IMG/VR virus record: IMGVR_UViG_3300020577_003313 | DNA: 64,000 nucleotides | Reading direction: 5' to 3' (one strand) | Source of the DNA: a virus | Taxonomy: Duplodnaviria; Caudoviricetes | Part shown: positions 1 to 64,000 of the stretch, in pieces | Layout of the letters: each line of letters starts with the position of its first letter | Position numbering within the stretch: the stretch's first letter is position 1 | Translations under genes and position numbers: made by a program | The notes under the pieces: generated by a model | What the model was told of the DNA's origin: nothing | Seen by the model: the letters and a program-made list of their open reading frames with translations, nothing else | Database searches by the model: none

Positions 1-1
1 T

Positions 2-3000
2 ACTCAGTTCGAGAAAGCAACAGGAGTAGGAACTAGCTTTCAGAATAGATACACATTTGCGCAGAGATGGTTGGTCAACCCAGTAAAGAGACTAGCAGGA
101 CTATCTTCTGGATTTGCCCAAGTTAGAAAGATACAAGTACTCAATTCTAACAGAATTGAAGGTATCATTGATGAGTTCGCGGGATCTACAACCCCAGAGA
201 TTGTAAGACAAGGACCCAGAAAGACTATCATAGTTGGTGATCATGTAGATTTCAAGTCCCTTTCTGGATTTGAAAAGATAGCTACTATCTTTGGTCACAG
301 TAACAAACATACTCTAATTAACTCAGGATCTGGTTCTTATTACGATTCTATCCTTACAGGCGGAGTAGAACCTCACCTACGGCCTAAAGATTGGTTTATT
401 CCTAAGCCTCCAGAAGGAGGCTTCAAGATAGAGAGTACTAAGTCAGAGTTTTATACTGCTCCAGAAAGTAAGCTAATTCCTGGAATTACTTCCTTAAGAG
501 ATTTCGCTAGCTACTCTATGTACAGAGTTAGCCACTTGGCTTCTGAAACTCTATTCGGAATCAGCTTTGCTCCTTCTGCATCGTTCTTGGGTAATGCAGC
601 AAGACTTGCTGCTATACCAATGATATATGAAGCAGGTAGACAGTTAGTTAATTACGCAGATTATGGTCTAGAATCTACAATAGGATTCTCTCCTATAAAA
701 GCTGCCGCGACTATCTATACTAAAATAAGAGAAGCTCAGCAGTCAGTTAGATCTAGCTTAGGTATTCAACAAGCGGCTGCTGAACTAGAAAAGAACTTCC
801 CAGGATCTATGGATACGACTGGGTCGTTAATTGCTAGAAGTATTGTTGCTCCTGCTATAGCGTTTGCTTCTTTATCCAAGTTTACGTCAATAGGTAAAGC
901 TGCTCTAGGAGCAGCGGGTGTATTTGGGTTAATAGGAGGATCTGATGTTCAGCAAACTCCTGAAGCTCTTGCTAAAGAATATGCAGGAGATATAAAAGTA
1001 CCAGTAAGAAAAGGTAGATGGTGGAGCATTGGCGGTACGCCATATGAAGGCGGAGATATAGAAAGATTTGACTACAGCTGGTACCACAAGCTAAAGAGCG
1101 ACTATAAGAACAAATCTATTTACGGATCTTCGGATGAGTACTGGAAGTACAACGCTAATGTGTTCGGTATTCCATTACCGACTCCTAGCAATTGGTTTGG
1201 ACTAAGAAACATTCTTAATCCTTACAGGGCCGAGATAATCAATAAAGATTCAAGACCTTACGAGGAGACCGCGCCAGCTCTCAGTGATATACCAATATTT
1301 GGTCCAGCACTAGGAGAAACAATAGGAAGACTAATGAAGCCTTCGGCTTCTAGAGTTCCGGGACCAGTAGCTGAGGTAGGTCTTGTACCAAGAGGTCTTA
1401 CAGCTTCTGATGCTAGATCTCTAGGTATTCCAGAGATGAACATCTCTGAGATAGATTTCTCCCCATCTCTTCTAGACAAAGTAAAGAAGATGGCGGATGT
1501 TGCATCCGAACCTATCGGTGTGTATAAGTTCGTGATGGAATATTTTGGTATACGGCTCGAACCTAAGAAAGAACAACTAGCTACTTCTTCTAATATAGAC
1601 TCAGTAGGGAAAGGTCTCTATGACATGGACCTTGGCGGCGGCCTAGGTCAGACCGAATTCCTAAGAAGATTCATGCTGAGCGATTACCATGATAGCTCGC
1701 AGACAGCTAGAATGGTTAACAGAATCAGAAATAATATGCCAGACTGGGTGCCCGGATCTGGCTCTGTCTTTGAAAAAGACAAAGATTACTACATAGACTA
1801 TGGTACCGGATCTCCGTTTGATAAGCTAACGCAAGGAGAAGCGAGATTACCTGGTAGAGGCTACGAAAGCTTAAATAAACTAGAGTCAGGACAAGAGCGA
1901 GTTTATAGCCCTGTAGACAGATTACTCATTCTATCAGACATAGCTCCATACTCAGAAGCATATAAGTATTACGACAATTTAGTTTCTAAGATGAAACTTG
2001 CCCCTGAGTGGCAAGAAAAAGTTAAACTAGCTAGGGAGTATAAGGAAAAATCTACTAGAATTGATAATAGGTTTCCTAGATATACAGATTCCCTTATTGC
2101 CATTAACGAAAGAATCAAAGACTCAGCAGCATATAAAACTACTAGAGGAATCTACGATACTATAACACATGATGTTCTTAGCGAGATCCCACTGTTTGGA
2201 AGTAAACTGTTCCCATTTAGGGACAGCTATGAACGATACAGAAAAGAGCACATAGAAGGTTCTCAGTTTGCTTCATGGTTTACTCCATGGGAAGACATAC
2301 AAAGACCAGCTCTAACTGATATGGCTTTGTCTAATCCATTAGTCGGAGCCCTGAAGGGAGGAACTATAGGATTCTTGCTAGGAGGACCAATGAGTTGGGC
2401 AAGTCCTCTGTCCATAGGACCTTCTACCTCTATTGTAGGAGGTATGATAGTTGGAGGAGCACTAAGCGCGGGTCGAATTGCTCTTGGAGTCTCAGATAAC
2501 TATGTTCCGGATCATGTTAGAGAAGAATCGAATACTAATATGTACTTAGATTCTCTATCTTACATAAAGAACAGAGCTCTCGAAGAGAGAGCTAATAGCA
2601 TGGGCGTTTCTTCTTCTGAGTTTAGAAAGAATGCTAGAAAGACTTTAGTCGGCGCAAATACTCCAATTATGTTAAGAGCTTCTCTTCCGACTTCTCTAGA
2701 TAAGAAATATTTTGATCAGTTCCTAGAGACTCCAGTCGGTAATAGAGAGCAACTCCTTGCAGGAGTGTCTCCTCATCTAGCTTATGCTCTAAACAAAGCA
2801 TGGGGCATGGGCTACAATAGCCAACAGTCTGCTGATACAGAAGCTGTAGCAAGAGTATCAGATGTAGGTGTTCCATCTTTTGATTCCTTAGCCTGGCATC
2901 CAATGGTAGACAATAGGTCAATGGGACTCAAGCTAGTCACCCACGGACTTAATGGAGTTAGCGATAACTACCACAGATATGGCTTCTATGAAGCCAACGA

Positions 3001-3226
3001 AGCTACCATAAGAACAAGAATGCCAGATCTTTGGAACGAATCGACTACTTTCGTAAGTCCTCCTAACTTTGCTAGCGCAAAGGAATACATACAGAACATT
3101 GGCCAAAATATTGATGGCAGGGTTACTACTTCTGTAACCTACACTCCATACAGAGCCAAATATACTCAGAAGCTGCAAATAGATAGAAGTAAAGATAATC
3201 TGCCGATTATTCAAGGTAGGTACTAG
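2..3226 (+). CDS. Large tape-measure-like / ejected virion protein (5' truncated by window edge)
   Basis: The frame is open from base 2 (TQFEKATGVGTSF...), so the TTG at 71 is probably not the true start. Largely helical, with Gly/Ala-rich hydrophobic segments (VGALKGGTIGFLLGGP; IVGGMIVGGALSAG). Lies upstream of hub, gp25 and J genes. TAG stop overlaps the next GTG start. Confidence 0.5.
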   Translation, partial: TQFEKATGVGTSFQNRYTFAQRWLVNPVKRLAGLSSGFAQVRKIQVLNSNRIEGIIDEFAGSTTPEIVRQGPRKTIIVGDHVDFKSLSGFEKIATIFGHSNKHTLINSGSGSYYDSILTGGVEPHLRPKDWFIPKPPEGGFKIESTKSEFYTAPESKLIPGITSLRDFASYSMYRVSHLASETLFGISFAPSASFLGNAARLAAIPMIYEAGRQLVNYADYGLESTIGFSPIKAAATIYTKIREAQQSVRSSLGIQQAAAELEKNFPGSMDTTGSLIARSIVAPAIAFASLSKFTSIGKAALGAAGVFGLIGGSDVQQTPEALAKEYAGDIKVPVRKGRWWSIGGTPYEGGDIERFDYSWYHKLKSDYKNKSIYGSSDEYWKYNANVFGIPLPTPSNWFGLRNILNPYRAEIINKDSRPYEETAPALSDIPIFGPALGETIGRLMKPSASRVPGPVAEVGLVPRGLTASDARSLGIPEMNISEIDFSPSLLDKVKKMADVASEPIGVYKFVMEYFGIRLEPKKEQLATSSNIDSVGKGLYDMDLGGGLGQTEFLRRFMLSDYHDSSQTARMVNRIRNNMPDWVPGSGSVFEKDKDYYIDYGTGSPFDKLTQGEARLPGRGYESLNKLESGQERVYSPVDRLLILSDIAPYSEAYKYYDNLVSKMKLAPEWQEKVKLAREYKEKSTRIDNRFPRYTDSLIAINERIKDSAAYKTTRGIYDTITHDVLSEIPLFGSKLFPFRDSYERYRKEHIEGSQFASWFTPWEDIQRPALTDMALSNPLVGALKGGTIGFLLGGPMSWASPLSIGPSTSIVGGMIVGGALSAGRIALGVSDNYVPDHVREESNTNMYLDSLSYIKNRALEERANSMGVSSSEFRKNARKTLVGANTPIMLRASLPTSLDKKYFDQFLETPVGNREQLLAGVSPHLAYALNKAWGMGYNSQQSADTEAVARVSDVGVPSFDSLAWHPMVDNRSMGLKLVTHGLNGVSDNYHRYGFYEANEATIRTRMPDLWNESTTFVSPPNFASAKEYIQNIGQNIDGRVTTSVTYTPYRAKYTQKLQIDRSKDNLPIIQGRY

Positions 3227-6200
3227 TGTCAAGCTCTTCAGATAACCCAATTGGTAATATTTTTGACAACGTGATGGGCTTTAGCAAGCCTAAAAACGTT
3301 AGCGAATACCTAGACAGAATGCGGGGTCTATCTGATGATAATACTCCGCTATCTTATCTATTACAGAGAAAAGACAAGTACAATATCTTCGGAAGAGCCA
3401 GAGGTACTGTCTGGCAGAGAACTGGCAGCAAAGCAGATCCTATTACTCCAAACAGTTACCAAGGATCTCCTTTTGAGGTTCTTTCTCCTAATAGATATGC
3501 CTCTCTTCCAGGAGTAAATCCTACAAGAGCTAGAATGTTGCAGAAGTATAACCTGCATCTAGCTCACTCTAGTTCTCTAAAGGAGATGTACTTACTTGGT
3601 ACAGATGGATGGCAGGGTGCTCTTCCAATACAAGAAGGCGGTCTTGTACATACAGGAGGCTCAGTAAGAGGAGCTTATAGGCTAAAGTACACTGATTCTT
3701 TAGGAGAAGAAACATATCACTCTCTATTCTATCAAAAACTAGATGAACTCATAGGTCGAAACTTACCAAGAGGAAAGTTCTTAAGAGAGTTCAGAAAGAT
3801 TAACGAAAGTGTAATTGGTACAGGTGTAAAAGGAAAACTAAAGCTCGGCGCCTTGTTAGGCAGCCCTGTAACAAGAAGAGGTAGTGATATAGGTTTATTT
3901 AACGCTCAGTCTCATGAGCTGAGAATGAGAGTAGTCGATAGACCTGGCGCTTCGGAAAGTGATATAATTTCCAAGTTCAAGCAGTTTAAGCAAGACACAA
4001 GAACTATCAATCTCTTAGTAAAGACTAAGGGCAATGTGATACCTGACTACCTACCGGATTCAAATGCCCTGACGGCATTTGACCAAGCTAGAAGAGGTAT
4101 AGAGTCATTCCATGAATGGCTCCCTTCTATGTACGCAAGGCTTGGAATTTCTGGTATGCATCAGCTTGCAAAAGCTGATTATTTAACTGGTCAGAAAGGT
4201 CTAGTACTACCAAGCAGTATAGGCAAGGAAGTATTTGGAAGCTTTGCTTCTATTAGAGAACAAACTAAAGGTTTGTTCCAGGAATACAATAGAGCATATT
4301 TCACGAAAGGCCAAAGAGAGCATATCTTTGCTACCCAAGGTAGCCCGATAGCGTCATTTATGACTGCTGCCGAAGATAGAAAATATGGTCCTTGGTTAAA
4401 GAGAAAAGCTAAGATAGCTATTGTAGACTTTAAGTCTATGCAGGATGAATTACTTACTGTAGGTGATTCAGGTTTTGCAATGACTTACAAAGGCTCTGTA
4501 AGAGCCGCTTCTCATCAATACATTGGTTCTTTAAGAATAGCTGCGCCAGATCAGCTAAAAATTAGTGCGGTAGAAGATCTACTAGGAGTCTCTAATCCTC
4601 GCGGGATAGTCAAGAGTGCTGTTCCAATTTCCTTTACTAAAAAGGAACTCGAAAGAGCAAGATGGAGTAGACGGTATGCGCAGAAAAATTCTCTGCCTAC
4701 TTTCTATAAGTGGGGCGACCTAACTGAAAAAGAAAGAGCACTTAGAGTTTTAGCGAGATCTAAATCTTCAGGAGTCCTAGATGCTGTAGCTAATCATGGA
4801 GGAAGTGTATTCGCTACTGTAACTCATAAGAGTGGTAAGCTATCCATAGACTTCCTGACTAGTAGATTGCTCAATCCTGGCACGGCAGAAATGTTGGTAG
4901 GCGGACTCCGTATGACCGGAACTACCACTACTGCTGACAGTCCTATACACACTGCTTTAAATACTCTAGCAGATAAGCACGGAGTGGAATTAGTAATATC
5001 CGGATCATCTGCGTCCAAGATGAGAGAGTCCAGTATTATTACCGGGTTCCTCCATGAGATGGAAGAACAAGGTAAACTAGATGAAGCAATAAAGATACTC
5101 GGAGGAAATAAAGGTAATACCACTTACGGAGACATTCCTGTAGTAAAAGATTTTGAATCTGCACACAGAGCCGCCCTACAGTATATCAAAGATTTAGAAA
5201 AGTCTAAGATAAAGAAAAACATAAAGATAGCAGCTAGAATGCGGCGCGGTAAGCAAATTTCTGCTGCCGTGTTTGGATTGCAAGATATTGCTCACTCTGT
5301 AAGTATATTCAATGCCGACATATCTCTAAGAGCAGATGCAACTCTAGATATGAACTCCGTCAATCCTGGAAGAATAACTCCAGGAAAGATGAAGACTATA
5401 GCTCTTGCTGCTAGATTAAGAGGACACAGTAATCCTTATAATGATGTTGTATTTAGAACTCTGGCAAATCACTGGAAGAGTTCTCACTTTGGATATGATC
5501 ACTCGACTATGGATTTCAGACTTGGTTCTGAAAGTCCTATCCTTAAGTGGACAGAGGCGATAAACGGTAGTCCTATCTCTCATAGAGTAGAGGACCTCGG
5601 TAGAAATCTAGTTATTTCTAGACACGGAAATAAAGTCTGGGCTAAGGGTGCAAATGCTAGTTACATGCTAAAGACTCCTAGACGCGAAGCGTTTAGAATG
5701 TCTGCTGATGGCATGAGCTATGACGAGCTGTCTAATACAATTCTAGACAGAAGATTTAGAAACAAGATGGCTTACCTAGATCTAGGAAAAGAGATGAACC
5801 TAGATCTGCTTGGACAAAACAAGTCTATTCGTTATCTGCCAATACCTCTGGAACTGTCTAGAGTAAGTGCGACTGACCATAGAGTCATTATGGATGATAA
5901 GCATCCATTTGCATCTTACATGGATCTTCTAAGAGAGTATTCTGCAAACGGAAGCGATACTCAGAAATTTGCTAAGCTTGCTAGAACAGCTACTGAAGGA
6001 ATGTACAAGTCCATACTTGGTAAAGATGGACTACTAGCTAAGACAAATATAATTCATCTTAAGAATTCTCTACCATTTAGACTAACAGCCCAAAGAGGAA
6101 ACTACTGGAACAAGGGCAATATGTTCTCGGCAGAGAACTTCTATGATATCCAGGTATCTAGAAAGCAGTTTTCTGCTGAAGCTCTTAAGAAGATGGGCTA

Positions 6201-7824
6201 TTCAGAGGAAGACGCCCGCAGACTAATAAAGTCTGCAAAAGTTAGAAAGTCTATGTATGTGATGCTAGGAGCAGATCCTGCTCAGCGTCCAGAACACATA
6301 GGCCAGATATGGAGATTAGTATTTAATGATTCTGATAATGTAGGAAAAGATTTCAGACTAACCGGAGCTACTCACCCAATAGCTCAGAGAATGTTGGAAA
6401 GAGACAACGACATGGATAAGTTGTTTCTGCACTTCATCGGCCACGAAGCTGAAAAAGCAGAAGGCATAGCAGTAAACAGACAGTTTGCCAGTATTATTGA
6501 GCAACAAAAGAAGGCAGTTGCTCCAGTACTTAACTTTGTAAAGAGCGAAATAGAGAAAGATTACGGAAAGTCTTCTTCTGGAAGGACAGCTATACTCAAA
6601 GATATAATGGAAGCCTACACAGGTCAAAAGACCTGGGCGTCTTTGGGATATACAATAACGAGACCAGACGAAAGATTAATTCATACTATCTTAACAGAAG
6701 GCGCGGAAGGTCTCAAAGCAAAAGGAATTTCTCTAGGAACTAAAGCTGGACTTAACGAATTCCATATTCAGCAAATGCGTGCTGCACTAGGAGGAGAAGC
6801 CTATGCTCCTGCTATGGTGCTAAGTCAGTATTTATACCAGGGCGGCGTTACTAAGGGTGGCGTTAAGGGAAGCTTGCTCGATCTTTCTAGAGCACTTATA
6901 GAAACTGCACAGAAAGCTAAGACTCAGGACCTAGATCTAGATGAAGCGTTTAGAACCGGAAAGCAGCACATTCTGGATTTTATTGAGGGTTCCGATAAGA
7001 ACAGACTATGGGCTACTACTGAGTATTTAGTAAATAAGATCAATAGACGTAGCTCCACTCCTCTAGTCCTTCAGGGACTAGCAGAAGGTTCTGCTGAAAT
7101 GGCTAATGCCAGAAAGGCAGTGTTTGACGAAGCTGCCGACCTAATGTCAAAGCTAATATTTGGTAGTGCCGCAATTCACGGGGCTATGGGCAGGGGTGTT
7201 AGCAATCTAACTGCTGTAATGGAAGATAGAGCGCCAACTGAAGGTCCTCTTCATCCTAGATCAGTATGGAATAGATTCATTGCCCCAGTACTTGGCTTTG
7301 GACAAGCTGGAACTCCTCCGCCCTCTAGTGAGGGCGCAGCTACTCAAGTACTAGGAACTGCTACTGGACCTACCGTAACTCCTGCCGAATCGCCCACGTC
7401 CAGATCTTTCAGATCTTCATTCTCTGAAATTGGAGAAAACCTATTAAGTAACTTTAAGAGTATATCTAAGAGCAAGTATCTTTGGCCTTCTGTTGGTGGC
7501 CTAGCAGCCATTGGTGCATATGGCTACATGTCTAGACCTGACCTTAGTTCTTCTGACATGCCGCCTCCAATGGATGTTTCTATGCCTACAGACAGAGGAC
7601 CGGATGTGCCGGATTATTCTAATGTAGCTAGAGTTAATAACTCTAGGCCAATAGCGCCTGCTTCTAGACTTAGAAAGCAATTTAACTATAACCAAGTCTC
7701 TACTAGCAGATTCCCAGGTAGATCTAGTTCAAATGTAATTATAGAAGACAGGACTAGCCCAACTAGTCCTTGGTTAATTAGACAACAAATGCAAAAAGTC
7801 AGCGAAAGCGACTTTGTGAGATAA
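3226..7824 (+). CDS. Giant virion-associated protein with degenerate two-barrel (DPBB) RNA polymerase-like motifs
   Basis: HPIAQRMLERDNDMDKLFLH (nt 6373-6432) aligns without gaps to the beta' motif [20 protein letters not shown]. The upstream VMLGADPAQRPEHI matches the spacing of VLLNRAPTLHRLGI. Hydrophobic segment plus Pro-rich tail at the C-terminus. Confidence 0.55.
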   Translation: MSSSSDNPIGNIFDNVMGFSKPKNVSEYLDRMRGLSDDNTPLSYLLQRKDKYNIFGRARGTVWQRTGSKADPITPNSYQGSPFEVLSPNRYASLPGVNPTRARMLQKYNLHLAHSSSLKEMYLLGTDGWQGALPIQEGGLVHTGGSVRGAYRLKYTDSLGEETYHSLFYQKLDELIGRNLPRGKFLREFRKINESVIGTGVKGKLKLGALLGSPVTRRGSDIGLFNAQSHELRMRVVDRPGASESDIISKFKQFKQDTRTINLLVKTKGNVIPDYLPDSNALTAFDQARRGIESFHEWLPSMYARLGISGMHQLAKADYLTGQKGLVLPSSIGKEVFGSFASIREQTKGLFQEYNRAYFTKGQREHIFATQGSPIASFMTAAEDRKYGPWLKRKAKIAIVDFKSMQDELLTVGDSGFAMTYKGSVRAASHQYIGSLRIAAPDQLKISAVEDLLGVSNPRGIVKSAVPISFTKKELERARWSRRYAQKNSLPTFYKWGDLTEKERALRVLARSKSSGVLDAVANHGGSVFATVTHKSGKLSIDFLTSRLLNPGTAEMLVGGLRMTGTTTTADSPIHTALNTLADKHGVELVISGSSASKMRESSIITGFLHEMEEQGKLDEAIKILGGNKGNTTYGDIPVVKDFESAHRAALQYIKDLEKSKIKKNIKIAARMRRGKQISAAVFGLQDIAHSVSIFNADISLRADATLDMNSVNPGRITPGKMKTIALAARLRGHSNPYNDVVFRTLANHWKSSHFGYDHSTMDFRLGSESPILKWTEAINGSPISHRVEDLGRNLVISRHGNKVWAKGANASYMLKTPRREAFRMSADGMSYDELSNTILDRRFRNKMAYLDLGKEMNLDLLGQNKSIRYLPIPLELSRVSATDHRVIMDDKHPFASYMDLLREYSANGSDTQKFAKLARTATEGMYKSILGKDGLLAKTNIIHLKNSLPFRLTAQRGNYWNKGNMFSAENFYDIQVSRKQFSAEALKKMGYSEEDARRLIKSAKVRKSMYVMLGADPAQRPEHIGQIWRLVFNDSDNVGKDFRLTGATHPIAQRMLERDNDMDKLFLHFIGHEAEKAEGIAVNRQFASIIEQQKKAVAPVLNFVKSEIEKDYGKSSSGRTAILKDIMEAYTGQKTWASLGYTITRPDERLIHTILTEGAEGLKAKGISLGTKAGLNEFHIQQMRAALGGEAYAPAMVLSQYLYQGGVTKGGVKGSLLDLSRALIETAQKAKTQDLDLDEAFRTGKQHILDFIEGSDKNRLWATTEYLVNKINRRSSTPLVLQGLAEGSAEMANARKAVFDEAADLMSKLIFGSAAIHGAMGRGVSNLTAVMEDRAPTEGPLHPRSVWNRFIAPVLGFGQAGTPPPSSEGAATQVLGTATGPTVTPAESPTSRSFRSSFSEIGENLLSNFKSISKSKYLWPSVGGLAAIGAYGYMSRPDLSSSDMPPPMDVSMPTDRGPDVPDYSNVARVNNSRPIAPASRLRKQFNYNQVSTSRFPGRSSSNVIIEDRTSPTSPWLIRQQMQKVSESDFVR

Positions 7825-7828
7825 TAAT

Positions 7829-8383
7829 ATGACAAGTGTAACAGTTGTAATTGGAAATCCCATCTCTACATATAGCTATGTGAACTACTATAGCGTTACA
7901 GCAATAAGATCCATAGTACTTGTTGTACAGAGACCTGTTGGTAGTTCTTATGTCAGAAAGCAACATAGCGTTACACTAGGTTACGGTAAGGTCATAACCC
8001 CGTTTAGAATAAGTACTTCTTCTAGAATACCTACTCTACAGAATGTACTTCATACATTTGGAGTATTCGTTCCCTTACCTCAGATTACAACTCTCAATAA
8101 CATAAGAGAGTCGTCCGCTGTAAACACTTCTCAAGTACTTCCTACTCCAAGAAATAACGATCCAGAGTCTCACATTGCAGTTGCAGAATTGATCTCTTCT
8201 GGAGGAAGCTTAGACGGGCTACCAGAAGGTAGCCGACAAATTATTGCCAAAACTGTTACGCCTAACGTAAAATCTTCGAAAGAAGTATCTGTTGTTATTT
8301 CAACACTAGCAAATAATTACGGCGCTAAGTCTAATCCTAGACAGATCACCACATCATATTCTAATAGAATCAGAAGATCATGA
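7829..8383 (+). CDS. Hypothetical virion/tail-region protein
   Basis: 184-aa ORF packed between two giant genes; ATGA overlap with the next gene; no recognisable motif. Confidence 0.6.
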   Translation: MTSVTVVIGNPISTYSYVNYYSVTAIRSIVLVVQRPVGSSYVRKQHSVTLGYGKVITPFRISTSSRIPTLQNVLHTFGVFVPLPQITTLNNIRESSAVNTSQVLPTPRNNDPESHIAVAELISSGGSLDGLPEGSRQIIAKTVTPNVKSSKEVSVVISTLANNYGAKSNPRQITTSYSNRIRRS

Positions 8384-11300
8384 CGTCAACTAGCCTACAG
8401 ATTGGTCCATATACTTTTCAACATTCTGTACAAAGTATTGTTCTCCAAGAACAGAAAGCTCTGAATGCGGCGGAAACTACCAGATCTAGTAAGAACCTTA
8501 TTATTGATACTGGAAAAACTTCCAGTAAGGCAGTTATTCAGTTTCTGTTTTCTGGTATTAACGAGATAAATACTGACGCTAGAAGATTAATAGCATTATT
8601 TAGATGCTGTCCAGTGATCTCATGTAAAAATGAGATGATCTCTAACTCTTGGAAGCCTCTGACAAATCAAACAAAGAAAGATACTGATATCTTACCAAAA
8701 GATACAGCTGCTGTAGATAGAACAGAATATAACCAATTTGTTCCTGTTGGGCTAGAAGAAATATCAATAAGTTCGGTTCCAGATTTGCCATTTTGTATTT
8801 ACCTTACTCTTACTCTATCTAAGATAGATGTTTCAAACGCTACGTCTGGAGATATTCTGTATCAGGACGAGAACCCCGCGAATAGATGGACAGATCCAGC
8901 AAAAGCTTTCTGGCTAAAGAAATGGGTAGACACTATTCTAGAAGATCAAAAAATTCCTATCTTAATCAGAGAGGACTTCGATAATATATCCTTTGAATGG
9001 TTTGGCAAAGATATCTTTGGGGATAGGGTCACGTCAAATAATATCCCTGGTAGAATTAACCTAGAACAAGACAGCCCATATTTAAAAATACAAGCAGAGA
9101 CCTGTACCATAAGAAATAACTTTGTGTACAATACCCTTATCGGTAAGGGCTCTCCTTCTCCTCAGCATATGGGTTCTACCAGTAGGTATTACTCATTAGA
9201 TATCCTATCTAATGGTCAGACTGACTCTGGAGAGTCAGAATACAAGATGCTTCAAACTTTTAAAGAAGCATCCGACGAGATGGCGAGATCTAAAAATAGA
9301 GAGAACAGAATCATTGGATGGGCAGTCACAAGTCCTATTTCAAAACTTTTAGCAGTATCGTCTTATCCAATAAGATACCGGTCAGGTATCTTTGTTCCTA
9401 TAACTGTAAGCCAAGAGACTTCATCGGAGCCATTTGTAAAGACCATATCTATTGATATGATCGAAAACAATGTTGATTTCTTTCAGCAAAATGAAATCCT
9501 CCTTACTGAAGGAGGAACTGATTATGATGATCTACTAGCTTACTACAAGAGACTTACTGAAAAAGAATATCAGTTCAGAAAGAACAAGCAAACGCCGGGC
9601 TATGTAGATTCAGCATTGAGCGGAACATCAATACAGAGTCAAGAAGAATATGACGCGTGGTCTCTATTCTGGCCAATCTCTTCCCCAGGATATACTTGGG
9701 TAAAGAACACAGATATCTTCGGTGTTCTCTCTAAAGAAACTCTAAAGGCAGTGTTCTTAGATCCGGAGTACGATACTAAGGAAAGACTAGCAATAGCGTT
9801 AAACCAAGCTATTTTAGTTGTAGGAGAGACTCTGTCTGGTTCAAGACAAGTACCTATTTGGACAAAGACAAAAATAAATCTAGACCAGATAAGATCTCTA
9901 GTAGCAGGTTCTGATAGTGATGAGAAAGATCTAGCATCTATATTCATAGCTATTAAAGATCTAGTGTCTACTAAGATGATACTCGGAGCAGATGAAACTG
10001 CTATAAACTTTCTATCCCAGAAAATATTCCTGTCTTTCTTAGGAGATTTTGACGGAGTGTTGGATGTCAACACAGAATCCGGATCTGTGGTTCAGATCCT
10101 AGCAGGATCTGTTTATCAATTTCATCCAGATTTCTTAAGTGCTTTATTCAGAGTACTAGTAGAGAGAAGAAAGCCTCCTCAGTTTAAGATACCAGCATAC
10201 AGCATTGATGCTGTAAACACTAGCTTCTTTAAGCTAATTGCAGCATTTGCAAAAGACAACAATAAATTACCGATCTACAAAGAGCCAGAACCGGGTACTT
10301 CTAATGACAACGCAAAAGCATTAAGTGTTGTCAAAGCAAATAATAGATGCCTTTACCCTGATCTGCTATTGCCGACATATGGCGAGCTCTACGAGGATAA
10401 GTGGACTCTGTTCGCTCCTACCTATAATGATTTTGGTATTATCAATAGAAAGCCTAGCAGTGATTCTGTTATTGCAGACAACCCTCAAAATGAAATAGCA
10501 GTATCTATTGACGACTATGTTTCCCCAGCTGCTTGGTTCTTTAATAAGAAATTCAAAGAAGGATTGGATAAGCTTCTATCCTTTGTAGATAAGGATGCCA
10601 GTGCTGCCGCTGCTGTGGGCCATAACCTAGTAATATCCATACCTTTTGATACTGATGAGATCGAAGAACTAGAAGAACTTCTGCAAAAGAAAGAAGAAGA
10701 TAACCCGACCTACAGAGCAGCTTCACTACCCACAATCATAGAAAGATCTGAATCAATAATTAGGAATGCTATCCAGCGCCAACTGGATAATCCTAATCAA
10801 AAGTTCTACGATAGCTTAAAACAGCTAGAAATAATTGATGCTAACGAAGCTCTAAGACAGCAGTATCTTTCTAGCTCCTCCAAAACTGTATCAATTCTAC
10901 AGTCTAACGCAGGTAGTATTACAGTAAAAAGAAAGTTAACAGCTCCTGGTGTCGCTGGAGCTATTGTCAGAGTCTTAAAAGAGTACAAGCTTTTATCCAC
11001 TAGTGATAGACTGCCCAGACTCGATGCCTACGAAGAGTATAGATCCGCCGACAAGACATCAGAATTCAAATTCATTAGAGGTTTAGACGAGAACACTCAA
11101 CAGAGTGTGAAGTCTATGATTGACCAGCTTCCTGATACATATGAAAGTATGGTCAAACTATTCCCTGCTTGTAAGGTGTACTTAGTAGATAAAAGAGGAA
11201 CTGATATCGTCGGAGACGATAGTTTCTTTACAGTTAATCCAATTGTGTCTATAGATATTACACTAGACAAAGAAGAGGCAGATCTGGCAGTCATTAGGGT

Positions 11301-14300
11301 AGCTGATCCTATGTATATTCTGCAAAGAGATTACTTCCCTACTGGCGGCATCAATACAATAAAAGGTCAAGACGGAGCTACTTTAAGTAGAACAGTACTA
11401 GGTTCTTTAAAGGGTAATAATTTTGATCACTATCTAAAAAGATTTAAGCTAGCCCAAGGTAGAAGAATACAAATAAAGATGGGCTATGATTCTAATCCCA
11501 AAAATCTGAAAACAGTTTTCACTGGCAGAATAGCTGAAATAGAACCCGGAGATGTAGTTACAATTGTTGCCCAAGGATGGAAGGCCGAGCTCATGTCTAG
11601 ACAAGTAGCATTTGCTAACTCAAATGCTAAATCTTGGGGAGCTAAAGATCTTGCTGTACAAGCTATCACAGCAGCGAATCCAGACGGATTCGGAGACTTC
11701 TATGCTCAAAGAGATACCAATTTTATCTTAAGAAATCTACCTAGTGCAGATGCAGAAGAGCTAGCTAGACAAGTTCTAAGAGTACAAGAAGGTTCCATAA
11801 CAGAACACGGTGAAAGAGGATTCTTATCTTCTGCAAAGAACTCAGTAGTATCGTTCTTTGGTGGTACAGAGTATGATAAAGAAAATCCAGGTCTAGACAC
11901 AAGACTGAAGAATATCTGGTATCCAGAAATACCAGAGGTTAGTAACATTCTAGGATTGAGGTCTTTCTTTCAGATACTTCCTTCTCAGGTAAATGATAGC
12001 TGGGTTGTGCCTTTACAGCCAGCATGGGAAGTCCTTAAAGAGGCAGCCAGACATACTTGGAACTATATAGTTCAAGTTGTTCCATATGATGGAGAAGCTA
12101 CTATATTCTTCGGTCATCCGGATCAGCCTTACTACTACACGAAAGGTAACAAAATCTCTAGAACCTATTATGACAAATTCCTAGAAGGATTTGTCAAGTC
12201 CGGAGAAGATGTAAATAACTTAGTTTCTGGATTCTTCTCTAGTCCTTTCTATGGAGAAGGATATGTTCCTAATATAGATAACTTACAAAAAATTAATAAT
12301 GCCATCACTAACTCTTATGACAATGCTGAACTAGGATTCGCATCTGATAAGAAGATAAACAGTAAGTACGATTTGGGATCCTTCATAGAAAATCCAGAAG
12401 TCTTGGATGACTTTTATCAAGAACTGACTAAGTCTAGAAGATCGGCAGTTACATTTAGAGAAGCAAACAGATCCTATAAGATGCTAGAGCATCTGCTCAA
12501 TAGTAATCTATTTGGTAATTTATTTGTAAAGCTCGCGCTTAAATCTAAAGCTCCCTTAGCTGCTTATCAAGATTTAAAATCTACATACCTAAAGTCAAGA
12601 ACAGATACGATAATTGCCAAGCTATTCTTTGAAATGCCAGAGATAGAAGCGCAGGCTTATTTCTGGAGAAACATAGGCAGAGATATGGAAACACTGATGT
12701 CTCCTAGTGTAAATTTAGGAGATCTACAAGACATATCAAATGGAATGTCTGTTGACCTTTCTATAAAAGAAGTTATCATAAATGAGATCAACTCCATATA
12801 CAAGTCTGTAAGTAGTGCGTGGTATTATGACGTCGGTCGCACTCCTACTGTAGTTGTTAAAGATATTGACAATCTTAGAAACTTAGTTGTCTCAAAAGCA
12901 ACAAATCTTTACTCTAGATACTACACTAATGAACTATATGCGGCCAGCATTAAGTCTCTAAATGAAAAAATTGCCGAATGGGGCAATAACAAGATTACAG
13001 GAGAATCCACTAAGCAACTACAGTCTGTGGTCAGCTCAATAAGAGAATCCATAAAGAAGCTTAATCCTAAATTCTCTTCGATAAAGGAAGATATCCAATC
13101 TGAAACTCTGGTAGCAAAGCTAAGAATCTTTGTCTACTACCTAGCGGAATACCTAAAAAATGATTCTCAAGGAAGACTAGAGGCTGACAAGATATCAACA
13201 CTAGCTATATCTTTACCTCCCACAATGCAGGTATTTAGAGTGTTCCATAATATTGATAGCGATCACGATATTGTTTCAAATAATATCGTAGCTAGTACAA
13301 GAGATATGTGGAATACTGTTGTCATTGAGTATCCAGAAAGAGATGCGGCAACAGACAAGGTAGACGATGAAACAGCTCTATACAATAAGACTGAGTTCTA
13401 TAGCGGCATCAAGTGGGTATACTGGCCTAAGAATGAAGTCTCCGGTGTAGTAGGACTACAGTTTCATCCAGGTCTAACACTTGCAAATAAAAAGATTAGA
13501 GTATTTACTGAGATAAACTGCCAGGGCGGAGAGCTAGCTGCAAAGCTAGCTTGTAATAGATTGGCAGAAGGTCTTAGAAAGATGTACCGAGGAACCCTTA
13601 CCATAAAGGGCAGACACATAAAGCCGTATGACAGAATCATTTTAAACGATGATTACACGAATATGGTCGGCCCAGTAGAGGTTGAGTCAGTAGTCCATCA
13701 CTGGAATCTAGACACCGGATGGGTATCAAATATACAGCCGGAGGCTGTGTGTGATTCTAATGCGGGCGCAGCTGTAGTACAGACTGCTGCTATGGAAGCT
13801 CTATTTGATAAGGTATTCAGAACTACAGATTTCCTCACTGACCTAGTAACCTATTGTATAATTGTAGCCACTTTAGGTGGCGGCACTCCAATAGTTGGAG
13901 GTCAGTTTGCTGTTAAGAAAGGTCTGACCGGAGCTATAAAGAAATGGTGGGAAAAGGGAACTAAGGATTATATCTATGATAGGCTAATTGCTGGAAAAGA
14001 TAACATCCTTAAACTTAAGGACATAATAGCAGGACAATACAAAGATCCGCTGAATGCTCTCAGAACTATAATTAGAACATTCATCCAGGGACCAGGTGGT
14101 AAAATATTTGCTAGCCAGGTTATATCTGGAGCAGTAGATACACTAACTGATACAGCATTTAAGCTTACAGTATGTACATCTTTCGTTATGAATGCTCAGA
14201 AAGCTGAGCAATTACCAGTACTCCTTTCTCCTCTTTTATTTAATGGAATGCCGTTCCTTGCAGGATTGGAAACTGAAGATCCGATCTGGGCTGTATTCTT

Positions 14301-14397
14301 TAATGGAACTTTCTGGTCGTTAAAGGATATGCAATTAGGAGCGGCGGAATTCGTTAACGAAATAGGATTCGGAGAACTTCTTAAGGAAATCAAATGA
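8380..14397 (+). CDS. Baseplate hub protein (gpD/gp27-like), large multidomain fusion
   Basis: Hub-type motifs GRRIQIKMGY..LKTVFTGRIAEIEPGDVVTIVAQG and MYRGTLTIKG..IKPYDRIIL..VEVESVVHHW...GWVS; located just upstream of gp25 and J genes. Confidence 0.7.
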   Translation: MTSTSLQIGPYTFQHSVQSIVLQEQKALNAAETTRSSKNLIIDTGKTSSKAVIQFLFSGINEINTDARRLIALFRCCPVISCKNEMISNSWKPLTNQTKKDTDILPKDTAAVDRTEYNQFVPVGLEEISISSVPDLPFCIYLTLTLSKIDVSNATSGDILYQDENPANRWTDPAKAFWLKKWVDTILEDQKIPILIREDFDNISFEWFGKDIFGDRVTSNNIPGRINLEQDSPYLKIQAETCTIRNNFVYNTLIGKGSPSPQHMGSTSRYYSLDILSNGQTDSGESEYKMLQTFKEASDEMARSKNRENRIIGWAVTSPISKLLAVSSYPIRYRSGIFVPITVSQETSSEPFVKTISIDMIENNVDFFQQNEILLTEGGTDYDDLLAYYKRLTEKEYQFRKNKQTPGYVDSALSGTSIQSQEEYDAWSLFWPISSPGYTWVKNTDIFGVLSKETLKAVFLDPEYDTKERLAIALNQAILVVGETLSGSRQVPIWTKTKINLDQIRSLVAGSDSDEKDLASIFIAIKDLVSTKMILGADETAINFLSQKIFLSFLGDFDGVLDVNTESGSVVQILAGSVYQFHPDFLSALFRVLVERRKPPQFKIPAYSIDAVNTSFFKLIAAFAKDNNKLPIYKEPEPGTSNDNAKALSVVKANNRCLYPDLLLPTYGELYEDKWTLFAPTYNDFGIINRKPSSDSVIADNPQNEIAVSIDDYVSPAAWFFNKKFKEGLDKLLSFVDKDASAAAAVGHNLVISIPFDTDEIEELEELLQKKEEDNPTYRAASLPTIIERSESIIRNAIQRQLDNPNQKFYDSLKQLEIIDANEALRQQYLSSSSKTVSILQSNAGSITVKRKLTAPGVAGAIVRVLKEYKLLSTSDRLPRLDAYEEYRSADKTSEFKFIRGLDENTQQSVKSMIDQLPDTYESMVKLFPACKVYLVDKRGTDIVGDDSFFTVNPIVSIDITLDKEEADLAVIRVADPMYILQRDYFPTGGINTIKGQDGATLSRTVLGSLKGNNFDHYLKRFKLAQGRRIQIKMGYDSNPKNLKTVFTGRIAEIEPGDVVTIVAQGWKAELMSRQVAFANSNAKSWGAKDLAVQAITAANPDGFGDFYAQRDTNFILRNLPSADAEELARQVLRVQEGSITEHGERGFLSSAKNSVVSFFGGTEYDKENPGLDTRLKNIWYPEIPEVSNILGLRSFFQILPSQVNDSWVVPLQPAWEVLKEAARHTWNYIVQVVPYDGEATIFFGHPDQPYYYTKGNKISRTYYDKFLEGFVKSGEDVNNLVSGFFSSPFYGEGYVPNIDNLQKINNAITNSYDNAELGFASDKKINSKYDLGSFIENPEVLDDFYQELTKSRRSAVTFREANRSYKMLEHLLNSNLFGNLFVKLALKSKAPLAAYQDLKSTYLKSRTDTIIAKLFFEMPEIEAQAYFWRNIGRDMETLMSPSVNLGDLQDISNGMSVDLSIKEVIINEINSIYKSVSSAWYYDVGRTPTVVVKDIDNLRNLVVSKATNLYSRYYTNELYAASIKSLNEKIAEWGNNKITGESTKQLQSVVSSIRESIKKLNPKFSSIKEDIQSETLVAKLRIFVYYLAEYLKNDSQGRLEADKISTLAISLPPTMQVFRVFHNIDSDHDIVSNNIVASTRDMWNTVVIEYPERDAATDKVDDETALYNKTEFYSGIKWVYWPKNEVSGVVGLQFHPGLTLANKKIRVFTEINCQGGELAAKLACNRLAEGLRKMYRGTLTIKGRHIKPYDRIILNDDYTNMVGPVEVESVVHHWNLDTGWVSNIQPEAVCDSNAGAAVVQTAAMEALFDKVFRTTDFLTDLVTYCIIVATLGGGTPIVGGQFAVKKGLTGAIKKWWEKGTKDYIYDRLIAGKDNILKLKDIIAGQYKDPLNALRTIIRTFIQGPGGKIFASQVISGAVDTLTDTAFKLTVCTSFVMNAQKAEQLPVLLSPLLFNGMPFLAGLETEDPIWAVFFNGTFWSLKDMQLGAAEFVNEIGFGELLKEIK

Positions 14398-14864
14398 GCC
14401 TATCCTCAAAGATAGATCTAAATTCTAGAAATGCTTCTAGACGATTTGCCAAAGGAACTCTATGCTCCATACTATATGGAGTAGATATAGTTTCATTTAT
14501 TAGCAGAAACGGTTTATTCCCCACTGGATTCAGATTAACACATCCAGAATTTGGCTACAATGCTAAGTCAAATAGAGTTCTGTGCGTGCCTAAGGTTAAC
14601 AAGCCAGAGCTGGATGGTCTACTGGGATATGCTAATTCGTCAGGAGATGACGCAATAAATAGAGCAGCCGGGCTATCTGCTTTCTTAAAGCAGAACATGA
14701 TTCTCGTTTATTTAAATAATAAGACTAATGAGCTAGAGATAGCTAAGTTAGTGGCTTATGATGTTGAGATAGATTCAATGGACCTGCTAGGATCTCTATC
14801 AGGAAATCTAGTTCTCAAGTCTGGAGTGACTGATGAGAACGAAGGAAATAAATGGAATGACTGA
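14394..14864 (+). CDS. Hypothetical baseplate-region protein
   Basis: 156-aa ORF coupled (ATGA) to the hub gene, at the position where spike or baseplate accessory genes usually lie; no motif recognised. Confidence 0.55.
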   Translation: MSLSSKIDLNSRNASRRFAKGTLCSILYGVDIVSFISRNGLFPTGFRLTHPEFGYNAKSNRVLCVPKVNKPELDGLLGYANSSGDDAINRAAGLSAFLKQNMILVYLNNKTNELEIAKLVAYDVEIDSMDLLGSLSGNLVLKSGVTDENEGNKWND

Positions 14865-15528
14865 CAGTTCGCAAAATAATCCAAACTCAATTGCAGGCTC
14901 AGCAGATGGAGCAGCAACACAAGACGAGCTAGTTTCTGGTGTAGTAGATATCAATCTAACTCCTAGCAATAAAGATCTACAGACCCTTGCCGCAGATACT
15001 CTGCGGGCACTAGAATGGTCTACCACTTCTAAGACTAATGTTTCGTCCTCTCCTAAGTATCCTGGCAGTCCTTATAACTCTTACATAGGAGGAGGATCAT
15101 TTAGTATGGTTCCCCTGCTTGGTAGGTTTGTGTTTTCTTCTTCTGAAAATGAAGAAAGCCCTCCTGCTTTAAAAGTTGATAAGGCGTCTTCCACTTTTTC
15201 CTCAACAAGTACTTCCACAACACTAGGTAGTAAAAATATTGATACCCTTGATGGGTATCAGGTGACTCAAACAGATCGCCCCAGTACTCCATTCAGTCCC
15301 CAGAAGACCTGGGTGAAGGACATATTTAACACCCTAGCAGATAGTAAGTTAGTGCAGCTAGCTTTCTTAGAAGCAATTAATGTATTACTTCTCTCTGCAC
15401 TTAGCAATAAAGGGACAAAATCAGAGCAAATAACTAAGACAACAGGTCCAGATATCGGTACAACGATAGTTGACAATCAAGAAATTGAAGATAGAATCTT
15501 GGCCGAGGTATACAGTAGAAGACAATGA
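14857..15528 (+). CDS. Hypothetical baseplate-region protein (possible spike-associated)
   Basis: The ORF track starts at 14833, but the in-frame ATG at 14857 has GAAGGA upstream and overlaps the previous stop. Ser/Thr-rich middle; sits between hub and gp25. Confidence 0.5.
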   Translation: MTDSSQNNPNSIAGSADGAATQDELVSGVVDINLTPSNKDLQTLAADTLRALEWSTTSKTNVSSSPKYPGSPYNSYIGGGSFSMVPLLGRFVFSSSENEESPPALKVDKASSTFSSTSTSTTLGSKNIDTLDGYQVTQTDRPSTPFSPQKTWVKDIFNTLADSKLVQLAFLEAINVLLLSALSNKGTKSEQITKTTGPDIGTTIVDNQEIEDRILAEVYSRRQ

Positions 15529-15962
15529 CTAGCTATACAGAACAAGACATTGCTCTAACCTTTGACGGAGATATAATTCTAGAGTCGAATGGTGACATAA
15601 AGGTGGCCAATTCTTTGGACACCTACAAGAGCGCGGCTAACTTTGTCCTAAGAACTGACTATGGAGATTATGCGGCCGATAACAATGTCGGCTGTAACCT
15701 AGGTTCTTTCATTGGTGCTACCAATACACCAGATGTACACGCTGAAATGGAATACAACATAACCAGTACTCTACAGAACGAAATTTTTGGTCAGGGTTCT
15801 GTTGTAGCTACTGTAGTTCCATTTGATATAGATGAGGCCCTGGCCATAATAGAAATCGCAGGAATTTTCTTGATAGACGGTGAGTATACCTATGTTCAGG
15901 GCGATCGTATGAATTATGCTTTCCCGTATATTGACGGAAACCCAACACCACTAGTAGTTTAA
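15525..15962 (+). CDS. Baseplate wedge gp25-like / sheath initiator protein
   Basis: DIALTFDGDIILESNGDI..LRTDYGDY..VGCNLGSFIG pattern, 145 aa, directly before Baseplate-J. Confidence 0.85.
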   Translation: MTSYTEQDIALTFDGDIILESNGDIKVANSLDTYKSAANFVLRTDYGDYAADNNVGCNLGSFIGATNTPDVHAEMEYNITSTLQNEIFGQGSVVATVVPFDIDEALAIIEIAGIFLIDGEYTYVQGDRMNYAFPYIDGNPTPLVV

Positions 15963-15965
15963 CAT

Positions 15966-17120
15966 ATGCCGTTAAAAAAGAAAAGCCTATCTGAGATGAC
16001 CAAGGATTCTCTGCGGTATCTAGCAGAGAATACAAATATTACATATTTTGCCCAGGGGTCGGTATCTAAAGCTCTAATAGAAGCAACAAACCTAGAGATA
16101 TCTAGATTACAAGATTTTGTATCTACTACTTTTGATAACGGATTCCTCTCTACAGCAAGCGGTATCTACCTAGATCTATTCGGAGAAATGCTGAATACTC
16201 CTAGAATCAGAGACAGGGCCGCCTCGTCCTCTGCTGAGGACGGGGCTGTGAGGTTCTATGTAGATAGTGGTACTCTAGGATCAAAGCTTCCTAGCCTTAT
16301 TGTAGCTAACAAGGGCACGATTCCTTCGGGTACCAGAGTATCCACTAAAGACGGATCTATTACTTACTATGTAAGTAATGATGTAACATTCCCAATTAAC
16401 GCTAGAAGCGTTTTCGTTCCTGTAAGTGTTTCTAGTTCTGGCTCTTCATACAATGTTGGAGCCAATCAGCTAACAACACATAGTCTTTCTTCCTCTGATA
16501 TTAAGGTTACAAACGACCTTGCTATCACATCCGGAACAGATGTAGAGTCTGATGCTGAGTACAGATATCGCCTGTCAAAGGCGATGACAACCAAGTTTGG
16601 AGCTAATAGAACGGCTATACAAGTAGCTGCTTCTTCTCAACCTGGAGTATCAAGAGCAGATGTACTTCCTTTTACAAGAGGATCCGGCACCTTCGATGTG
16701 TTGCTAATCCCCCAAGGAAACAGACTTACCGTAACTGCTAAGGAAGATACCAGAAGAGCTATAGAGCAGGTAACTGCTTTTGGCGTTAGCCCTAGAATTC
16801 TAGAACCAGTCTATGTACCATTTAGAATTATAGTTCAATTAATTTACCAGGAAGGAACCGCAGAGGGTCAAAAAATTACTATAAGAACTGGCGCAGAATC
16901 GGCCATTCTTAGATACTTCGCATCTATCCCAATAGGTGGAGAAGTTGTAATGAATCAAATCAGAGCAGCAGTACTAACCAGCAATACTGCTATCAAAGAT
17001 ATGAGGATAGTAGAGCTCTGCATAGATAATCACCAGAGAACAATAAACAATGTTCAGCTAGAAAAAGATGAACTCCTAGTTCCAGATTCAGAGTCCGACG
17101 ACAGCGTAAAGGTAGTATAA
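15966..17120 (+). CDS. Baseplate J-like wedge protein
   Basis: ASGIYLDLFGEML..R, GTIPSGTRV, GTDVESDAEYRYRL and PGVSRA..RGSGTFDV are typical Baseplate_J motifs, indicating a contractile tail. Confidence 0.9.
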   Translation: MPLKKKSLSEMTKDSLRYLAENTNITYFAQGSVSKALIEATNLEISRLQDFVSTTFDNGFLSTASGIYLDLFGEMLNTPRIRDRAASSSAEDGAVRFYVDSGTLGSKLPSLIVANKGTIPSGTRVSTKDGSITYYVSNDVTFPINARSVFVPVSVSSSGSSYNVGANQLTTHSLSSSDIKVTNDLAITSGTDVESDAEYRYRLSKAMTTKFGANRTAIQVAASSQPGVSRADVLPFTRGSGTFDVLLIPQGNRLTVTAKEDTRRAIEQVTAFGVSPRILEPVYVPFRIIVQLIYQEGTAEGQKITIRTGAESAILRYFASIPIGGEVVMNQIRAAVLTSNTAIKDMRIVELCIDNHQRTINNVQLEKDELLVPDSESDDSVKVV

Positions 17121-17590
17121 TGTTCAAATTTTTCCAAGCACAGTATAACCCACAAGATCTTACAGGAACTGTAGGTGGTTCTATATCTACTTTGGAACTT
17201 AGTGGATATCTCGGAGAACTGTTTACATATACAGTAGCTCCACCAGAAGAGTACACTGGTGCATATTACCAGTATAGAAAGATCTTTGTGATGAACGATT
17301 ACGAATCATCTTCATCTAATACAAGACTGTGGCTGGATGCTCAGCAGCATCCTGATCAAATATCAATAGCTGTTCAGACTGGAGGAACTCCTACTGTAGC
17401 TAATGCTTCCACAGAACCAAACGGCATAACAACATGGGCACAGCCTTCTAACTTCTCAGAAGGAGTAGAGATTGGAACCATGACATCTAGCTCCTACACT
17501 GGAGTTTGGCTCAGACAAAAACTGAGCGAAGTAACTGAAGCAGATCCATACTCGTCTCTAAGAATCTATATAGGCGGGATCATTAACTAA
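17120..17590 (+). CDS. Conserved small phage tail/baseplate structural protein
   Basis: GELF...YQYRKIFVMN...IGTM....TGVWLRQ pattern recalled from phage tail modules; TAATG coupling to J. Confidence 0.55.
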   Translation: MFKFFQAQYNPQDLTGTVGGSISTLELSGYLGELFTYTVAPPEEYTGAYYQYRKIFVMNDYESSSSNTRLWLDAQQHPDQISIAVQTGGTPTVANASTEPNGITTWAQPSNFSEGVEIGTMTSSSYTGVWLRQKLSEVTEADPYSSLRIYIGGIIN

Positions 17591-17598
17591 GGTAACAC

Positions 17599-19227
17599 AT
17601 GACAGACAGTATCGGCATTAACTTAGCGTTCGATTATCAATCACTTCGCTATAAAATAAGCGCGCTATACAACGCAAGATCGTTCCCGTCTACATCCTAT
17701 ACTACTGAATTATTCAGTAACAGCGGGTTCGCATCTCCTGGAACTGTATCAACATTGCTTGGAGGAGTTATATCGTCAACCGCTAGCTCCGCCTACCAGC
17801 TACCTTACTCAATACTAGATAGCGATGGCACGCCCATGGCTGCTGGTTACATATTACAGCATTCTATTGTACAAGGTAGATCCTACGGATCTACTACTCC
17901 TAAGTTTGGTATAAACGACGTAGGCGGATTCGGCTACGATAGAGGTAGCGAGAATTCAAGTGTTTACATTACTAATCCATTCTCAGAAATGAGAGTAGAC
18001 TATAACGTAGACCCAACATTATACTCTTCTTATGCAGGCTTGTCTGGCCAAATAGTAGACTATTTAATTAACCTAGACACGTTCTTAAGTAAGAAAAATG
18101 ATTCATATGTTTCTGTTCCTGTTCAGTTCTCAAGAGGAGATGCTTCTCTTAATGCTAAAGTAACTGCTCAACAGAACAATAGAATCACTTGGGACAACCC
18201 ATTCTTAGTAACATCTGTAGGAACTACAGACTTTACAGATGCTAAGCTTTCTGTGCTATCAGGAGTTGAATCTGGAAACTCGTTTAGAGTAGTTTCTTAT
18301 GATAACTCCAATAAGTACTTGTATCTAGATAAGTCTGGTTCTTTCGTTAATTCTATAATCCAAGTAGCTCCTAGAGCTACGGTCATGGCTTATTCTGGAT
18401 GGAGTGACTCCGCACAAGTTAGATGTAAGTTTGATTTGAATAAATCATTCCCGGTCGGAATGGGATATTACTCCGGAGTAGTGAGCTACTCTGGACAAAG
18501 CACATACGAGCTAACTCCAGGAGTTAATGTTCTTACAGATACTGTAACCATTCCTAAGGATATATACATGAGAGCTCCGGAGTTCGGAGACATTTTCATG
18601 TTCAAAACGCCGTCTTCTGTTACAGCAAGCGGACTGATTGTATCTGTGTCTCACAATTCATCCACATATGGTATACAGTATTATCCAAGACAGCAGCCAG
18701 GAACTACTCCTCCTAACAACGCCTTTACTCTAAAAAGAACTGCAAAGTTTGATCTAGAGTACTATCCTCAGTTTGGTAAGAACTACACTCTTGTGAGCTA
18801 CATTGATGGCTCTTCACTTGAAGCAGGAATTGTAAATGTTCCAGCACCGACTGCAACCTTGGAAATTGCAGCAGGAGATTACGATAGCTCCTTTAGTTCA
18901 GTTACTGATACAAGCCATTTCCACATTGGTCCAATCCATCTATCAGATGGAAGTGTACTGACGGGTACAAATATCTTAATTAGTGGAAGCCTCTATAACA
19001 ACAATCCAACATCAAACGTTCCTCTAGGAACTTGGAATAGGTTTACTTCTGCAAGTACAAACGTTGCTCCTGTTTACTCTGGGTTGTATGCAAAGAATGG
19101 ATCGCTAATAACGGTTCTGCCGAACTCTTTCACAACTCCTGACATGCTAACACTAATTGCTTCTGCAAGTGTAGGCAGCTCAACAATTAACAAGATCATA
19201 AACTTACCAGTTCAGCCTCCAGTCTAA
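17599..19227 (+). CDS. Virion structural protein, beta-rich, Ser/Thr/Gly-rich
   Basis: 542-aa ORF in the tail module; alternating hydrophobic pattern; AAGG upstream of ATG. Confidence 0.55.
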   Translation: MTDSIGINLAFDYQSLRYKISALYNARSFPSTSYTTELFSNSGFASPGTVSTLLGGVISSTASSAYQLPYSILDSDGTPMAAGYILQHSIVQGRSYGSTTPKFGINDVGGFGYDRGSENSSVYITNPFSEMRVDYNVDPTLYSSYAGLSGQIVDYLINLDTFLSKKNDSYVSVPVQFSRGDASLNAKVTAQQNNRITWDNPFLVTSVGTTDFTDAKLSVLSGVESGNSFRVVSYDNSNKYLYLDKSGSFVNSIIQVAPRATVMAYSGWSDSAQVRCKFDLNKSFPVGMGYYSGVVSYSGQSTYELTPGVNVLTDTVTIPKDIYMRAPEFGDIFMFKTPSSVTASGLIVSVSHNSSTYGIQYYPRQQPGTTPPNNAFTLKRTAKFDLEYYPQFGKNYTLVSYIDGSSLEAGIVNVPAPTATLEIAAGDYDSSFSSVTDTSHFHIGPIHLSDGSVLTGTNILISGSLYNNNPTSNVPLGTWNRFTSASTNVAPVYSGLYAKNGSLITVLPNSFTTPDMLTLIASASVGSSTINKIINLPVQPPV

Positions 19228-22200
19228 TGATTATTACCAAGAATACAGTAGGCGCCTCTCCTGTAAGAGGCGGTTCTTTTTTAAGCCAGAAAGGATTTGC
19301 TTCTAGAAGACCTACAGTTAGTACTAGCAATGCTGAAAAGAATTACAGCACACTGTCTAGGTCGCCTGACAATACTACAGTATTCAGACTTTTTAATACT
19401 GAGGCAGAGTTTATATTTGAGTACGACCCTATAACTGGTGTTAGACTATCTAAGTTTAGGTCAAATGATGATGATACTTACTTCATTAATCATTCGAGAA
19501 AATTGTGGGAACTATGTATAAGAAGACAAACTGTTGTCGATGTTCCAACCAATTATGTTTTCGTAGATAAGTATTTTGTAAGACCTACTAGAGCCACGTT
19601 CTCAGTACCTTCAGTAATTCCAGTTTCCACATCTGAAGGAAAAACATTTGTCTTTAGATGGAAAGACGTTCCATATAATTACAAAAACAGAACTAAAACA
19701 TGTAGCGTGTCGCTGACAGCATTTTTACCAAAGGGGTCTCCTTATCTAGAGATGTCTGTGTCTGTTGAAGCAAATCACGCAATATCGTCTAAGGATGTGG
19801 ACGTGTGTATTTCTGCTGTTGGCATGCCCAGTCTTTCTCTTAGAAAGAGAGGTGCTAATCAATCGCAAGATTACATCTCCTTACCAATAACTGAAGGGTC
19901 TACTATACTTGATCCGATCAAAAGACTTGCCGCTCCAAGATTTGACGAAGAATCATTTCAGTTTAATGAGAATGCTACTAAGACTTATTTAGGAGCAGGA
20001 CTTCCTGGTAATCCTCTTGTTAGGACTCTGAAGAGAGGAAACTTTGGTAGTCCGGGACAGATGTCTGTCCCTTTAATTATATTTGGTAATAGAACTGACA
20101 AGCGCGGATTCATTTATTACGCAATGGATCCAGATCTATTACACTCTAAGCAATTTCAATATTTTTCTGATGGCTATTCTATGCATATCAGAACTTATGA
20201 TATATCTGATCACGAAATAGACCCATATGGAATGGGAGGCAAAGTATCTTATGAGAATGTCTCTTATCCTTCTCCTGTGTTGGCGTATGGTAACCGGAAA
20301 AATACGATTGGATGGAAAGTAAGAATAAGACCATATACCTCCCCAACTATATGGGGAGATTGGTACGCTACTACTTTATACAAAAAAGAAGTAGTCCCAG
20401 AGCTAGAAGCTAGTGGAGTCATTCCGAAATCGTTCAAAGAACGATATTTAAGTGGGTATCTGGATAAAAGGGATTCTGAAGTCCCATTCATAGCAGTCCA
20501 TTATGGGTATCTTTCTGGATCTGTGACTCCGTCACTTTCTGGAAATTCCTACTTACAGAATCTGTACAAAGACGCTACGTATCCTTCTACTCAGCAATCT
20601 CCAAAAGTAATAACGCACTTTCAGCCTGTTTCTCTTAACAACCTAGAAAATACTGGAAGTATTTACTATGGATGGGAACAGTGGGCTAGTAAGAATCCTA
20701 TTAGCACGAAGGGCCAGTTTTTATCTCCTGATATCTCAGGATTTAATAATAACTTTGCTTCTATAGTAAGCACAATGCAGGCAAGTGGGCAGTCCCTTTC
20801 TGTCTACACTATGTGGCCATTCCTAATCAGTAGCGGATCTAATTGGACTAGGACACATTCTGGCATGGACTTAATTACTAAGTCCCCAATTAATCAATCC
20901 AAGACTTTCACTACTGGTGACTATAAGTACTATCTTGTTGACAACCAGCAAACTATTGCTACTGGTGAAGTATTCAGTTGCTGTATCGCTCCTACTCTAT
21001 ACTATGACAAGCATGTAGAAATAAGCAGAGACATGTCCAATAGTGGGCTAATGCAATTCTACTTTGATACAGCTGGAGCATGGTCTAGAGGATGCTATGC
21101 TGAGTCGCATCAATATTATCATACAGGATTAGCTAGAACGGTTTCCTTAAAGCACCCAAGAGCTGGAACTTCTCACTATTTCAATAGACTACAGTACAAA
21201 GCCTTCACAGGCGCTAGAGGCGCCACTCTTGCAAATAGAAGTGCTAATTGGCCAGACGTAAGTGGCTCAGTATTTAATCCTTCGTTCTTTGAACACATCT
21301 GTGATGCTAACATTCCGGTCACAGATGGTTCGCTTCTGTACAATCCTACTTCAGCGATATACGCAACTTATTTCAGTCCGCTATCCTTAACCAATCCTCT
21401 ATGGAGTGGTTCTCCTAGAGGAGACGCCATCTGGGGATCACTAGGAACTGTATACTATAATGTTGTGGCTATAGAACCTCCGAACTGGCTACAAACAAAC
21501 CCAATCTTTACTACTATCTATGGAGATAGACAGTTTATAAGTGATTGGTTTAACGCTTCGATTGGCAACCATTTACTTATGTCTGGAGCGTGCTGGCCAA
21601 CAGAACCAGCCGGAACTACATCAATATATGGTTACCCAGATTCTAGGATACCCAATGACTCCGGTAGATATTATCAGAACAAGAACTGGGTAGCATCTAG
21701 AATAAATATGCTACCGAGAATAACCGCAACATATCAGTACCGCGATTATTCTGGTATAGATTCTAGATGGGTTCCAGCTACTCCAGAAATGTCTGGAGCG
21801 ATGAACGCTCCTGTCTGGAGCGGTATGCAGCAATTTACGAGATCAATCTGTAGGCTTCTGGCATATGCGCCAGATCATATGTATCACGGCTATGCTGAGC
21901 ATCCGCTAGAATCCTGGACAGTAGGAAACGATGCGTCTGCCTATGGACCTAGAGTCTATAGAAGCACTAGAATTCCAAATGCTAGCGGATGGCTAAGAGG
22001 CGACGACAAAGTTATTCACGGTGTTAGAAGACACCATTCAAACGATTCAGTAGTGCTCTGGATAGCTAACTGGACTTCAGGATCGGCATTCTTCTCGGGT
22101 AGCTTCGATCCAGCTGCTTACGAATTTGAATCTGGTTACGGAGTAACCCAGATAGACCTTTCTGATACTGGAAATGGAACACTATCTAACTTTGGTCTGT

Positions 22201-23930
22201 ACTCCTATAACACTCCATATTCAGTAGTTGGAACGTTAGCTGAGAACGAAATTAGAGCCTACATTATAGATCCTACTGTATCCCTATATACTGATACAGA
22301 AATAAATAGTGATTCTCCAATATCAGTAACTACTAACTTCGCATATGTTAGATATGCTTATGGCCAGCAAGAGCTAAGCACAAACAATACTTCTGTAGTT
22401 TATGAGTATGGATCTCAACATGTAAAAGAATACAATCCTCCGTCTGAAGGATACAAAGCTCCTATGACGCAGGCTATTGCTAATAATTTACCTCAGTGGC
22501 TAAAGCTCAGACAGGATGTGACATCTACTGGATGGATGTTAGTCAATAGCTGGGCTCAAAACCTAGAAGAAGTACTTGACGAAGTCAAGTTAAATGTTCC
22601 AAATAAGTTTGTATCTTCTTCAGATACATCTTTAAAGAATCTAGTAAATTACTTTGATATAACAAACGAAGAGCTCCTCGATAACAGAGTCAAGGATAAT
22701 CTTCTGTTTAATACAGACTTTACAATTAGCTCTCCTGCTAGATACGAGCTACCAGCCGGTTGGTCTGACTATGCTACAACAACCGACTATATTCAGCTAT
22801 CACTAAACAAGCCATTCATTACTGCCAACAGTATAAAGGCAACAGGGTCCGGAAAGTTTGGACAAACAGCATACCTAGATAATGCTCAAATCAAAGATTT
22901 GACGGCTAGTATTTATCTCTTGTCTAATGCAGAGAACACTGTTATAAAACTTCTAACAAGCATAGAAATGCTTGACGGATCAATACTTCATAAGCAGTCT
23001 CTGGTCACTACAAGATCTGCTGAATGGAGAAGACTGACTCACACAGTGCCTGTGAATGGTCAGGTGTATAGAGTACAGTTTATGGTGTTTACTGATTGCT
23101 CAGATACAGTTTACTTCAATGCTCCAAAACTAGAGGCGTCTAGTTTTGCTACTAAGTGGTCAGCAGGACCTACAGACTACCTGCCATATCTAACTAGCTC
23201 TAGCATTTTCAATGCTGTCTATGTAATAGGCAATGAAAGTACCAGCAATAAGAAGATACCGCTCTATCCTATTTCTTCCGAAGAAGAGTTCCTCAGAATA
23301 GATGTTCCTACCAGAATCGAAAAATTTGTAGTCTCTAACCCAGAAGATCTCTATCCTTTTACTACTGATGTAAAGGGAAGAAAGATATCCTACTTCAATG
23401 AAATATTTGATGTCCGCTGGGTTGTCGAAGATGACAAAGTTAAGATGAAGTCTTATGGTATAAACCAGTTTGACACTTTCAGAGAACTAGGTATAAGAGA
23501 TCTATCCTTTGATGAAGGCGTTAAGTATGGCACATATCTTGAGAACAACCTAACTACTAAGCCTTTGCTTAGTTGTATCAAGGGAAACAAGCTATATGTT
23601 CTCTGCTTAGAAACCTATTATGGGTACAGCAAATATGTAGTTAAGATTGTCGAAGCTGTAGAACCTCTACAGGACAGAGATTATCTTGAATCACTCATAG
23701 ACTTTGATCTAGACCTACCTCTCAATCAGGGTCAATTTTTTAACGAGAGCGAAGAAAGCCCGGTCACTCTAGCTTTCTCAGAAGTAGATCCAACTTGTAT
23801 GGTCGTGACGACTAACCTCTCACGTCAATTTTATTACAAGTTGCACTTCGATTACTACTTCTATGCCTCAGCCGCAAATAGAGTATACACAATAGAGTCT
23901 TACAACGAATCTAAGATTCAGGTAATGTAA
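19227..23930 (+). CDS. Virion protein with DUF6259-like glycoside-hydrolase-type domain, CBM-like domain and baseplate-attachment region
   Basis: The N-terminal ~1000 aa carry LWEL, GFIYYAMDP, QFYFDTAG..CYAESH..HP.AG, FFEHICD and PIFTTIYGD motifs, resembling DUF6259 GH-like proteins. NLLFNTDF..PAGW..SAEWRRLTHT..YFNAPKLE resembles a CBM4/9-like jelly roll. Confidence 0.55.
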   Translation: MIITKNTVGASPVRGGSFLSQKGFASRRPTVSTSNAEKNYSTLSRSPDNTTVFRLFNTEAEFIFEYDPITGVRLSKFRSNDDDTYFINHSRKLWELCIRRQTVVDVPTNYVFVDKYFVRPTRATFSVPSVIPVSTSEGKTFVFRWKDVPYNYKNRTKTCSVSLTAFLPKGSPYLEMSVSVEANHAISSKDVDVCISAVGMPSLSLRKRGANQSQDYISLPITEGSTILDPIKRLAAPRFDEESFQFNENATKTYLGAGLPGNPLVRTLKRGNFGSPGQMSVPLIIFGNRTDKRGFIYYAMDPDLLHSKQFQYFSDGYSMHIRTYDISDHEIDPYGMGGKVSYENVSYPSPVLAYGNRKNTIGWKVRIRPYTSPTIWGDWYATTLYKKEVVPELEASGVIPKSFKERYLSGYLDKRDSEVPFIAVHYGYLSGSVTPSLSGNSYLQNLYKDATYPSTQQSPKVITHFQPVSLNNLENTGSIYYGWEQWASKNPISTKGQFLSPDISGFNNNFASIVSTMQASGQSLSVYTMWPFLISSGSNWTRTHSGMDLITKSPINQSKTFTTGDYKYYLVDNQQTIATGEVFSCCIAPTLYYDKHVEISRDMSNSGLMQFYFDTAGAWSRGCYAESHQYYHTGLARTVSLKHPRAGTSHYFNRLQYKAFTGARGATLANRSANWPDVSGSVFNPSFFEHICDANIPVTDGSLLYNPTSAIYATYFSPLSLTNPLWSGSPRGDAIWGSLGTVYYNVVAIEPPNWLQTNPIFTTIYGDRQFISDWFNASIGNHLLMSGACWPTEPAGTTSIYGYPDSRIPNDSGRYYQNKNWVASRINMLPRITATYQYRDYSGIDSRWVPATPEMSGAMNAPVWSGMQQFTRSICRLLAYAPDHMYHGYAEHPLESWTVGNDASAYGPRVYRSTRIPNASGWLRGDDKVIHGVRRHHSNDSVVLWIANWTSGSAFFSGSFDPAAYEFESGYGVTQIDLSDTGNGTLSNFGLYSYNTPYSVVGTLAENEIRAYIIDPTVSLYTDTEINSDSPISVTTNFAYVRYAYGQQELSTNNTSVVYEYGSQHVKEYNPPSEGYKAPMTQAIANNLPQWLKLRQDVTSTGWMLVNSWAQNLEEVLDEVKLNVPNKFVSSSDTSLKNLVNYFDITNEELLDNRVKDNLLFNTDFTISSPARYELPAGWSDYATTTDYIQLSLNKPFITANSIKATGSGKFGQTAYLDNAQIKDLTASIYLLSNAENTVIKLLTSIEMLDGSILHKQSLVTTRSAEWRRLTHTVPVNGQVYRVQFMVFTDCSDTVYFNAPKLEASSFATKWSAGPTDYLPYLTSSSIFNAVYVIGNESTSNKKIPLYPISSEEEFLRIDVPTRIEKFVVSNPEDLYPFTTDVKGRKISYFNEIFDVRWVVEDDKVKMKSYGINQFDTFRELGIRDLSFDEGVKYGTYLENNLTTKPLLSCIKGNKLYVLCLETYYGYSKYVVKIVEAVEPLQDRDYLESLIDFDLDLPLNQGQFFNESEESPVTLAFSEVDPTCMVVTTNLSRQFYYKLHFDYYFYASAANRVYTIESYNESKIQVM

Positions 23931-26386
23931 TGCCATTCAAGAACATATCTGACCACGCTCCTACAGGAGTGAGCCACACAAAAGTATCTAGCAATAGCTA
24001 TGATCCAGTCTACGGGAGAAACACTCCATACCCATACAGATTCTCTGTGTATGTAAACAAAATTCCAGAGACGGACGGATCACAGTCTGTAGTTGAATAT
24101 AGAATTCCTGGAGATTTAGTCGGCAATAGACTTTACTTGTGGCATAGACCTCTAACCACAGCCGCTGGTACTGTAACTAGTATCACGGTTTCAAATGGTA
24201 CACTAGATACTACAGCGACTAACGCTAAGCAAGGTTATATAGTTTTCTCTACACTGCCTACTGTAAACTTTACAGTATCTTATGTAGCTGCTCCGGACTG
24301 CATTAGTGCAGTCCACATCAATTCATTGCAAGACGATGTGATGGAGCTTCAGAAGTCGGTCGGACCGGCGAACCTAACAGGATGGCCTGGATTAAAGAAT
24401 CTTAGCTACGGTATTTTTGATACTCCTGTTGATGCCAACCTGACTGGTGTAGCAACTAGATCTGTATACCTTTCTCACCTAAACCAAAATATTGTCATTG
24501 GCTCAACCAATGATGCATCTTTAGTCGCAAGCTTAGGCACTCAGCACAATATCCAGTTAGGTCGCGCAACTGACTCCTTGACTGTAGATGTTACTGGGTT
24601 AACTATAACCCAGAGCAATGCGCTTTACTCAACTAGAATACAGCTAGGAACGAGAACTGGAGATAACCTAACATATAAGGGAACTCTTTCTGGGGCAGGA
24701 CCTCTTATTGTCGGCGGACCTGAATGGTCAATTTACTCTGGAGTTGTATTCAGTACAGCACTAACTGGTAGCTTCTATAGTGGTTCAATGCTTCGTATTC
24801 ATGGCGATGCCTCATTCATGGGTAACGTCAAGGCATACGGAAACATAACGATTGTTAATACAACAGGAACCACGTCAACAGTAATGGGTGACTGGACTGT
24901 AAGAGATGAACTATTCGTAGATGGCGCGACTCATTTAAATGGAGACACAGACACTAACAGACTAGAGGTTAACAACCACCTCTATGTAGACGGCAACATT
25001 ATACTAAATAACCAGATTGGTTCCAGCAATGGCCAGTCTTTAGTAGATAACCTAGACCCGTCTGAAATAGCTGTAAGCTATAAAACTGTAACTAAGAAAA
25101 GACTTCCATATTCAGTAGTAGACGGATGCTTTAACTTATCTCAAGTCAGTCCTAAACTGACGGCATATTCTCCGTTCTATTCTCTGAGCGGTAATAAATT
25201 AGCTGGCGATCTCTTTACCATAACTGGTAAAGTAAATGCTGCTTCTGGTCCTTCTGGAGAACACCCAAACGTCATCCAGCTAAATCTAAACAGCAAGATA
25301 GTTTCTGGAACTTATATAGGCACTACTGGAACTTTAGATGGAGTTTGGTGCCCTGGATTAATGAATCCAGGAGATATGTGGATCTATATCACACAAGGTC
25401 AGGCTGCTGGATTTAACGCTCCTATCTACGGCTATACTTTCCAAACCGGAAACTTACAGTACTGCCTAGGTCTGAACGTTATGGTTCCTGAACTAGTTGA
25501 GCCAAGACCTACTACAAACGATGTAGCCCTAATCTACAATCCCAATAACATACCTTATAACTTCGTAGGAGCAGCCGGTGGAGCTTCTCCTACTTTCCAA
25601 GTTTCTGGTTCTGCTACGTTCCCATTCAAGGTAGCGTTTGATGACGAAGTCAGAGTAATGACTTCTAATACCGCTAATATTTCACTATCGACTGCATTGT
25701 CCAGATCTATATCCGGACAGCCAGGAACTGTGCAAACTGGTATAGCTTATATCTTTGCAGCACTTACTGGAACGGATCCAGAGAATCCGCCAATGTTCAA
25801 AGCAAGACCAGTTCCTTTCAGAATGCCTGGAGAAACTGTCATAGGAGAAGTAGTTGCTTCCTGGAACGGAAGCTCATGGTCTGTACTAGATACTGTATCC
25901 TATAGACCAGGCGGAGTGTACGATTCTTGCTGGATGCCAATCCTTGGCTCAGTAGGAGTAACTCAGCATTCTGGTAGATTCATTCCTCAGTTAGCTACAA
26001 CTGGTAATCCAGTAAACATTTACTTCCAGCATCAACTAGGTCCAGATTTAAACCTATCTATGTCTAACATAGATCTGTATCTAGGTAAGTTCTCTACAAC
26101 GGGAATCAACACTGGATTCAGTGCGACAGTAACTGATCTATTCTCCTTTGCGGGAATGGACAGTAGAGCAGGATTTGGTAATGGAGGGTTCTTAAGAGTA
26201 CCGCTTAACGGAGCTAGAACAAGCGCGTCTAGCTCTGCTAGAGATGCTTCTATCTTCTACTTGGATGGTAAGCTAATAGGTCTACAGCTTACTCCAGGAC
26301 TTATAGACGGAATACAAACTGGATCAGGATCCTCCGTTGGTCCGACGTTTGATCATCTTAGACTAGTAATGAGAAGAGATGTCTGA
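23930..26386 (+). CDS. Tail fibre / baseplate-associated fibre protein
   Basis: ISAVHINSLQDDVMELQKSVG trimerisation-like helix, followed by beta-stack repeats (GDWTVRDELFVDGATHLNG..LEVNNHLYVDGNI). Confidence 0.55.
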   Translation: MPFKNISDHAPTGVSHTKVSSNSYDPVYGRNTPYPYRFSVYVNKIPETDGSQSVVEYRIPGDLVGNRLYLWHRPLTTAAGTVTSITVSNGTLDTTATNAKQGYIVFSTLPTVNFTVSYVAAPDCISAVHINSLQDDVMELQKSVGPANLTGWPGLKNLSYGIFDTPVDANLTGVATRSVYLSHLNQNIVIGSTNDASLVASLGTQHNIQLGRATDSLTVDVTGLTITQSNALYSTRIQLGTRTGDNLTYKGTLSGAGPLIVGGPEWSIYSGVVFSTALTGSFYSGSMLRIHGDASFMGNVKAYGNITIVNTTGTTSTVMGDWTVRDELFVDGATHLNGDTDTNRLEVNNHLYVDGNIILNNQIGSSNGQSLVDNLDPSEIAVSYKTVTKKRLPYSVVDGCFNLSQVSPKLTAYSPFYSLSGNKLAGDLFTITGKVNAASGPSGEHPNVIQLNLNSKIVSGTYIGTTGTLDGVWCPGLMNPGDMWIYITQGQAAGFNAPIYGYTFQTGNLQYCLGLNVMVPELVEPRPTTNDVALIYNPNNIPYNFVGAAGGASPTFQVSGSATFPFKVAFDDEVRVMTSNTANISLSTALSRSISGQPGTVQTGIAYIFAALTGTDPENPPMFKARPVPFRMPGETVIGEVVASWNGSSWSVLDTVSYRPGGVYDSCWMPILGSVGVTQHSGRFIPQLATTGNPVNIYFQHQLGPDLNLSMSNIDLYLGKFSTTGINTGFSATVTDLFSFAGMDSRAGFGNGGFLRVPLNGARTSASSSARDASIFYLDGKLIGLQLTPGLIDGIQTGSGSSVGPTFDHLRLVMRRDV

Positions 26387-26389
26387 TAA

Positions 26390-28984
26390 ATGTCAATACC
26401 AAATTGTGCAGGTAGATTTCCGCCGCTTTGCTCTACTTCGTTACCAGAAGTAACGAACTATGACTATGAAACAAATCCCTCTACAAGAGGGATAGAAGAT
26501 AGAAATTTTCGCTGGCAAGAAGTTTTCGTAGAAGCAAATTGGCTCTTCCTAGAGGCCACGGCCAGTGGCCAATTAGAGTATTCTCCATTGTCGGCCACGC
26601 TGACGGGACAATCTGGCCAACTAACAATTACCTACCCAACTACTTCCTACACAGGCTTTAGTGGTTGGATTTTAACCGGGGGCTATACTACACTAGTAGG
26701 GTACTCTGGTTCCTATTTCTATTCCGGAAATCTAACTGGCTATACAGGCCAAGGTTTCTGGGCCAATCCAATTGAAGGAAACCAATCAGTAGGTCTGTGG
26801 TGTAACAGTTCTAATATACCCAAGATACAGTCGCACGACCTTCTAAACAATCCTTCTGGAGTTCAGAATAACCAAAGTCACCAAGTATATCTACAGGCTT
26901 ATGCAAATAAATACACTGGAGCTACGCCAAGGCTGAAGGCTTATGTTCAAGCATTCACAGGATCCACCACGCTAGGCTATTATGATCCAATCAGCAAGCA
27001 CTGGTCTCTCACTTTACCTACTGGATCATTCTCTGTCTCTACAAGTACCTACACGGAAATCAAATACACATTCTCTCCGGCGAGCTTGCCATTTGCTAAT
27101 CCAACAAGCTATAAGCTGGTAGTAGAGAACATTGTCACTGGGTCATTTGTGACTGTAGATGATTTGCATGTTGATCAATACCTAGAGAAAGATCCGTTCA
27201 TGGATTACATTATCCCAACAGGATACATGATCCAAATCAGCCCGGACTTAGGATGGCATAATCCTGTTGCTCTTTTCGAGAGCAATAGCCAGGGACTACA
27301 GAATCCTTACATAAAAACACTAGGTCCATACTTAGTCGATTACGGTAATTTAGCTGATAATCTAGATACCTCAGTTACAGCAACTATAGACTCTGGAGAC
27401 TTCGCGTCTTCTGTCGTGTCTTCTTATGGTAAATATCTTTGGAGAGCCATACCAATATCACCAAACGGTGATATAGGTAAGGGAGGAATGCCAGAGAAAT
27501 TTGAGTACATCGGTTCTAGAATAGAGAAAGAATTTGAAGTTCTAGAAGTTAGAGAAGACCCTGCTTCTCCTATCAAGATTATTACAGGTAAGAGAACTAA
27601 TAGAATTAGGGTTTTAGTTAACAGTATAGAGAATCATCCAGCCCTAGAGTATCCAAGTGATAACACTTGGAAGCTCTCTTATTATGTCGGAGGAGCTAAG
27701 GAAGTTATTTACTTGCAAGGTAAAGACAAGGGCGGAGCGTTAACTACTAAACGTTACATTGAGCTTTCAAATGAAAGCCACGAGCTTGCGTCACAAGCTG
27801 TTTGGAACGTTTTTGATGAGCACGGATTGCTTCTAGATCTTAAGAGACTACCAGGCGAAAGCAACATCTCTTACAAGAAGAGATTAATGGATGTCACCAA
27901 GAATAGAGGCGGGGCTTCTTATCAGGGAGTAGCCAATAGCTCTACTAGAGAAATAGGATTAAAGAAGATAGAAGATGGCATAGTTCTTTCTATGCCTAAG
28001 AACTCAACAAACACAAGTCTTAATAAGATACTTAGTGTAGAGTTTGGATCAGCTAGCTTTAATATAAGAACACCTGAGATGATTATCTCAGAAACTGTAT
28101 ATGTAGATCCAGTTTATGGAACAGCTAGTTTGTCTAAAAAGATAATAGAGAACCCTGTATTCGCTGTAACTACTGACGGAATACAAGTTCCACTCACAAG
28201 CTGCTCTGTATATATTGACGAGGACCATCCCTCTCTCAGTCAAATATTTGTAGATCACGATACTGCTTGTGGTAAGTACATAACTGTTACATATAAGTAT
28301 TCTGAGCAGCTAACATATAAAGATTACCCAACACTAGCCGAGCTAGTTACTGCTATTGACGGGCTAACGGATCATGCTGGAAATAAACTAGTAGACGTTA
28401 CTCTGAGCATGCAATTAAGTGGCAACGAAGATTGCCTAGGACTCTTTATTATCTCCGGAGGAGTAACAGGCACTAATTCTCTATCCGTAGCTTGGACTCC
28501 AATCAAGCTTAGAAGAATATCCGATAAGGCTTTCAGAGAATACTTTGAAACAGAAGACCATACATTCAGAGAAACAAGATTCCAAGAATATGTAAGTGAG
28601 CTTATTTCTAATTCCAGAACACTCTGGGGAAATATAGAAGCCGACAGAGACTACTGGGATGCAGTAGATTCTACTGTAGATTCCTTTGACTATCTACCGA
28701 CTGTATTTGACCCAGACATTGCAAGATTCTACCTAAGCGGAGAGAATCAATATATTGATAGTATCAGGGCATGGGGTAGATCTTTTGTCGGAGACAACAA
28801 GGAAATCATGTTTAACAATGGCCTAGAACATACTCTATTCCATCCGGGCGTGGCTCATACTAATGATCTTATGCCAGACATTCATGCTACATACTTAAAA
28901 TCTATTGATCCAACGGCTCAAAGAACTAACATATCCGTAGAAATGAATGACAATAATATAGTCCTCTTCTCAGGTCAACGCTAG
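26390..28984 (+). CDS. Baseplate wedge protein (gpI/tail-I-like motif) with beta-sandwich extensions
   Basis: FDEHGLLLDLKRLPGESNISYKKRL..GGASYQG is a wedge-type motif; N-terminal (S/T)G-rich and CBM/FN3-like region. Confidence 0.6.
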   Translation: MSIPNCAGRFPPLCSTSLPEVTNYDYETNPSTRGIEDRNFRWQEVFVEANWLFLEATASGQLEYSPLSATLTGQSGQLTITYPTTSYTGFSGWILTGGYTTLVGYSGSYFYSGNLTGYTGQGFWANPIEGNQSVGLWCNSSNIPKIQSHDLLNNPSGVQNNQSHQVYLQAYANKYTGATPRLKAYVQAFTGSTTLGYYDPISKHWSLTLPTGSFSVSTSTYTEIKYTFSPASLPFANPTSYKLVVENIVTGSFVTVDDLHVDQYLEKDPFMDYIIPTGYMIQISPDLGWHNPVALFESNSQGLQNPYIKTLGPYLVDYGNLADNLDTSVTATIDSGDFASSVVSSYGKYLWRAIPISPNGDIGKGGMPEKFEYIGSRIEKEFEVLEVREDPASPIKIITGKRTNRIRVLVNSIENHPALEYPSDNTWKLSYYVGGAKEVIYLQGKDKGGALTTKRYIELSNESHELASQAVWNVFDEHGLLLDLKRLPGESNISYKKRLMDVTKNRGGASYQGVANSSTREIGLKKIEDGIVLSMPKNSTNTSLNKILSVEFGSASFNIRTPEMIISETVYVDPVYGTASLSKKIIENPVFAVTTDGIQVPLTSCSVYIDEDHPSLSQIFVDHDTACGKYITVTYKYSEQLTYKDYPTLAELVTAIDGLTDHAGNKLVDVTLSMQLSGNEDCLGLFIISGGVTGTNSLSVAWTPIKLRRISDKAFREYFETEDHTFRETRFQEYVSELISNSRTLWGNIEADRDYWDAVDSTVDSFDYLPTVFDPDIARFYLSGENQYIDSIRAWGRSFVGDNKEIMFNNGLEHTLFHPGVAHTNDLMPDIHATYLKSIDPTAQRTNISVEMNDNNIVLFSGQR

Positions 28985-31900
28985 TGGTCACATATATCTA
29001 CAATGTCAGTCAGTCTGGAAACTACACGACTATCCAGCACGCGATAAATAATATACAAAGTGAGCTCGTATTAGAGACTCCTACTCAAGACATTGTAATT
29101 AATGTAGATGATGGAGCATACCCTGGATTCAGAATCCCAGACGGCGCTCTGTTCCCACTGATGGGAACTGTGTTCAGGCTGATCATTAGATCAGCCGGTA
29201 ATTTCTTTCCTATCATAGACTTCAATGAATCTACAGAAGATTACTATGTGGGAGCAGACATTGGAACCTCTAACCCCAATGTAACTATAGAGAAGCTCAG
29301 ATTTCAATTTTTTGCGGTAGGTGTTAGAGCATCACTAAACTGTCACAACCTAAAGATTTCTAAATGTATTGTAGCGAACAATAGAAACTGCGGGATACTA
29401 GTTGACCAGTGCGATAACATTCAAGTACTTCAGAATATAGTCACTAACGGTGACTTTGGCATAGTCACAAGACTATGCAAGAACATAGCTCTAATACACA
29501 ACAGCGTCTTTCTGAACGGATCAATCTCTACTACAGTAGGCAAAGCAACTTCAGCCATATGGTGTCAGTTAGCTAAAGACTACGGAAGAAGTGAAAAAGG
29601 AAAGCTATACCTGGTAGGAAATATAGCTTGGAACTTAATAGGTTCTACCTTGTCCCTATTCATAGACGATGTAGAATCGGTGGATACCGTCTATTCTAAC
29701 TACAATGACTTCGTTGTAGGCAACAAAGATAAATTCATATCCTTAGAAGACTCTTCTTTTTATGCTGGGGCTAATGCTAAACCAAGAAGATACTATAAGA
29801 CTTTGTCTGAATGGAAACCTCTTGGCTATGACAGCAACTCTATTTCAGAAGATCCAAAGTTCTTTGTTCCTCTCAAAGTCTCTAGCTCTACTAGAAAAAA
29901 TGCGATAGATCTTAATCTGTTAACGATTAGTCCATGTCTAGGAAAAGTTCCTAACTTTTCTAGGAACACAGCAGCAGCAGCTTTATGGCTGCCTTCCTAT
30001 GTAGATAGTGCAGACTTAGATACAGACATTCTAGGTAACTCTAGATCTCAGTACCTAACTGCAATAGGAGCTAATGAAAAAGAATCAAACTCAGGGTTCT
30101 TCGGTCAAGATATCCTTAGCATTCCAATAGAGGACTTAACTGCTTCTTCGTGTGGAGTAGATCCTCTATTTGATGTAATCCAAAGAAAACTTGACCTTTG
30201 GTATCCAAAGTATAAGGCTGGGTATTTCTATAGCTACGATAGATCTTTCTATCTCTATTCAAGAAAAAAGTGCGTAACTCTTGGATACCTATCTAGAACT
30301 GAATTTATTCTTCCTTCCAGAGTAGATATACATAAGCCTGTTGTTCTAAAAGTGAACGGACTGGATGTGACCAACCCTAATTACTACGACGTAATAAGCA
30401 ACACATTTGTACTCTACCATTTAAACCTACCAATAAACAGTTTAAACGAAGAGATAGAAATCAGCTATTCTGTATCTAGTTGGTCTGATAATGGGTTCAT
30501 TAGTACACCAACTTATGTAAGATTTAAGATCAGCGAAGGCAAGACTAGATTCTTCTTAGAATCTGACTACGTAGCTAAGGGTCCTGTTGTAATAACAGAT
30601 GACTTCGCAAGTCCCACGGATAAAGATCTTTATTCAAATAAAGAGTTCTCAATTGATTGGGACTACGATGTACAAAGAGCGGAAATAAAGTTTGCTCAAA
30701 ACTCTAATAAGGTAATAAACAGTCAATTTGACTATTCTCAATCTGGTATATATCCTCTATACTGGAGCACTACTGGTTCATCTATAACTACTGGTACACA
30801 TCTTTTGTACCCAGTTTGTGGATCTTTTATGTGCTCTCTTGAGCACAACGGATATATTGAACAGCAGCTTCCAGCACATTCTGGGGAAGCTACTTTAAGT
30901 TTTTATGCGGCAAGAACTGGAGATAGCTCTAGAGTTTCTTATGCTTTATCTTTCTATGACTCCTTCAACAGAGACTTAGGTTATGTAGTGACAGGATCCT
31001 TAGATCCTGGATTAACTTGGAATAGATATTACGTGACCCTAGGAACTACAGGTTCGACTATAAATCAAACCTCTCCAGATGATTACCCGCACGCATATCT
31101 ACAGCACTTTCCAGTTCCTGAAAATGCTAGCAAAATGCTAGCAAGATTTACTTCGTCTGGACTTAGTATGCTAGACGCCGTGCAGTATGAATATGCTTCA
31201 ACTCCTTCTTCCTATCACAGAAGAAATCTACTGGGCGAGTTTACAGTAGAATATGAAACAAGTGACGATGAATATTTTGTAGACTACAACAGAGCAATGG
31301 CTTCTTCTATGTCTACTGTTAATGATGGATTCCTATACATCCCGGAGATCCCGGCATCGGCATATGGCGGACCTATATCTCCTTCTATTACTACATTCTA
31401 TGAGTGGAGATGGAGAGATGGCAGAACCAATTATATTCCATGGGCTAGACTTTATGGTAAAGACAAGTTAAGATTTAGAACTATATTCCACCAGTATCCT
31501 CAACCTAGACCTCCGGTCTCTACTCCTGTTCTCTTTACTCCAAGTGTAAAGGCAATAGACATCATTCCGTCTGCGCCTATTGTACTACAGGGCAGCGAAG
31601 ATCCGGTTCAGATTAATGTTGTAATCACAGACGAAGATAACAACCCATTTACAAATGCGAGCTGCAACCTTATTGTAAGTGACTACCAAGGGGAATACCC
31701 AGGACTCTTGCATAAGAAACTGTATGGAACTAAGGAACAGCTAGGTCAGGCAATATATGGTAAAACGAATAGTGCAGGTTCAGTAGTCACTTACTGGCTA
31801 CCACCTGATAAGGTGGATTGCTTAATAAGCACAACTACTCCTATACCATCTTCGTTCTCAGAGAATGGACAAAAAATGTCTTACATTAAGACCAAGTATC

Positions 31901-32433
31901 CAGTTAATCTAGATTACTTTGGTAATGTAATTATTCTCGACGAATCTGGTAATAAATTGCCGGTCAATTCCACTGTGGTAGAAAAGAATGTATTCTCTAC
32001 TACTAAGAAAGGAACATATGTAGTAGTCAAACTTGCATACCCAGCTGTGCCAGGATCTGTAGTTGTTTCTATTGACGGGACCGAGTTCATAGAAACTCAG
32101 AACGCTAATCCAGAATCTAATCAATTTTTTGTAGACTATGAAAACTCTGTAGTTACTATTAACAGTTCTGCTCTTCAGGTATATATTGAATACTTACCTT
32201 CTTATGTGTTTGTCAATAGAGCAAATCAGAATGTAATAGTTATTTACCACGATAAAGTTTTTGGCTCCTACACAGGAGCCATCACTGTCGGGTACGATTT
32301 TGTTGTAACGCTAACCGTTAAGGTTACAGATTACTCGGAGCCAAGCCTGAAGAGTAAAACGTTCGACTTAATAGCCGCTAACTGTTTGACTAGCGAGACA
32401 GATCCTGACTCAACGACCTATCTGGATATCTAA
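28984..32433 (+). CDS. Virion protein with right-handed beta-helix (pectin-lyase-like), CBM-like and Ig-like domains
   Basis: GNYTTIQHAIN...INVDDGAY cap, Asn/Cys ladder repeats, SISEDPKF..LTISPCL..TDILGNSR..IGANE tail; NKVINSQFD CBM-like start; DEDNNP..GKTNSAG Ig-like segment. GTG start overlaps TAG. Confidence 0.7.
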   Translation: MVTYIYNVSQSGNYTTIQHAINNIQSELVLETPTQDIVINVDDGAYPGFRIPDGALFPLMGTVFRLIIRSAGNFFPIIDFNESTEDYYVGADIGTSNPNVTIEKLRFQFFAVGVRASLNCHNLKISKCIVANNRNCGILVDQCDNIQVLQNIVTNGDFGIVTRLCKNIALIHNSVFLNGSISTTVGKATSAIWCQLAKDYGRSEKGKLYLVGNIAWNLIGSTLSLFIDDVESVDTVYSNYNDFVVGNKDKFISLEDSSFYAGANAKPRRYYKTLSEWKPLGYDSNSISEDPKFFVPLKVSSSTRKNAIDLNLLTISPCLGKVPNFSRNTAAAALWLPSYVDSADLDTDILGNSRSQYLTAIGANEKESNSGFFGQDILSIPIEDLTASSCGVDPLFDVIQRKLDLWYPKYKAGYFYSYDRSFYLYSRKKCVTLGYLSRTEFILPSRVDIHKPVVLKVNGLDVTNPNYYDVISNTFVLYHLNLPINSLNEEIEISYSVSSWSDNGFISTPTYVRFKISEGKTRFFLESDYVAKGPVVITDDFASPTDKDLYSNKEFSIDWDYDVQRAEIKFAQNSNKVINSQFDYSQSGIYPLYWSTTGSSITTGTHLLYPVCGSFMCSLEHNGYIEQQLPAHSGEATLSFYAARTGDSSRVSYALSFYDSFNRDLGYVVTGSLDPGLTWNRYYVTLGTTGSTINQTSPDDYPHAYLQHFPVPENASKMLARFTSSGLSMLDAVQYEYASTPSSYHRRNLLGEFTVEYETSDDEYFVDYNRAMASSMSTVNDGFLYIPEIPASAYGGPISPSITTFYEWRWRDGRTNYIPWARLYGKDKLRFRTIFHQYPQPRPPVSTPVLFTPSVKAIDIIPSAPIVLQGSEDPVQINVVITDEDNNPFTNASCNLIVSDYQGEYPGLLHKKLYGTKEQLGQAIYGKTNSAGSVVTYWLPPDKVDCLISTTTPIPSSFSENGQKMSYIKTKYPVNLDYFGNVIILDESGNKLPVNSTVVEKNVFSTTKKGTYVVVKLAYPAVPGSVVVSIDGTEFIETQNANPESNQFFVDYENSVVTINSSALQVYIEYLPSYVFVNRANQNVIVIYHDKVFGSYTGAITVGYDFVVTLTVKVTDYSEPSLKSKTFDLIAANCLTSETDPDSTTYLDI

Positions 32434-35003
32434 TGTCCAATTCAATTTTAATCAACAGAACCGAGAACTTACCGCTTGAGAACACCCTTCTCATTTATTA
32501 CACGATAAGTCAGACTGGCACTTGGGATCTGCTACAGGTAGACACCGCATATAGAAATGTGTGCGAGCAAGATTGGACTGTAATGTATCCAAACATACAA
32601 CATCCACTTCACACAGACTTTCCTATCACGGTTAGCACTGCTTCTCAGCAGTGTATATTTGCCTGGAACTACGGTGGAACATACGGAATAGGGTCTGAAA
32701 ATTTTGATCCCGGCCACTCCTATCTTACACAGTTAACCATATTCAATTCAGATTGTTTTGGTACGGGGTCTTCTCAGACCGGAATAAACACTGGTTCCGG
32801 AGGAACCACTGGTACTAATACTGGAGTAGGACAATACGGAGGTTCTGGCGGAGGAGGAAGCTCTGGTGGTGGCGGCTCGGGTGGCGGTGGTGGTGGGTCA
32901 GGACATCCTGTAAGTATAGTTATATTCCCTAGAGAACCTGGAGAAGAACCAGCACACGAAGTTTCTCGTGCTCGCCTTGAGGAAGGTGAGGGCGGATCTG
33001 GAGGAGGTTCCGGAGGCTCAGGAGGCTCAGGAGGAAGTGGAGGAGGAACTACCGGGGGTGGTGGCGGAGTCATACGCAGCGTTGGAATAATAATTGATCC
33101 AGATGAAGGTACAGGCGGAGGAGGGACCGGCGGGGGGTCTACCGGAGGTACTATTGGAGAATATGGCGGTGAACTACCTGGAGGAGGCGGAGGAAATCAG
33201 CAAGGTCATCCCACAGATCCAGAAATTGGCAGAGCAGTAATTATCGAAGACCCAGACCCAGGTAATGGGTCAGTGAGCAATAGTATAGTTCTGCCGGTAG
33301 ATCCGGCACGTGTAATTACAGAACAGGGTGGGGGATCTAGCAACCAACAGGGAACTGGTGGAGTAGTTATCATTAATGATCCTAACCATCTATATTCTCA
33401 AGTCTATAATCTAAATGAAGGAAGCTCTGGCGGATCTGGAGGCAGTAACGGAGGAGTAGGAGGATCTACTAATAACCCGGTCATACTTCCAATTCCGGTG
33501 ATCCTAGTAGAACCAGCTAATACTTCAATCTCACAAATCTATGTGCCGTCTTCTGAATCTTCTAACGGCTCAGTTGGAGATCCAGTAATAATATCAGATC
33601 CGTCCCTGGACAACAATGACCAAAATTATGGTTCTGTATCTCAACCAAGCATAGTCATTTCGGAAAACCAGCCTTCGGCTCAGTTAGATCTATCTCATAA
33701 CTCATTCGAGCACATAGGCAATTCACCAGGATTCTTAGACAGCATCTGGTACAATACTCCGACTGCGCAGATCTATTCATCCTTAGATCTTACAAAATTA
33801 GACACATCTTCTGTTATCCCTTCTAGTATAACTAGAATAGAGGTCCCTTACGATGACATACCTAAGGGGGCCAGTTGCTTTATAGGAGCTGTGTTTATGA
33901 TTCCTACGCAGTCTGTAGAAGTAGATGCTACTATCCAGCTGTGGCTTTTAGACTCTCAACAAAAGAGTATATTCCTTTCGAGTAACTATGGCAAAGTTAC
34001 TTCAAGTTCTTCTCTTACCTTATCATACAAAGTCAACACCTACCAGCTAATAGCTGGTCCAGTTACAGCAATAATTATAGTCAAGGATGTTGCCGGAACT
34101 ATAATTGGACTGGCATCAAAGAAGTTTGTTGTACGCCCGACAATAATTGCTAACGAGACAAACTACCAAGATAGGGTTGTTAGTAGCTCCTCCTATACTG
34201 CCGAAGGCATGCTGCCAAAAGCTATAGTAGACCTTGTTAATATTACAAGAGACCCTGTAAGGGTCTATTCTTTAGGATCAGAAACCAGTTATCTAATATT
34301 TGATAGAACACCTAATGGCGCGCTGTCCATTGCGTCAGTAGCAACTATTTCTCCTTCTAGTAATGATAGCTATTCTATGACAGTGTACTATTCACTGAAT
34401 GCTCTAGTAATAGGAGAACAGATACCATCTGTAATCCCTCTTCCTATTGAGGGAGATGTTGGCTTCGATAGTAGCTCACAAAGCTTAGTACTAGCATACA
34501 GTAATAGCAAGCTAATATTTAATGGAGAAGAGCTAATACCTAGCTCTCACGCAGTAGGTATATCTAGAACCTATTGTCCTTATAACTCTGTTATAATTGC
34601 TATTAGTCCCAATTCAAATTCGACTGCACAAAATAAGAAAATAATTGATCTGTACACTAGCGATAGCTTTAAGCTAAGGAACATTGTTGTAACATCGGTG
34701 ACTTTAATTCCTGACCCGTCCATAGACGCTACAGCAACTCCAGGAACAGTGGGATCGACTATCGCGAATATATCTTTGCAGACTCCTTATGTAGCTACAA
34801 GACTAGCTCTTGTGGTCAGTAAGATAAGAGGATATATTCCAGAAGATATAAACTCATATACTTACTACGCAGATAGTAGCGTTGATGGAAATGTAACGTT
34901 TAGTAATGTGAGTATACTAAAAGATGAATATTTCACTATACTAGTTCCTCAGTACGGAACCTATAATCCAGTTAATGGAAAAGTGTATGAGGGTAAAGTA
35001 TGA
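32433..35003 (+). CDS. Virion protein with long glycine-rich low-complexity region
   Basis: Poly-Gly/Ser tracts at about residues 110-350; beta-rich C-terminus. Confidence 0.6.
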   Translation: MSNSILINRTENLPLENTLLIYYTISQTGTWDLLQVDTAYRNVCEQDWTVMYPNIQHPLHTDFPITVSTASQQCIFAWNYGGTYGIGSENFDPGHSYLTQLTIFNSDCFGTGSSQTGINTGSGGTTGTNTGVGQYGGSGGGGSSGGGGSGGGGGGSGHPVSIVIFPREPGEEPAHEVSRARLEEGEGGSGGGSGGSGGSGGSGGGTTGGGGGVIRSVGIIIDPDEGTGGGGTGGGSTGGTIGEYGGELPGGGGGNQQGHPTDPEIGRAVIIEDPDPGNGSVSNSIVLPVDPARVITEQGGGSSNQQGTGGVVIINDPNHLYSQVYNLNEGSSGGSGGSNGGVGGSTNNPVILPIPVILVEPANTSISQIYVPSSESSNGSVGDPVIISDPSLDNNDQNYGSVSQPSIVISENQPSAQLDLSHNSFEHIGNSPGFLDSIWYNTPTAQIYSSLDLTKLDTSSVIPSSITRIEVPYDDIPKGASCFIGAVFMIPTQSVEVDATIQLWLLDSQQKSIFLSSNYGKVTSSSSLTLSYKVNTYQLIAGPVTAIIIVKDVAGTIIGLASKKFVVRPTIIANETNYQDRVVSSSSYTAEGMLPKAIVDLVNITRDPVRVYSLGSETSYLIFDRTPNGALSIASVATISPSSNDSYSMTVYYSLNALVIGEQIPSVIPLPIEGDVGFDSSSQSLVLAYSNSKLIFNGEELIPSSHAVGISRTYCPYNSVIIAISPNSNSTAQNKKIIDLYTSDSFKLRNIVVTSVTLIPDPSIDATATPGTVGSTIANISLQTPYVATRLALVVSKIRGYIPEDINSYTYYADSSVDGNVTFSNVSILKDEYFTILVPQYGTYNPVNGKVYEGKV
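32760..33470 (+). repeat. Low-complexity GGN-codon repeats encoding Gly/Ser tracts
   Basis: Runs such as ggaggctcaggaggctcaggaggaagtggaggagga and ggtggcggtggtggtggg; local GC well above the window background. Confidence 0.85.
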
Positions 35004-36025
35004 CTATAATTAGTGATAGCAACTTCCCAAATCCTACAGTACTTAACGCGATAGACTGCGTATCCTCTTCGAGATACTTAAATAAGGTAGACGAGTCTGT
35101 TTCTATAATTAATGTTTGCCAGGATTCGCAGAATCCTAGCTTAGTCATAGTTAGTACAAGCTTGATCGGAGCATTTTTATTTACTCCTTTCTGCAAAATA
35201 CTTAGCGTAGACGGAGACACATCATATACTACTTTAGATATAGAAGCGCCTATTGCCGTAGGTCATTATAGAAATGCAGACATACCGATAGACACTCACT
35301 GCATTACAGCAAACCCAGAAATTGTATTTGACTTTGGTAGAGTAATTCCTAACTTCCTTTCTTGTTCTACAATTGTTTTTACTTTAGGAATGGTTGGCAC
35401 AGTGCCCCAGTCTTTTGGAGTTAACTTCCAGCCGCAGACCCCTACTGTAACATATACATGGACAAAAGGTGTATTACCGAGACCCATCGGTCTCAGCTAT
35501 AGTAATGACTCACTAATGGTAACTTTCCAGTATGATGGATCAAAAGATTGCTCCTGTAGCATACAGTGTGTGCAGCCGTTAGGAGTTAGCAGAAACCTAA
35601 AGTTCTGTCCAAACGAGACTCAAGCTCTTAAAATCAATACTTCTCTATCTGGTGATCCTTACACATTTACTCTTGCTCTGCAAGACTCAGTCGGCAATAC
35701 TTCGTCCATTGTAATTACATCTGTCTATAATGTAATCCCGAGGGCGCCATCAGTCAGCTTTGCTTCTAGCCCTAACAGAGTCGAAATATTTACAGACAGC
35801 CTTTCAGCAAATGGTATGGATCTAGGTGAGGCACAATATCAAATAATTAAATACGCCGGAACAGTTTCTAATCACGTAGTCTGGAAAGACTGGTCAGATC
35901 GGCCACAATCGTATTTTATTGATAGAGACGTATTGCCTAATCAAATTTATGGCTACGCTGTAAGATACAGAGGCAAATTCAATGATATCTCAAACTTGTC
36001 TTCTTGGACAACGATAAGTACATAA
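35000..36025 (+). CDS. Virion protein with C-terminal fibronectin type III-like domain
   Basis: PRAPSV...YQIIK...YFIDRDVLPNQIYGYAVRYRG..SNLSSW is an FN3 signature; Cys cluster DCSCSIQC. Confidence 0.6.
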   Translation: MTIISDSNFPNPTVLNAIDCVSSSRYLNKVDESVSIINVCQDSQNPSLVIVSTSLIGAFLFTPFCKILSVDGDTSYTTLDIEAPIAVGHYRNADIPIDTHCITANPEIVFDFGRVIPNFLSCSTIVFTLGMVGTVPQSFGVNFQPQTPTVTYTWTKGVLPRPIGLSYSNDSLMVTFQYDGSKDCSCSIQCVQPLGVSRNLKFCPNETQALKINTSLSGDPYTFTLALQDSVGNTSSIVITSVYNVIPRAPSVSFASSPNRVEIFTDSLSANGMDLGEAQYQIIKYAGTVSNHVVWKDWSDRPQSYFIDRDVLPNQIYGYAVRYRGKFNDISNLSSWTTIST

Positions 36026-39000
36026 ATGTTTAATCCACAATACGGGCCATGGTCTTTAGAAGACTTTTCAGATTCAGAAGGTCTCACATTAGGAACTTAT
36101 CAGACTGTAACTGGTGGGATCCTTTCTTTACTACCTCTTGGGTATTCTTCTAAGTCTTTCACACAAAGATGGGCGCCAGTTTCTGGATGGAGTTTTACAA
36201 ACTCTTTAAATAGCGTACCAATTATAGAGTCAGCGTTTTCTATAATCAGCGGAGCATCTTTATCTGGACAAAGAGTCCCAAGCCTTACTGCTGGTTATTC
36301 ACAACATGTTGTTTCTGCTGGCGCGTGGGACATAAGAACTGAGTTCCCACTGTGGATTAGCGGAAGGGGATTTTCGGGTCAGGAAGCAAGAGCTTTGGAG
36401 CTGTCTAGAAATTCACTAGACAGTGGCTGGTATAACTTCTTTAGTAATGCTGGAACGGATGCAACACTAGAAATAGATGTTGCTTCTGTTTATGATATGT
36501 ACTCAGGAAACTTGACTCCTGGTTTCCAAACTGGCCAGCAGAATCTAACAGGACTTCCAGCTCTCAATGGTTTAGCCGGTCATGGAATTTATATTGATAA
36601 TGGCGCAAACTGGGATTTCCTAGAAATAAATCCTGGATGGATTAGATCTCTCAATCATCCAGAGCTAGCTATCTCTACTAACTTTACCCAGCCCAAAAGA
36701 ATAAGAATAGGACTAAGCAATAGAAATATATTTATCTCTACAGAAGATGGTAGAGGCGTAGCCGGAATAGGTAAGTTTAATAAAGCTACTCTTTCTGGTA
36801 ATGATCCGAAGATAGCATTCGGAGCTCCTAATTTATCCGGCATATACAATAAGTACCCATTCTTCCAGAATGGAATAAGTGGATTTGTTGGAGAAACTTT
36901 CTGGGACAATGTTAGAGTACTTTACGGGAAGAATGTAATCACAGACAATACTGGTAACAACCAGTATTACACCGTCCAACCACAAACTGCTTATTCGAAC
37001 GTTTACGATCCATCAATAAATATCAACTTCTGGAACTCAGCAGTTATTAATCATAGCGCCCACAAGGGCGGAGTTACATCTGTAACTATAGAATATTCAG
37101 GACTTACAGGATGGGCAGGCTACGCTACTGCTAGATTGACGGGCCAAAAAGGACCTACAAGTATAGACCTGACTAACTTACCTGTTTACTCAAATTCAAG
37201 AAGAGAATCGGCGCACCAGTCTATATCCAATCCTGTTAGATTTAGAATTGATCAGGCATCTTATGGGTTAACGATGCCTCCGACAGTTGACAGTATTTAT
37301 GTCTCTGCGTCAAACGAAGACGCTCTCCTACATATTTCACCAAACTGGAAACCAATAAATCAACCCATAACTCTAAGGTTGGCGGTTAATAGCGGATCAT
37401 TCTATGATCCTAGAATAGAAGTCGACCAGTACACTACCTTCCTACTAGAAGCTCCTAGAAATACAGAGAACTATACTTCCTCTATTACTGGAGGATTCTA
37501 TGAGTCTTCTAAGTTTAGCAACTTAGTATCTTTCTCTGGAACCATAACTAACGTCCCAGGCTCCCCGAGCCAGAGAGCAATAAGAAATTTTAGTATAGCT
37601 TCTGGTAATGCTAGAACAGGCAGCGCGGCATACTCTTACTTTGGAACAAGTTACGTATCCAATTTCTTTACAAATGCTGGGTTTGACAACGGATTTAGCC
37701 TAGTAACTGGATTCCCTCAGTATGTAAATAATAGATCATTTGGTCAGCTGGCCAATGGCCTAACCATGGTACCTGGATACACAGGTAAGGCCACAATCAT
37801 ATATGGTCCTACGCAGGTATCTAATCCTCAAGTACTAGCATTTGACGAAAGAATAAATGGAGTACCTAATAATCCTCAGCAGTATTCCTATGTACAATCA
37901 GTAGTAATACCGTCAAATAGCTTCAATGGATCTCACGATGCTTCTTGTGGATTCGAAGCAATTGTTCCTTCTGGAATTGCCTCCGGAAACCTTTTAGTAA
38001 GGTTTGATCTTCAAATTGCTGCCGGATCTGGGATCCAGGTTTACGCAACAGGAGCAGTAAATACAACGCCGAGCTGGTATCTATCTGGTCCTAACTACAG
38101 ATCTTACAAGAACGTTAGTCTACCTCTAATAGGCAGAACAGGTCAAATAAACATAGGCTTCATAGTTCCTTCCGGAACTCTATCGAAAGATTACATTGCC
38201 TACAACATAGATAACCTTGAAGTAGTTCCAGTTACCCCAGGATATCTATACTCCGCAGGAGTCCAGTCTTACTCCTATACTGGAGTTATCCAGCGGGCAT
38301 CTCTGACACCAGACAATAACTACTATCCAGAAGTGGCCTCAACCTTAGTACAATTCAATACAAGAATTGTAAGTCTTCCTACTGGTGATAATAGTATACT
38401 TGTCAGAAAATATAGAACCTCAGACTTGAAGGGATACAAGATCTACACTACTCAGAGTGGATACTTGGCAATGACTTTAGACGCCGAGTCTAAGTCTAGA
38501 ACCACTGGCTCTCTCAGCTCTGTTTATGTAACAGGTAATCTGTCTACTGGCATGATCACAGACTATCAAGTTCCAGTCGGAACTTGGATTGATGTAGGTT
38601 TGGTACATCAGCCATACACTTATGAAAGATTAAGCTACTGTAACTATTCAGGGTTAACTTCTCCTAAGAATTTTGCTGCATCCAACAGATGCTATCTACT
38701 AGTCAATGGATCACCCGTTGGTGTACTAGACCTAGAAAGAAATTGGAACAACAATGGACCGTCGCCACTATCTCCTCAGACCAGTATGGTCTGTGATGGA
38801 TCTGGAGTACTAACAATATGCTCCGGCATCTATGCTGATATTGCTGGCCTAAAGATAAGCAGACCAATAATAGCTGACGCAGAAATAGATCATTCCATAA
38901 AGTATTCCAAGGTTTCTCTACCTTATTTTACTCCGCCATACTACTTTAGTCCTGCTGTGGCTGATGATGTTCCTAACGTTCTAACAAGAACGAGCGGCGC

Positions 39001-40927
39001 TCTCGGGTACGATACTCATATCGGAAGCTTGTATTCTTTCGATGGCCCAGGATATACAAACTGGGACCACGGCCCGTGGAGAAATCATCTAATATTCTAT
39101 GGTACTGTAAACAAGTCGATAGGTAATCCTTACGGAGTATCAGGTTTAGGATGTACAGCAATAGCTTCTGGTTCATTTGCTTTAGCAAGATATAGCTCTT
39201 CTACTGAACGCTATATCAATACCACGGGCAACTTGTCCATAAACTATAACGGACTAGGTACAGAATCTGGTCTATTTAAAGTTGGCGGGTGGGTATATCC
39301 TTTCAACTCGGGCCAAGATTTCTTCCATATCTATAAAGATATTAGCATGACCGGAGACAGAATATCCTTAGGATATTCTAACTCTATGCAGCTAACACTT
39401 TCTAAGAGAACCAGCGATACTGCCACAACATGGAGCGTCACAGGATCTTATAGCCATAAGATCACTGGCTGGAACTGGGTAGAGGCTATCCTCAGTTTAG
39501 GTAACTATACTGGCCAGTCTCAGACTGGGTTTGTCTCTGCGAGACTCTACTCTACTTCTGGAGTAGAACTAACTACAGGGTTCACCGGAGTGAACTACGG
39601 ATTCCAGTATTACGGGAGATCTGGAACAAGCTTTGAGAGCTGTATAGTCTTCGGTAAGACTTCTACTGTAGCCTTAAATGACTGGTTCATTTGTCCTGTT
39701 CCAACAGGTGATATAAGAAATATAGCTGACCCAACAGCTATCAAGAGTGGCAGATACCAGGTTCTATTAAAGAATAATGTAGTAAATCCTGACCAGCCTT
39801 CTTGGTATTCTTACAGCCAAGTAAGACTCCCGGTTTCTGGAGGAGATCCAGGAAACGACTTCTATTCTATAGCTGCCCACAATAGGTACGATAACTTCTC
39901 TAGGATGAACGGTGGTATCAATCTTTATGATGATCAGCCATTCAAGAATGTTCCGGCATATTATTTACAGTTTAATACCAATCCTATTGACTTGATGTTT
40001 GGCACAAACAAGTCTCCAATCAAGATTGGTAACCAAGTTCCAAAGGGAGCGATCAATCTTGCTAGAGTTAACTCTCCAGCATATGATGTCGATACCTCAG
40101 TATCAGTAGTTGATCTATCCTACCTAAACGAGAATAACCTATCATCTTTTAAGGATAGCGTTTATGCTATAACAAAAGCAGGCGGTACAGTAACTACTAA
40201 TACACTCACTGGATCTTTCTACGGTATAAACTCAGGACTATTCAGCGGAAGATGTAACTTGTCCCTATCTGGACAGGTCCACTCTAAAGACATTAACGTA
40301 ACTAGCGTTTCTATTGTAGATCCTAATTCTTCCGTTGTAACAGAAGGATTCTATTGCTATCTAGTAGGAAGAGGCAAGAACGTTATCAAGATTGAAGATG
40401 CATATCCTCATCCAACTGGACAAGTTAATTACTACAGCAGCGGGGTGAGTATTGCGCAGTATACAGAAAACCTAGAAAAAGTAAAGTCGGCTATAAAGCT
40501 AAAAGACTCCGATGGAAATGAGATTCCATATGAGTCTTACCCATTCAATATATTGACGTCTCCCTTCACTCCTGATTCACTATCCGCAGCAATCAGAGAT
40601 GGAATATCCGTCAATATCAATGGAATAGGTAATTACACTGGCGCAAATTACTTAAGTGATGGTCTCTTCTCTGTCATATTATTGACTAACAAGAGAACAT
40701 CTAACGAACATAGTTCAGTATGGATTCATTATCCTTCATATGATCTGGCTAGAGCAAAACTAGATTTGTCTGCAAAAGAAATAGTGAACCCAATTCCAAT
40801 AATGAGAATGGCGCAGAAGTCAACTGAGTATCTACCCGGTAGATATAGTTTTGACAGAGATCCAGATTCGTTATTGTATAGCGTAAATATATTTGGAATC
40901 AACAGTGGCTACTCCAACAAGCTTTAG
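36026..40927 (+). CDS. Giant virion protein with LamG/concanavalin-like domains
   Basis: VPVGTWIDVGLV..LLVNG and FKVGGWVYP...ITGWNWVEA..LY resemble LamG motifs; very (S/T)G-rich, 1633 aa. Confidence 0.55.
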   Translation: MFNPQYGPWSLEDFSDSEGLTLGTYQTVTGGILSLLPLGYSSKSFTQRWAPVSGWSFTNSLNSVPIIESAFSIISGASLSGQRVPSLTAGYSQHVVSAGAWDIRTEFPLWISGRGFSGQEARALELSRNSLDSGWYNFFSNAGTDATLEIDVASVYDMYSGNLTPGFQTGQQNLTGLPALNGLAGHGIYIDNGANWDFLEINPGWIRSLNHPELAISTNFTQPKRIRIGLSNRNIFISTEDGRGVAGIGKFNKATLSGNDPKIAFGAPNLSGIYNKYPFFQNGISGFVGETFWDNVRVLYGKNVITDNTGNNQYYTVQPQTAYSNVYDPSININFWNSAVINHSAHKGGVTSVTIEYSGLTGWAGYATARLTGQKGPTSIDLTNLPVYSNSRRESAHQSISNPVRFRIDQASYGLTMPPTVDSIYVSASNEDALLHISPNWKPINQPITLRLAVNSGSFYDPRIEVDQYTTFLLEAPRNTENYTSSITGGFYESSKFSNLVSFSGTITNVPGSPSQRAIRNFSIASGNARTGSAAYSYFGTSYVSNFFTNAGFDNGFSLVTGFPQYVNNRSFGQLANGLTMVPGYTGKATIIYGPTQVSNPQVLAFDERINGVPNNPQQYSYVQSVVIPSNSFNGSHDASCGFEAIVPSGIASGNLLVRFDLQIAAGSGIQVYATGAVNTTPSWYLSGPNYRSYKNVSLPLIGRTGQINIGFIVPSGTLSKDYIAYNIDNLEVVPVTPGYLYSAGVQSYSYTGVIQRASLTPDNNYYPEVASTLVQFNTRIVSLPTGDNSILVRKYRTSDLKGYKIYTTQSGYLAMTLDAESKSRTTGSLSSVYVTGNLSTGMITDYQVPVGTWIDVGLVHQPYTYERLSYCNYSGLTSPKNFAASNRCYLLVNGSPVGVLDLERNWNNNGPSPLSPQTSMVCDGSGVLTICSGIYADIAGLKISRPIIADAEIDHSIKYSKVSLPYFTPPYYFSPAVADDVPNVLTRTSGALGYDTHIGSLYSFDGPGYTNWDHGPWRNHLIFYGTVNKSIGNPYGVSGLGCTAIASGSFALARYSSSTERYINTTGNLSINYNGLGTESGLFKVGGWVYPFNSGQDFFHIYKDISMTGDRISLGYSNSMQLTLSKRTSDTATTWSVTGSYSHKITGWNWVEAILSLGNYTGQSQTGFVSARLYSTSGVELTTGFTGVNYGFQYYGRSGTSFESCIVFGKTSTVALNDWFICPVPTGDIRNIADPTAIKSGRYQVLLKNNVVNPDQPSWYSYSQVRLPVSGGDPGNDFYSIAAHNRYDNFSRMNGGINLYDDQPFKNVPAYYLQFNTNPIDLMFGTNKSPIKIGNQVPKGAINLARVNSPAYDVDTSVSVVDLSYLNENNLSSFKDSVYAITKAGGTVTTNTLTGSFYGINSGLFSGRCNLSLSGQVHSKDINVTSVSIVDPNSSVVTEGFYCYLVGRGKNVIKIEDAYPHPTGQVNYYSSGVSIAQYTENLEKVKSAIKLKDSDGNEIPYESYPFNILTSPFTPDSLSAAIRDGISVNINGIGNYTGANYLSDGLFSVILLTNKRTSNEHSSVWIHYPSYDLARAKLDLSAKEIVNPIPIMRMAQKSTEYLPGRYSFDRDPDSLLYSVNIFGINSGYSNKL

Positions 40928-43900
40928 TAACCAAACGCTGGACTTCATTAGGCTGGCTACCCAGGACATAGCAACCTGCCCTCAGGCAGGTTTAGCTATT
41001 TACCCGCAGAACTCTAAAGATACTGTTCTATCAATCAACGTATCCACGACTGCTGTAAACATTAAGTATATAGCGTCCACAATACTTACCCAGTCGATAC
41101 CTTACATAGGTAAATCTCTAGAAGAATTAGCTACTGAAATAAATAGCTTAACCATACCTATCAAAGCGGTTCCTACTTTAAGGAACTATATTCTAAGCTC
41201 TGGAGATCTGTTTCTATATGACTCGGTATCTTACTTCCAAGTTCCTGACGGATTCAGAATCCTAGACAGAACTACTAATGACGGGGTTCTAATTAGAACT
41301 AATAAGTTCACAGTTAGTCACAAAAAGCTAACCAACTTTAGCCTAAAAAGACCATACAACACGTCGCTTTCTTATCCATGGTATCCTGTTATATCTAACG
41401 GAGAGTTCACATACAGATACAACGGTAACCTTTATAGGTTCAAGATACCAGAATTTGACAAACAGGTATGGTCAATAAAGTACGGCAAGCCTTTCAAAGA
41501 TGTAATAAACGGCGCACTCAAGTTACTGAAGAACAATGCCTATAAAGTCGAAAGAACTCCGATCTTCTGGAGCGGAGAAAACATCAAGATATACAACTCA
41601 GATTCTCTAGTTCCTAATTCTCTCATAGAAGATATTGACGTTAACAATGGCATAATTTATTTCAAGCCAAACAACGTTATCACAGAAGAAACACAGATAG
41701 ATTATACATACCTGGAAGAGAACTATGAGTACACCGGCATAAATATAAACGGCCACACTACACAGAATCCTTCAGTACTGGATAAGTTTGTAGTAATATA
41801 TGCTCTGCCAGCAGAAGGTGTAAACTATCTTGCAAACAATAAAACAATATACCATGTAATCTCTGATTCTGTCGAGGAAGCTGTAGCCTCAATAGAGAAA
41901 GACAACTACAATAATCCTGTTGTAGTAGTGGGCGCTTACTGTATACAGCAAGTGTACACTTCCGATAGAATCTCAATCTTAGATACCAGAACTCTTGGAG
42001 GAGGTCTAGTAGATCCAGAAGGACCTAAGAGTCCTGTCCACAAGATAGCTAAGATACTTAATAAGAAGAAAGAGACACCTATAGAAAACAGCTTAGTCGA
42101 GGCCGGATCCTTCTTTGATATAGGAACATATGATGGTAAAGCATATCCAGGCGCTGGTTCTGTTGCTATGGAGATGCCAGATTCCGTCAAAGATTTGCTA
42201 CCAGAATCAGATCTGAAACTAAGAGCTACAAAGTTCTTGGCCGCTGGTATATATCCAGTAATGTCTTTCTACAAAACACCGCTTCCGGCGGTGTCAGGAC
42301 TATCAACGCAGATAAGCTGCTTCTTCAACGGCGGAATAATTGATAGCAAGAACCTTGCTACTGGCACCTTCTGGTTTAGAAGTCCAGTCTCTATTCCTGG
42401 GACAGCCACAGGAAACTGGAATACCTCAACGGACAATCTACTTGTCCCAGCTTCCAAGCTAGACGGAACTGGCGTTATATCTACTAATCCGTCTCACGGA
42501 GCTTACCAGACTTATTTAAAGTCTACTCCTGTCGCTGGCATAGAATACTACAAGAGAACTTACACTGTATCTAAGAATAGTAATCACGACGAGAAACACT
42601 ATTCTCCTTGGGAAAGAGTAGTTCTAAACGATACAAGAGAAGTAGCAACTGGTCAGTTGATAAAGGGATATGTCAGCTTCCCAGAGTCTATGAATAATGT
42701 AGAGTATAGAAGTGTGACTGTTAACAGTCCATATAGACTAGACTTTACAGGAAGATTCAAGACAGATGTTGCTTCTGAAATATACAATATCCACAACGCG
42801 ATCTCTGGCAGAACCGATAGCGTCACTACCTATGGTACAGTTATTTATCCTGTACTTCATGCATCAGTAAGCGATGACGCTACTATGCCTAGATATGACA
42901 GCTATGCTGGTACTCCTAAACCACTTGACTATGTAGGAGACATAGTTCAGACAGACCTGAGTTCTACATACTCCGGATTCTACACTAGAATCGGCGATTA
43001 CATTTCTGTAGCTTTAGGATTCGATGATAATTCTTTTTCTGGAATGTTTAGGTTCTTTGACCAGAACTCTTTAACATACAGAGAACTATATGAATCGGCA
43101 TCAGGAATTGACGCAACATCAATTCTAGAATGTGTAAATAATTACGGCGCCTATAGGAAGAACCTATTTGGAACTGGAGATTACTACTACACAAACATAA
43201 AAGCAAAGATGCCAGCCCTTGTATGGAAACATACAGTTTCTGTAGGTGATACTAATTATTTACCTGCTACCTATAACTACAGTGTAGATGCTGGAATCTA
43301 TACCGTATCTGGCAAGCTTCACAGAATACCTGAAGTGTCTGGCTATTCTTCGGCAGAAGTCTATGAAGAAAACAATACAGACTTTGAATACTTAAAGTCT
43401 GCACAAGGCATCATATCGTCTGTAGAATTAGTTGAGAACTTCACAGGAAGTTACGCACAGTCTATTAGACCATACATTCAAGCAGTCTGGAGTGGAGTAT
43501 CCACGGCTATGGATAGAATGCCAGACGCTATTAACGGTACCAGAACTATTAATGGAAACGAAGTAGTTCAGCACTGGTACATGCCATACAATAGATATGG
43601 CAGATATGCTGGATCTCTAGTCAATCAATTAATTAATTGCTACGAGCATTTGAAGAATGCCCAAACTACAACTGGCGGGCTGACTTGGTCAAGCACGCCT
43701 GGACTAGATGTCAAAACATTAGCCTCAGGCTTCAGATACATAGAGGATACACTCTACACAGCCTACCCAGGATTCTCTGAGACAATAGCCAGAGGAGGTA
43801 TGCTAGATGAGTATACTTCTGATCTGCTCTACGGATATGGTTGGTACTCTGTAAACAAGACAGCACACGATACTATCGTATCTACATATAATCCACTGCT

Positions 43901-44264
43901 AAATGGCGTAGTAGTAAACGATTACAGAAGTATCTTCTCTGGTTTATTCTCTACAGGACTGAGAGTGCTTGTAAAAGGTATGACTACAATCAACGGAGAT
44001 ATCCTTGAGACTGTTATTGTAGACGGAGATCAAGGACCGTTTAATCCATCTACTCCATCTAGGATATTCAATACTCTAGGAATTGCCTGTCAGCTAAATA
44101 AGAGAGAGTTCTTACCCTTAGCCCAGGCTGTATTCAATACAGTTAAGAACAATTATGGCGCTGGCGGATATTACTATCTAGATCCTCTTAAGTCTACCGC
44201 AGACATGGGTGCTGAGGAATCAATAATTAGACCTCTGGTTAAGCTCTATAAATCAATACAATGA
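40905..44264 (+). CDS. Large virion/baseplate structural protein
   Basis: No ATG in the first ~420 codons; the likely start is GTG 40905 (GGA upstream), with TTG 40893 as an alternative. Motifs WYPVISNG, DIDVNNGIIYF, ILDTRTLGGGL, FFDIGTYDGKAYPGAG; helical C-terminal third. Confidence 0.6.
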   Translation: MATPTSFSNQTLDFIRLATQDIATCPQAGLAIYPQNSKDTVLSINVSTTAVNIKYIASTILTQSIPYIGKSLEELATEINSLTIPIKAVPTLRNYILSSGDLFLYDSVSYFQVPDGFRILDRTTNDGVLIRTNKFTVSHKKLTNFSLKRPYNTSLSYPWYPVISNGEFTYRYNGNLYRFKIPEFDKQVWSIKYGKPFKDVINGALKLLKNNAYKVERTPIFWSGENIKIYNSDSLVPNSLIEDIDVNNGIIYFKPNNVITEETQIDYTYLEENYEYTGININGHTTQNPSVLDKFVVIYALPAEGVNYLANNKTIYHVISDSVEEAVASIEKDNYNNPVVVVGAYCIQQVYTSDRISILDTRTLGGGLVDPEGPKSPVHKIAKILNKKKETPIENSLVEAGSFFDIGTYDGKAYPGAGSVAMEMPDSVKDLLPESDLKLRATKFLAAGIYPVMSFYKTPLPAVSGLSTQISCFFNGGIIDSKNLATGTFWFRSPVSIPGTATGNWNTSTDNLLVPASKLDGTGVISTNPSHGAYQTYLKSTPVAGIEYYKRTYTVSKNSNHDEKHYSPWERVVLNDTREVATGQLIKGYVSFPESMNNVEYRSVTVNSPYRLDFTGRFKTDVASEIYNIHNAISGRTDSVTTYGTVIYPVLHASVSDDATMPRYDSYAGTPKPLDYVGDIVQTDLSSTYSGFYTRIGDYISVALGFDDNSFSGMFRFFDQNSLTYRELYESASGIDATSILECVNNYGAYRKNLFGTGDYYYTNIKAKMPALVWKHTVSVGDTNYLPATYNYSVDAGIYTVSGKLHRIPEVSGYSSAEVYEENNTDFEYLKSAQGIISSVELVENFTGSYAQSIRPYIQAVWSGVSTAMDRMPDAINGTRTINGNEVVQHWYMPYNRYGRYAGSLVNQLINCYEHLKNAQTTTGGLTWSSTPGLDVKTLASGFRYIEDTLYTAYPGFSETIARGGMLDEYTSDLLYGYGWYSVNKTAHDTIVSTYNPLLNGVVVNDYRSIFSGLFSTGLRVLVKGMTTINGDILETVIVDGDQGPFNPSTPSRIFNTLGIACQLNKREFLPLAQAVFNTVKNNYGAGGYYYLDPLKSTADMGAEESIIRPLVKLYKSIQ

Positions 44265-47053
44265 CAGACCTTCTCAAAGCTATAACTAGTATACTTCCCA
44301 GTTCCCAGAAAGCAGCTATTAATACTTTGATAGCTGTTAGAAAGAAGTCTCCGGAATTGCAATCTTTAAGAGCTCAACAAGCAGAAGTAAATAAGATCTA
44401 TAATGATCTGAAGTCTAAACTAGGAAAAGTTCTGCTAATTCCGAGACTTGCTATTTCAGGAAGTAAGATATCGTCTGACGACCACAATAAAAACATGCAG
44501 GAGATCTTCTTAGATCTCAACACGCTTTACGAAAACATTGATCAGATTTCTAAGCTATCCCTAATACAGAGCGTCTCTCTGGATTCCGAATATCAGAAAT
44601 CAAAAGCGACGATAGAGAGATTACTTACTGACACTAAGCTATTTTCTCTTAGAAAGAAGTATTCTGACTTCAACGAGATTAAGTACATAGACTTTAACAG
44701 CACGAAGAATAACACGAGTATTCTGCCGAAGGCAGAGGTTAATCCAAAGACAAGACTACTACAGGCTAAACAGATCGACACTACAAGAGCTCATCTAATT
44801 AATAGAGAGGCCAAAGTAACTAAGATCTATACAAAGACTAAAGCTGTAGGTATAAAGAGTGGACTAGCGAAATCATTCCCGCCAGAACTAATGAGTGACC
44901 AGAAACCAGAAACGTTCTGGACTACCCTGGTTATGTGCGATTCCGCAGTCTCTCAAATATATGAGAAGCAAACAAGGAACGGCATCTCTTCTCAAGAAGT
45001 AATCAACGGCCCAGTAACGGAAATATTCTTCAAGTTTTCTAATGTAGAAAGGCTGAACCACATACGCCTACTACCATTCTCAGACTACCCTCTGAGGATC
45101 CTAGACATAGCTTATAGACCGTCAATCAATTCTACTGTCTTCTTTACTATTGACGGATTTAAAGAATCCGTCACTCTAGACTGGGAAGAGTTTAATTTCA
45201 ATTCTATATTCGCTCATGAAGTAAGAATTACTATTGCCCAAGAGAATCCTAAACAAGCAGTCTATCAGCTTCCTAGAAGTGTGATAACAAACACAGATGT
45301 GTTCCAGAAAATATATGACGCCAAGCTATCCAAGTTTCTTGGTAACGAGCTAGTAGATTCGGATATTGCTTTAGATCTAATAAGACAGACTACTAACTAC
45401 GAGAACGCGGTTTCTACTCTAGAAAGTCTTTACCAGACTTCTACTTTTGGAGGAGCTAGTAGTTCTCCTCTTGATACATTCTACGACTTCAATACAATTG
45501 TTCTAAACCTATTGCAAACAATTGACCCAGACATAACTAAAGAAACTATTCTCGCGACTAACGCTAAGGAAGCTGGGGTTATAGAAGACGAACTCGTCTC
45601 TGTAAGAAAGTTTGAGTACATATTGGGCATGAGAGAAGTAGAGATGGGATATGCTCTCTATTCTCCAGTCTCTTACTATGAATCTGAAAAGTTCGATGTG
45701 CAGGCTACTGTATCAGAGATACAGCTAGAAGTAGAAGAAGATCACACGCTTGTCAATTCAAAATGGGGGGACCCATATAAAAAGACTTCAGTTGAATGGT
45801 CAGTAGATCTTGGTGGAGGAAGAATAGTACCTATTCATCCTAGAAACTTAACCGGAGATATTGAAAGCGTTCCAACAGTAAAAGACGAGTTGATACAGTT
45901 TAATAGTTTAAGTGGCTCAGCCTATACTAGAATGGGAGGCCGGTATGCTTCGATTAATTCTTTAAAGAAAGAAGGTGAAGTAATACCTGAAACTGAGTAC
46001 AGAGTATCAAGAATACCTGGAGCTGTGCCAAAACTAAAGATTGATCTTACCGGAAGCAATTGGTATGATCCTGTTGCGGTCTATTCAGTAGACTACGCAG
46101 TAGACGTTGATAGCTATAAGATAGATGTACTTACTAAGTACAACAGCGAACAAATAGCGACTCCAGATAAGTTCAATGAAGCAGGGCCGGATAACAATAT
46201 CCTACTCAGCAAGTATCCATTCATTAATTATGAAGTAATTAACTTAACAGGATACTTCTCAAAGACTCCGGACAATGCTTGGGTTTTCGTTCCGCCCCAG
46301 AAGAATATAACATCTGGCCAGTTAACTTTCGTTCCTCAGATTATTGATGATGTAGGAAACATATTACAGACAGGAAGTATCTCGGGGTTCCTATTAACCG
46401 GAGTCTGGGGTACTAGATCTGGAGAAACTTTTGCAACCTTATTAGGTAATCCTAACCTATCTCTTCAATACTTCAATCAGGTAAACGGAGTAAAGTTTGG
46501 ATACTATCTTCAGGTTATGGATTCTAAGAGTCTCTATGAGATCTCCGGATTCAATAATACTTCTGGGTTTAGCATGTATGATGTTCCGGAGTTTACCTTA
46601 TCTCAGATACAGACTTGGGATTCGATTAGCCCCGGAGTTGTATTCTCTGGTGATCTAGGATCAGCGCCATCTGGTTCATTAATTGCAGACTATGCCATAG
46701 GCATAGGTGTTAAAACAGATGATCAAATTTTTGCTCTTAGCGAGAATACTTACTATCCTATCTCAGTAACAGTAGGAGGAAAGCTAGCTAAGAACATAAC
46801 AGACTATGAGAAATTCGAGCACCCAGCTTTCTCTTCCTCATCTACTAACGGCGCAAACTATGAGTACATCCAAGCTGGCAAGTCAGTCTACTTTAATCTC
46901 CCTGCAGGAACTAAAGAAGTAAAGGTAGACTATAGATGGATATCTGACTACGTTAAAGTAATTGGAACTCTAAGGTCGCATCAAAAAATTAACCCAGACT
47001 TGTCTGCTAAGGTTAATAGCATACTGCTGCTCATTAACAACATGGTAATATGA
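44261..47053 (+). CDS. Baseplate/virion protein, coiled-coil plus discoidin-like paralog 1
   Basis: ISSDDHNKNMQEIFLDL helix motif, SDQKPETFW discoidin-like motif, EYILGMREV; all shared with three downstream genes. Confidence 0.6.
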   Translation: MTDLLKAITSILPSSQKAAINTLIAVRKKSPELQSLRAQQAEVNKIYNDLKSKLGKVLLIPRLAISGSKISSDDHNKNMQEIFLDLNTLYENIDQISKLSLIQSVSLDSEYQKSKATIERLLTDTKLFSLRKKYSDFNEIKYIDFNSTKNNTSILPKAEVNPKTRLLQAKQIDTTRAHLINREAKVTKIYTKTKAVGIKSGLAKSFPPELMSDQKPETFWTTLVMCDSAVSQIYEKQTRNGISSQEVINGPVTEIFFKFSNVERLNHIRLLPFSDYPLRILDIAYRPSINSTVFFTIDGFKESVTLDWEEFNFNSIFAHEVRITIAQENPKQAVYQLPRSVITNTDVFQKIYDAKLSKFLGNELVDSDIALDLIRQTTNYENAVSTLESLYQTSTFGGASSSPLDTFYDFNTIVLNLLQTIDPDITKETILATNAKEAGVIEDELVSVRKFEYILGMREVEMGYALYSPVSYYESEKFDVQATVSEIQLEVEEDHTLVNSKWGDPYKKTSVEWSVDLGGGRIVPIHPRNLTGDIESVPTVKDELIQFNSLSGSAYTRMGGRYASINSLKKEGEVIPETEYRVSRIPGAVPKLKIDLTGSNWYDPVAVYSVDYAVDVDSYKIDVLTKYNSEQIATPDKFNEAGPDNNILLSKYPFINYEVINLTGYFSKTPDNAWVFVPPQKNITSGQLTFVPQIIDDVGNILQTGSISGFLLTGVWGTRSGETFATLLGNPNLSLQYFNQVNGVKFGYYLQVMDSKSLYEISGFNNTSGFSMYDVPEFTLSQIQTWDSISPGVVFSGDLGSAPSGSLIADYAIGIGVKTDDQIFALSENTYYPISVTVGGKLAKNITDYEKFEHPAFSSSSTNGANYEYIQAGKSVYFNLPAGTKEVKVDYRWISDYVKVIGTLRSHQKINPDLSAKVNSILLLINNMVI

Positions 47054-48534
47054 CAGACCTAGTAAAGACTCCTATTGACAGCAAGCTGATCGTAGAGCGC
47101 CTCCAGGGCGCTCTTACCCAACTACACTCTAACCTAACTCCTGATGTAGCTAGCAGCATTCCTCTGACCATTAACGAGGTCTATAACACTCTCTCGGATT
47201 ACTTTACAAACATCTCTGAGATTGAGTTTAATCCGGATCATCTTCTAACAAACGACTCCCCGAGCTCGGAGGTTTACAATAACAACCTACTGGCTATCCA
47301 TAGAGATATAACTAGGTTCTACAAAGAACTAGAAAATCTAACTAACCTTCAGGTTAAGTCTTATAACTATGCTTATGTAGTTAACCAGGATATAATCAAT
47401 AAGGCGGCCGAGCTCGCTAGCATGGTTCTAGATCTCAATATATTGAACAACTTCAATAGAGGAGATACCATTGTTGCAGGCGATGATTTCATTAACCAGG
47501 ATAACATAGACCTAGATGTTGCTACAGGAGCAGAGCAAGCAGAACTCCTTCCTGGCGGAGGAGGTATAGCCTTAGCTAGAAATACTTCTGTAGATCTTGT
47601 TGATACCAACACTAAGGTAGATATCATTCCTATATCTCCTGCTGAATCATCCTCAAGTAATCCAACAGTAAATACCGCGCCTACTCCTGGTAACTTTCAG
47701 AGATTCTACGAAGGAAATTATTACAACTTCTTAGGTATGGCTCGCCCAGAGGGCGACCAGTTCAATATCAAATTCCTACTAGAATCAAATTCTAGTGACC
47801 CAGTAGCGGCGTCCTCGGCTACTAATGGTGTACTAGTAGACTTAGGAGCGTCTGAAGAAGAGAAGGCTGCGACAAGACTCAGAATGTTTGATAAGAATCC
47901 TAGCACATTCTGGGAATGTGAATACCTTTACAAGGTGGATACTCCACTACTTTCAGTAGGCATAGAGTCTTCAGACATAGTCAAAGAAGCAGACGAGGCA
48001 GTTCTAGAGCCTGATAATTCAAGCTCGCCAGCTACTGGAACAGTAGTCATAGATCTAAAGAGAGCTGAGCTGGCCGCTCAGCAATTTGATCTTCCTGGTC
48101 GCGATCTAATCATAGACCTAGTAATAACATTCAAAGAAGTCAAGACTGTAAACTTCGTTACTATTAATCCTCTCTTATTTGGTGCGGACGCATACCCAGA
48201 GATAGTAGACATTTCTACCACATCTGTAGATGATGGAACATTTGTTACTGTTGATGGCTGGGAGAGTTTGAAATTTGCAAAGTTCTTGACTCCAGAAGCT
48301 AACGAGTTCTTAACCGATTCGCAGACAAACGCAATATTAGCTCCGAATAGATCTTCTTTCTCTGGACAAGGTATATTCCCATTCCCTGCTAGAGATGCTA
48401 AGAAGATAAAGATCAGAATAAAGGCCGCGACTCCTGTCGCTTGCCCGTACGAAAAAATATACGCTCTTATGACTAACAACACTAAGACGACTATTACTAC
48501 TACAGTCACTAAGAAGAAAGGACTTCTAAGATAA
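47050..48534 (+). CDS. Coiled-coil plus discoidin-like paralog 2, N-terminal part
   Basis: PSSEVYNNNLLAIHRDI and MFDKNPSTFW motifs; ends before the conserved Y.xG.kE segment found in its paralogs. Confidence 0.6.
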   Translation: MTDLVKTPIDSKLIVERLQGALTQLHSNLTPDVASSIPLTINEVYNTLSDYFTNISEIEFNPDHLLTNDSPSSEVYNNNLLAIHRDITRFYKELENLTNLQVKSYNYAYVVNQDIINKAAELASMVLDLNILNNFNRGDTIVAGDDFINQDNIDLDVATGAEQAELLPGGGGIALARNTSVDLVDTNTKVDIIPISPAESSSSNPTVNTAPTPGNFQRFYEGNYYNFLGMARPEGDQFNIKFLLESNSSDPVAASSATNGVLVDLGASEEEKAATRLRMFDKNPSTFWECEYLYKVDTPLLSVGIESSDIVKEADEAVLEPDNSSSPATGTVVIDLKRAELAAQQFDLPGRDLIIDLVITFKEVKTVNFVTINPLLFGADAYPEIVDISTTSVDDGTFVTVDGWESLKFAKFLTPEANEFLTDSQTNAILAPNRSSFSGQGIFPFPARDAKKIKIRIKAATPVACPYEKIYALMTNNTKTTITTTVTKKKGLLR

Positions 48535-48535
48535 C

Positions 48536-49375
48536 ATGGGACTTTTCTCAAAGAAGAAAAAGACTTCTGTATCTACTGAAGTAGTAGATACTGTACTGAC
48601 AAAAATAGTAAAGCTGTCTTATATTCAGAGTGTCGCTATCAATGGCGAGAGTGCCAAGGTAACAGACTTTGTTCAAGAAACTGGCGCTAGTAAAACTGAT
48701 CCGGTAACCTTGGACAACACAAAATCCGAAAGCACTGCCTATAAAATAGGCAATAGTAAGAATACTTTAGTCGGCGGAATAATTCTACGACTACCAGTTG
48801 TGGGACTTGCTGCCGGAGTTGTCAGTGGTCTTCTAGGAAAGAAGACGTCTACTAACGTCACTGCTGCGACTGAACAGAGCGGCTGGTCTCTTGTTAAGAC
48901 CTGGACTCAACCTCAGTTCGATATAATCCGTTATGCGATCGGCATAAAGGAACTTTCTATATCGCAGTTTTCTTATCAGCCTGTAAGTGAGATAATCTCT
49001 AAGCCTTGGTCTTCCCCTAAAGAGATCAACAAAGTTTCTCTGCTGGTAGATCAGTATATTCCTTCTCAATTTCCTCCTGGTGTCTACATCGAGTACTATG
49101 TAAAATCTGACACCAAGGATAGCAACTGGATAAGAATAAATCCAGTTGGCTTGCCAACGCAGTATGATGCTGCGGGAACTATAGTTCCGCGCATTATCAA
49201 CTTTAATACCGAACGTCCTGTTTCTTCGAATATCGAAGACGCCTACGTAAGTATCTCTGAGCCGGTGAAATCAATTAGATTCAGGGCTCTGCTAAAAAGA
49301 CCGGAAGGTCAGGATACTTACACACCTGTATTAAGATCTTACAGGTTAAAAATTTCGTTAAGGAACGGACTATGA
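48536..49375 (+). CDS. Coiled-coil plus discoidin-like paralog 2, C-terminal part
   Basis: RYAIGIKEL..SEIISKPW..IEYYV..WIRINP..IRFRALL..TPVLRSYRL matches the C-terminal halves of the 44261 and 49820 proteins. Confidence 0.6.
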   Translation: MGLFSKKKKTSVSTEVVDTVLTKIVKLSYIQSVAINGESAKVTDFVQETGASKTDPVTLDNTKSESTAYKIGNSKNTLVGGIILRLPVVGLAAGVVSGLLGKKTSTNVTAATEQSGWSLVKTWTQPQFDIIRYAIGIKELSISQFSYQPVSEIISKPWSSPKEINKVSLLVDQYIPSQFPPGVYIEYYVKSDTKDSNWIRINPVGLPTQYDAAGTIVPRIINFNTERPVSSNIEDAYVSISEPVKSIRFRALLKRPEGQDTYTPVLRSYRLKISLRNGL

Positions 49376-49845
49376 TTAAGCTAAACATCAACAAGAAAAC
49401 TACTACTAAGAAGCCAGACAGAAAGTACTCTCACATCACTAAAGAAGAGATGGCGAAAAAGATTGAGATGCTAGAGCTAGAGCTCTCTCTAACAAAGAAT
49501 TTCAATGCCAGCTTAACTAGCATGATTAACAACTGGACCATTCCCTGGCAACCCTACACTACACCTTTGGTAGGAGGTCCTGATTATGGCGGCAGTATAT
49601 CAACGGCAGGAACTGCTTGTCCTACAGTTTGGTCTGCCTACAATGGCACACTAACTTCTAACAGTACTTTGCCAGTTTCTGATAGTCAGCCTCAGGCTAG
49701 TATAGACACAAAGCCTTGCTGCGCTGTTCAAGATGCAGTAAGCAACAATACTGTACCAGCAACCGCTGAAGAAATTCCGCGTGAAAATCAGTGCGTAAGC
49801 ACCTACGAAACGAGTCAGCATGGGAATTTACCAACGCCAGTTTAA
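49372..49845 (+). CDS. Hypothetical protein
   Basis: 157 aa, Lys-rich N-terminus, short coiled coil and low-complexity Thr/Pro tail; ATGA-coupled. Confidence 0.5.
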   Translation: MIKLNINKKTTTKKPDRKYSHITKEEMAKKIEMLELELSLTKNFNASLTSMINNWTIPWQPYTTPLVGGPDYGGSISTAGTACPTVWSAYNGTLTSNSTLPVSDSQPQASIDTKPCCAVQDAVSNNTVPATAEEIPRENQCVSTYETSQHGNLPTPV

Positions 49846-52774
49846 AGAAATACTCGCTCAAGAACTCCTGAGATACTTGTTGGAGGGCCGTCTACCTAGC
49901 GTAGACGAGCTCTCTTCTCGTATTTCAGGGGCTCTTTCTAAGGATGGTAAAGTTACTTATCAGTACCGTCCTCAACCATACAAGTCACTATTCCAGATAG
50001 ACTTGTATAACAAGTCTCTAGATCATATAAAGTTTGACCTGGATCTTCTTCAGGAAGAAACTTTAGATCTGTTGTCTGATTCTGTAAAAAGAATTACATA
50101 CGCAGACTTGTATCATAAAATTAACAGCTACAATTTAGCTGACCTTAAAGCAAAACTGAAGTCCGCGCTATTCACTATAGCAAACGCAGACTACTATTTT
50201 GTAGGGGCTTTTGATAACTTCTTAGATTCTACAAAGACTGATCTGACCCAGTCTTCTCCTAATGTCCTTAACCTTTCTGAAAGATGTCTTAACATCCCGA
50301 TGGGAGAAGCTAAAACTTCTAAACTAAAGATCACGCACCTATCTTCTTATGTAAGCTGGCCTGTTCAGATCAACGCCCCTGCTGGGGCTTCTCAGACCCA
50401 AGTAGCTGGGACAGCGTTTGCTAATATATTCAAGACCACTACAGATGTATGGGCTGTAGAAGTAACTTCACAAGTCTCTGGTCCCGCTGAGATAATAATA
50501 AAATTTCCTCTAGCCGGGCCTGCTGAATCAGAGAAAGAAGTATTCATAAACAGAATAGAGCTTCAGGGACATTCTCCTGCTACACAGAGAGTAACTCTAA
50601 AGTTCTCTACTGATGATGTCAACTATACATCTCCCCTTGGATATGAGAACGGAATTCTCATGTCTAACCTAGAAAATGTTTACGCCCTAGATTTTGAAAC
50701 TAACCTTGTACAGTATGTGCTTATGACTTTCAGAAAAGAAAGTCCAGACTCTGAATCAGTGAACGGAGATCAAAAGTCATACAAGTATATCTTTGGCCTA
50801 AAGAACTTCTCTGCTTACACAATAGGTAGAGGTACGAATGCTGTCTACTACAGCAAGCCATTTTCTCTATCTAGTAACGATGGAATAATTTCAAAGGTAT
50901 CTATACAGAGTACTTTTGAAAAACCCGTAGGGACAAATATTTCCTATTACATAGGAAGAAAAGTAGGTGATAGCATTTCCTACATTCCGGTTAATCCAGT
51001 AGGGACGCAGCTTACTTCTGGCGTGTCTGATGTGGTTGTGCTTTCTAATAACGTGCAGAACTACAATAAGTTCCAAGTTGATACAACAGGAACTGGCGCG
51101 GCTACTCAGTACGGATCTCCTTTCCAAGGAAAGGTATTCTACAGAATAGGTCCTGCTATCTCTCCGGATCCAATCTTCGGTTCCGTAAGATTGTACAGAG
51201 GATATAAACTTTGGTACAGAGACAAATCTAGTGCCTTTAAAGTTTTAGAGAACAATGACACTTATATCAATTTTGGTTCAAGTGATTCAGAATATGTTTA
51301 TACAACAAAGTCTGAAGTACCCACTTATGAAAACAAAGTCGATCCTGTTAGCGGTAGCAAAACAGTTGTACTCACTCTTTCTAGATCACCTTATTACAGT
51401 AGCTCTAAAGGACACGCGCTTCGTCCACCAGCCGGTGTAGATACTTCAATAGACTCTGTACCTAACTATGCAATCTATAAAGTTCTACAGACTAGTACTA
51501 CGACAACTTTAACAAGATCCATTATTCTTGGCGCGGATAATACTCAGGATCTTCCTGCGAATAACTTTGTCATTCAATCTACTGATCCTTCTCAGTTACC
51601 AGAGTTATCTAGCTCTAATAGAGCTACCATATACAGACCTAACATCGACTATATAATTGAAACGGAAGATGTTGACGGTAAGCTAAGACCGACTGGTAGA
51701 TTCATAATACCTACAGGCAGCAGCCTTCCTTTAGGAACGAATCTTCTTTTAGATTTTACCTACACGATTGATCCTGACATTACTCATAAAGTTACCAGAA
51801 TAGAAGGTAACTTTGTTACCTTATCTAATACTCAGATAAACTCTGGGGACTCAGTTGTAGTTACATACAGATATGTTCCTAGTTCTCCGACTGTAATAAT
51901 AGGACCTTCTGTCAGATTATTTAGTGCTCCTTCTTCTAATAGAGCGCGACGAGTTTATATAGAGGGCACTGATTATTCTTTCAATCCCACAACAGGTCTA
52001 GTTCAAAAACTAGGATCTGGAGCGATAGGAACTTCGGCATACTTAGACTTTAAGTACAAGGATTCCACGGATGGAATCCAGACCTTTACTATCTGGGCAA
52101 AGGTTGCCAACCCTAGCGGCATCCAGATAAAGTTTGAGCTAAACAATCTAACTAAGAAGAATAAACTTTCTGTAGATACAGAATCTGGGGAAACTTTCTA
52201 TGTCAATGGACCACAAGGTCTCATAGATATAAGCAAGACAACTGTAACTAATCTACTAGGACCTGGCTGGATTCAATTTATTGTCAGATCAAAAGATCCA
52301 GATTCTAACATCACACTAGGATCTAATCTAATAGATCAAGTTATACAGCTGAGAGATTCTTCTGGAAAGAAGATATTCAAAGAAGGCAATGCTTATTTCT
52401 CAGAGCTAGTAGCTTTTAGAGAACCAATGTCACAAAGAACATTGAATCATCTTAGAGTTAATACTCTGATGAGCGATCATCAAAGTTTTGCAATTGATGA
52501 TTTTACAGATGTGAATAACAGTTATGTTGTCGTTAACTTTAATCCAACTACAACTGACGAACTCTATAACAGAATCGCTACAGACGATAACGACTTGACT
52601 AGTAGACCAGCTTTAGCTGGTGAAATATTCTATATGACTTGGGAGTCTAAGAATCAAAATATTGATTCAGCTGACTCTAATATTGTTGTTCGTATAGATT
52701 TAGAGCGCGAAACGTCTACGGACGGCGCACTCTCACCAAAGGTTTTTGACTATCAAATTAGGGCATCAACATGA
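49820..52774 (+). CDS. Baseplate/virion protein, coiled-coil plus discoidin-like paralog 3
   Basis: DLYNKSLDHIKFDL, NIFKTTTDVW, KYIFGLKNF, YYSKPF and SPKVFDYQI motifs; internal Y.EG.DY..N...G beta repeats. Confidence 0.6.
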   Translation: MGIYQRQFKEILAQELLRYLLEGRLPSVDELSSRISGALSKDGKVTYQYRPQPYKSLFQIDLYNKSLDHIKFDLDLLQEETLDLLSDSVKRITYADLYHKINSYNLADLKAKLKSALFTIANADYYFVGAFDNFLDSTKTDLTQSSPNVLNLSERCLNIPMGEAKTSKLKITHLSSYVSWPVQINAPAGASQTQVAGTAFANIFKTTTDVWAVEVTSQVSGPAEIIIKFPLAGPAESEKEVFINRIELQGHSPATQRVTLKFSTDDVNYTSPLGYENGILMSNLENVYALDFETNLVQYVLMTFRKESPDSESVNGDQKSYKYIFGLKNFSAYTIGRGTNAVYYSKPFSLSSNDGIISKVSIQSTFEKPVGTNISYYIGRKVGDSISYIPVNPVGTQLTSGVSDVVVLSNNVQNYNKFQVDTTGTGAATQYGSPFQGKVFYRIGPAISPDPIFGSVRLYRGYKLWYRDKSSAFKVLENNDTYINFGSSDSEYVYTTKSEVPTYENKVDPVSGSKTVVLTLSRSPYYSSSKGHALRPPAGVDTSIDSVPNYAIYKVLQTSTTTTLTRSIILGADNTQDLPANNFVIQSTDPSQLPELSSSNRATIYRPNIDYIIETEDVDGKLRPTGRFIIPTGSSLPLGTNLLLDFTYTIDPDITHKVTRIEGNFVTLSNTQINSGDSVVVTYRYVPSSPTVIIGPSVRLFSAPSSNRARRVYIEGTDYSFNPTTGLVQKLGSGAIGTSAYLDFKYKDSTDGIQTFTIWAKVANPSGIQIKFELNNLTKKNKLSVDTESGETFYVNGPQGLIDISKTTVTNLLGPGWIQFIVRSKDPDSNITLGSNLIDQVIQLRDSSGKKIFKEGNAYFSELVAFREPMSQRTLNHLRVNTLMSDHQSFAIDDFTDVNNSYVVVNFNPTTTDELYNRIATDDNDLTSRPALAGEIFYMTWESKNQNIDSADSNIVVRIDLERETSTDGALSPKVFDYQIRAST

Positions 52775-53058
52775 ACGCTGAATTACTTCTAAGTAAAAAG
52801 TTTAGGACAGCTTGCCTAGCTGCCTTAACTAGCCTTTTAACTTTCTTAGTCTCTGAATTTGGACTTAAGATAGATATAGAAAAGACTATTGCTTTAGTCT
52901 CTACCATATCTGTACCGTTCTATCTCTACATTGCAGCAGAAGCATACTCTGAGAAAGACGCTAAGAAAGTTGTAGAGGAAGCCAATGCTCGCAAAGAATT
53001 GAGCAACGCTTTATTGGATAAGCTAAAACAAGATACAAATAAGGATGAACTCCCATGA
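52771..53058 (+). CDS. Putative holin (two transmembrane helices)
   Basis: 95 aa; LLSKKF followed by two hydrophobic helices (ACLAALTSLLTFLV; IALVSTISVPFYLYIAA) and a charged C-terminal tail. Confidence 0.6.
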   Translation: MNAELLLSKKFRTACLAALTSLLTFLVSEFGLKIDIEKTIALVSTISVPFYLYIAAEAYSEKDAKKVVEEANARKELSNALLDKLKQDTNKDELP

Positions 53059-53303
53059 TGAATAAGAAACTATTCGCCGCACTAGCGGTGTTACTGTTAC
53101 TAACAAGCTGCGTAACTGATCCCAGATTCTACTCTTACGTCACTGCTGACAGAGCAGAGTTTGATGTAACTAAGGAACATTACGCCAAGCTCATGAAGGA
53201 CGCCAACGTCCCAGAACAAGATGTAGCTACTCATATGGGCAGACTACAGGCTAGAGAGCAACACATTATTGAGGCCGAGAAGTATCTCGGTATCGTTAAA
53301 TGA
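53055..53303 (+). CDS. Small lipoprotein (possible o-spanin-like)
   Basis: Signal peptide MMNKKLFAALAVLLLL with lipobox LTS-C; helical mature part; follows the holin-like gene. Confidence 0.65.
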   Translation: MMNKKLFAALAVLLLLTSCVTDPRFYSYVTADRAEFDVTKEHYAKLMKDANVPEQDVATHMGRLQAREQHIIEAEKYLGIVK

Positions 53304-53599
53304 TTGATATCAAAGATGTAGTTAAGTCAGAAGTATCTGACTTTTTAAAGACCATGGACGGACAGATCCATGATCCGGCTGAACGAGCAGCATTAGCCAG
53401 AATGGCTAATGATCTAGCCCTGCTACCTATTAGAATGGCAGCAGGCGAAGACGTGACTATACTTGCTAAGTCTATCAAAGCTGAGACTCTCCTAAGAGGA
53501 GATGCTTTCAGCCTTAAGACGCAAGCGGCTGCTCAGAAAGTTTGGATGAATGTCTTGACTAAAGTTTTAGGCGCTATTATTGCAGGAGCCTTAGCCTAA
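53300..53599 (+). CDS. Small helical protein with C-terminal hydrophobic anchor (possible spanin partner)
   Basis: 99 aa, helical, ending VLTKVLGAIIAGALA; coupled to the lipoprotein gene. Confidence 0.5.
   Translation: MIDIKDVVKSEVSDFLKTMDGQIHDPAERAALARMANDLALLPIRMAAGEDVTILAKSIKAETLLRGDAFSLKTQAAAQKVWMNVLTKVLGAIIAGALA

Positions 53600-64000: not shown

Follow-up and report, generated by a model that had tools for sequence, protein, structure and literature searches.

A divergent two-barrel RNA polymerase-like protein encoded in the presumed tape-measure slot of a myovirus tail module

Among the closest described counterparts of the protein analysed here is gp96 of Thermus phage P23-45 (PDB 8H2M/8H2N), a tape-measure-fused virion RNA polymerase (RNAP) (Chaban et al. 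2024, PMC10770324). In this siphovirus, the polymerase, which carries the canonical motif DFDGD, is fused to a true tape measure of ~3800 residues that includes peptidase and membrane domains. Gp66 (PDB 6VR4) of phi14:2, a crAss-like phage, is likewise a virion-packaged single-chain two-barrel RNAP. Of its 2180 aa, ~1600 belong to unique domains and a cleft-blocking domain; it is barely detected by motif and profile searches, and is still active with a non-Gly residue at the fourth position of its motif (DFDID). Its gene is located beside other virion-protein genes (g065, g067), but not in the tape-measure slot of a contractile tail. Host-independent early transcription has been shown for both gp96 (PMC10770324) and gp66. 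The two-barrel polymerases share eight universal residues, three of which form the DxDxD Asp triad (PMC2919709); among them is QDE-1, a cellular RNAi enzyme and no virion component, which has R962-x-P964 and DYDGD.

A stretch of 64,000 nucleotides from the IMG/VR virus record IMGVR_UViG_3300020577_003313 (hereafter, the window) encodes a 1532-aa protein that we consider, with a probability of roughly 0.6, to represent an unrecognised, very divergent family of single-chain two-barrel RNAPs, encoded in the tail module and probably delivered by the virion. Like gp96, it combines a predicted two-barrel single chain with the tape-measure position of a tail module, and gp96, which is delivered through the tail and transcribes pre-early genes (PMC10770324), serves as the functional model. 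In contrast to gp96, the 1532-aa protein comes from a myovirus, is the product of a separate gene, has only a ~190-aa C-terminal module after the core, and contains neither a peptidase domain (Pfam) nor a strong transmembrane helix; its family shows [AV]DP and ERDxD[R/M]D in place of the canonical motif. No sequence similarity of the protein to gp96 or gp66 was detectable.

Position of the gene in the tail module

The genome of the source phage is ~176 kb. The following genes of the window are relevant here:

2..3226, (+), upstream gene, truncated by the window edge; its product has 1401 aa in the full contig
3226-7824, (+), 1532 aa, GTG start; single-chain two-barrel RNA polymerase-like protein
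7829..8383, (+), small gene (184 aa) located between those for the polymerase-like protein and the hub; no family match
8380..14397, (+), baseplate hub-like protein, 2005 aa (phrog_20474, E 1e-32); position of 0305phi8-36 gp147 and ME3_37
15525..17120, (+), gp25-like baseplate protein and Baseplate_J wedge protein
58572-59294, sigma-like gene; weak PHROG matches

The genes for the gp25-like and Baseplate_J proteins show that this region is the baseplate module of a myovirus. The GTG start codon of the polymerase-like gene (taGTG) overlaps the stop codon of the upstream gene by one base, AAGGTAGG is located ~6 nt 5' of it, and the N-terminus of the product (M1, N7, P8) is kept in homologs. The upstream 1401-aa product is a homolog of gp145 of Bacillus phage 0305phi8-36, which is a virion protein by mass spectrometry according to its record, as well as of Moorella phage CDS0026 and of ME3_35 from Acinetobacter phage vB_AbaM_ME3. 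Five loci share one gene order, namely sheath, tube, tube paralog, chaperones, a gp145-like protein of ~1400 aa, the polymerase-like protein and the hub, and the overlapping stop and start codons at the polymerase-like gene are conserved across all of them.

The slot of the polymerase-like gene is that of 0305phi8-36 gp146 and of ME3_36. The tail module of 0305phi8-36 is homologous to that of the window, with the tube, tube paralog, gp142, chaperones and gp145 matching by BLASTP. Its gp146, recorded as 'hypothetical tape measure' and as a virion protein by mass spectrometry, has a C-terminus that weakly resembles, at a matching position, that of the 1532-aa protein (E 0.096); both contain a hydrophobic segment of Gly/Ala type and the motif I.D.RS..N..WL. 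In contrast, the 2537 aa of gp146 contain no DxDxD and show no similarity to the polymerase core, and the genome of 0305phi8-36 encodes, at another location, a YonO-like RNAP (PMC7824862).

ME3 gp36 (AND75197.1, 'hypothetical protein'; 1603 aa) is similar in length to the 1532-aa protein and occupies an identical slot, with the gp145 homolog ME3_35 on one side and the hub ME3_37 on the other. The predicted structure BFVD A0A172Q021, which its segment length (2 x 802, for 1603 residues) suggests to be ME3 gp36, matches the model of the 1532-aa protein (Foldseek E 5.5e-5, 830 columns). No sequence similarity between ME3 gp36 and the 1532-aa family was found by hhalign or hmmsearch; ME3 gp36 keeps the canonical RxP Arg and reads R-E-P, then, after 40 residues, D-H-D-Q-D. 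The phage group of ME3 is stated to encode no RNAP.

Predicted fold

Based on the model and the conservation pattern, the 1532-aa protein was divided as follows, with DPBB standing for double-psi beta-barrel:

3226..4101, (+), N-terminal region (aa 1-292); conservation lower, outside the modelled range
4102..5367, (+), beta-like half (aa 293-714); DPBB-B at about aa 390-705, with insertions
5368..6063, (+), inter-barrel connector (aa 715-946); the region of beta'/Rpb1-like chains that aligns here is their N-terminal portion on the clamp side
6064..6438, (+), DPBB-A, beta'-like catalytic barrel (aa 947-1071)
6271..6297, (+), psi-loop motif ADPAQRPEH (aa 1016-1024); counterpart of beta' N-R-A-P-T-L-H
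6403..6417, (+), DNDMD (aa 1060-1064), predicted metal-binding Asp triad D1060/D1062/D1064
6472..7245, (+), C-terminal part of the core, entirely helical (aa 1083-1340)
aa 1124-1165, (+), candidate bridge helix; G1141, Y1142 and R1146 at nt 6646-6663
6838-6858, (+), QGGVxKG (aa 1205-1211), candidate for a trigger-loop-like motif
7246..7821, (+), C-terminal module (aa 1341-1532)
7477-7530, (+), Gly/Ala-rich hydrophobic segment of the C-terminal module (aa 1418-1435)

All structural results derive from an AlphaFold (AF2) predicted model, which covers aa 281-1340 (pLDDT 87.1, pTM 0.89), and from its fragment. The model contains two DPBBs, as the initial annotation had proposed, the beta-like first and the beta'-like second, and every structural search returned RNA polymerases. 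In the Foldseek search of the PDB, 50 of the 50 matches listed were beta'/Rpb1 chains (probability 0.44-0.99, most of them at least 0.9). VIA-align of the whole model gave QDE-1 as the best match (Z 11.5, 397 aligned), with RDR2 at Z 10.0, P74-26 gp62 at 9.5, Pol II/IV/vaccinia at 9.1, P23-45 gp96 at 8.9 (311 aligned, rmsd 5.7), and crAss gp66 at 7.0 (458 aligned); PolD, at Z 5.4, scored far under the RNAPs. The whole-chain alignments continue to aa ~1332. The best ESM Atlas cluster was a single chain in which Rpb2_6 and Rpb1_2 are fused (TM 0.44/0.46 over 573 residues).

The two halves of the model were also matched separately. The beta-like half aligns with the beta-like subunits of the non-virion RNAPs of AR9 (Z 9.2) and phiKZ (Z 8.0), as well as with Pol I A135 and bacterial beta, and lone DPBB folds (expansins) align to model residues 81-425, i.e., to the DPBB-B range. 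Two beta-like traces pointed out earlier (aa 397-417 and 586-599) do fall inside this half and the DPBB-B range. The second half aligns with beta'/Rpb1 chains, which start on the fragment at residue ~141, corresponding to aa 780 in the connector, and the isolated DPBB 7dww_A covers exactly aa 947-1071 (Z 7.1-7.6, rmsd 2.5, 86 aligned).

The core fragment (aa 640-1072) matched QDE-1 with Z 10.3 and rmsd 3.2. The fragment alignments end at QDE-1 residue 1019, gp96 residue 791 and gp66 residue 1373, each of them 8 residues past the published third Asp (1011, 783 and 1365); the same offset holds for the fragment, in which the third Asp is residue 425 of 433. The published triads are QDE-1 1007-1011 (PMC2919709), gp96 779-783 (PMC10770324) and gp66 1361-1365 (bioRxiv 10.1101/2020.03.07.982082). 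Thus, in the predicted model, D1060/D1062/D1064 is in register with the catalytic triads of all three enzymes.

Aa 281-1340 form a compact mixed alpha/beta core and not the long, extended, mostly helical structure of a tape measure, and no tape-measure family match was found for the protein in Pfam or PHROGs. The C-terminal module consists of a Pro-rich low-complexity stretch, the Gly/Ala-rich segment, and a conserved tail (aa 1505-1532) with the pattern I-x-D-[RK]-[TS]-S..NPWL..QM..SDF. The segment at aa 1418-1435, described as membrane-like in the initial annotation, is only weakly hydrophobic (Kyte-Doolittle mean <1.5 over 19 residues); homologs keep a Gly/Ala-rich hydrophobic stretch at this position.

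Family conservation and the catalytic centre

The 1532-aa protein has 42 metagenomic homologs (21-35% identity), found on contigs of up to 242 kb; conservation was counted over these 43 sequences, which are clusters at 50% identity. No Pfam family was assigned to the 1532-aa protein even at E up to 1, and it exceeded no curated threshold for RNA_pol_Rpb1_2 (PF00623), RNA_pol_Rpb2_6 (PF00562) or RdRP (PF05183); the missing match is a failure of the family models and no evidence against the fold. The PHROG, PDB-sequence and cultured-phage searches returned no match to the protein, and phmmer/hmmsearch against the PDB and hhalign against gp96 and rpoB gave no link of the family to RNA polymerase. 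The strongest such link by sequence is the hhalign match to E. coli beta', which at E 0.033 is weak and below significance.

This match, the single best local one of the family profile on the whole 1407-aa beta', is gapless and places aa 1046-1073 on beta' 446-473, HP on H450-P451, and the three Asp on D460/462/464. The string quoted in the initial annotation, with ADPAQRPEH, THPIAQRM (aa 1049-1056) and DNDMD, is present, and DNDMD is at the nucleotides stated there. The final His of the string (H1069) is not conserved (8/43 sequences). The two substitutions named there are also real: the canonical Gly is M1063, and the Arg of RxP is A1016. In the predicted model, the three Asp share one loop, which follows helix 1051-1056 and leads into the final strand of the barrel (1065-1069).

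DxDxD is expected by chance 0.23 times in this protein, so its lone occurrence is not significant; its conservation across the family is. D1060, D1062, D1064, R1059, P1018, Q1020 and H1024 are invariant (43/43). Neither of the outcomes that the initial annotation named as refuting its proposal, a structure lacking the DPBB fold or Asp residues that do not share a loop or are unconserved, was obtained. The family motifs read E-R-D-x-D-[R]-D, with R at position 1063 in 31/43 sequences, and [AV]-D-P-x-Q-R-x-E-H. At position 1016, two residues before P1018, there is Ala in 25, Val in 15, Ile in two and Phe in one of the sequences, where Rpb1 R446 and QDE-1 R962 provide the canonical Arg, which is among the eight residues described as universal in two-barrel polymerases. 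R1021, three residues past P1018 in the same loop and conserved in 42/43, probably replaces it. The non-Gly fourth motif position has a counterpart in the active crAss enzyme (DFDID).

The spacing of these elements resembles that in QDE-1, even though the identity is 12-15%, QDE-1 retains both canonical motifs, and the 1532-aa protein has no Pfam RdRP match. P1018 precedes the first triad Asp by 42 residues (43 in QDE-1), and the triad precedes R1146 by 82 residues, compared with 80 from D1011 to the bridge-helix residue R1091 in QDE-1 (PMC9508822). Barrel A is followed by two long predicted helices (aa 1083-1112 and 1124-1165); G1141 and Y1142 are invariant, and R1146 is found in 42/43 sequences. 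Aa 1124-1165 are therefore a candidate bridge helix, and QGGVxKG is a candidate trigger-loop-like element.

Barrel B of two-barrel polymerases contributes one acidic and two basic catalytic residues (Rpb2 D837, K979 and K987; QDE-1 D709, R738 and K743). In the beta-like half, G416, T420, G423, R562, K598, R702, D704, D708 and N710 are near-invariant, and R/K716 and K721 lie just 3' of it (nt 5371-5388). The candidates for the catalytic residues are E555, R561/R562 (R562 in 42/42), E595, K598 (39/43), R702 (42/42), D704, D708, R/K716 and K721. Equating R716/K721 with QDE-1 R738/K743 is argued against by the fragment alignment, which starts at aa 705, corresponding to QDE-1 784.

A DEDD exonuclease domain (Pfam RNase_T) is above threshold in 7/43 family sequences. 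In six homologs, it is inserted at an identical site, after the equivalent of aa 183, and these six fall into no fewer than three distinct branches of the tree of the family. The domain is missing from most members, including the 1532-aa protein.

Proposed role and alternative readings

In the proposed mechanism, the three Asp would bind catalytic Mg ions and the protein would polymerise ribonucleotides. It would be made late, together with the tail proteins, and incorporated into the virion by means of its C-terminal hydrophobic/tail module. Ejected before the DNA or along with it, the protein would then transcribe the first genes of the phage without depending on host RNA polymerase. The presence of the protein in the virion is suggested by gene position only. 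Estimated from general tail tube dimensions, the folded core of ~120 kDa is too wide for the tail-tube lumen; therefore, storage and exit would need unfolding or another location.

The initial annotation left the choice between a very divergent RNAP and an inactivated scaffold. A structural tail or ejection protein could have substituted for the tape measure and kept the two-barrel fold without polymerisation, with its Asp-bound metal serving folding or docking to the hub or membrane. Such a role would suit the gene slot, which in 0305phi8-36 is that of the presumed tape measure protein gp146, and the weakly shared C-terminal module, the loss of the canonical RxP Arg and of the Gly, and barrel-B catalytic residues that are candidates, with the fragment alignment counting against R716/K721. 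We nevertheless regard it as improbable, because the triad and its surroundings are strictly conserved and seven homologs carry the exonuclease, which favours an active enzyme. At 21-35% identity, E1058, R1059, D1060, D1062, D1064, D1017, P1018, Q1020 and R1021, as well as E1023, H1024, G1141, Y1142, R1146, Q1205, V1208 and K1210, are invariant or nearly so; the crAss enzyme works with a non-Gly motif, repeated exonuclease fusion suggests nucleic-acid chemistry, and the core is globular (pTM 0.89) with no extended helical ruler.

An active two-barrel polymerase might also have another job, such as QDE-1-like RNA synthesis on RNA or ssDNA templates, priming of phage DNA replication, or PolD-like DNA synthesis with an exonuclease proofreader. 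The best structural matches, QDE-1 and RDR2, are RNA-dependent enzymes, the Pro loop, triad and bridge-helix Arg are spaced as in QDE-1, crAss gp66 favours single-stranded templates in vitro, fusion to an exonuclease of the DnaQ type is a typical feature of DNA polymerases, and PolD is among the structural matches. However, a published dendrogram places diverse phage single-subunit RNAPs and eukaryotic RNAi polymerases in one clade, and, among the phage members, YonO and crAss gp66 are characterised DNA-dependent RNAPs. With PolD far below the RNAPs, the exonuclease absent from most members, and a late tail-module gene being an odd location for a replication enzyme, this job seems unlikely. 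It is very unlikely that the polymerase is a non-virion enzyme placed in the late structural operon by chance and acting in the producing cell, e.g., on late genes. Although the sigma-like gene shows that the phage manipulates transcription by other means too, the location of the gene between those of two tail proteins, and its translational coupling, are kept in 5/5 loci examined, the conserved C-terminal module resembles that of the slot-equivalent virion protein gp146, and an enzyme expressed late would be unable to initiate its own expression programme.

The phages encoding the virion-delivered polymerase proposed here are large myoviruses similar to 0305phi8-36 and ME3, with the family in the presumed tape-measure slot. 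We tentatively suggest, at somewhat less than even odds, that a clade of large/jumbo contractile-tailed phages (the 43 sequence clusters and the cultured phage ME3) swapped the protein of this slot for, or merged it with, a self-contained, tail-loaded and first-injected RNA polymerase. If so, early transcription would be host-independent throughout the clade, ME3 included, the exonuclease-bearing lineages would provide the first case of a two-barrel RNA polymerase that contains its own exonuclease, and tail-carried polymerases would recur in sipho- and myoviruses instead of being a peculiarity of P23-45.

The prediction that motif searches would miss such a protein agrees with the published screen, which demanded [RK]xP...DxDxD and misses the family because its members have [AV]DP at this position.

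The gene and its family

ORF 3226–7824, for which the initial annotation had claimed a hidden single-chain RNA polymerase (RNAP)-like protein with a DNDMD centre in the tail module, was found to be real, and a ribosome-binding-like site (AAGGTAGG) precedes its start codon.

3226–7824, + strand: ORF of P0001 (1532 aa), GTG start sharing 1 base with the upstream gene's stop codon (taGTG)

The strings ADPAQRPEH (aa 1016–1024), THPIAQRM (aa 1049–1056) and DNDMD (aa 1060–1064; nt 6403–6417) were all located where they had been reported. Since 0.23 DxDxD motifs are expected by chance in P0001, a single occurrence carries little meaning. When 1.84 billion cluster representatives were scanned exhaustively with HMMER, 42 relatives were recovered, all of them metagenomic, 827–1938 aa in length and 21–35% identical to P0001. 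A function is hinted at by a single source name ("DNA polymerase III epsilon subunit-like"); "hypothetical protein" is what the remaining given names say. The resulting family alignment has a mean column identity of 22%, and P1018, Q1020, H1024, R1059, D1060, D1062, D1064, G1141, Y1142, Q1205, V1208 and K1210 are invariant in all 43 sequences, so that the three Asp residues of the motif are conserved throughout the homologs. In addition, at least 90% of the family share D1017, R1021, E1023, E1058, R1146 (42 of 43), R562, K598, R702, D704, D708, N710 and K721. The family signature reads [AV]-D-P-x-Q-R-x-E-H, followed after about 33 residues by [HN]-P-x6-E-R-D-x-D-x-D. Both departures from the canonical centre noticed earlier were thus correct: in place of Gly, position 1063 has Met in P0001 and Arg in 31 of the 43, and Ala or Val, not Arg, stands two residues before the Pro.

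One family member (cluster P0010; NCBI MHA2065914.1) is found on a 6.9-kb contig that was binned as a "Candidatus Thorarchaeota" MAG. Mis-binning of a phage contig is the probable explanation, an archaeal host being less likely.

None of the sequence methods tried gave a significant link to any polymerase. P0001 had no match in Pfam and PHROGs at lenient thresholds and none by phmmer against PDB sequences, hmmsearch of the latter with the family profile (A2) gave nothing useful, and a 71-column catalytic-barrel profile (A3) retrieved spurious ankyrin repeats only. Tblastn of P0001 and of its aa 680–1220 produced no useful match among 50,697 phage records even at an E-value of 10, a word-index homolog search recovered the query alone, and the IMG/VR scan recovered no relative, the alignment being too divergent to act as a seed. 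Comparison of the family by hhalign with the virion RNAP gp96 of Thermus phage P23-45 (residues 327–1124), E. coli rpoB, Moorella CDS0026/0027 and gp36 of Acinetobacter phage vB_AbaM_ME3 (ME3_36) was likewise negative, as was unfiltered hmmsearch against these proteins together with those of Bacillus phage 0305phi8-36. At profile level, rpoB thus remained unmatched, and full-length E. coli beta' gave a single gapless match (aa 1046–1073/beta' 446–473) of weak significance (E-value, 0.033), which puts the P0001 triad on D460/D462/D464. Full-text literature searches turned up no account of the family.

Predicted fold and active site

An AlphaFold2 model of aa 281–1340, built from the 43-sequence alignment, reached a pLDDT of 87.1 and a pTM of 0.89, and RNA polymerases were returned by every structural search performed with it. 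In the Foldseek search against the PDB, all 50 matches listed were beta'/Rpb1 chains (E-values, 2 × 10−3 to 1 × 10−2), with the low global TM-scores expected for multi-domain chains. The top ESM Atlas cluster is a single-chain fusion with Pfam Rpb2_6 and Rpb1_2; among the matches listed, the named clusters are all RNAP families, and one unnamed cluster has no Pfam family.

VIA-align matches of the P0001 model among 48,161 representative chains
QDE-1: Z 11.5, 397 residues aligned
Maize RDR2: Z 10.0
P74-26 gp62: Z 9.5
AR9 beta-like subunit: Z 9.2, model 13–434
Pol IV, vaccinia and Pol II largest subunits: Z 9.1, model about 485–1060
P23-45 gp96: Z 8.9
phiKZ beta-like subunit: Z 8.0
crAss gp66: Z 7.0, 458 residues aligned

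Isolated double-psi beta-barrels (designed barrels and AAA-ATPase N-domains) align to model 667–791, i.e., aa 947–1071, while expansin-type barrels align to about model 81–425 (roughly aa 390–705). These structural alignments give the chain order beta-like barrel, connector, beta'-like barrel and helical region, the same domain order being known in single-subunit members (PMC10770324). Both double-psi barrels are thus present in the model, and the "beta-like traces" pointed out previously (aa 397–417 and 586–599) fall within the first of them. Judging from the model, P0001 almost certainly has the two-barrel RNA polymerase fold.

The model places the three Asp residues together on the loop leading from a short helix (aa 1051–1056) to the last barrel strand (aa 1065–1069), as in beta'. 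For residue registration, the alignment ends of a fragment model (aa 640–1072; pLDDT, 85.8), which stops 8 residues past the third Asp (Asp 425 of 433), were compared with published motifs.

Alignment ends of the fragment model and published catalytic Asp motifs
QDE-1: end 1019, motif 1007–1011 (PMC2919709)
P23-45 gp96: end 791, motif 779–783 (PMC10770324)
crAss gp66: end 1373, motif 1361–1365

In all three cases, the alignment stops exactly 8 residues beyond the third catalytic Asp, just where the fragment itself stops; that with QDE-1 has a Z of 10.3 and an rmsd of 3.2 Å over 144 residues. The Pro-to-Asp spacing is 42 residues in P0001 and 43 in QDE-1. R1146, on a long helix, lies 82 residues from the triad, compared with 80 from D1011 to the bridge-helix R1091 of QDE-1; on this basis, the segment aa 1124–1165, with its invariant G1141 and Y1142 and near-invariant R1146, is likely the bridge helix. 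In the beta-like barrel, the strongly conserved E555, R562, E595, K598 and R702 are candidates for the acidic and two basic catalytic residues. The pair R716/K721, five residues apart like R738/K743 of QDE-1, was rejected as the basic pair of this barrel, the fragment aligning only from aa 705 (QDE-1 784), and a likeness of "GxxRxDFM" to the beta-subunit "GGxRFGEME" was set aside as unsupported.

Tail-module setting and related phages

P0001 is encoded in a myovirus tail and baseplate module with the following gene order.

1: sheath (PHROG 16991)
2: tube and tube paralog
3: three small genes
4: gene of a 1401-aa protein
5: P0001 gene
6: 184-aa gene
7: hub-like protein, 2005 aa (PHROG 20474)
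8: gp25-like and Baseplate_J proteins

This order, together with the stop/start overlap, is repeated in four other loci carrying homologs from different family branches. In one relative, a 937-aa gene (L004:14544–17357) replaces the small gene between the polymerase-like gene and the hub; elsewhere among the five loci, this small gene encodes 184 to 219 aa. The tube-paralog gene of a 242-kb relative (L010:1761–3848; 695 aa) matches Intein_splicing and LAGLIDADG_3 and contains an intein.

Judged by the sheath, Moorella phage MTATph1 and Bacillus phage 0305phi8-36 are the closest cultured phages; the latter also has a YonO-like, non-virion two-barrel polymerase. BLASTP identified homologs of 0305phi8-36 gp140–gp142 (tube, tube paralog and gp142 counterpart), gp144 (one chaperone) and gp145 (the 1401-aa protein); for the second chaperone, gp143, similarity did not reach significance. 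Tail tube proteins of this phage group (L001:2505–3191 and 3233–4069) match PHROG 9206, labelled "major head protein"; gp140 and gp141 bear the same RefSeq product name, with "tail tube" in the notes, so the tag looks like a propagated mislabel.

In the 0305phi8-36 record, gp145 and gp146 are listed as virion proteins detected by mass spectrometry, gp146 under the name "hypothetical tape measure protein". P0001 occupies the slot of gp146, but hhalign of the family against gp145 and gp146 detected no likeness beyond weak, position-matched C-termini (gp146; E-value, 0.096), which share a Gly/Ala-rich hydrophobic segment and an I-x-D-x-RS..N..WL motif near the end. Neither 0305phi8-36 gp145/gp146 nor Moorella 26/27 contains a hidden DxDxD.

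Foldseek against predicted viral structures gave four matches at E-values below 1 × 10−3: a "minor tail protein" of an uncultured siphovirus (1.3 × 10−9; 991 columns), an unnamed protein, a Microcystis phage MaMV-DC protein and A0A172Q021 of ME3 (5.5 × 10−5). Giant-virus, jumbo-phage and crAss polymerases came next. From the segment length, A0A172Q021 appears to be ME3_36 (L009:33172–37983), a 1603-aa "hypothetical protein" in a syntenic tail module, between the annotated gp145 homolog ME3_35 and the annotated hub ME3_37. It carries R-E-P and, 40 residues on, D-H-D-Q-D, i.e., the canonical RxP...DxDxD. Sequence similarity to P0001 was undetected by hhalign and unfiltered hmmsearch, and by tblastn ME3_36 is an orphan among cultured phages. 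The group of ME3 has been reported to be without an RNAP.

Proposed function and its alternatives

At the level of the models and loci compared, the analysis demonstrates a two-barrel polymerase fold whose conserved triad stands in catalytic register, and a gene that keeps its place in the tail operon. P0001 would be an active, Mg-dependent RNA polymerase that is made late, built into the tail or virion via its C-terminal module and ejected at infection, and that then transcribes the first phage genes, as gp96 does in P23-45 and crAss gp66 in its own phages. We assign this full reading, including virion delivery, a probability of about 0.6, and regard catalytic activity taken on its own as probable. 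That the protein is a non-virion enzyme is very improbable given the conserved tail-operon position and the C-terminal likeness to gp146.

An inactive structural derivative of a polymerase is quite unlikely. P0001 has four (Pro and three Asp) of the eight residues common to all two-barrel polymerases (Ruprich-Robert and Thuriaux, PMC2919709) and lacks the RxP Arg, for which R1021, on the same loop at Pro+3, is a plausible stand-in; the other three are the acidic and two basic residues of the beta-like barrel, for which there are the candidates named above. The non-Gly fourth motif position is not disqualifying, because crAss gp66, whose motif is DFDID, is an active enzyme that depends on all three Asp. 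Somewhat less unlikely is a polymerase with another template or product, a reading to which exonuclease fusions are relevant. Pfam RNase_T (DEDD 3'-5' exonuclease) scored above the gathering threshold in 7 of the 43 proteins (E-values, 1.6 × 10−9 to 1.6 × 10−17); P0001 has no trace of it. The insertion site is identical in six (P0007, P0013, P0023, P0027, P0030 and P0031), after the equivalent of aa 183 (window nt ~3774), and lies near the N-terminus in the seventh, P0045. A quick tree of the family spreads the six over at least three separate branches, which implies repeated gain or loss of the domain. The fusions are independent evidence that the family acts on nucleic acids, leave room for roles beyond plain mRNA synthesis and raise a new question of proofreading or nucleic-acid processing in this polymerase class, YonO showing no transcript cleavage.

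If P0001 is the active virion polymerase proposed, the family is a second, independent case of a tail-module polymerase, here in contractile-tailed phages. To our knowledge, few single-chain two-barrel RNAP lineages have been characterised experimentally (YonO, crAss gp66, two P23-45 enzymes and the RNAi polymerases), and P23-45 gp96 alone is known to be tied to a tail tape measure. Single-chain virion polymerases, one of them tape-measure-linked, were already known; new are a separate family without a sequence link to them, a non-canonical centre without the supposedly universal Arg, a contractile-tail setting (the tape-measure slot, but no tape measure), exonuclease domains in some members and a representative in a cultured phage. 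As anticipated by the initial annotation, a motif search misses P0001: the family fails the screen of the P23-45 study, [RK]xP-x(20-100)-DxDxD. Since it lacks an Arg called universal and used as a filter, motif-based screens under-count phage polymerases. A slot routinely annotated as "tape measure", "minor tail protein" or "hypothetical" gets a new assignment, and for the cultured ME3 (A. baumannii DSM 30007) the prediction is that virions contain gp36 and that early transcription is rifampicin-resistant.

Two further regions of the window were noted.

19227–52774, + strand: unbroken same-strand gene run after the baseplate genes, with ten giant ORFs (818–1633 aa)
58572–59294, + strand: 240-aa ORF weakly matching RNA polymerase sigma factors in PHROGs (E-value, about 6 × 10−4)

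The giant ORFs have no mutual similarity by BLASTP, and the five scanned gave few or weak family matches; by analogy with the curly-fibre region of 0305phi8-36, they presumably encode fibre or baseplate-periphery proteins. The sigma-like ORF suggests that host RNA polymerase is used for part of the phage programme.
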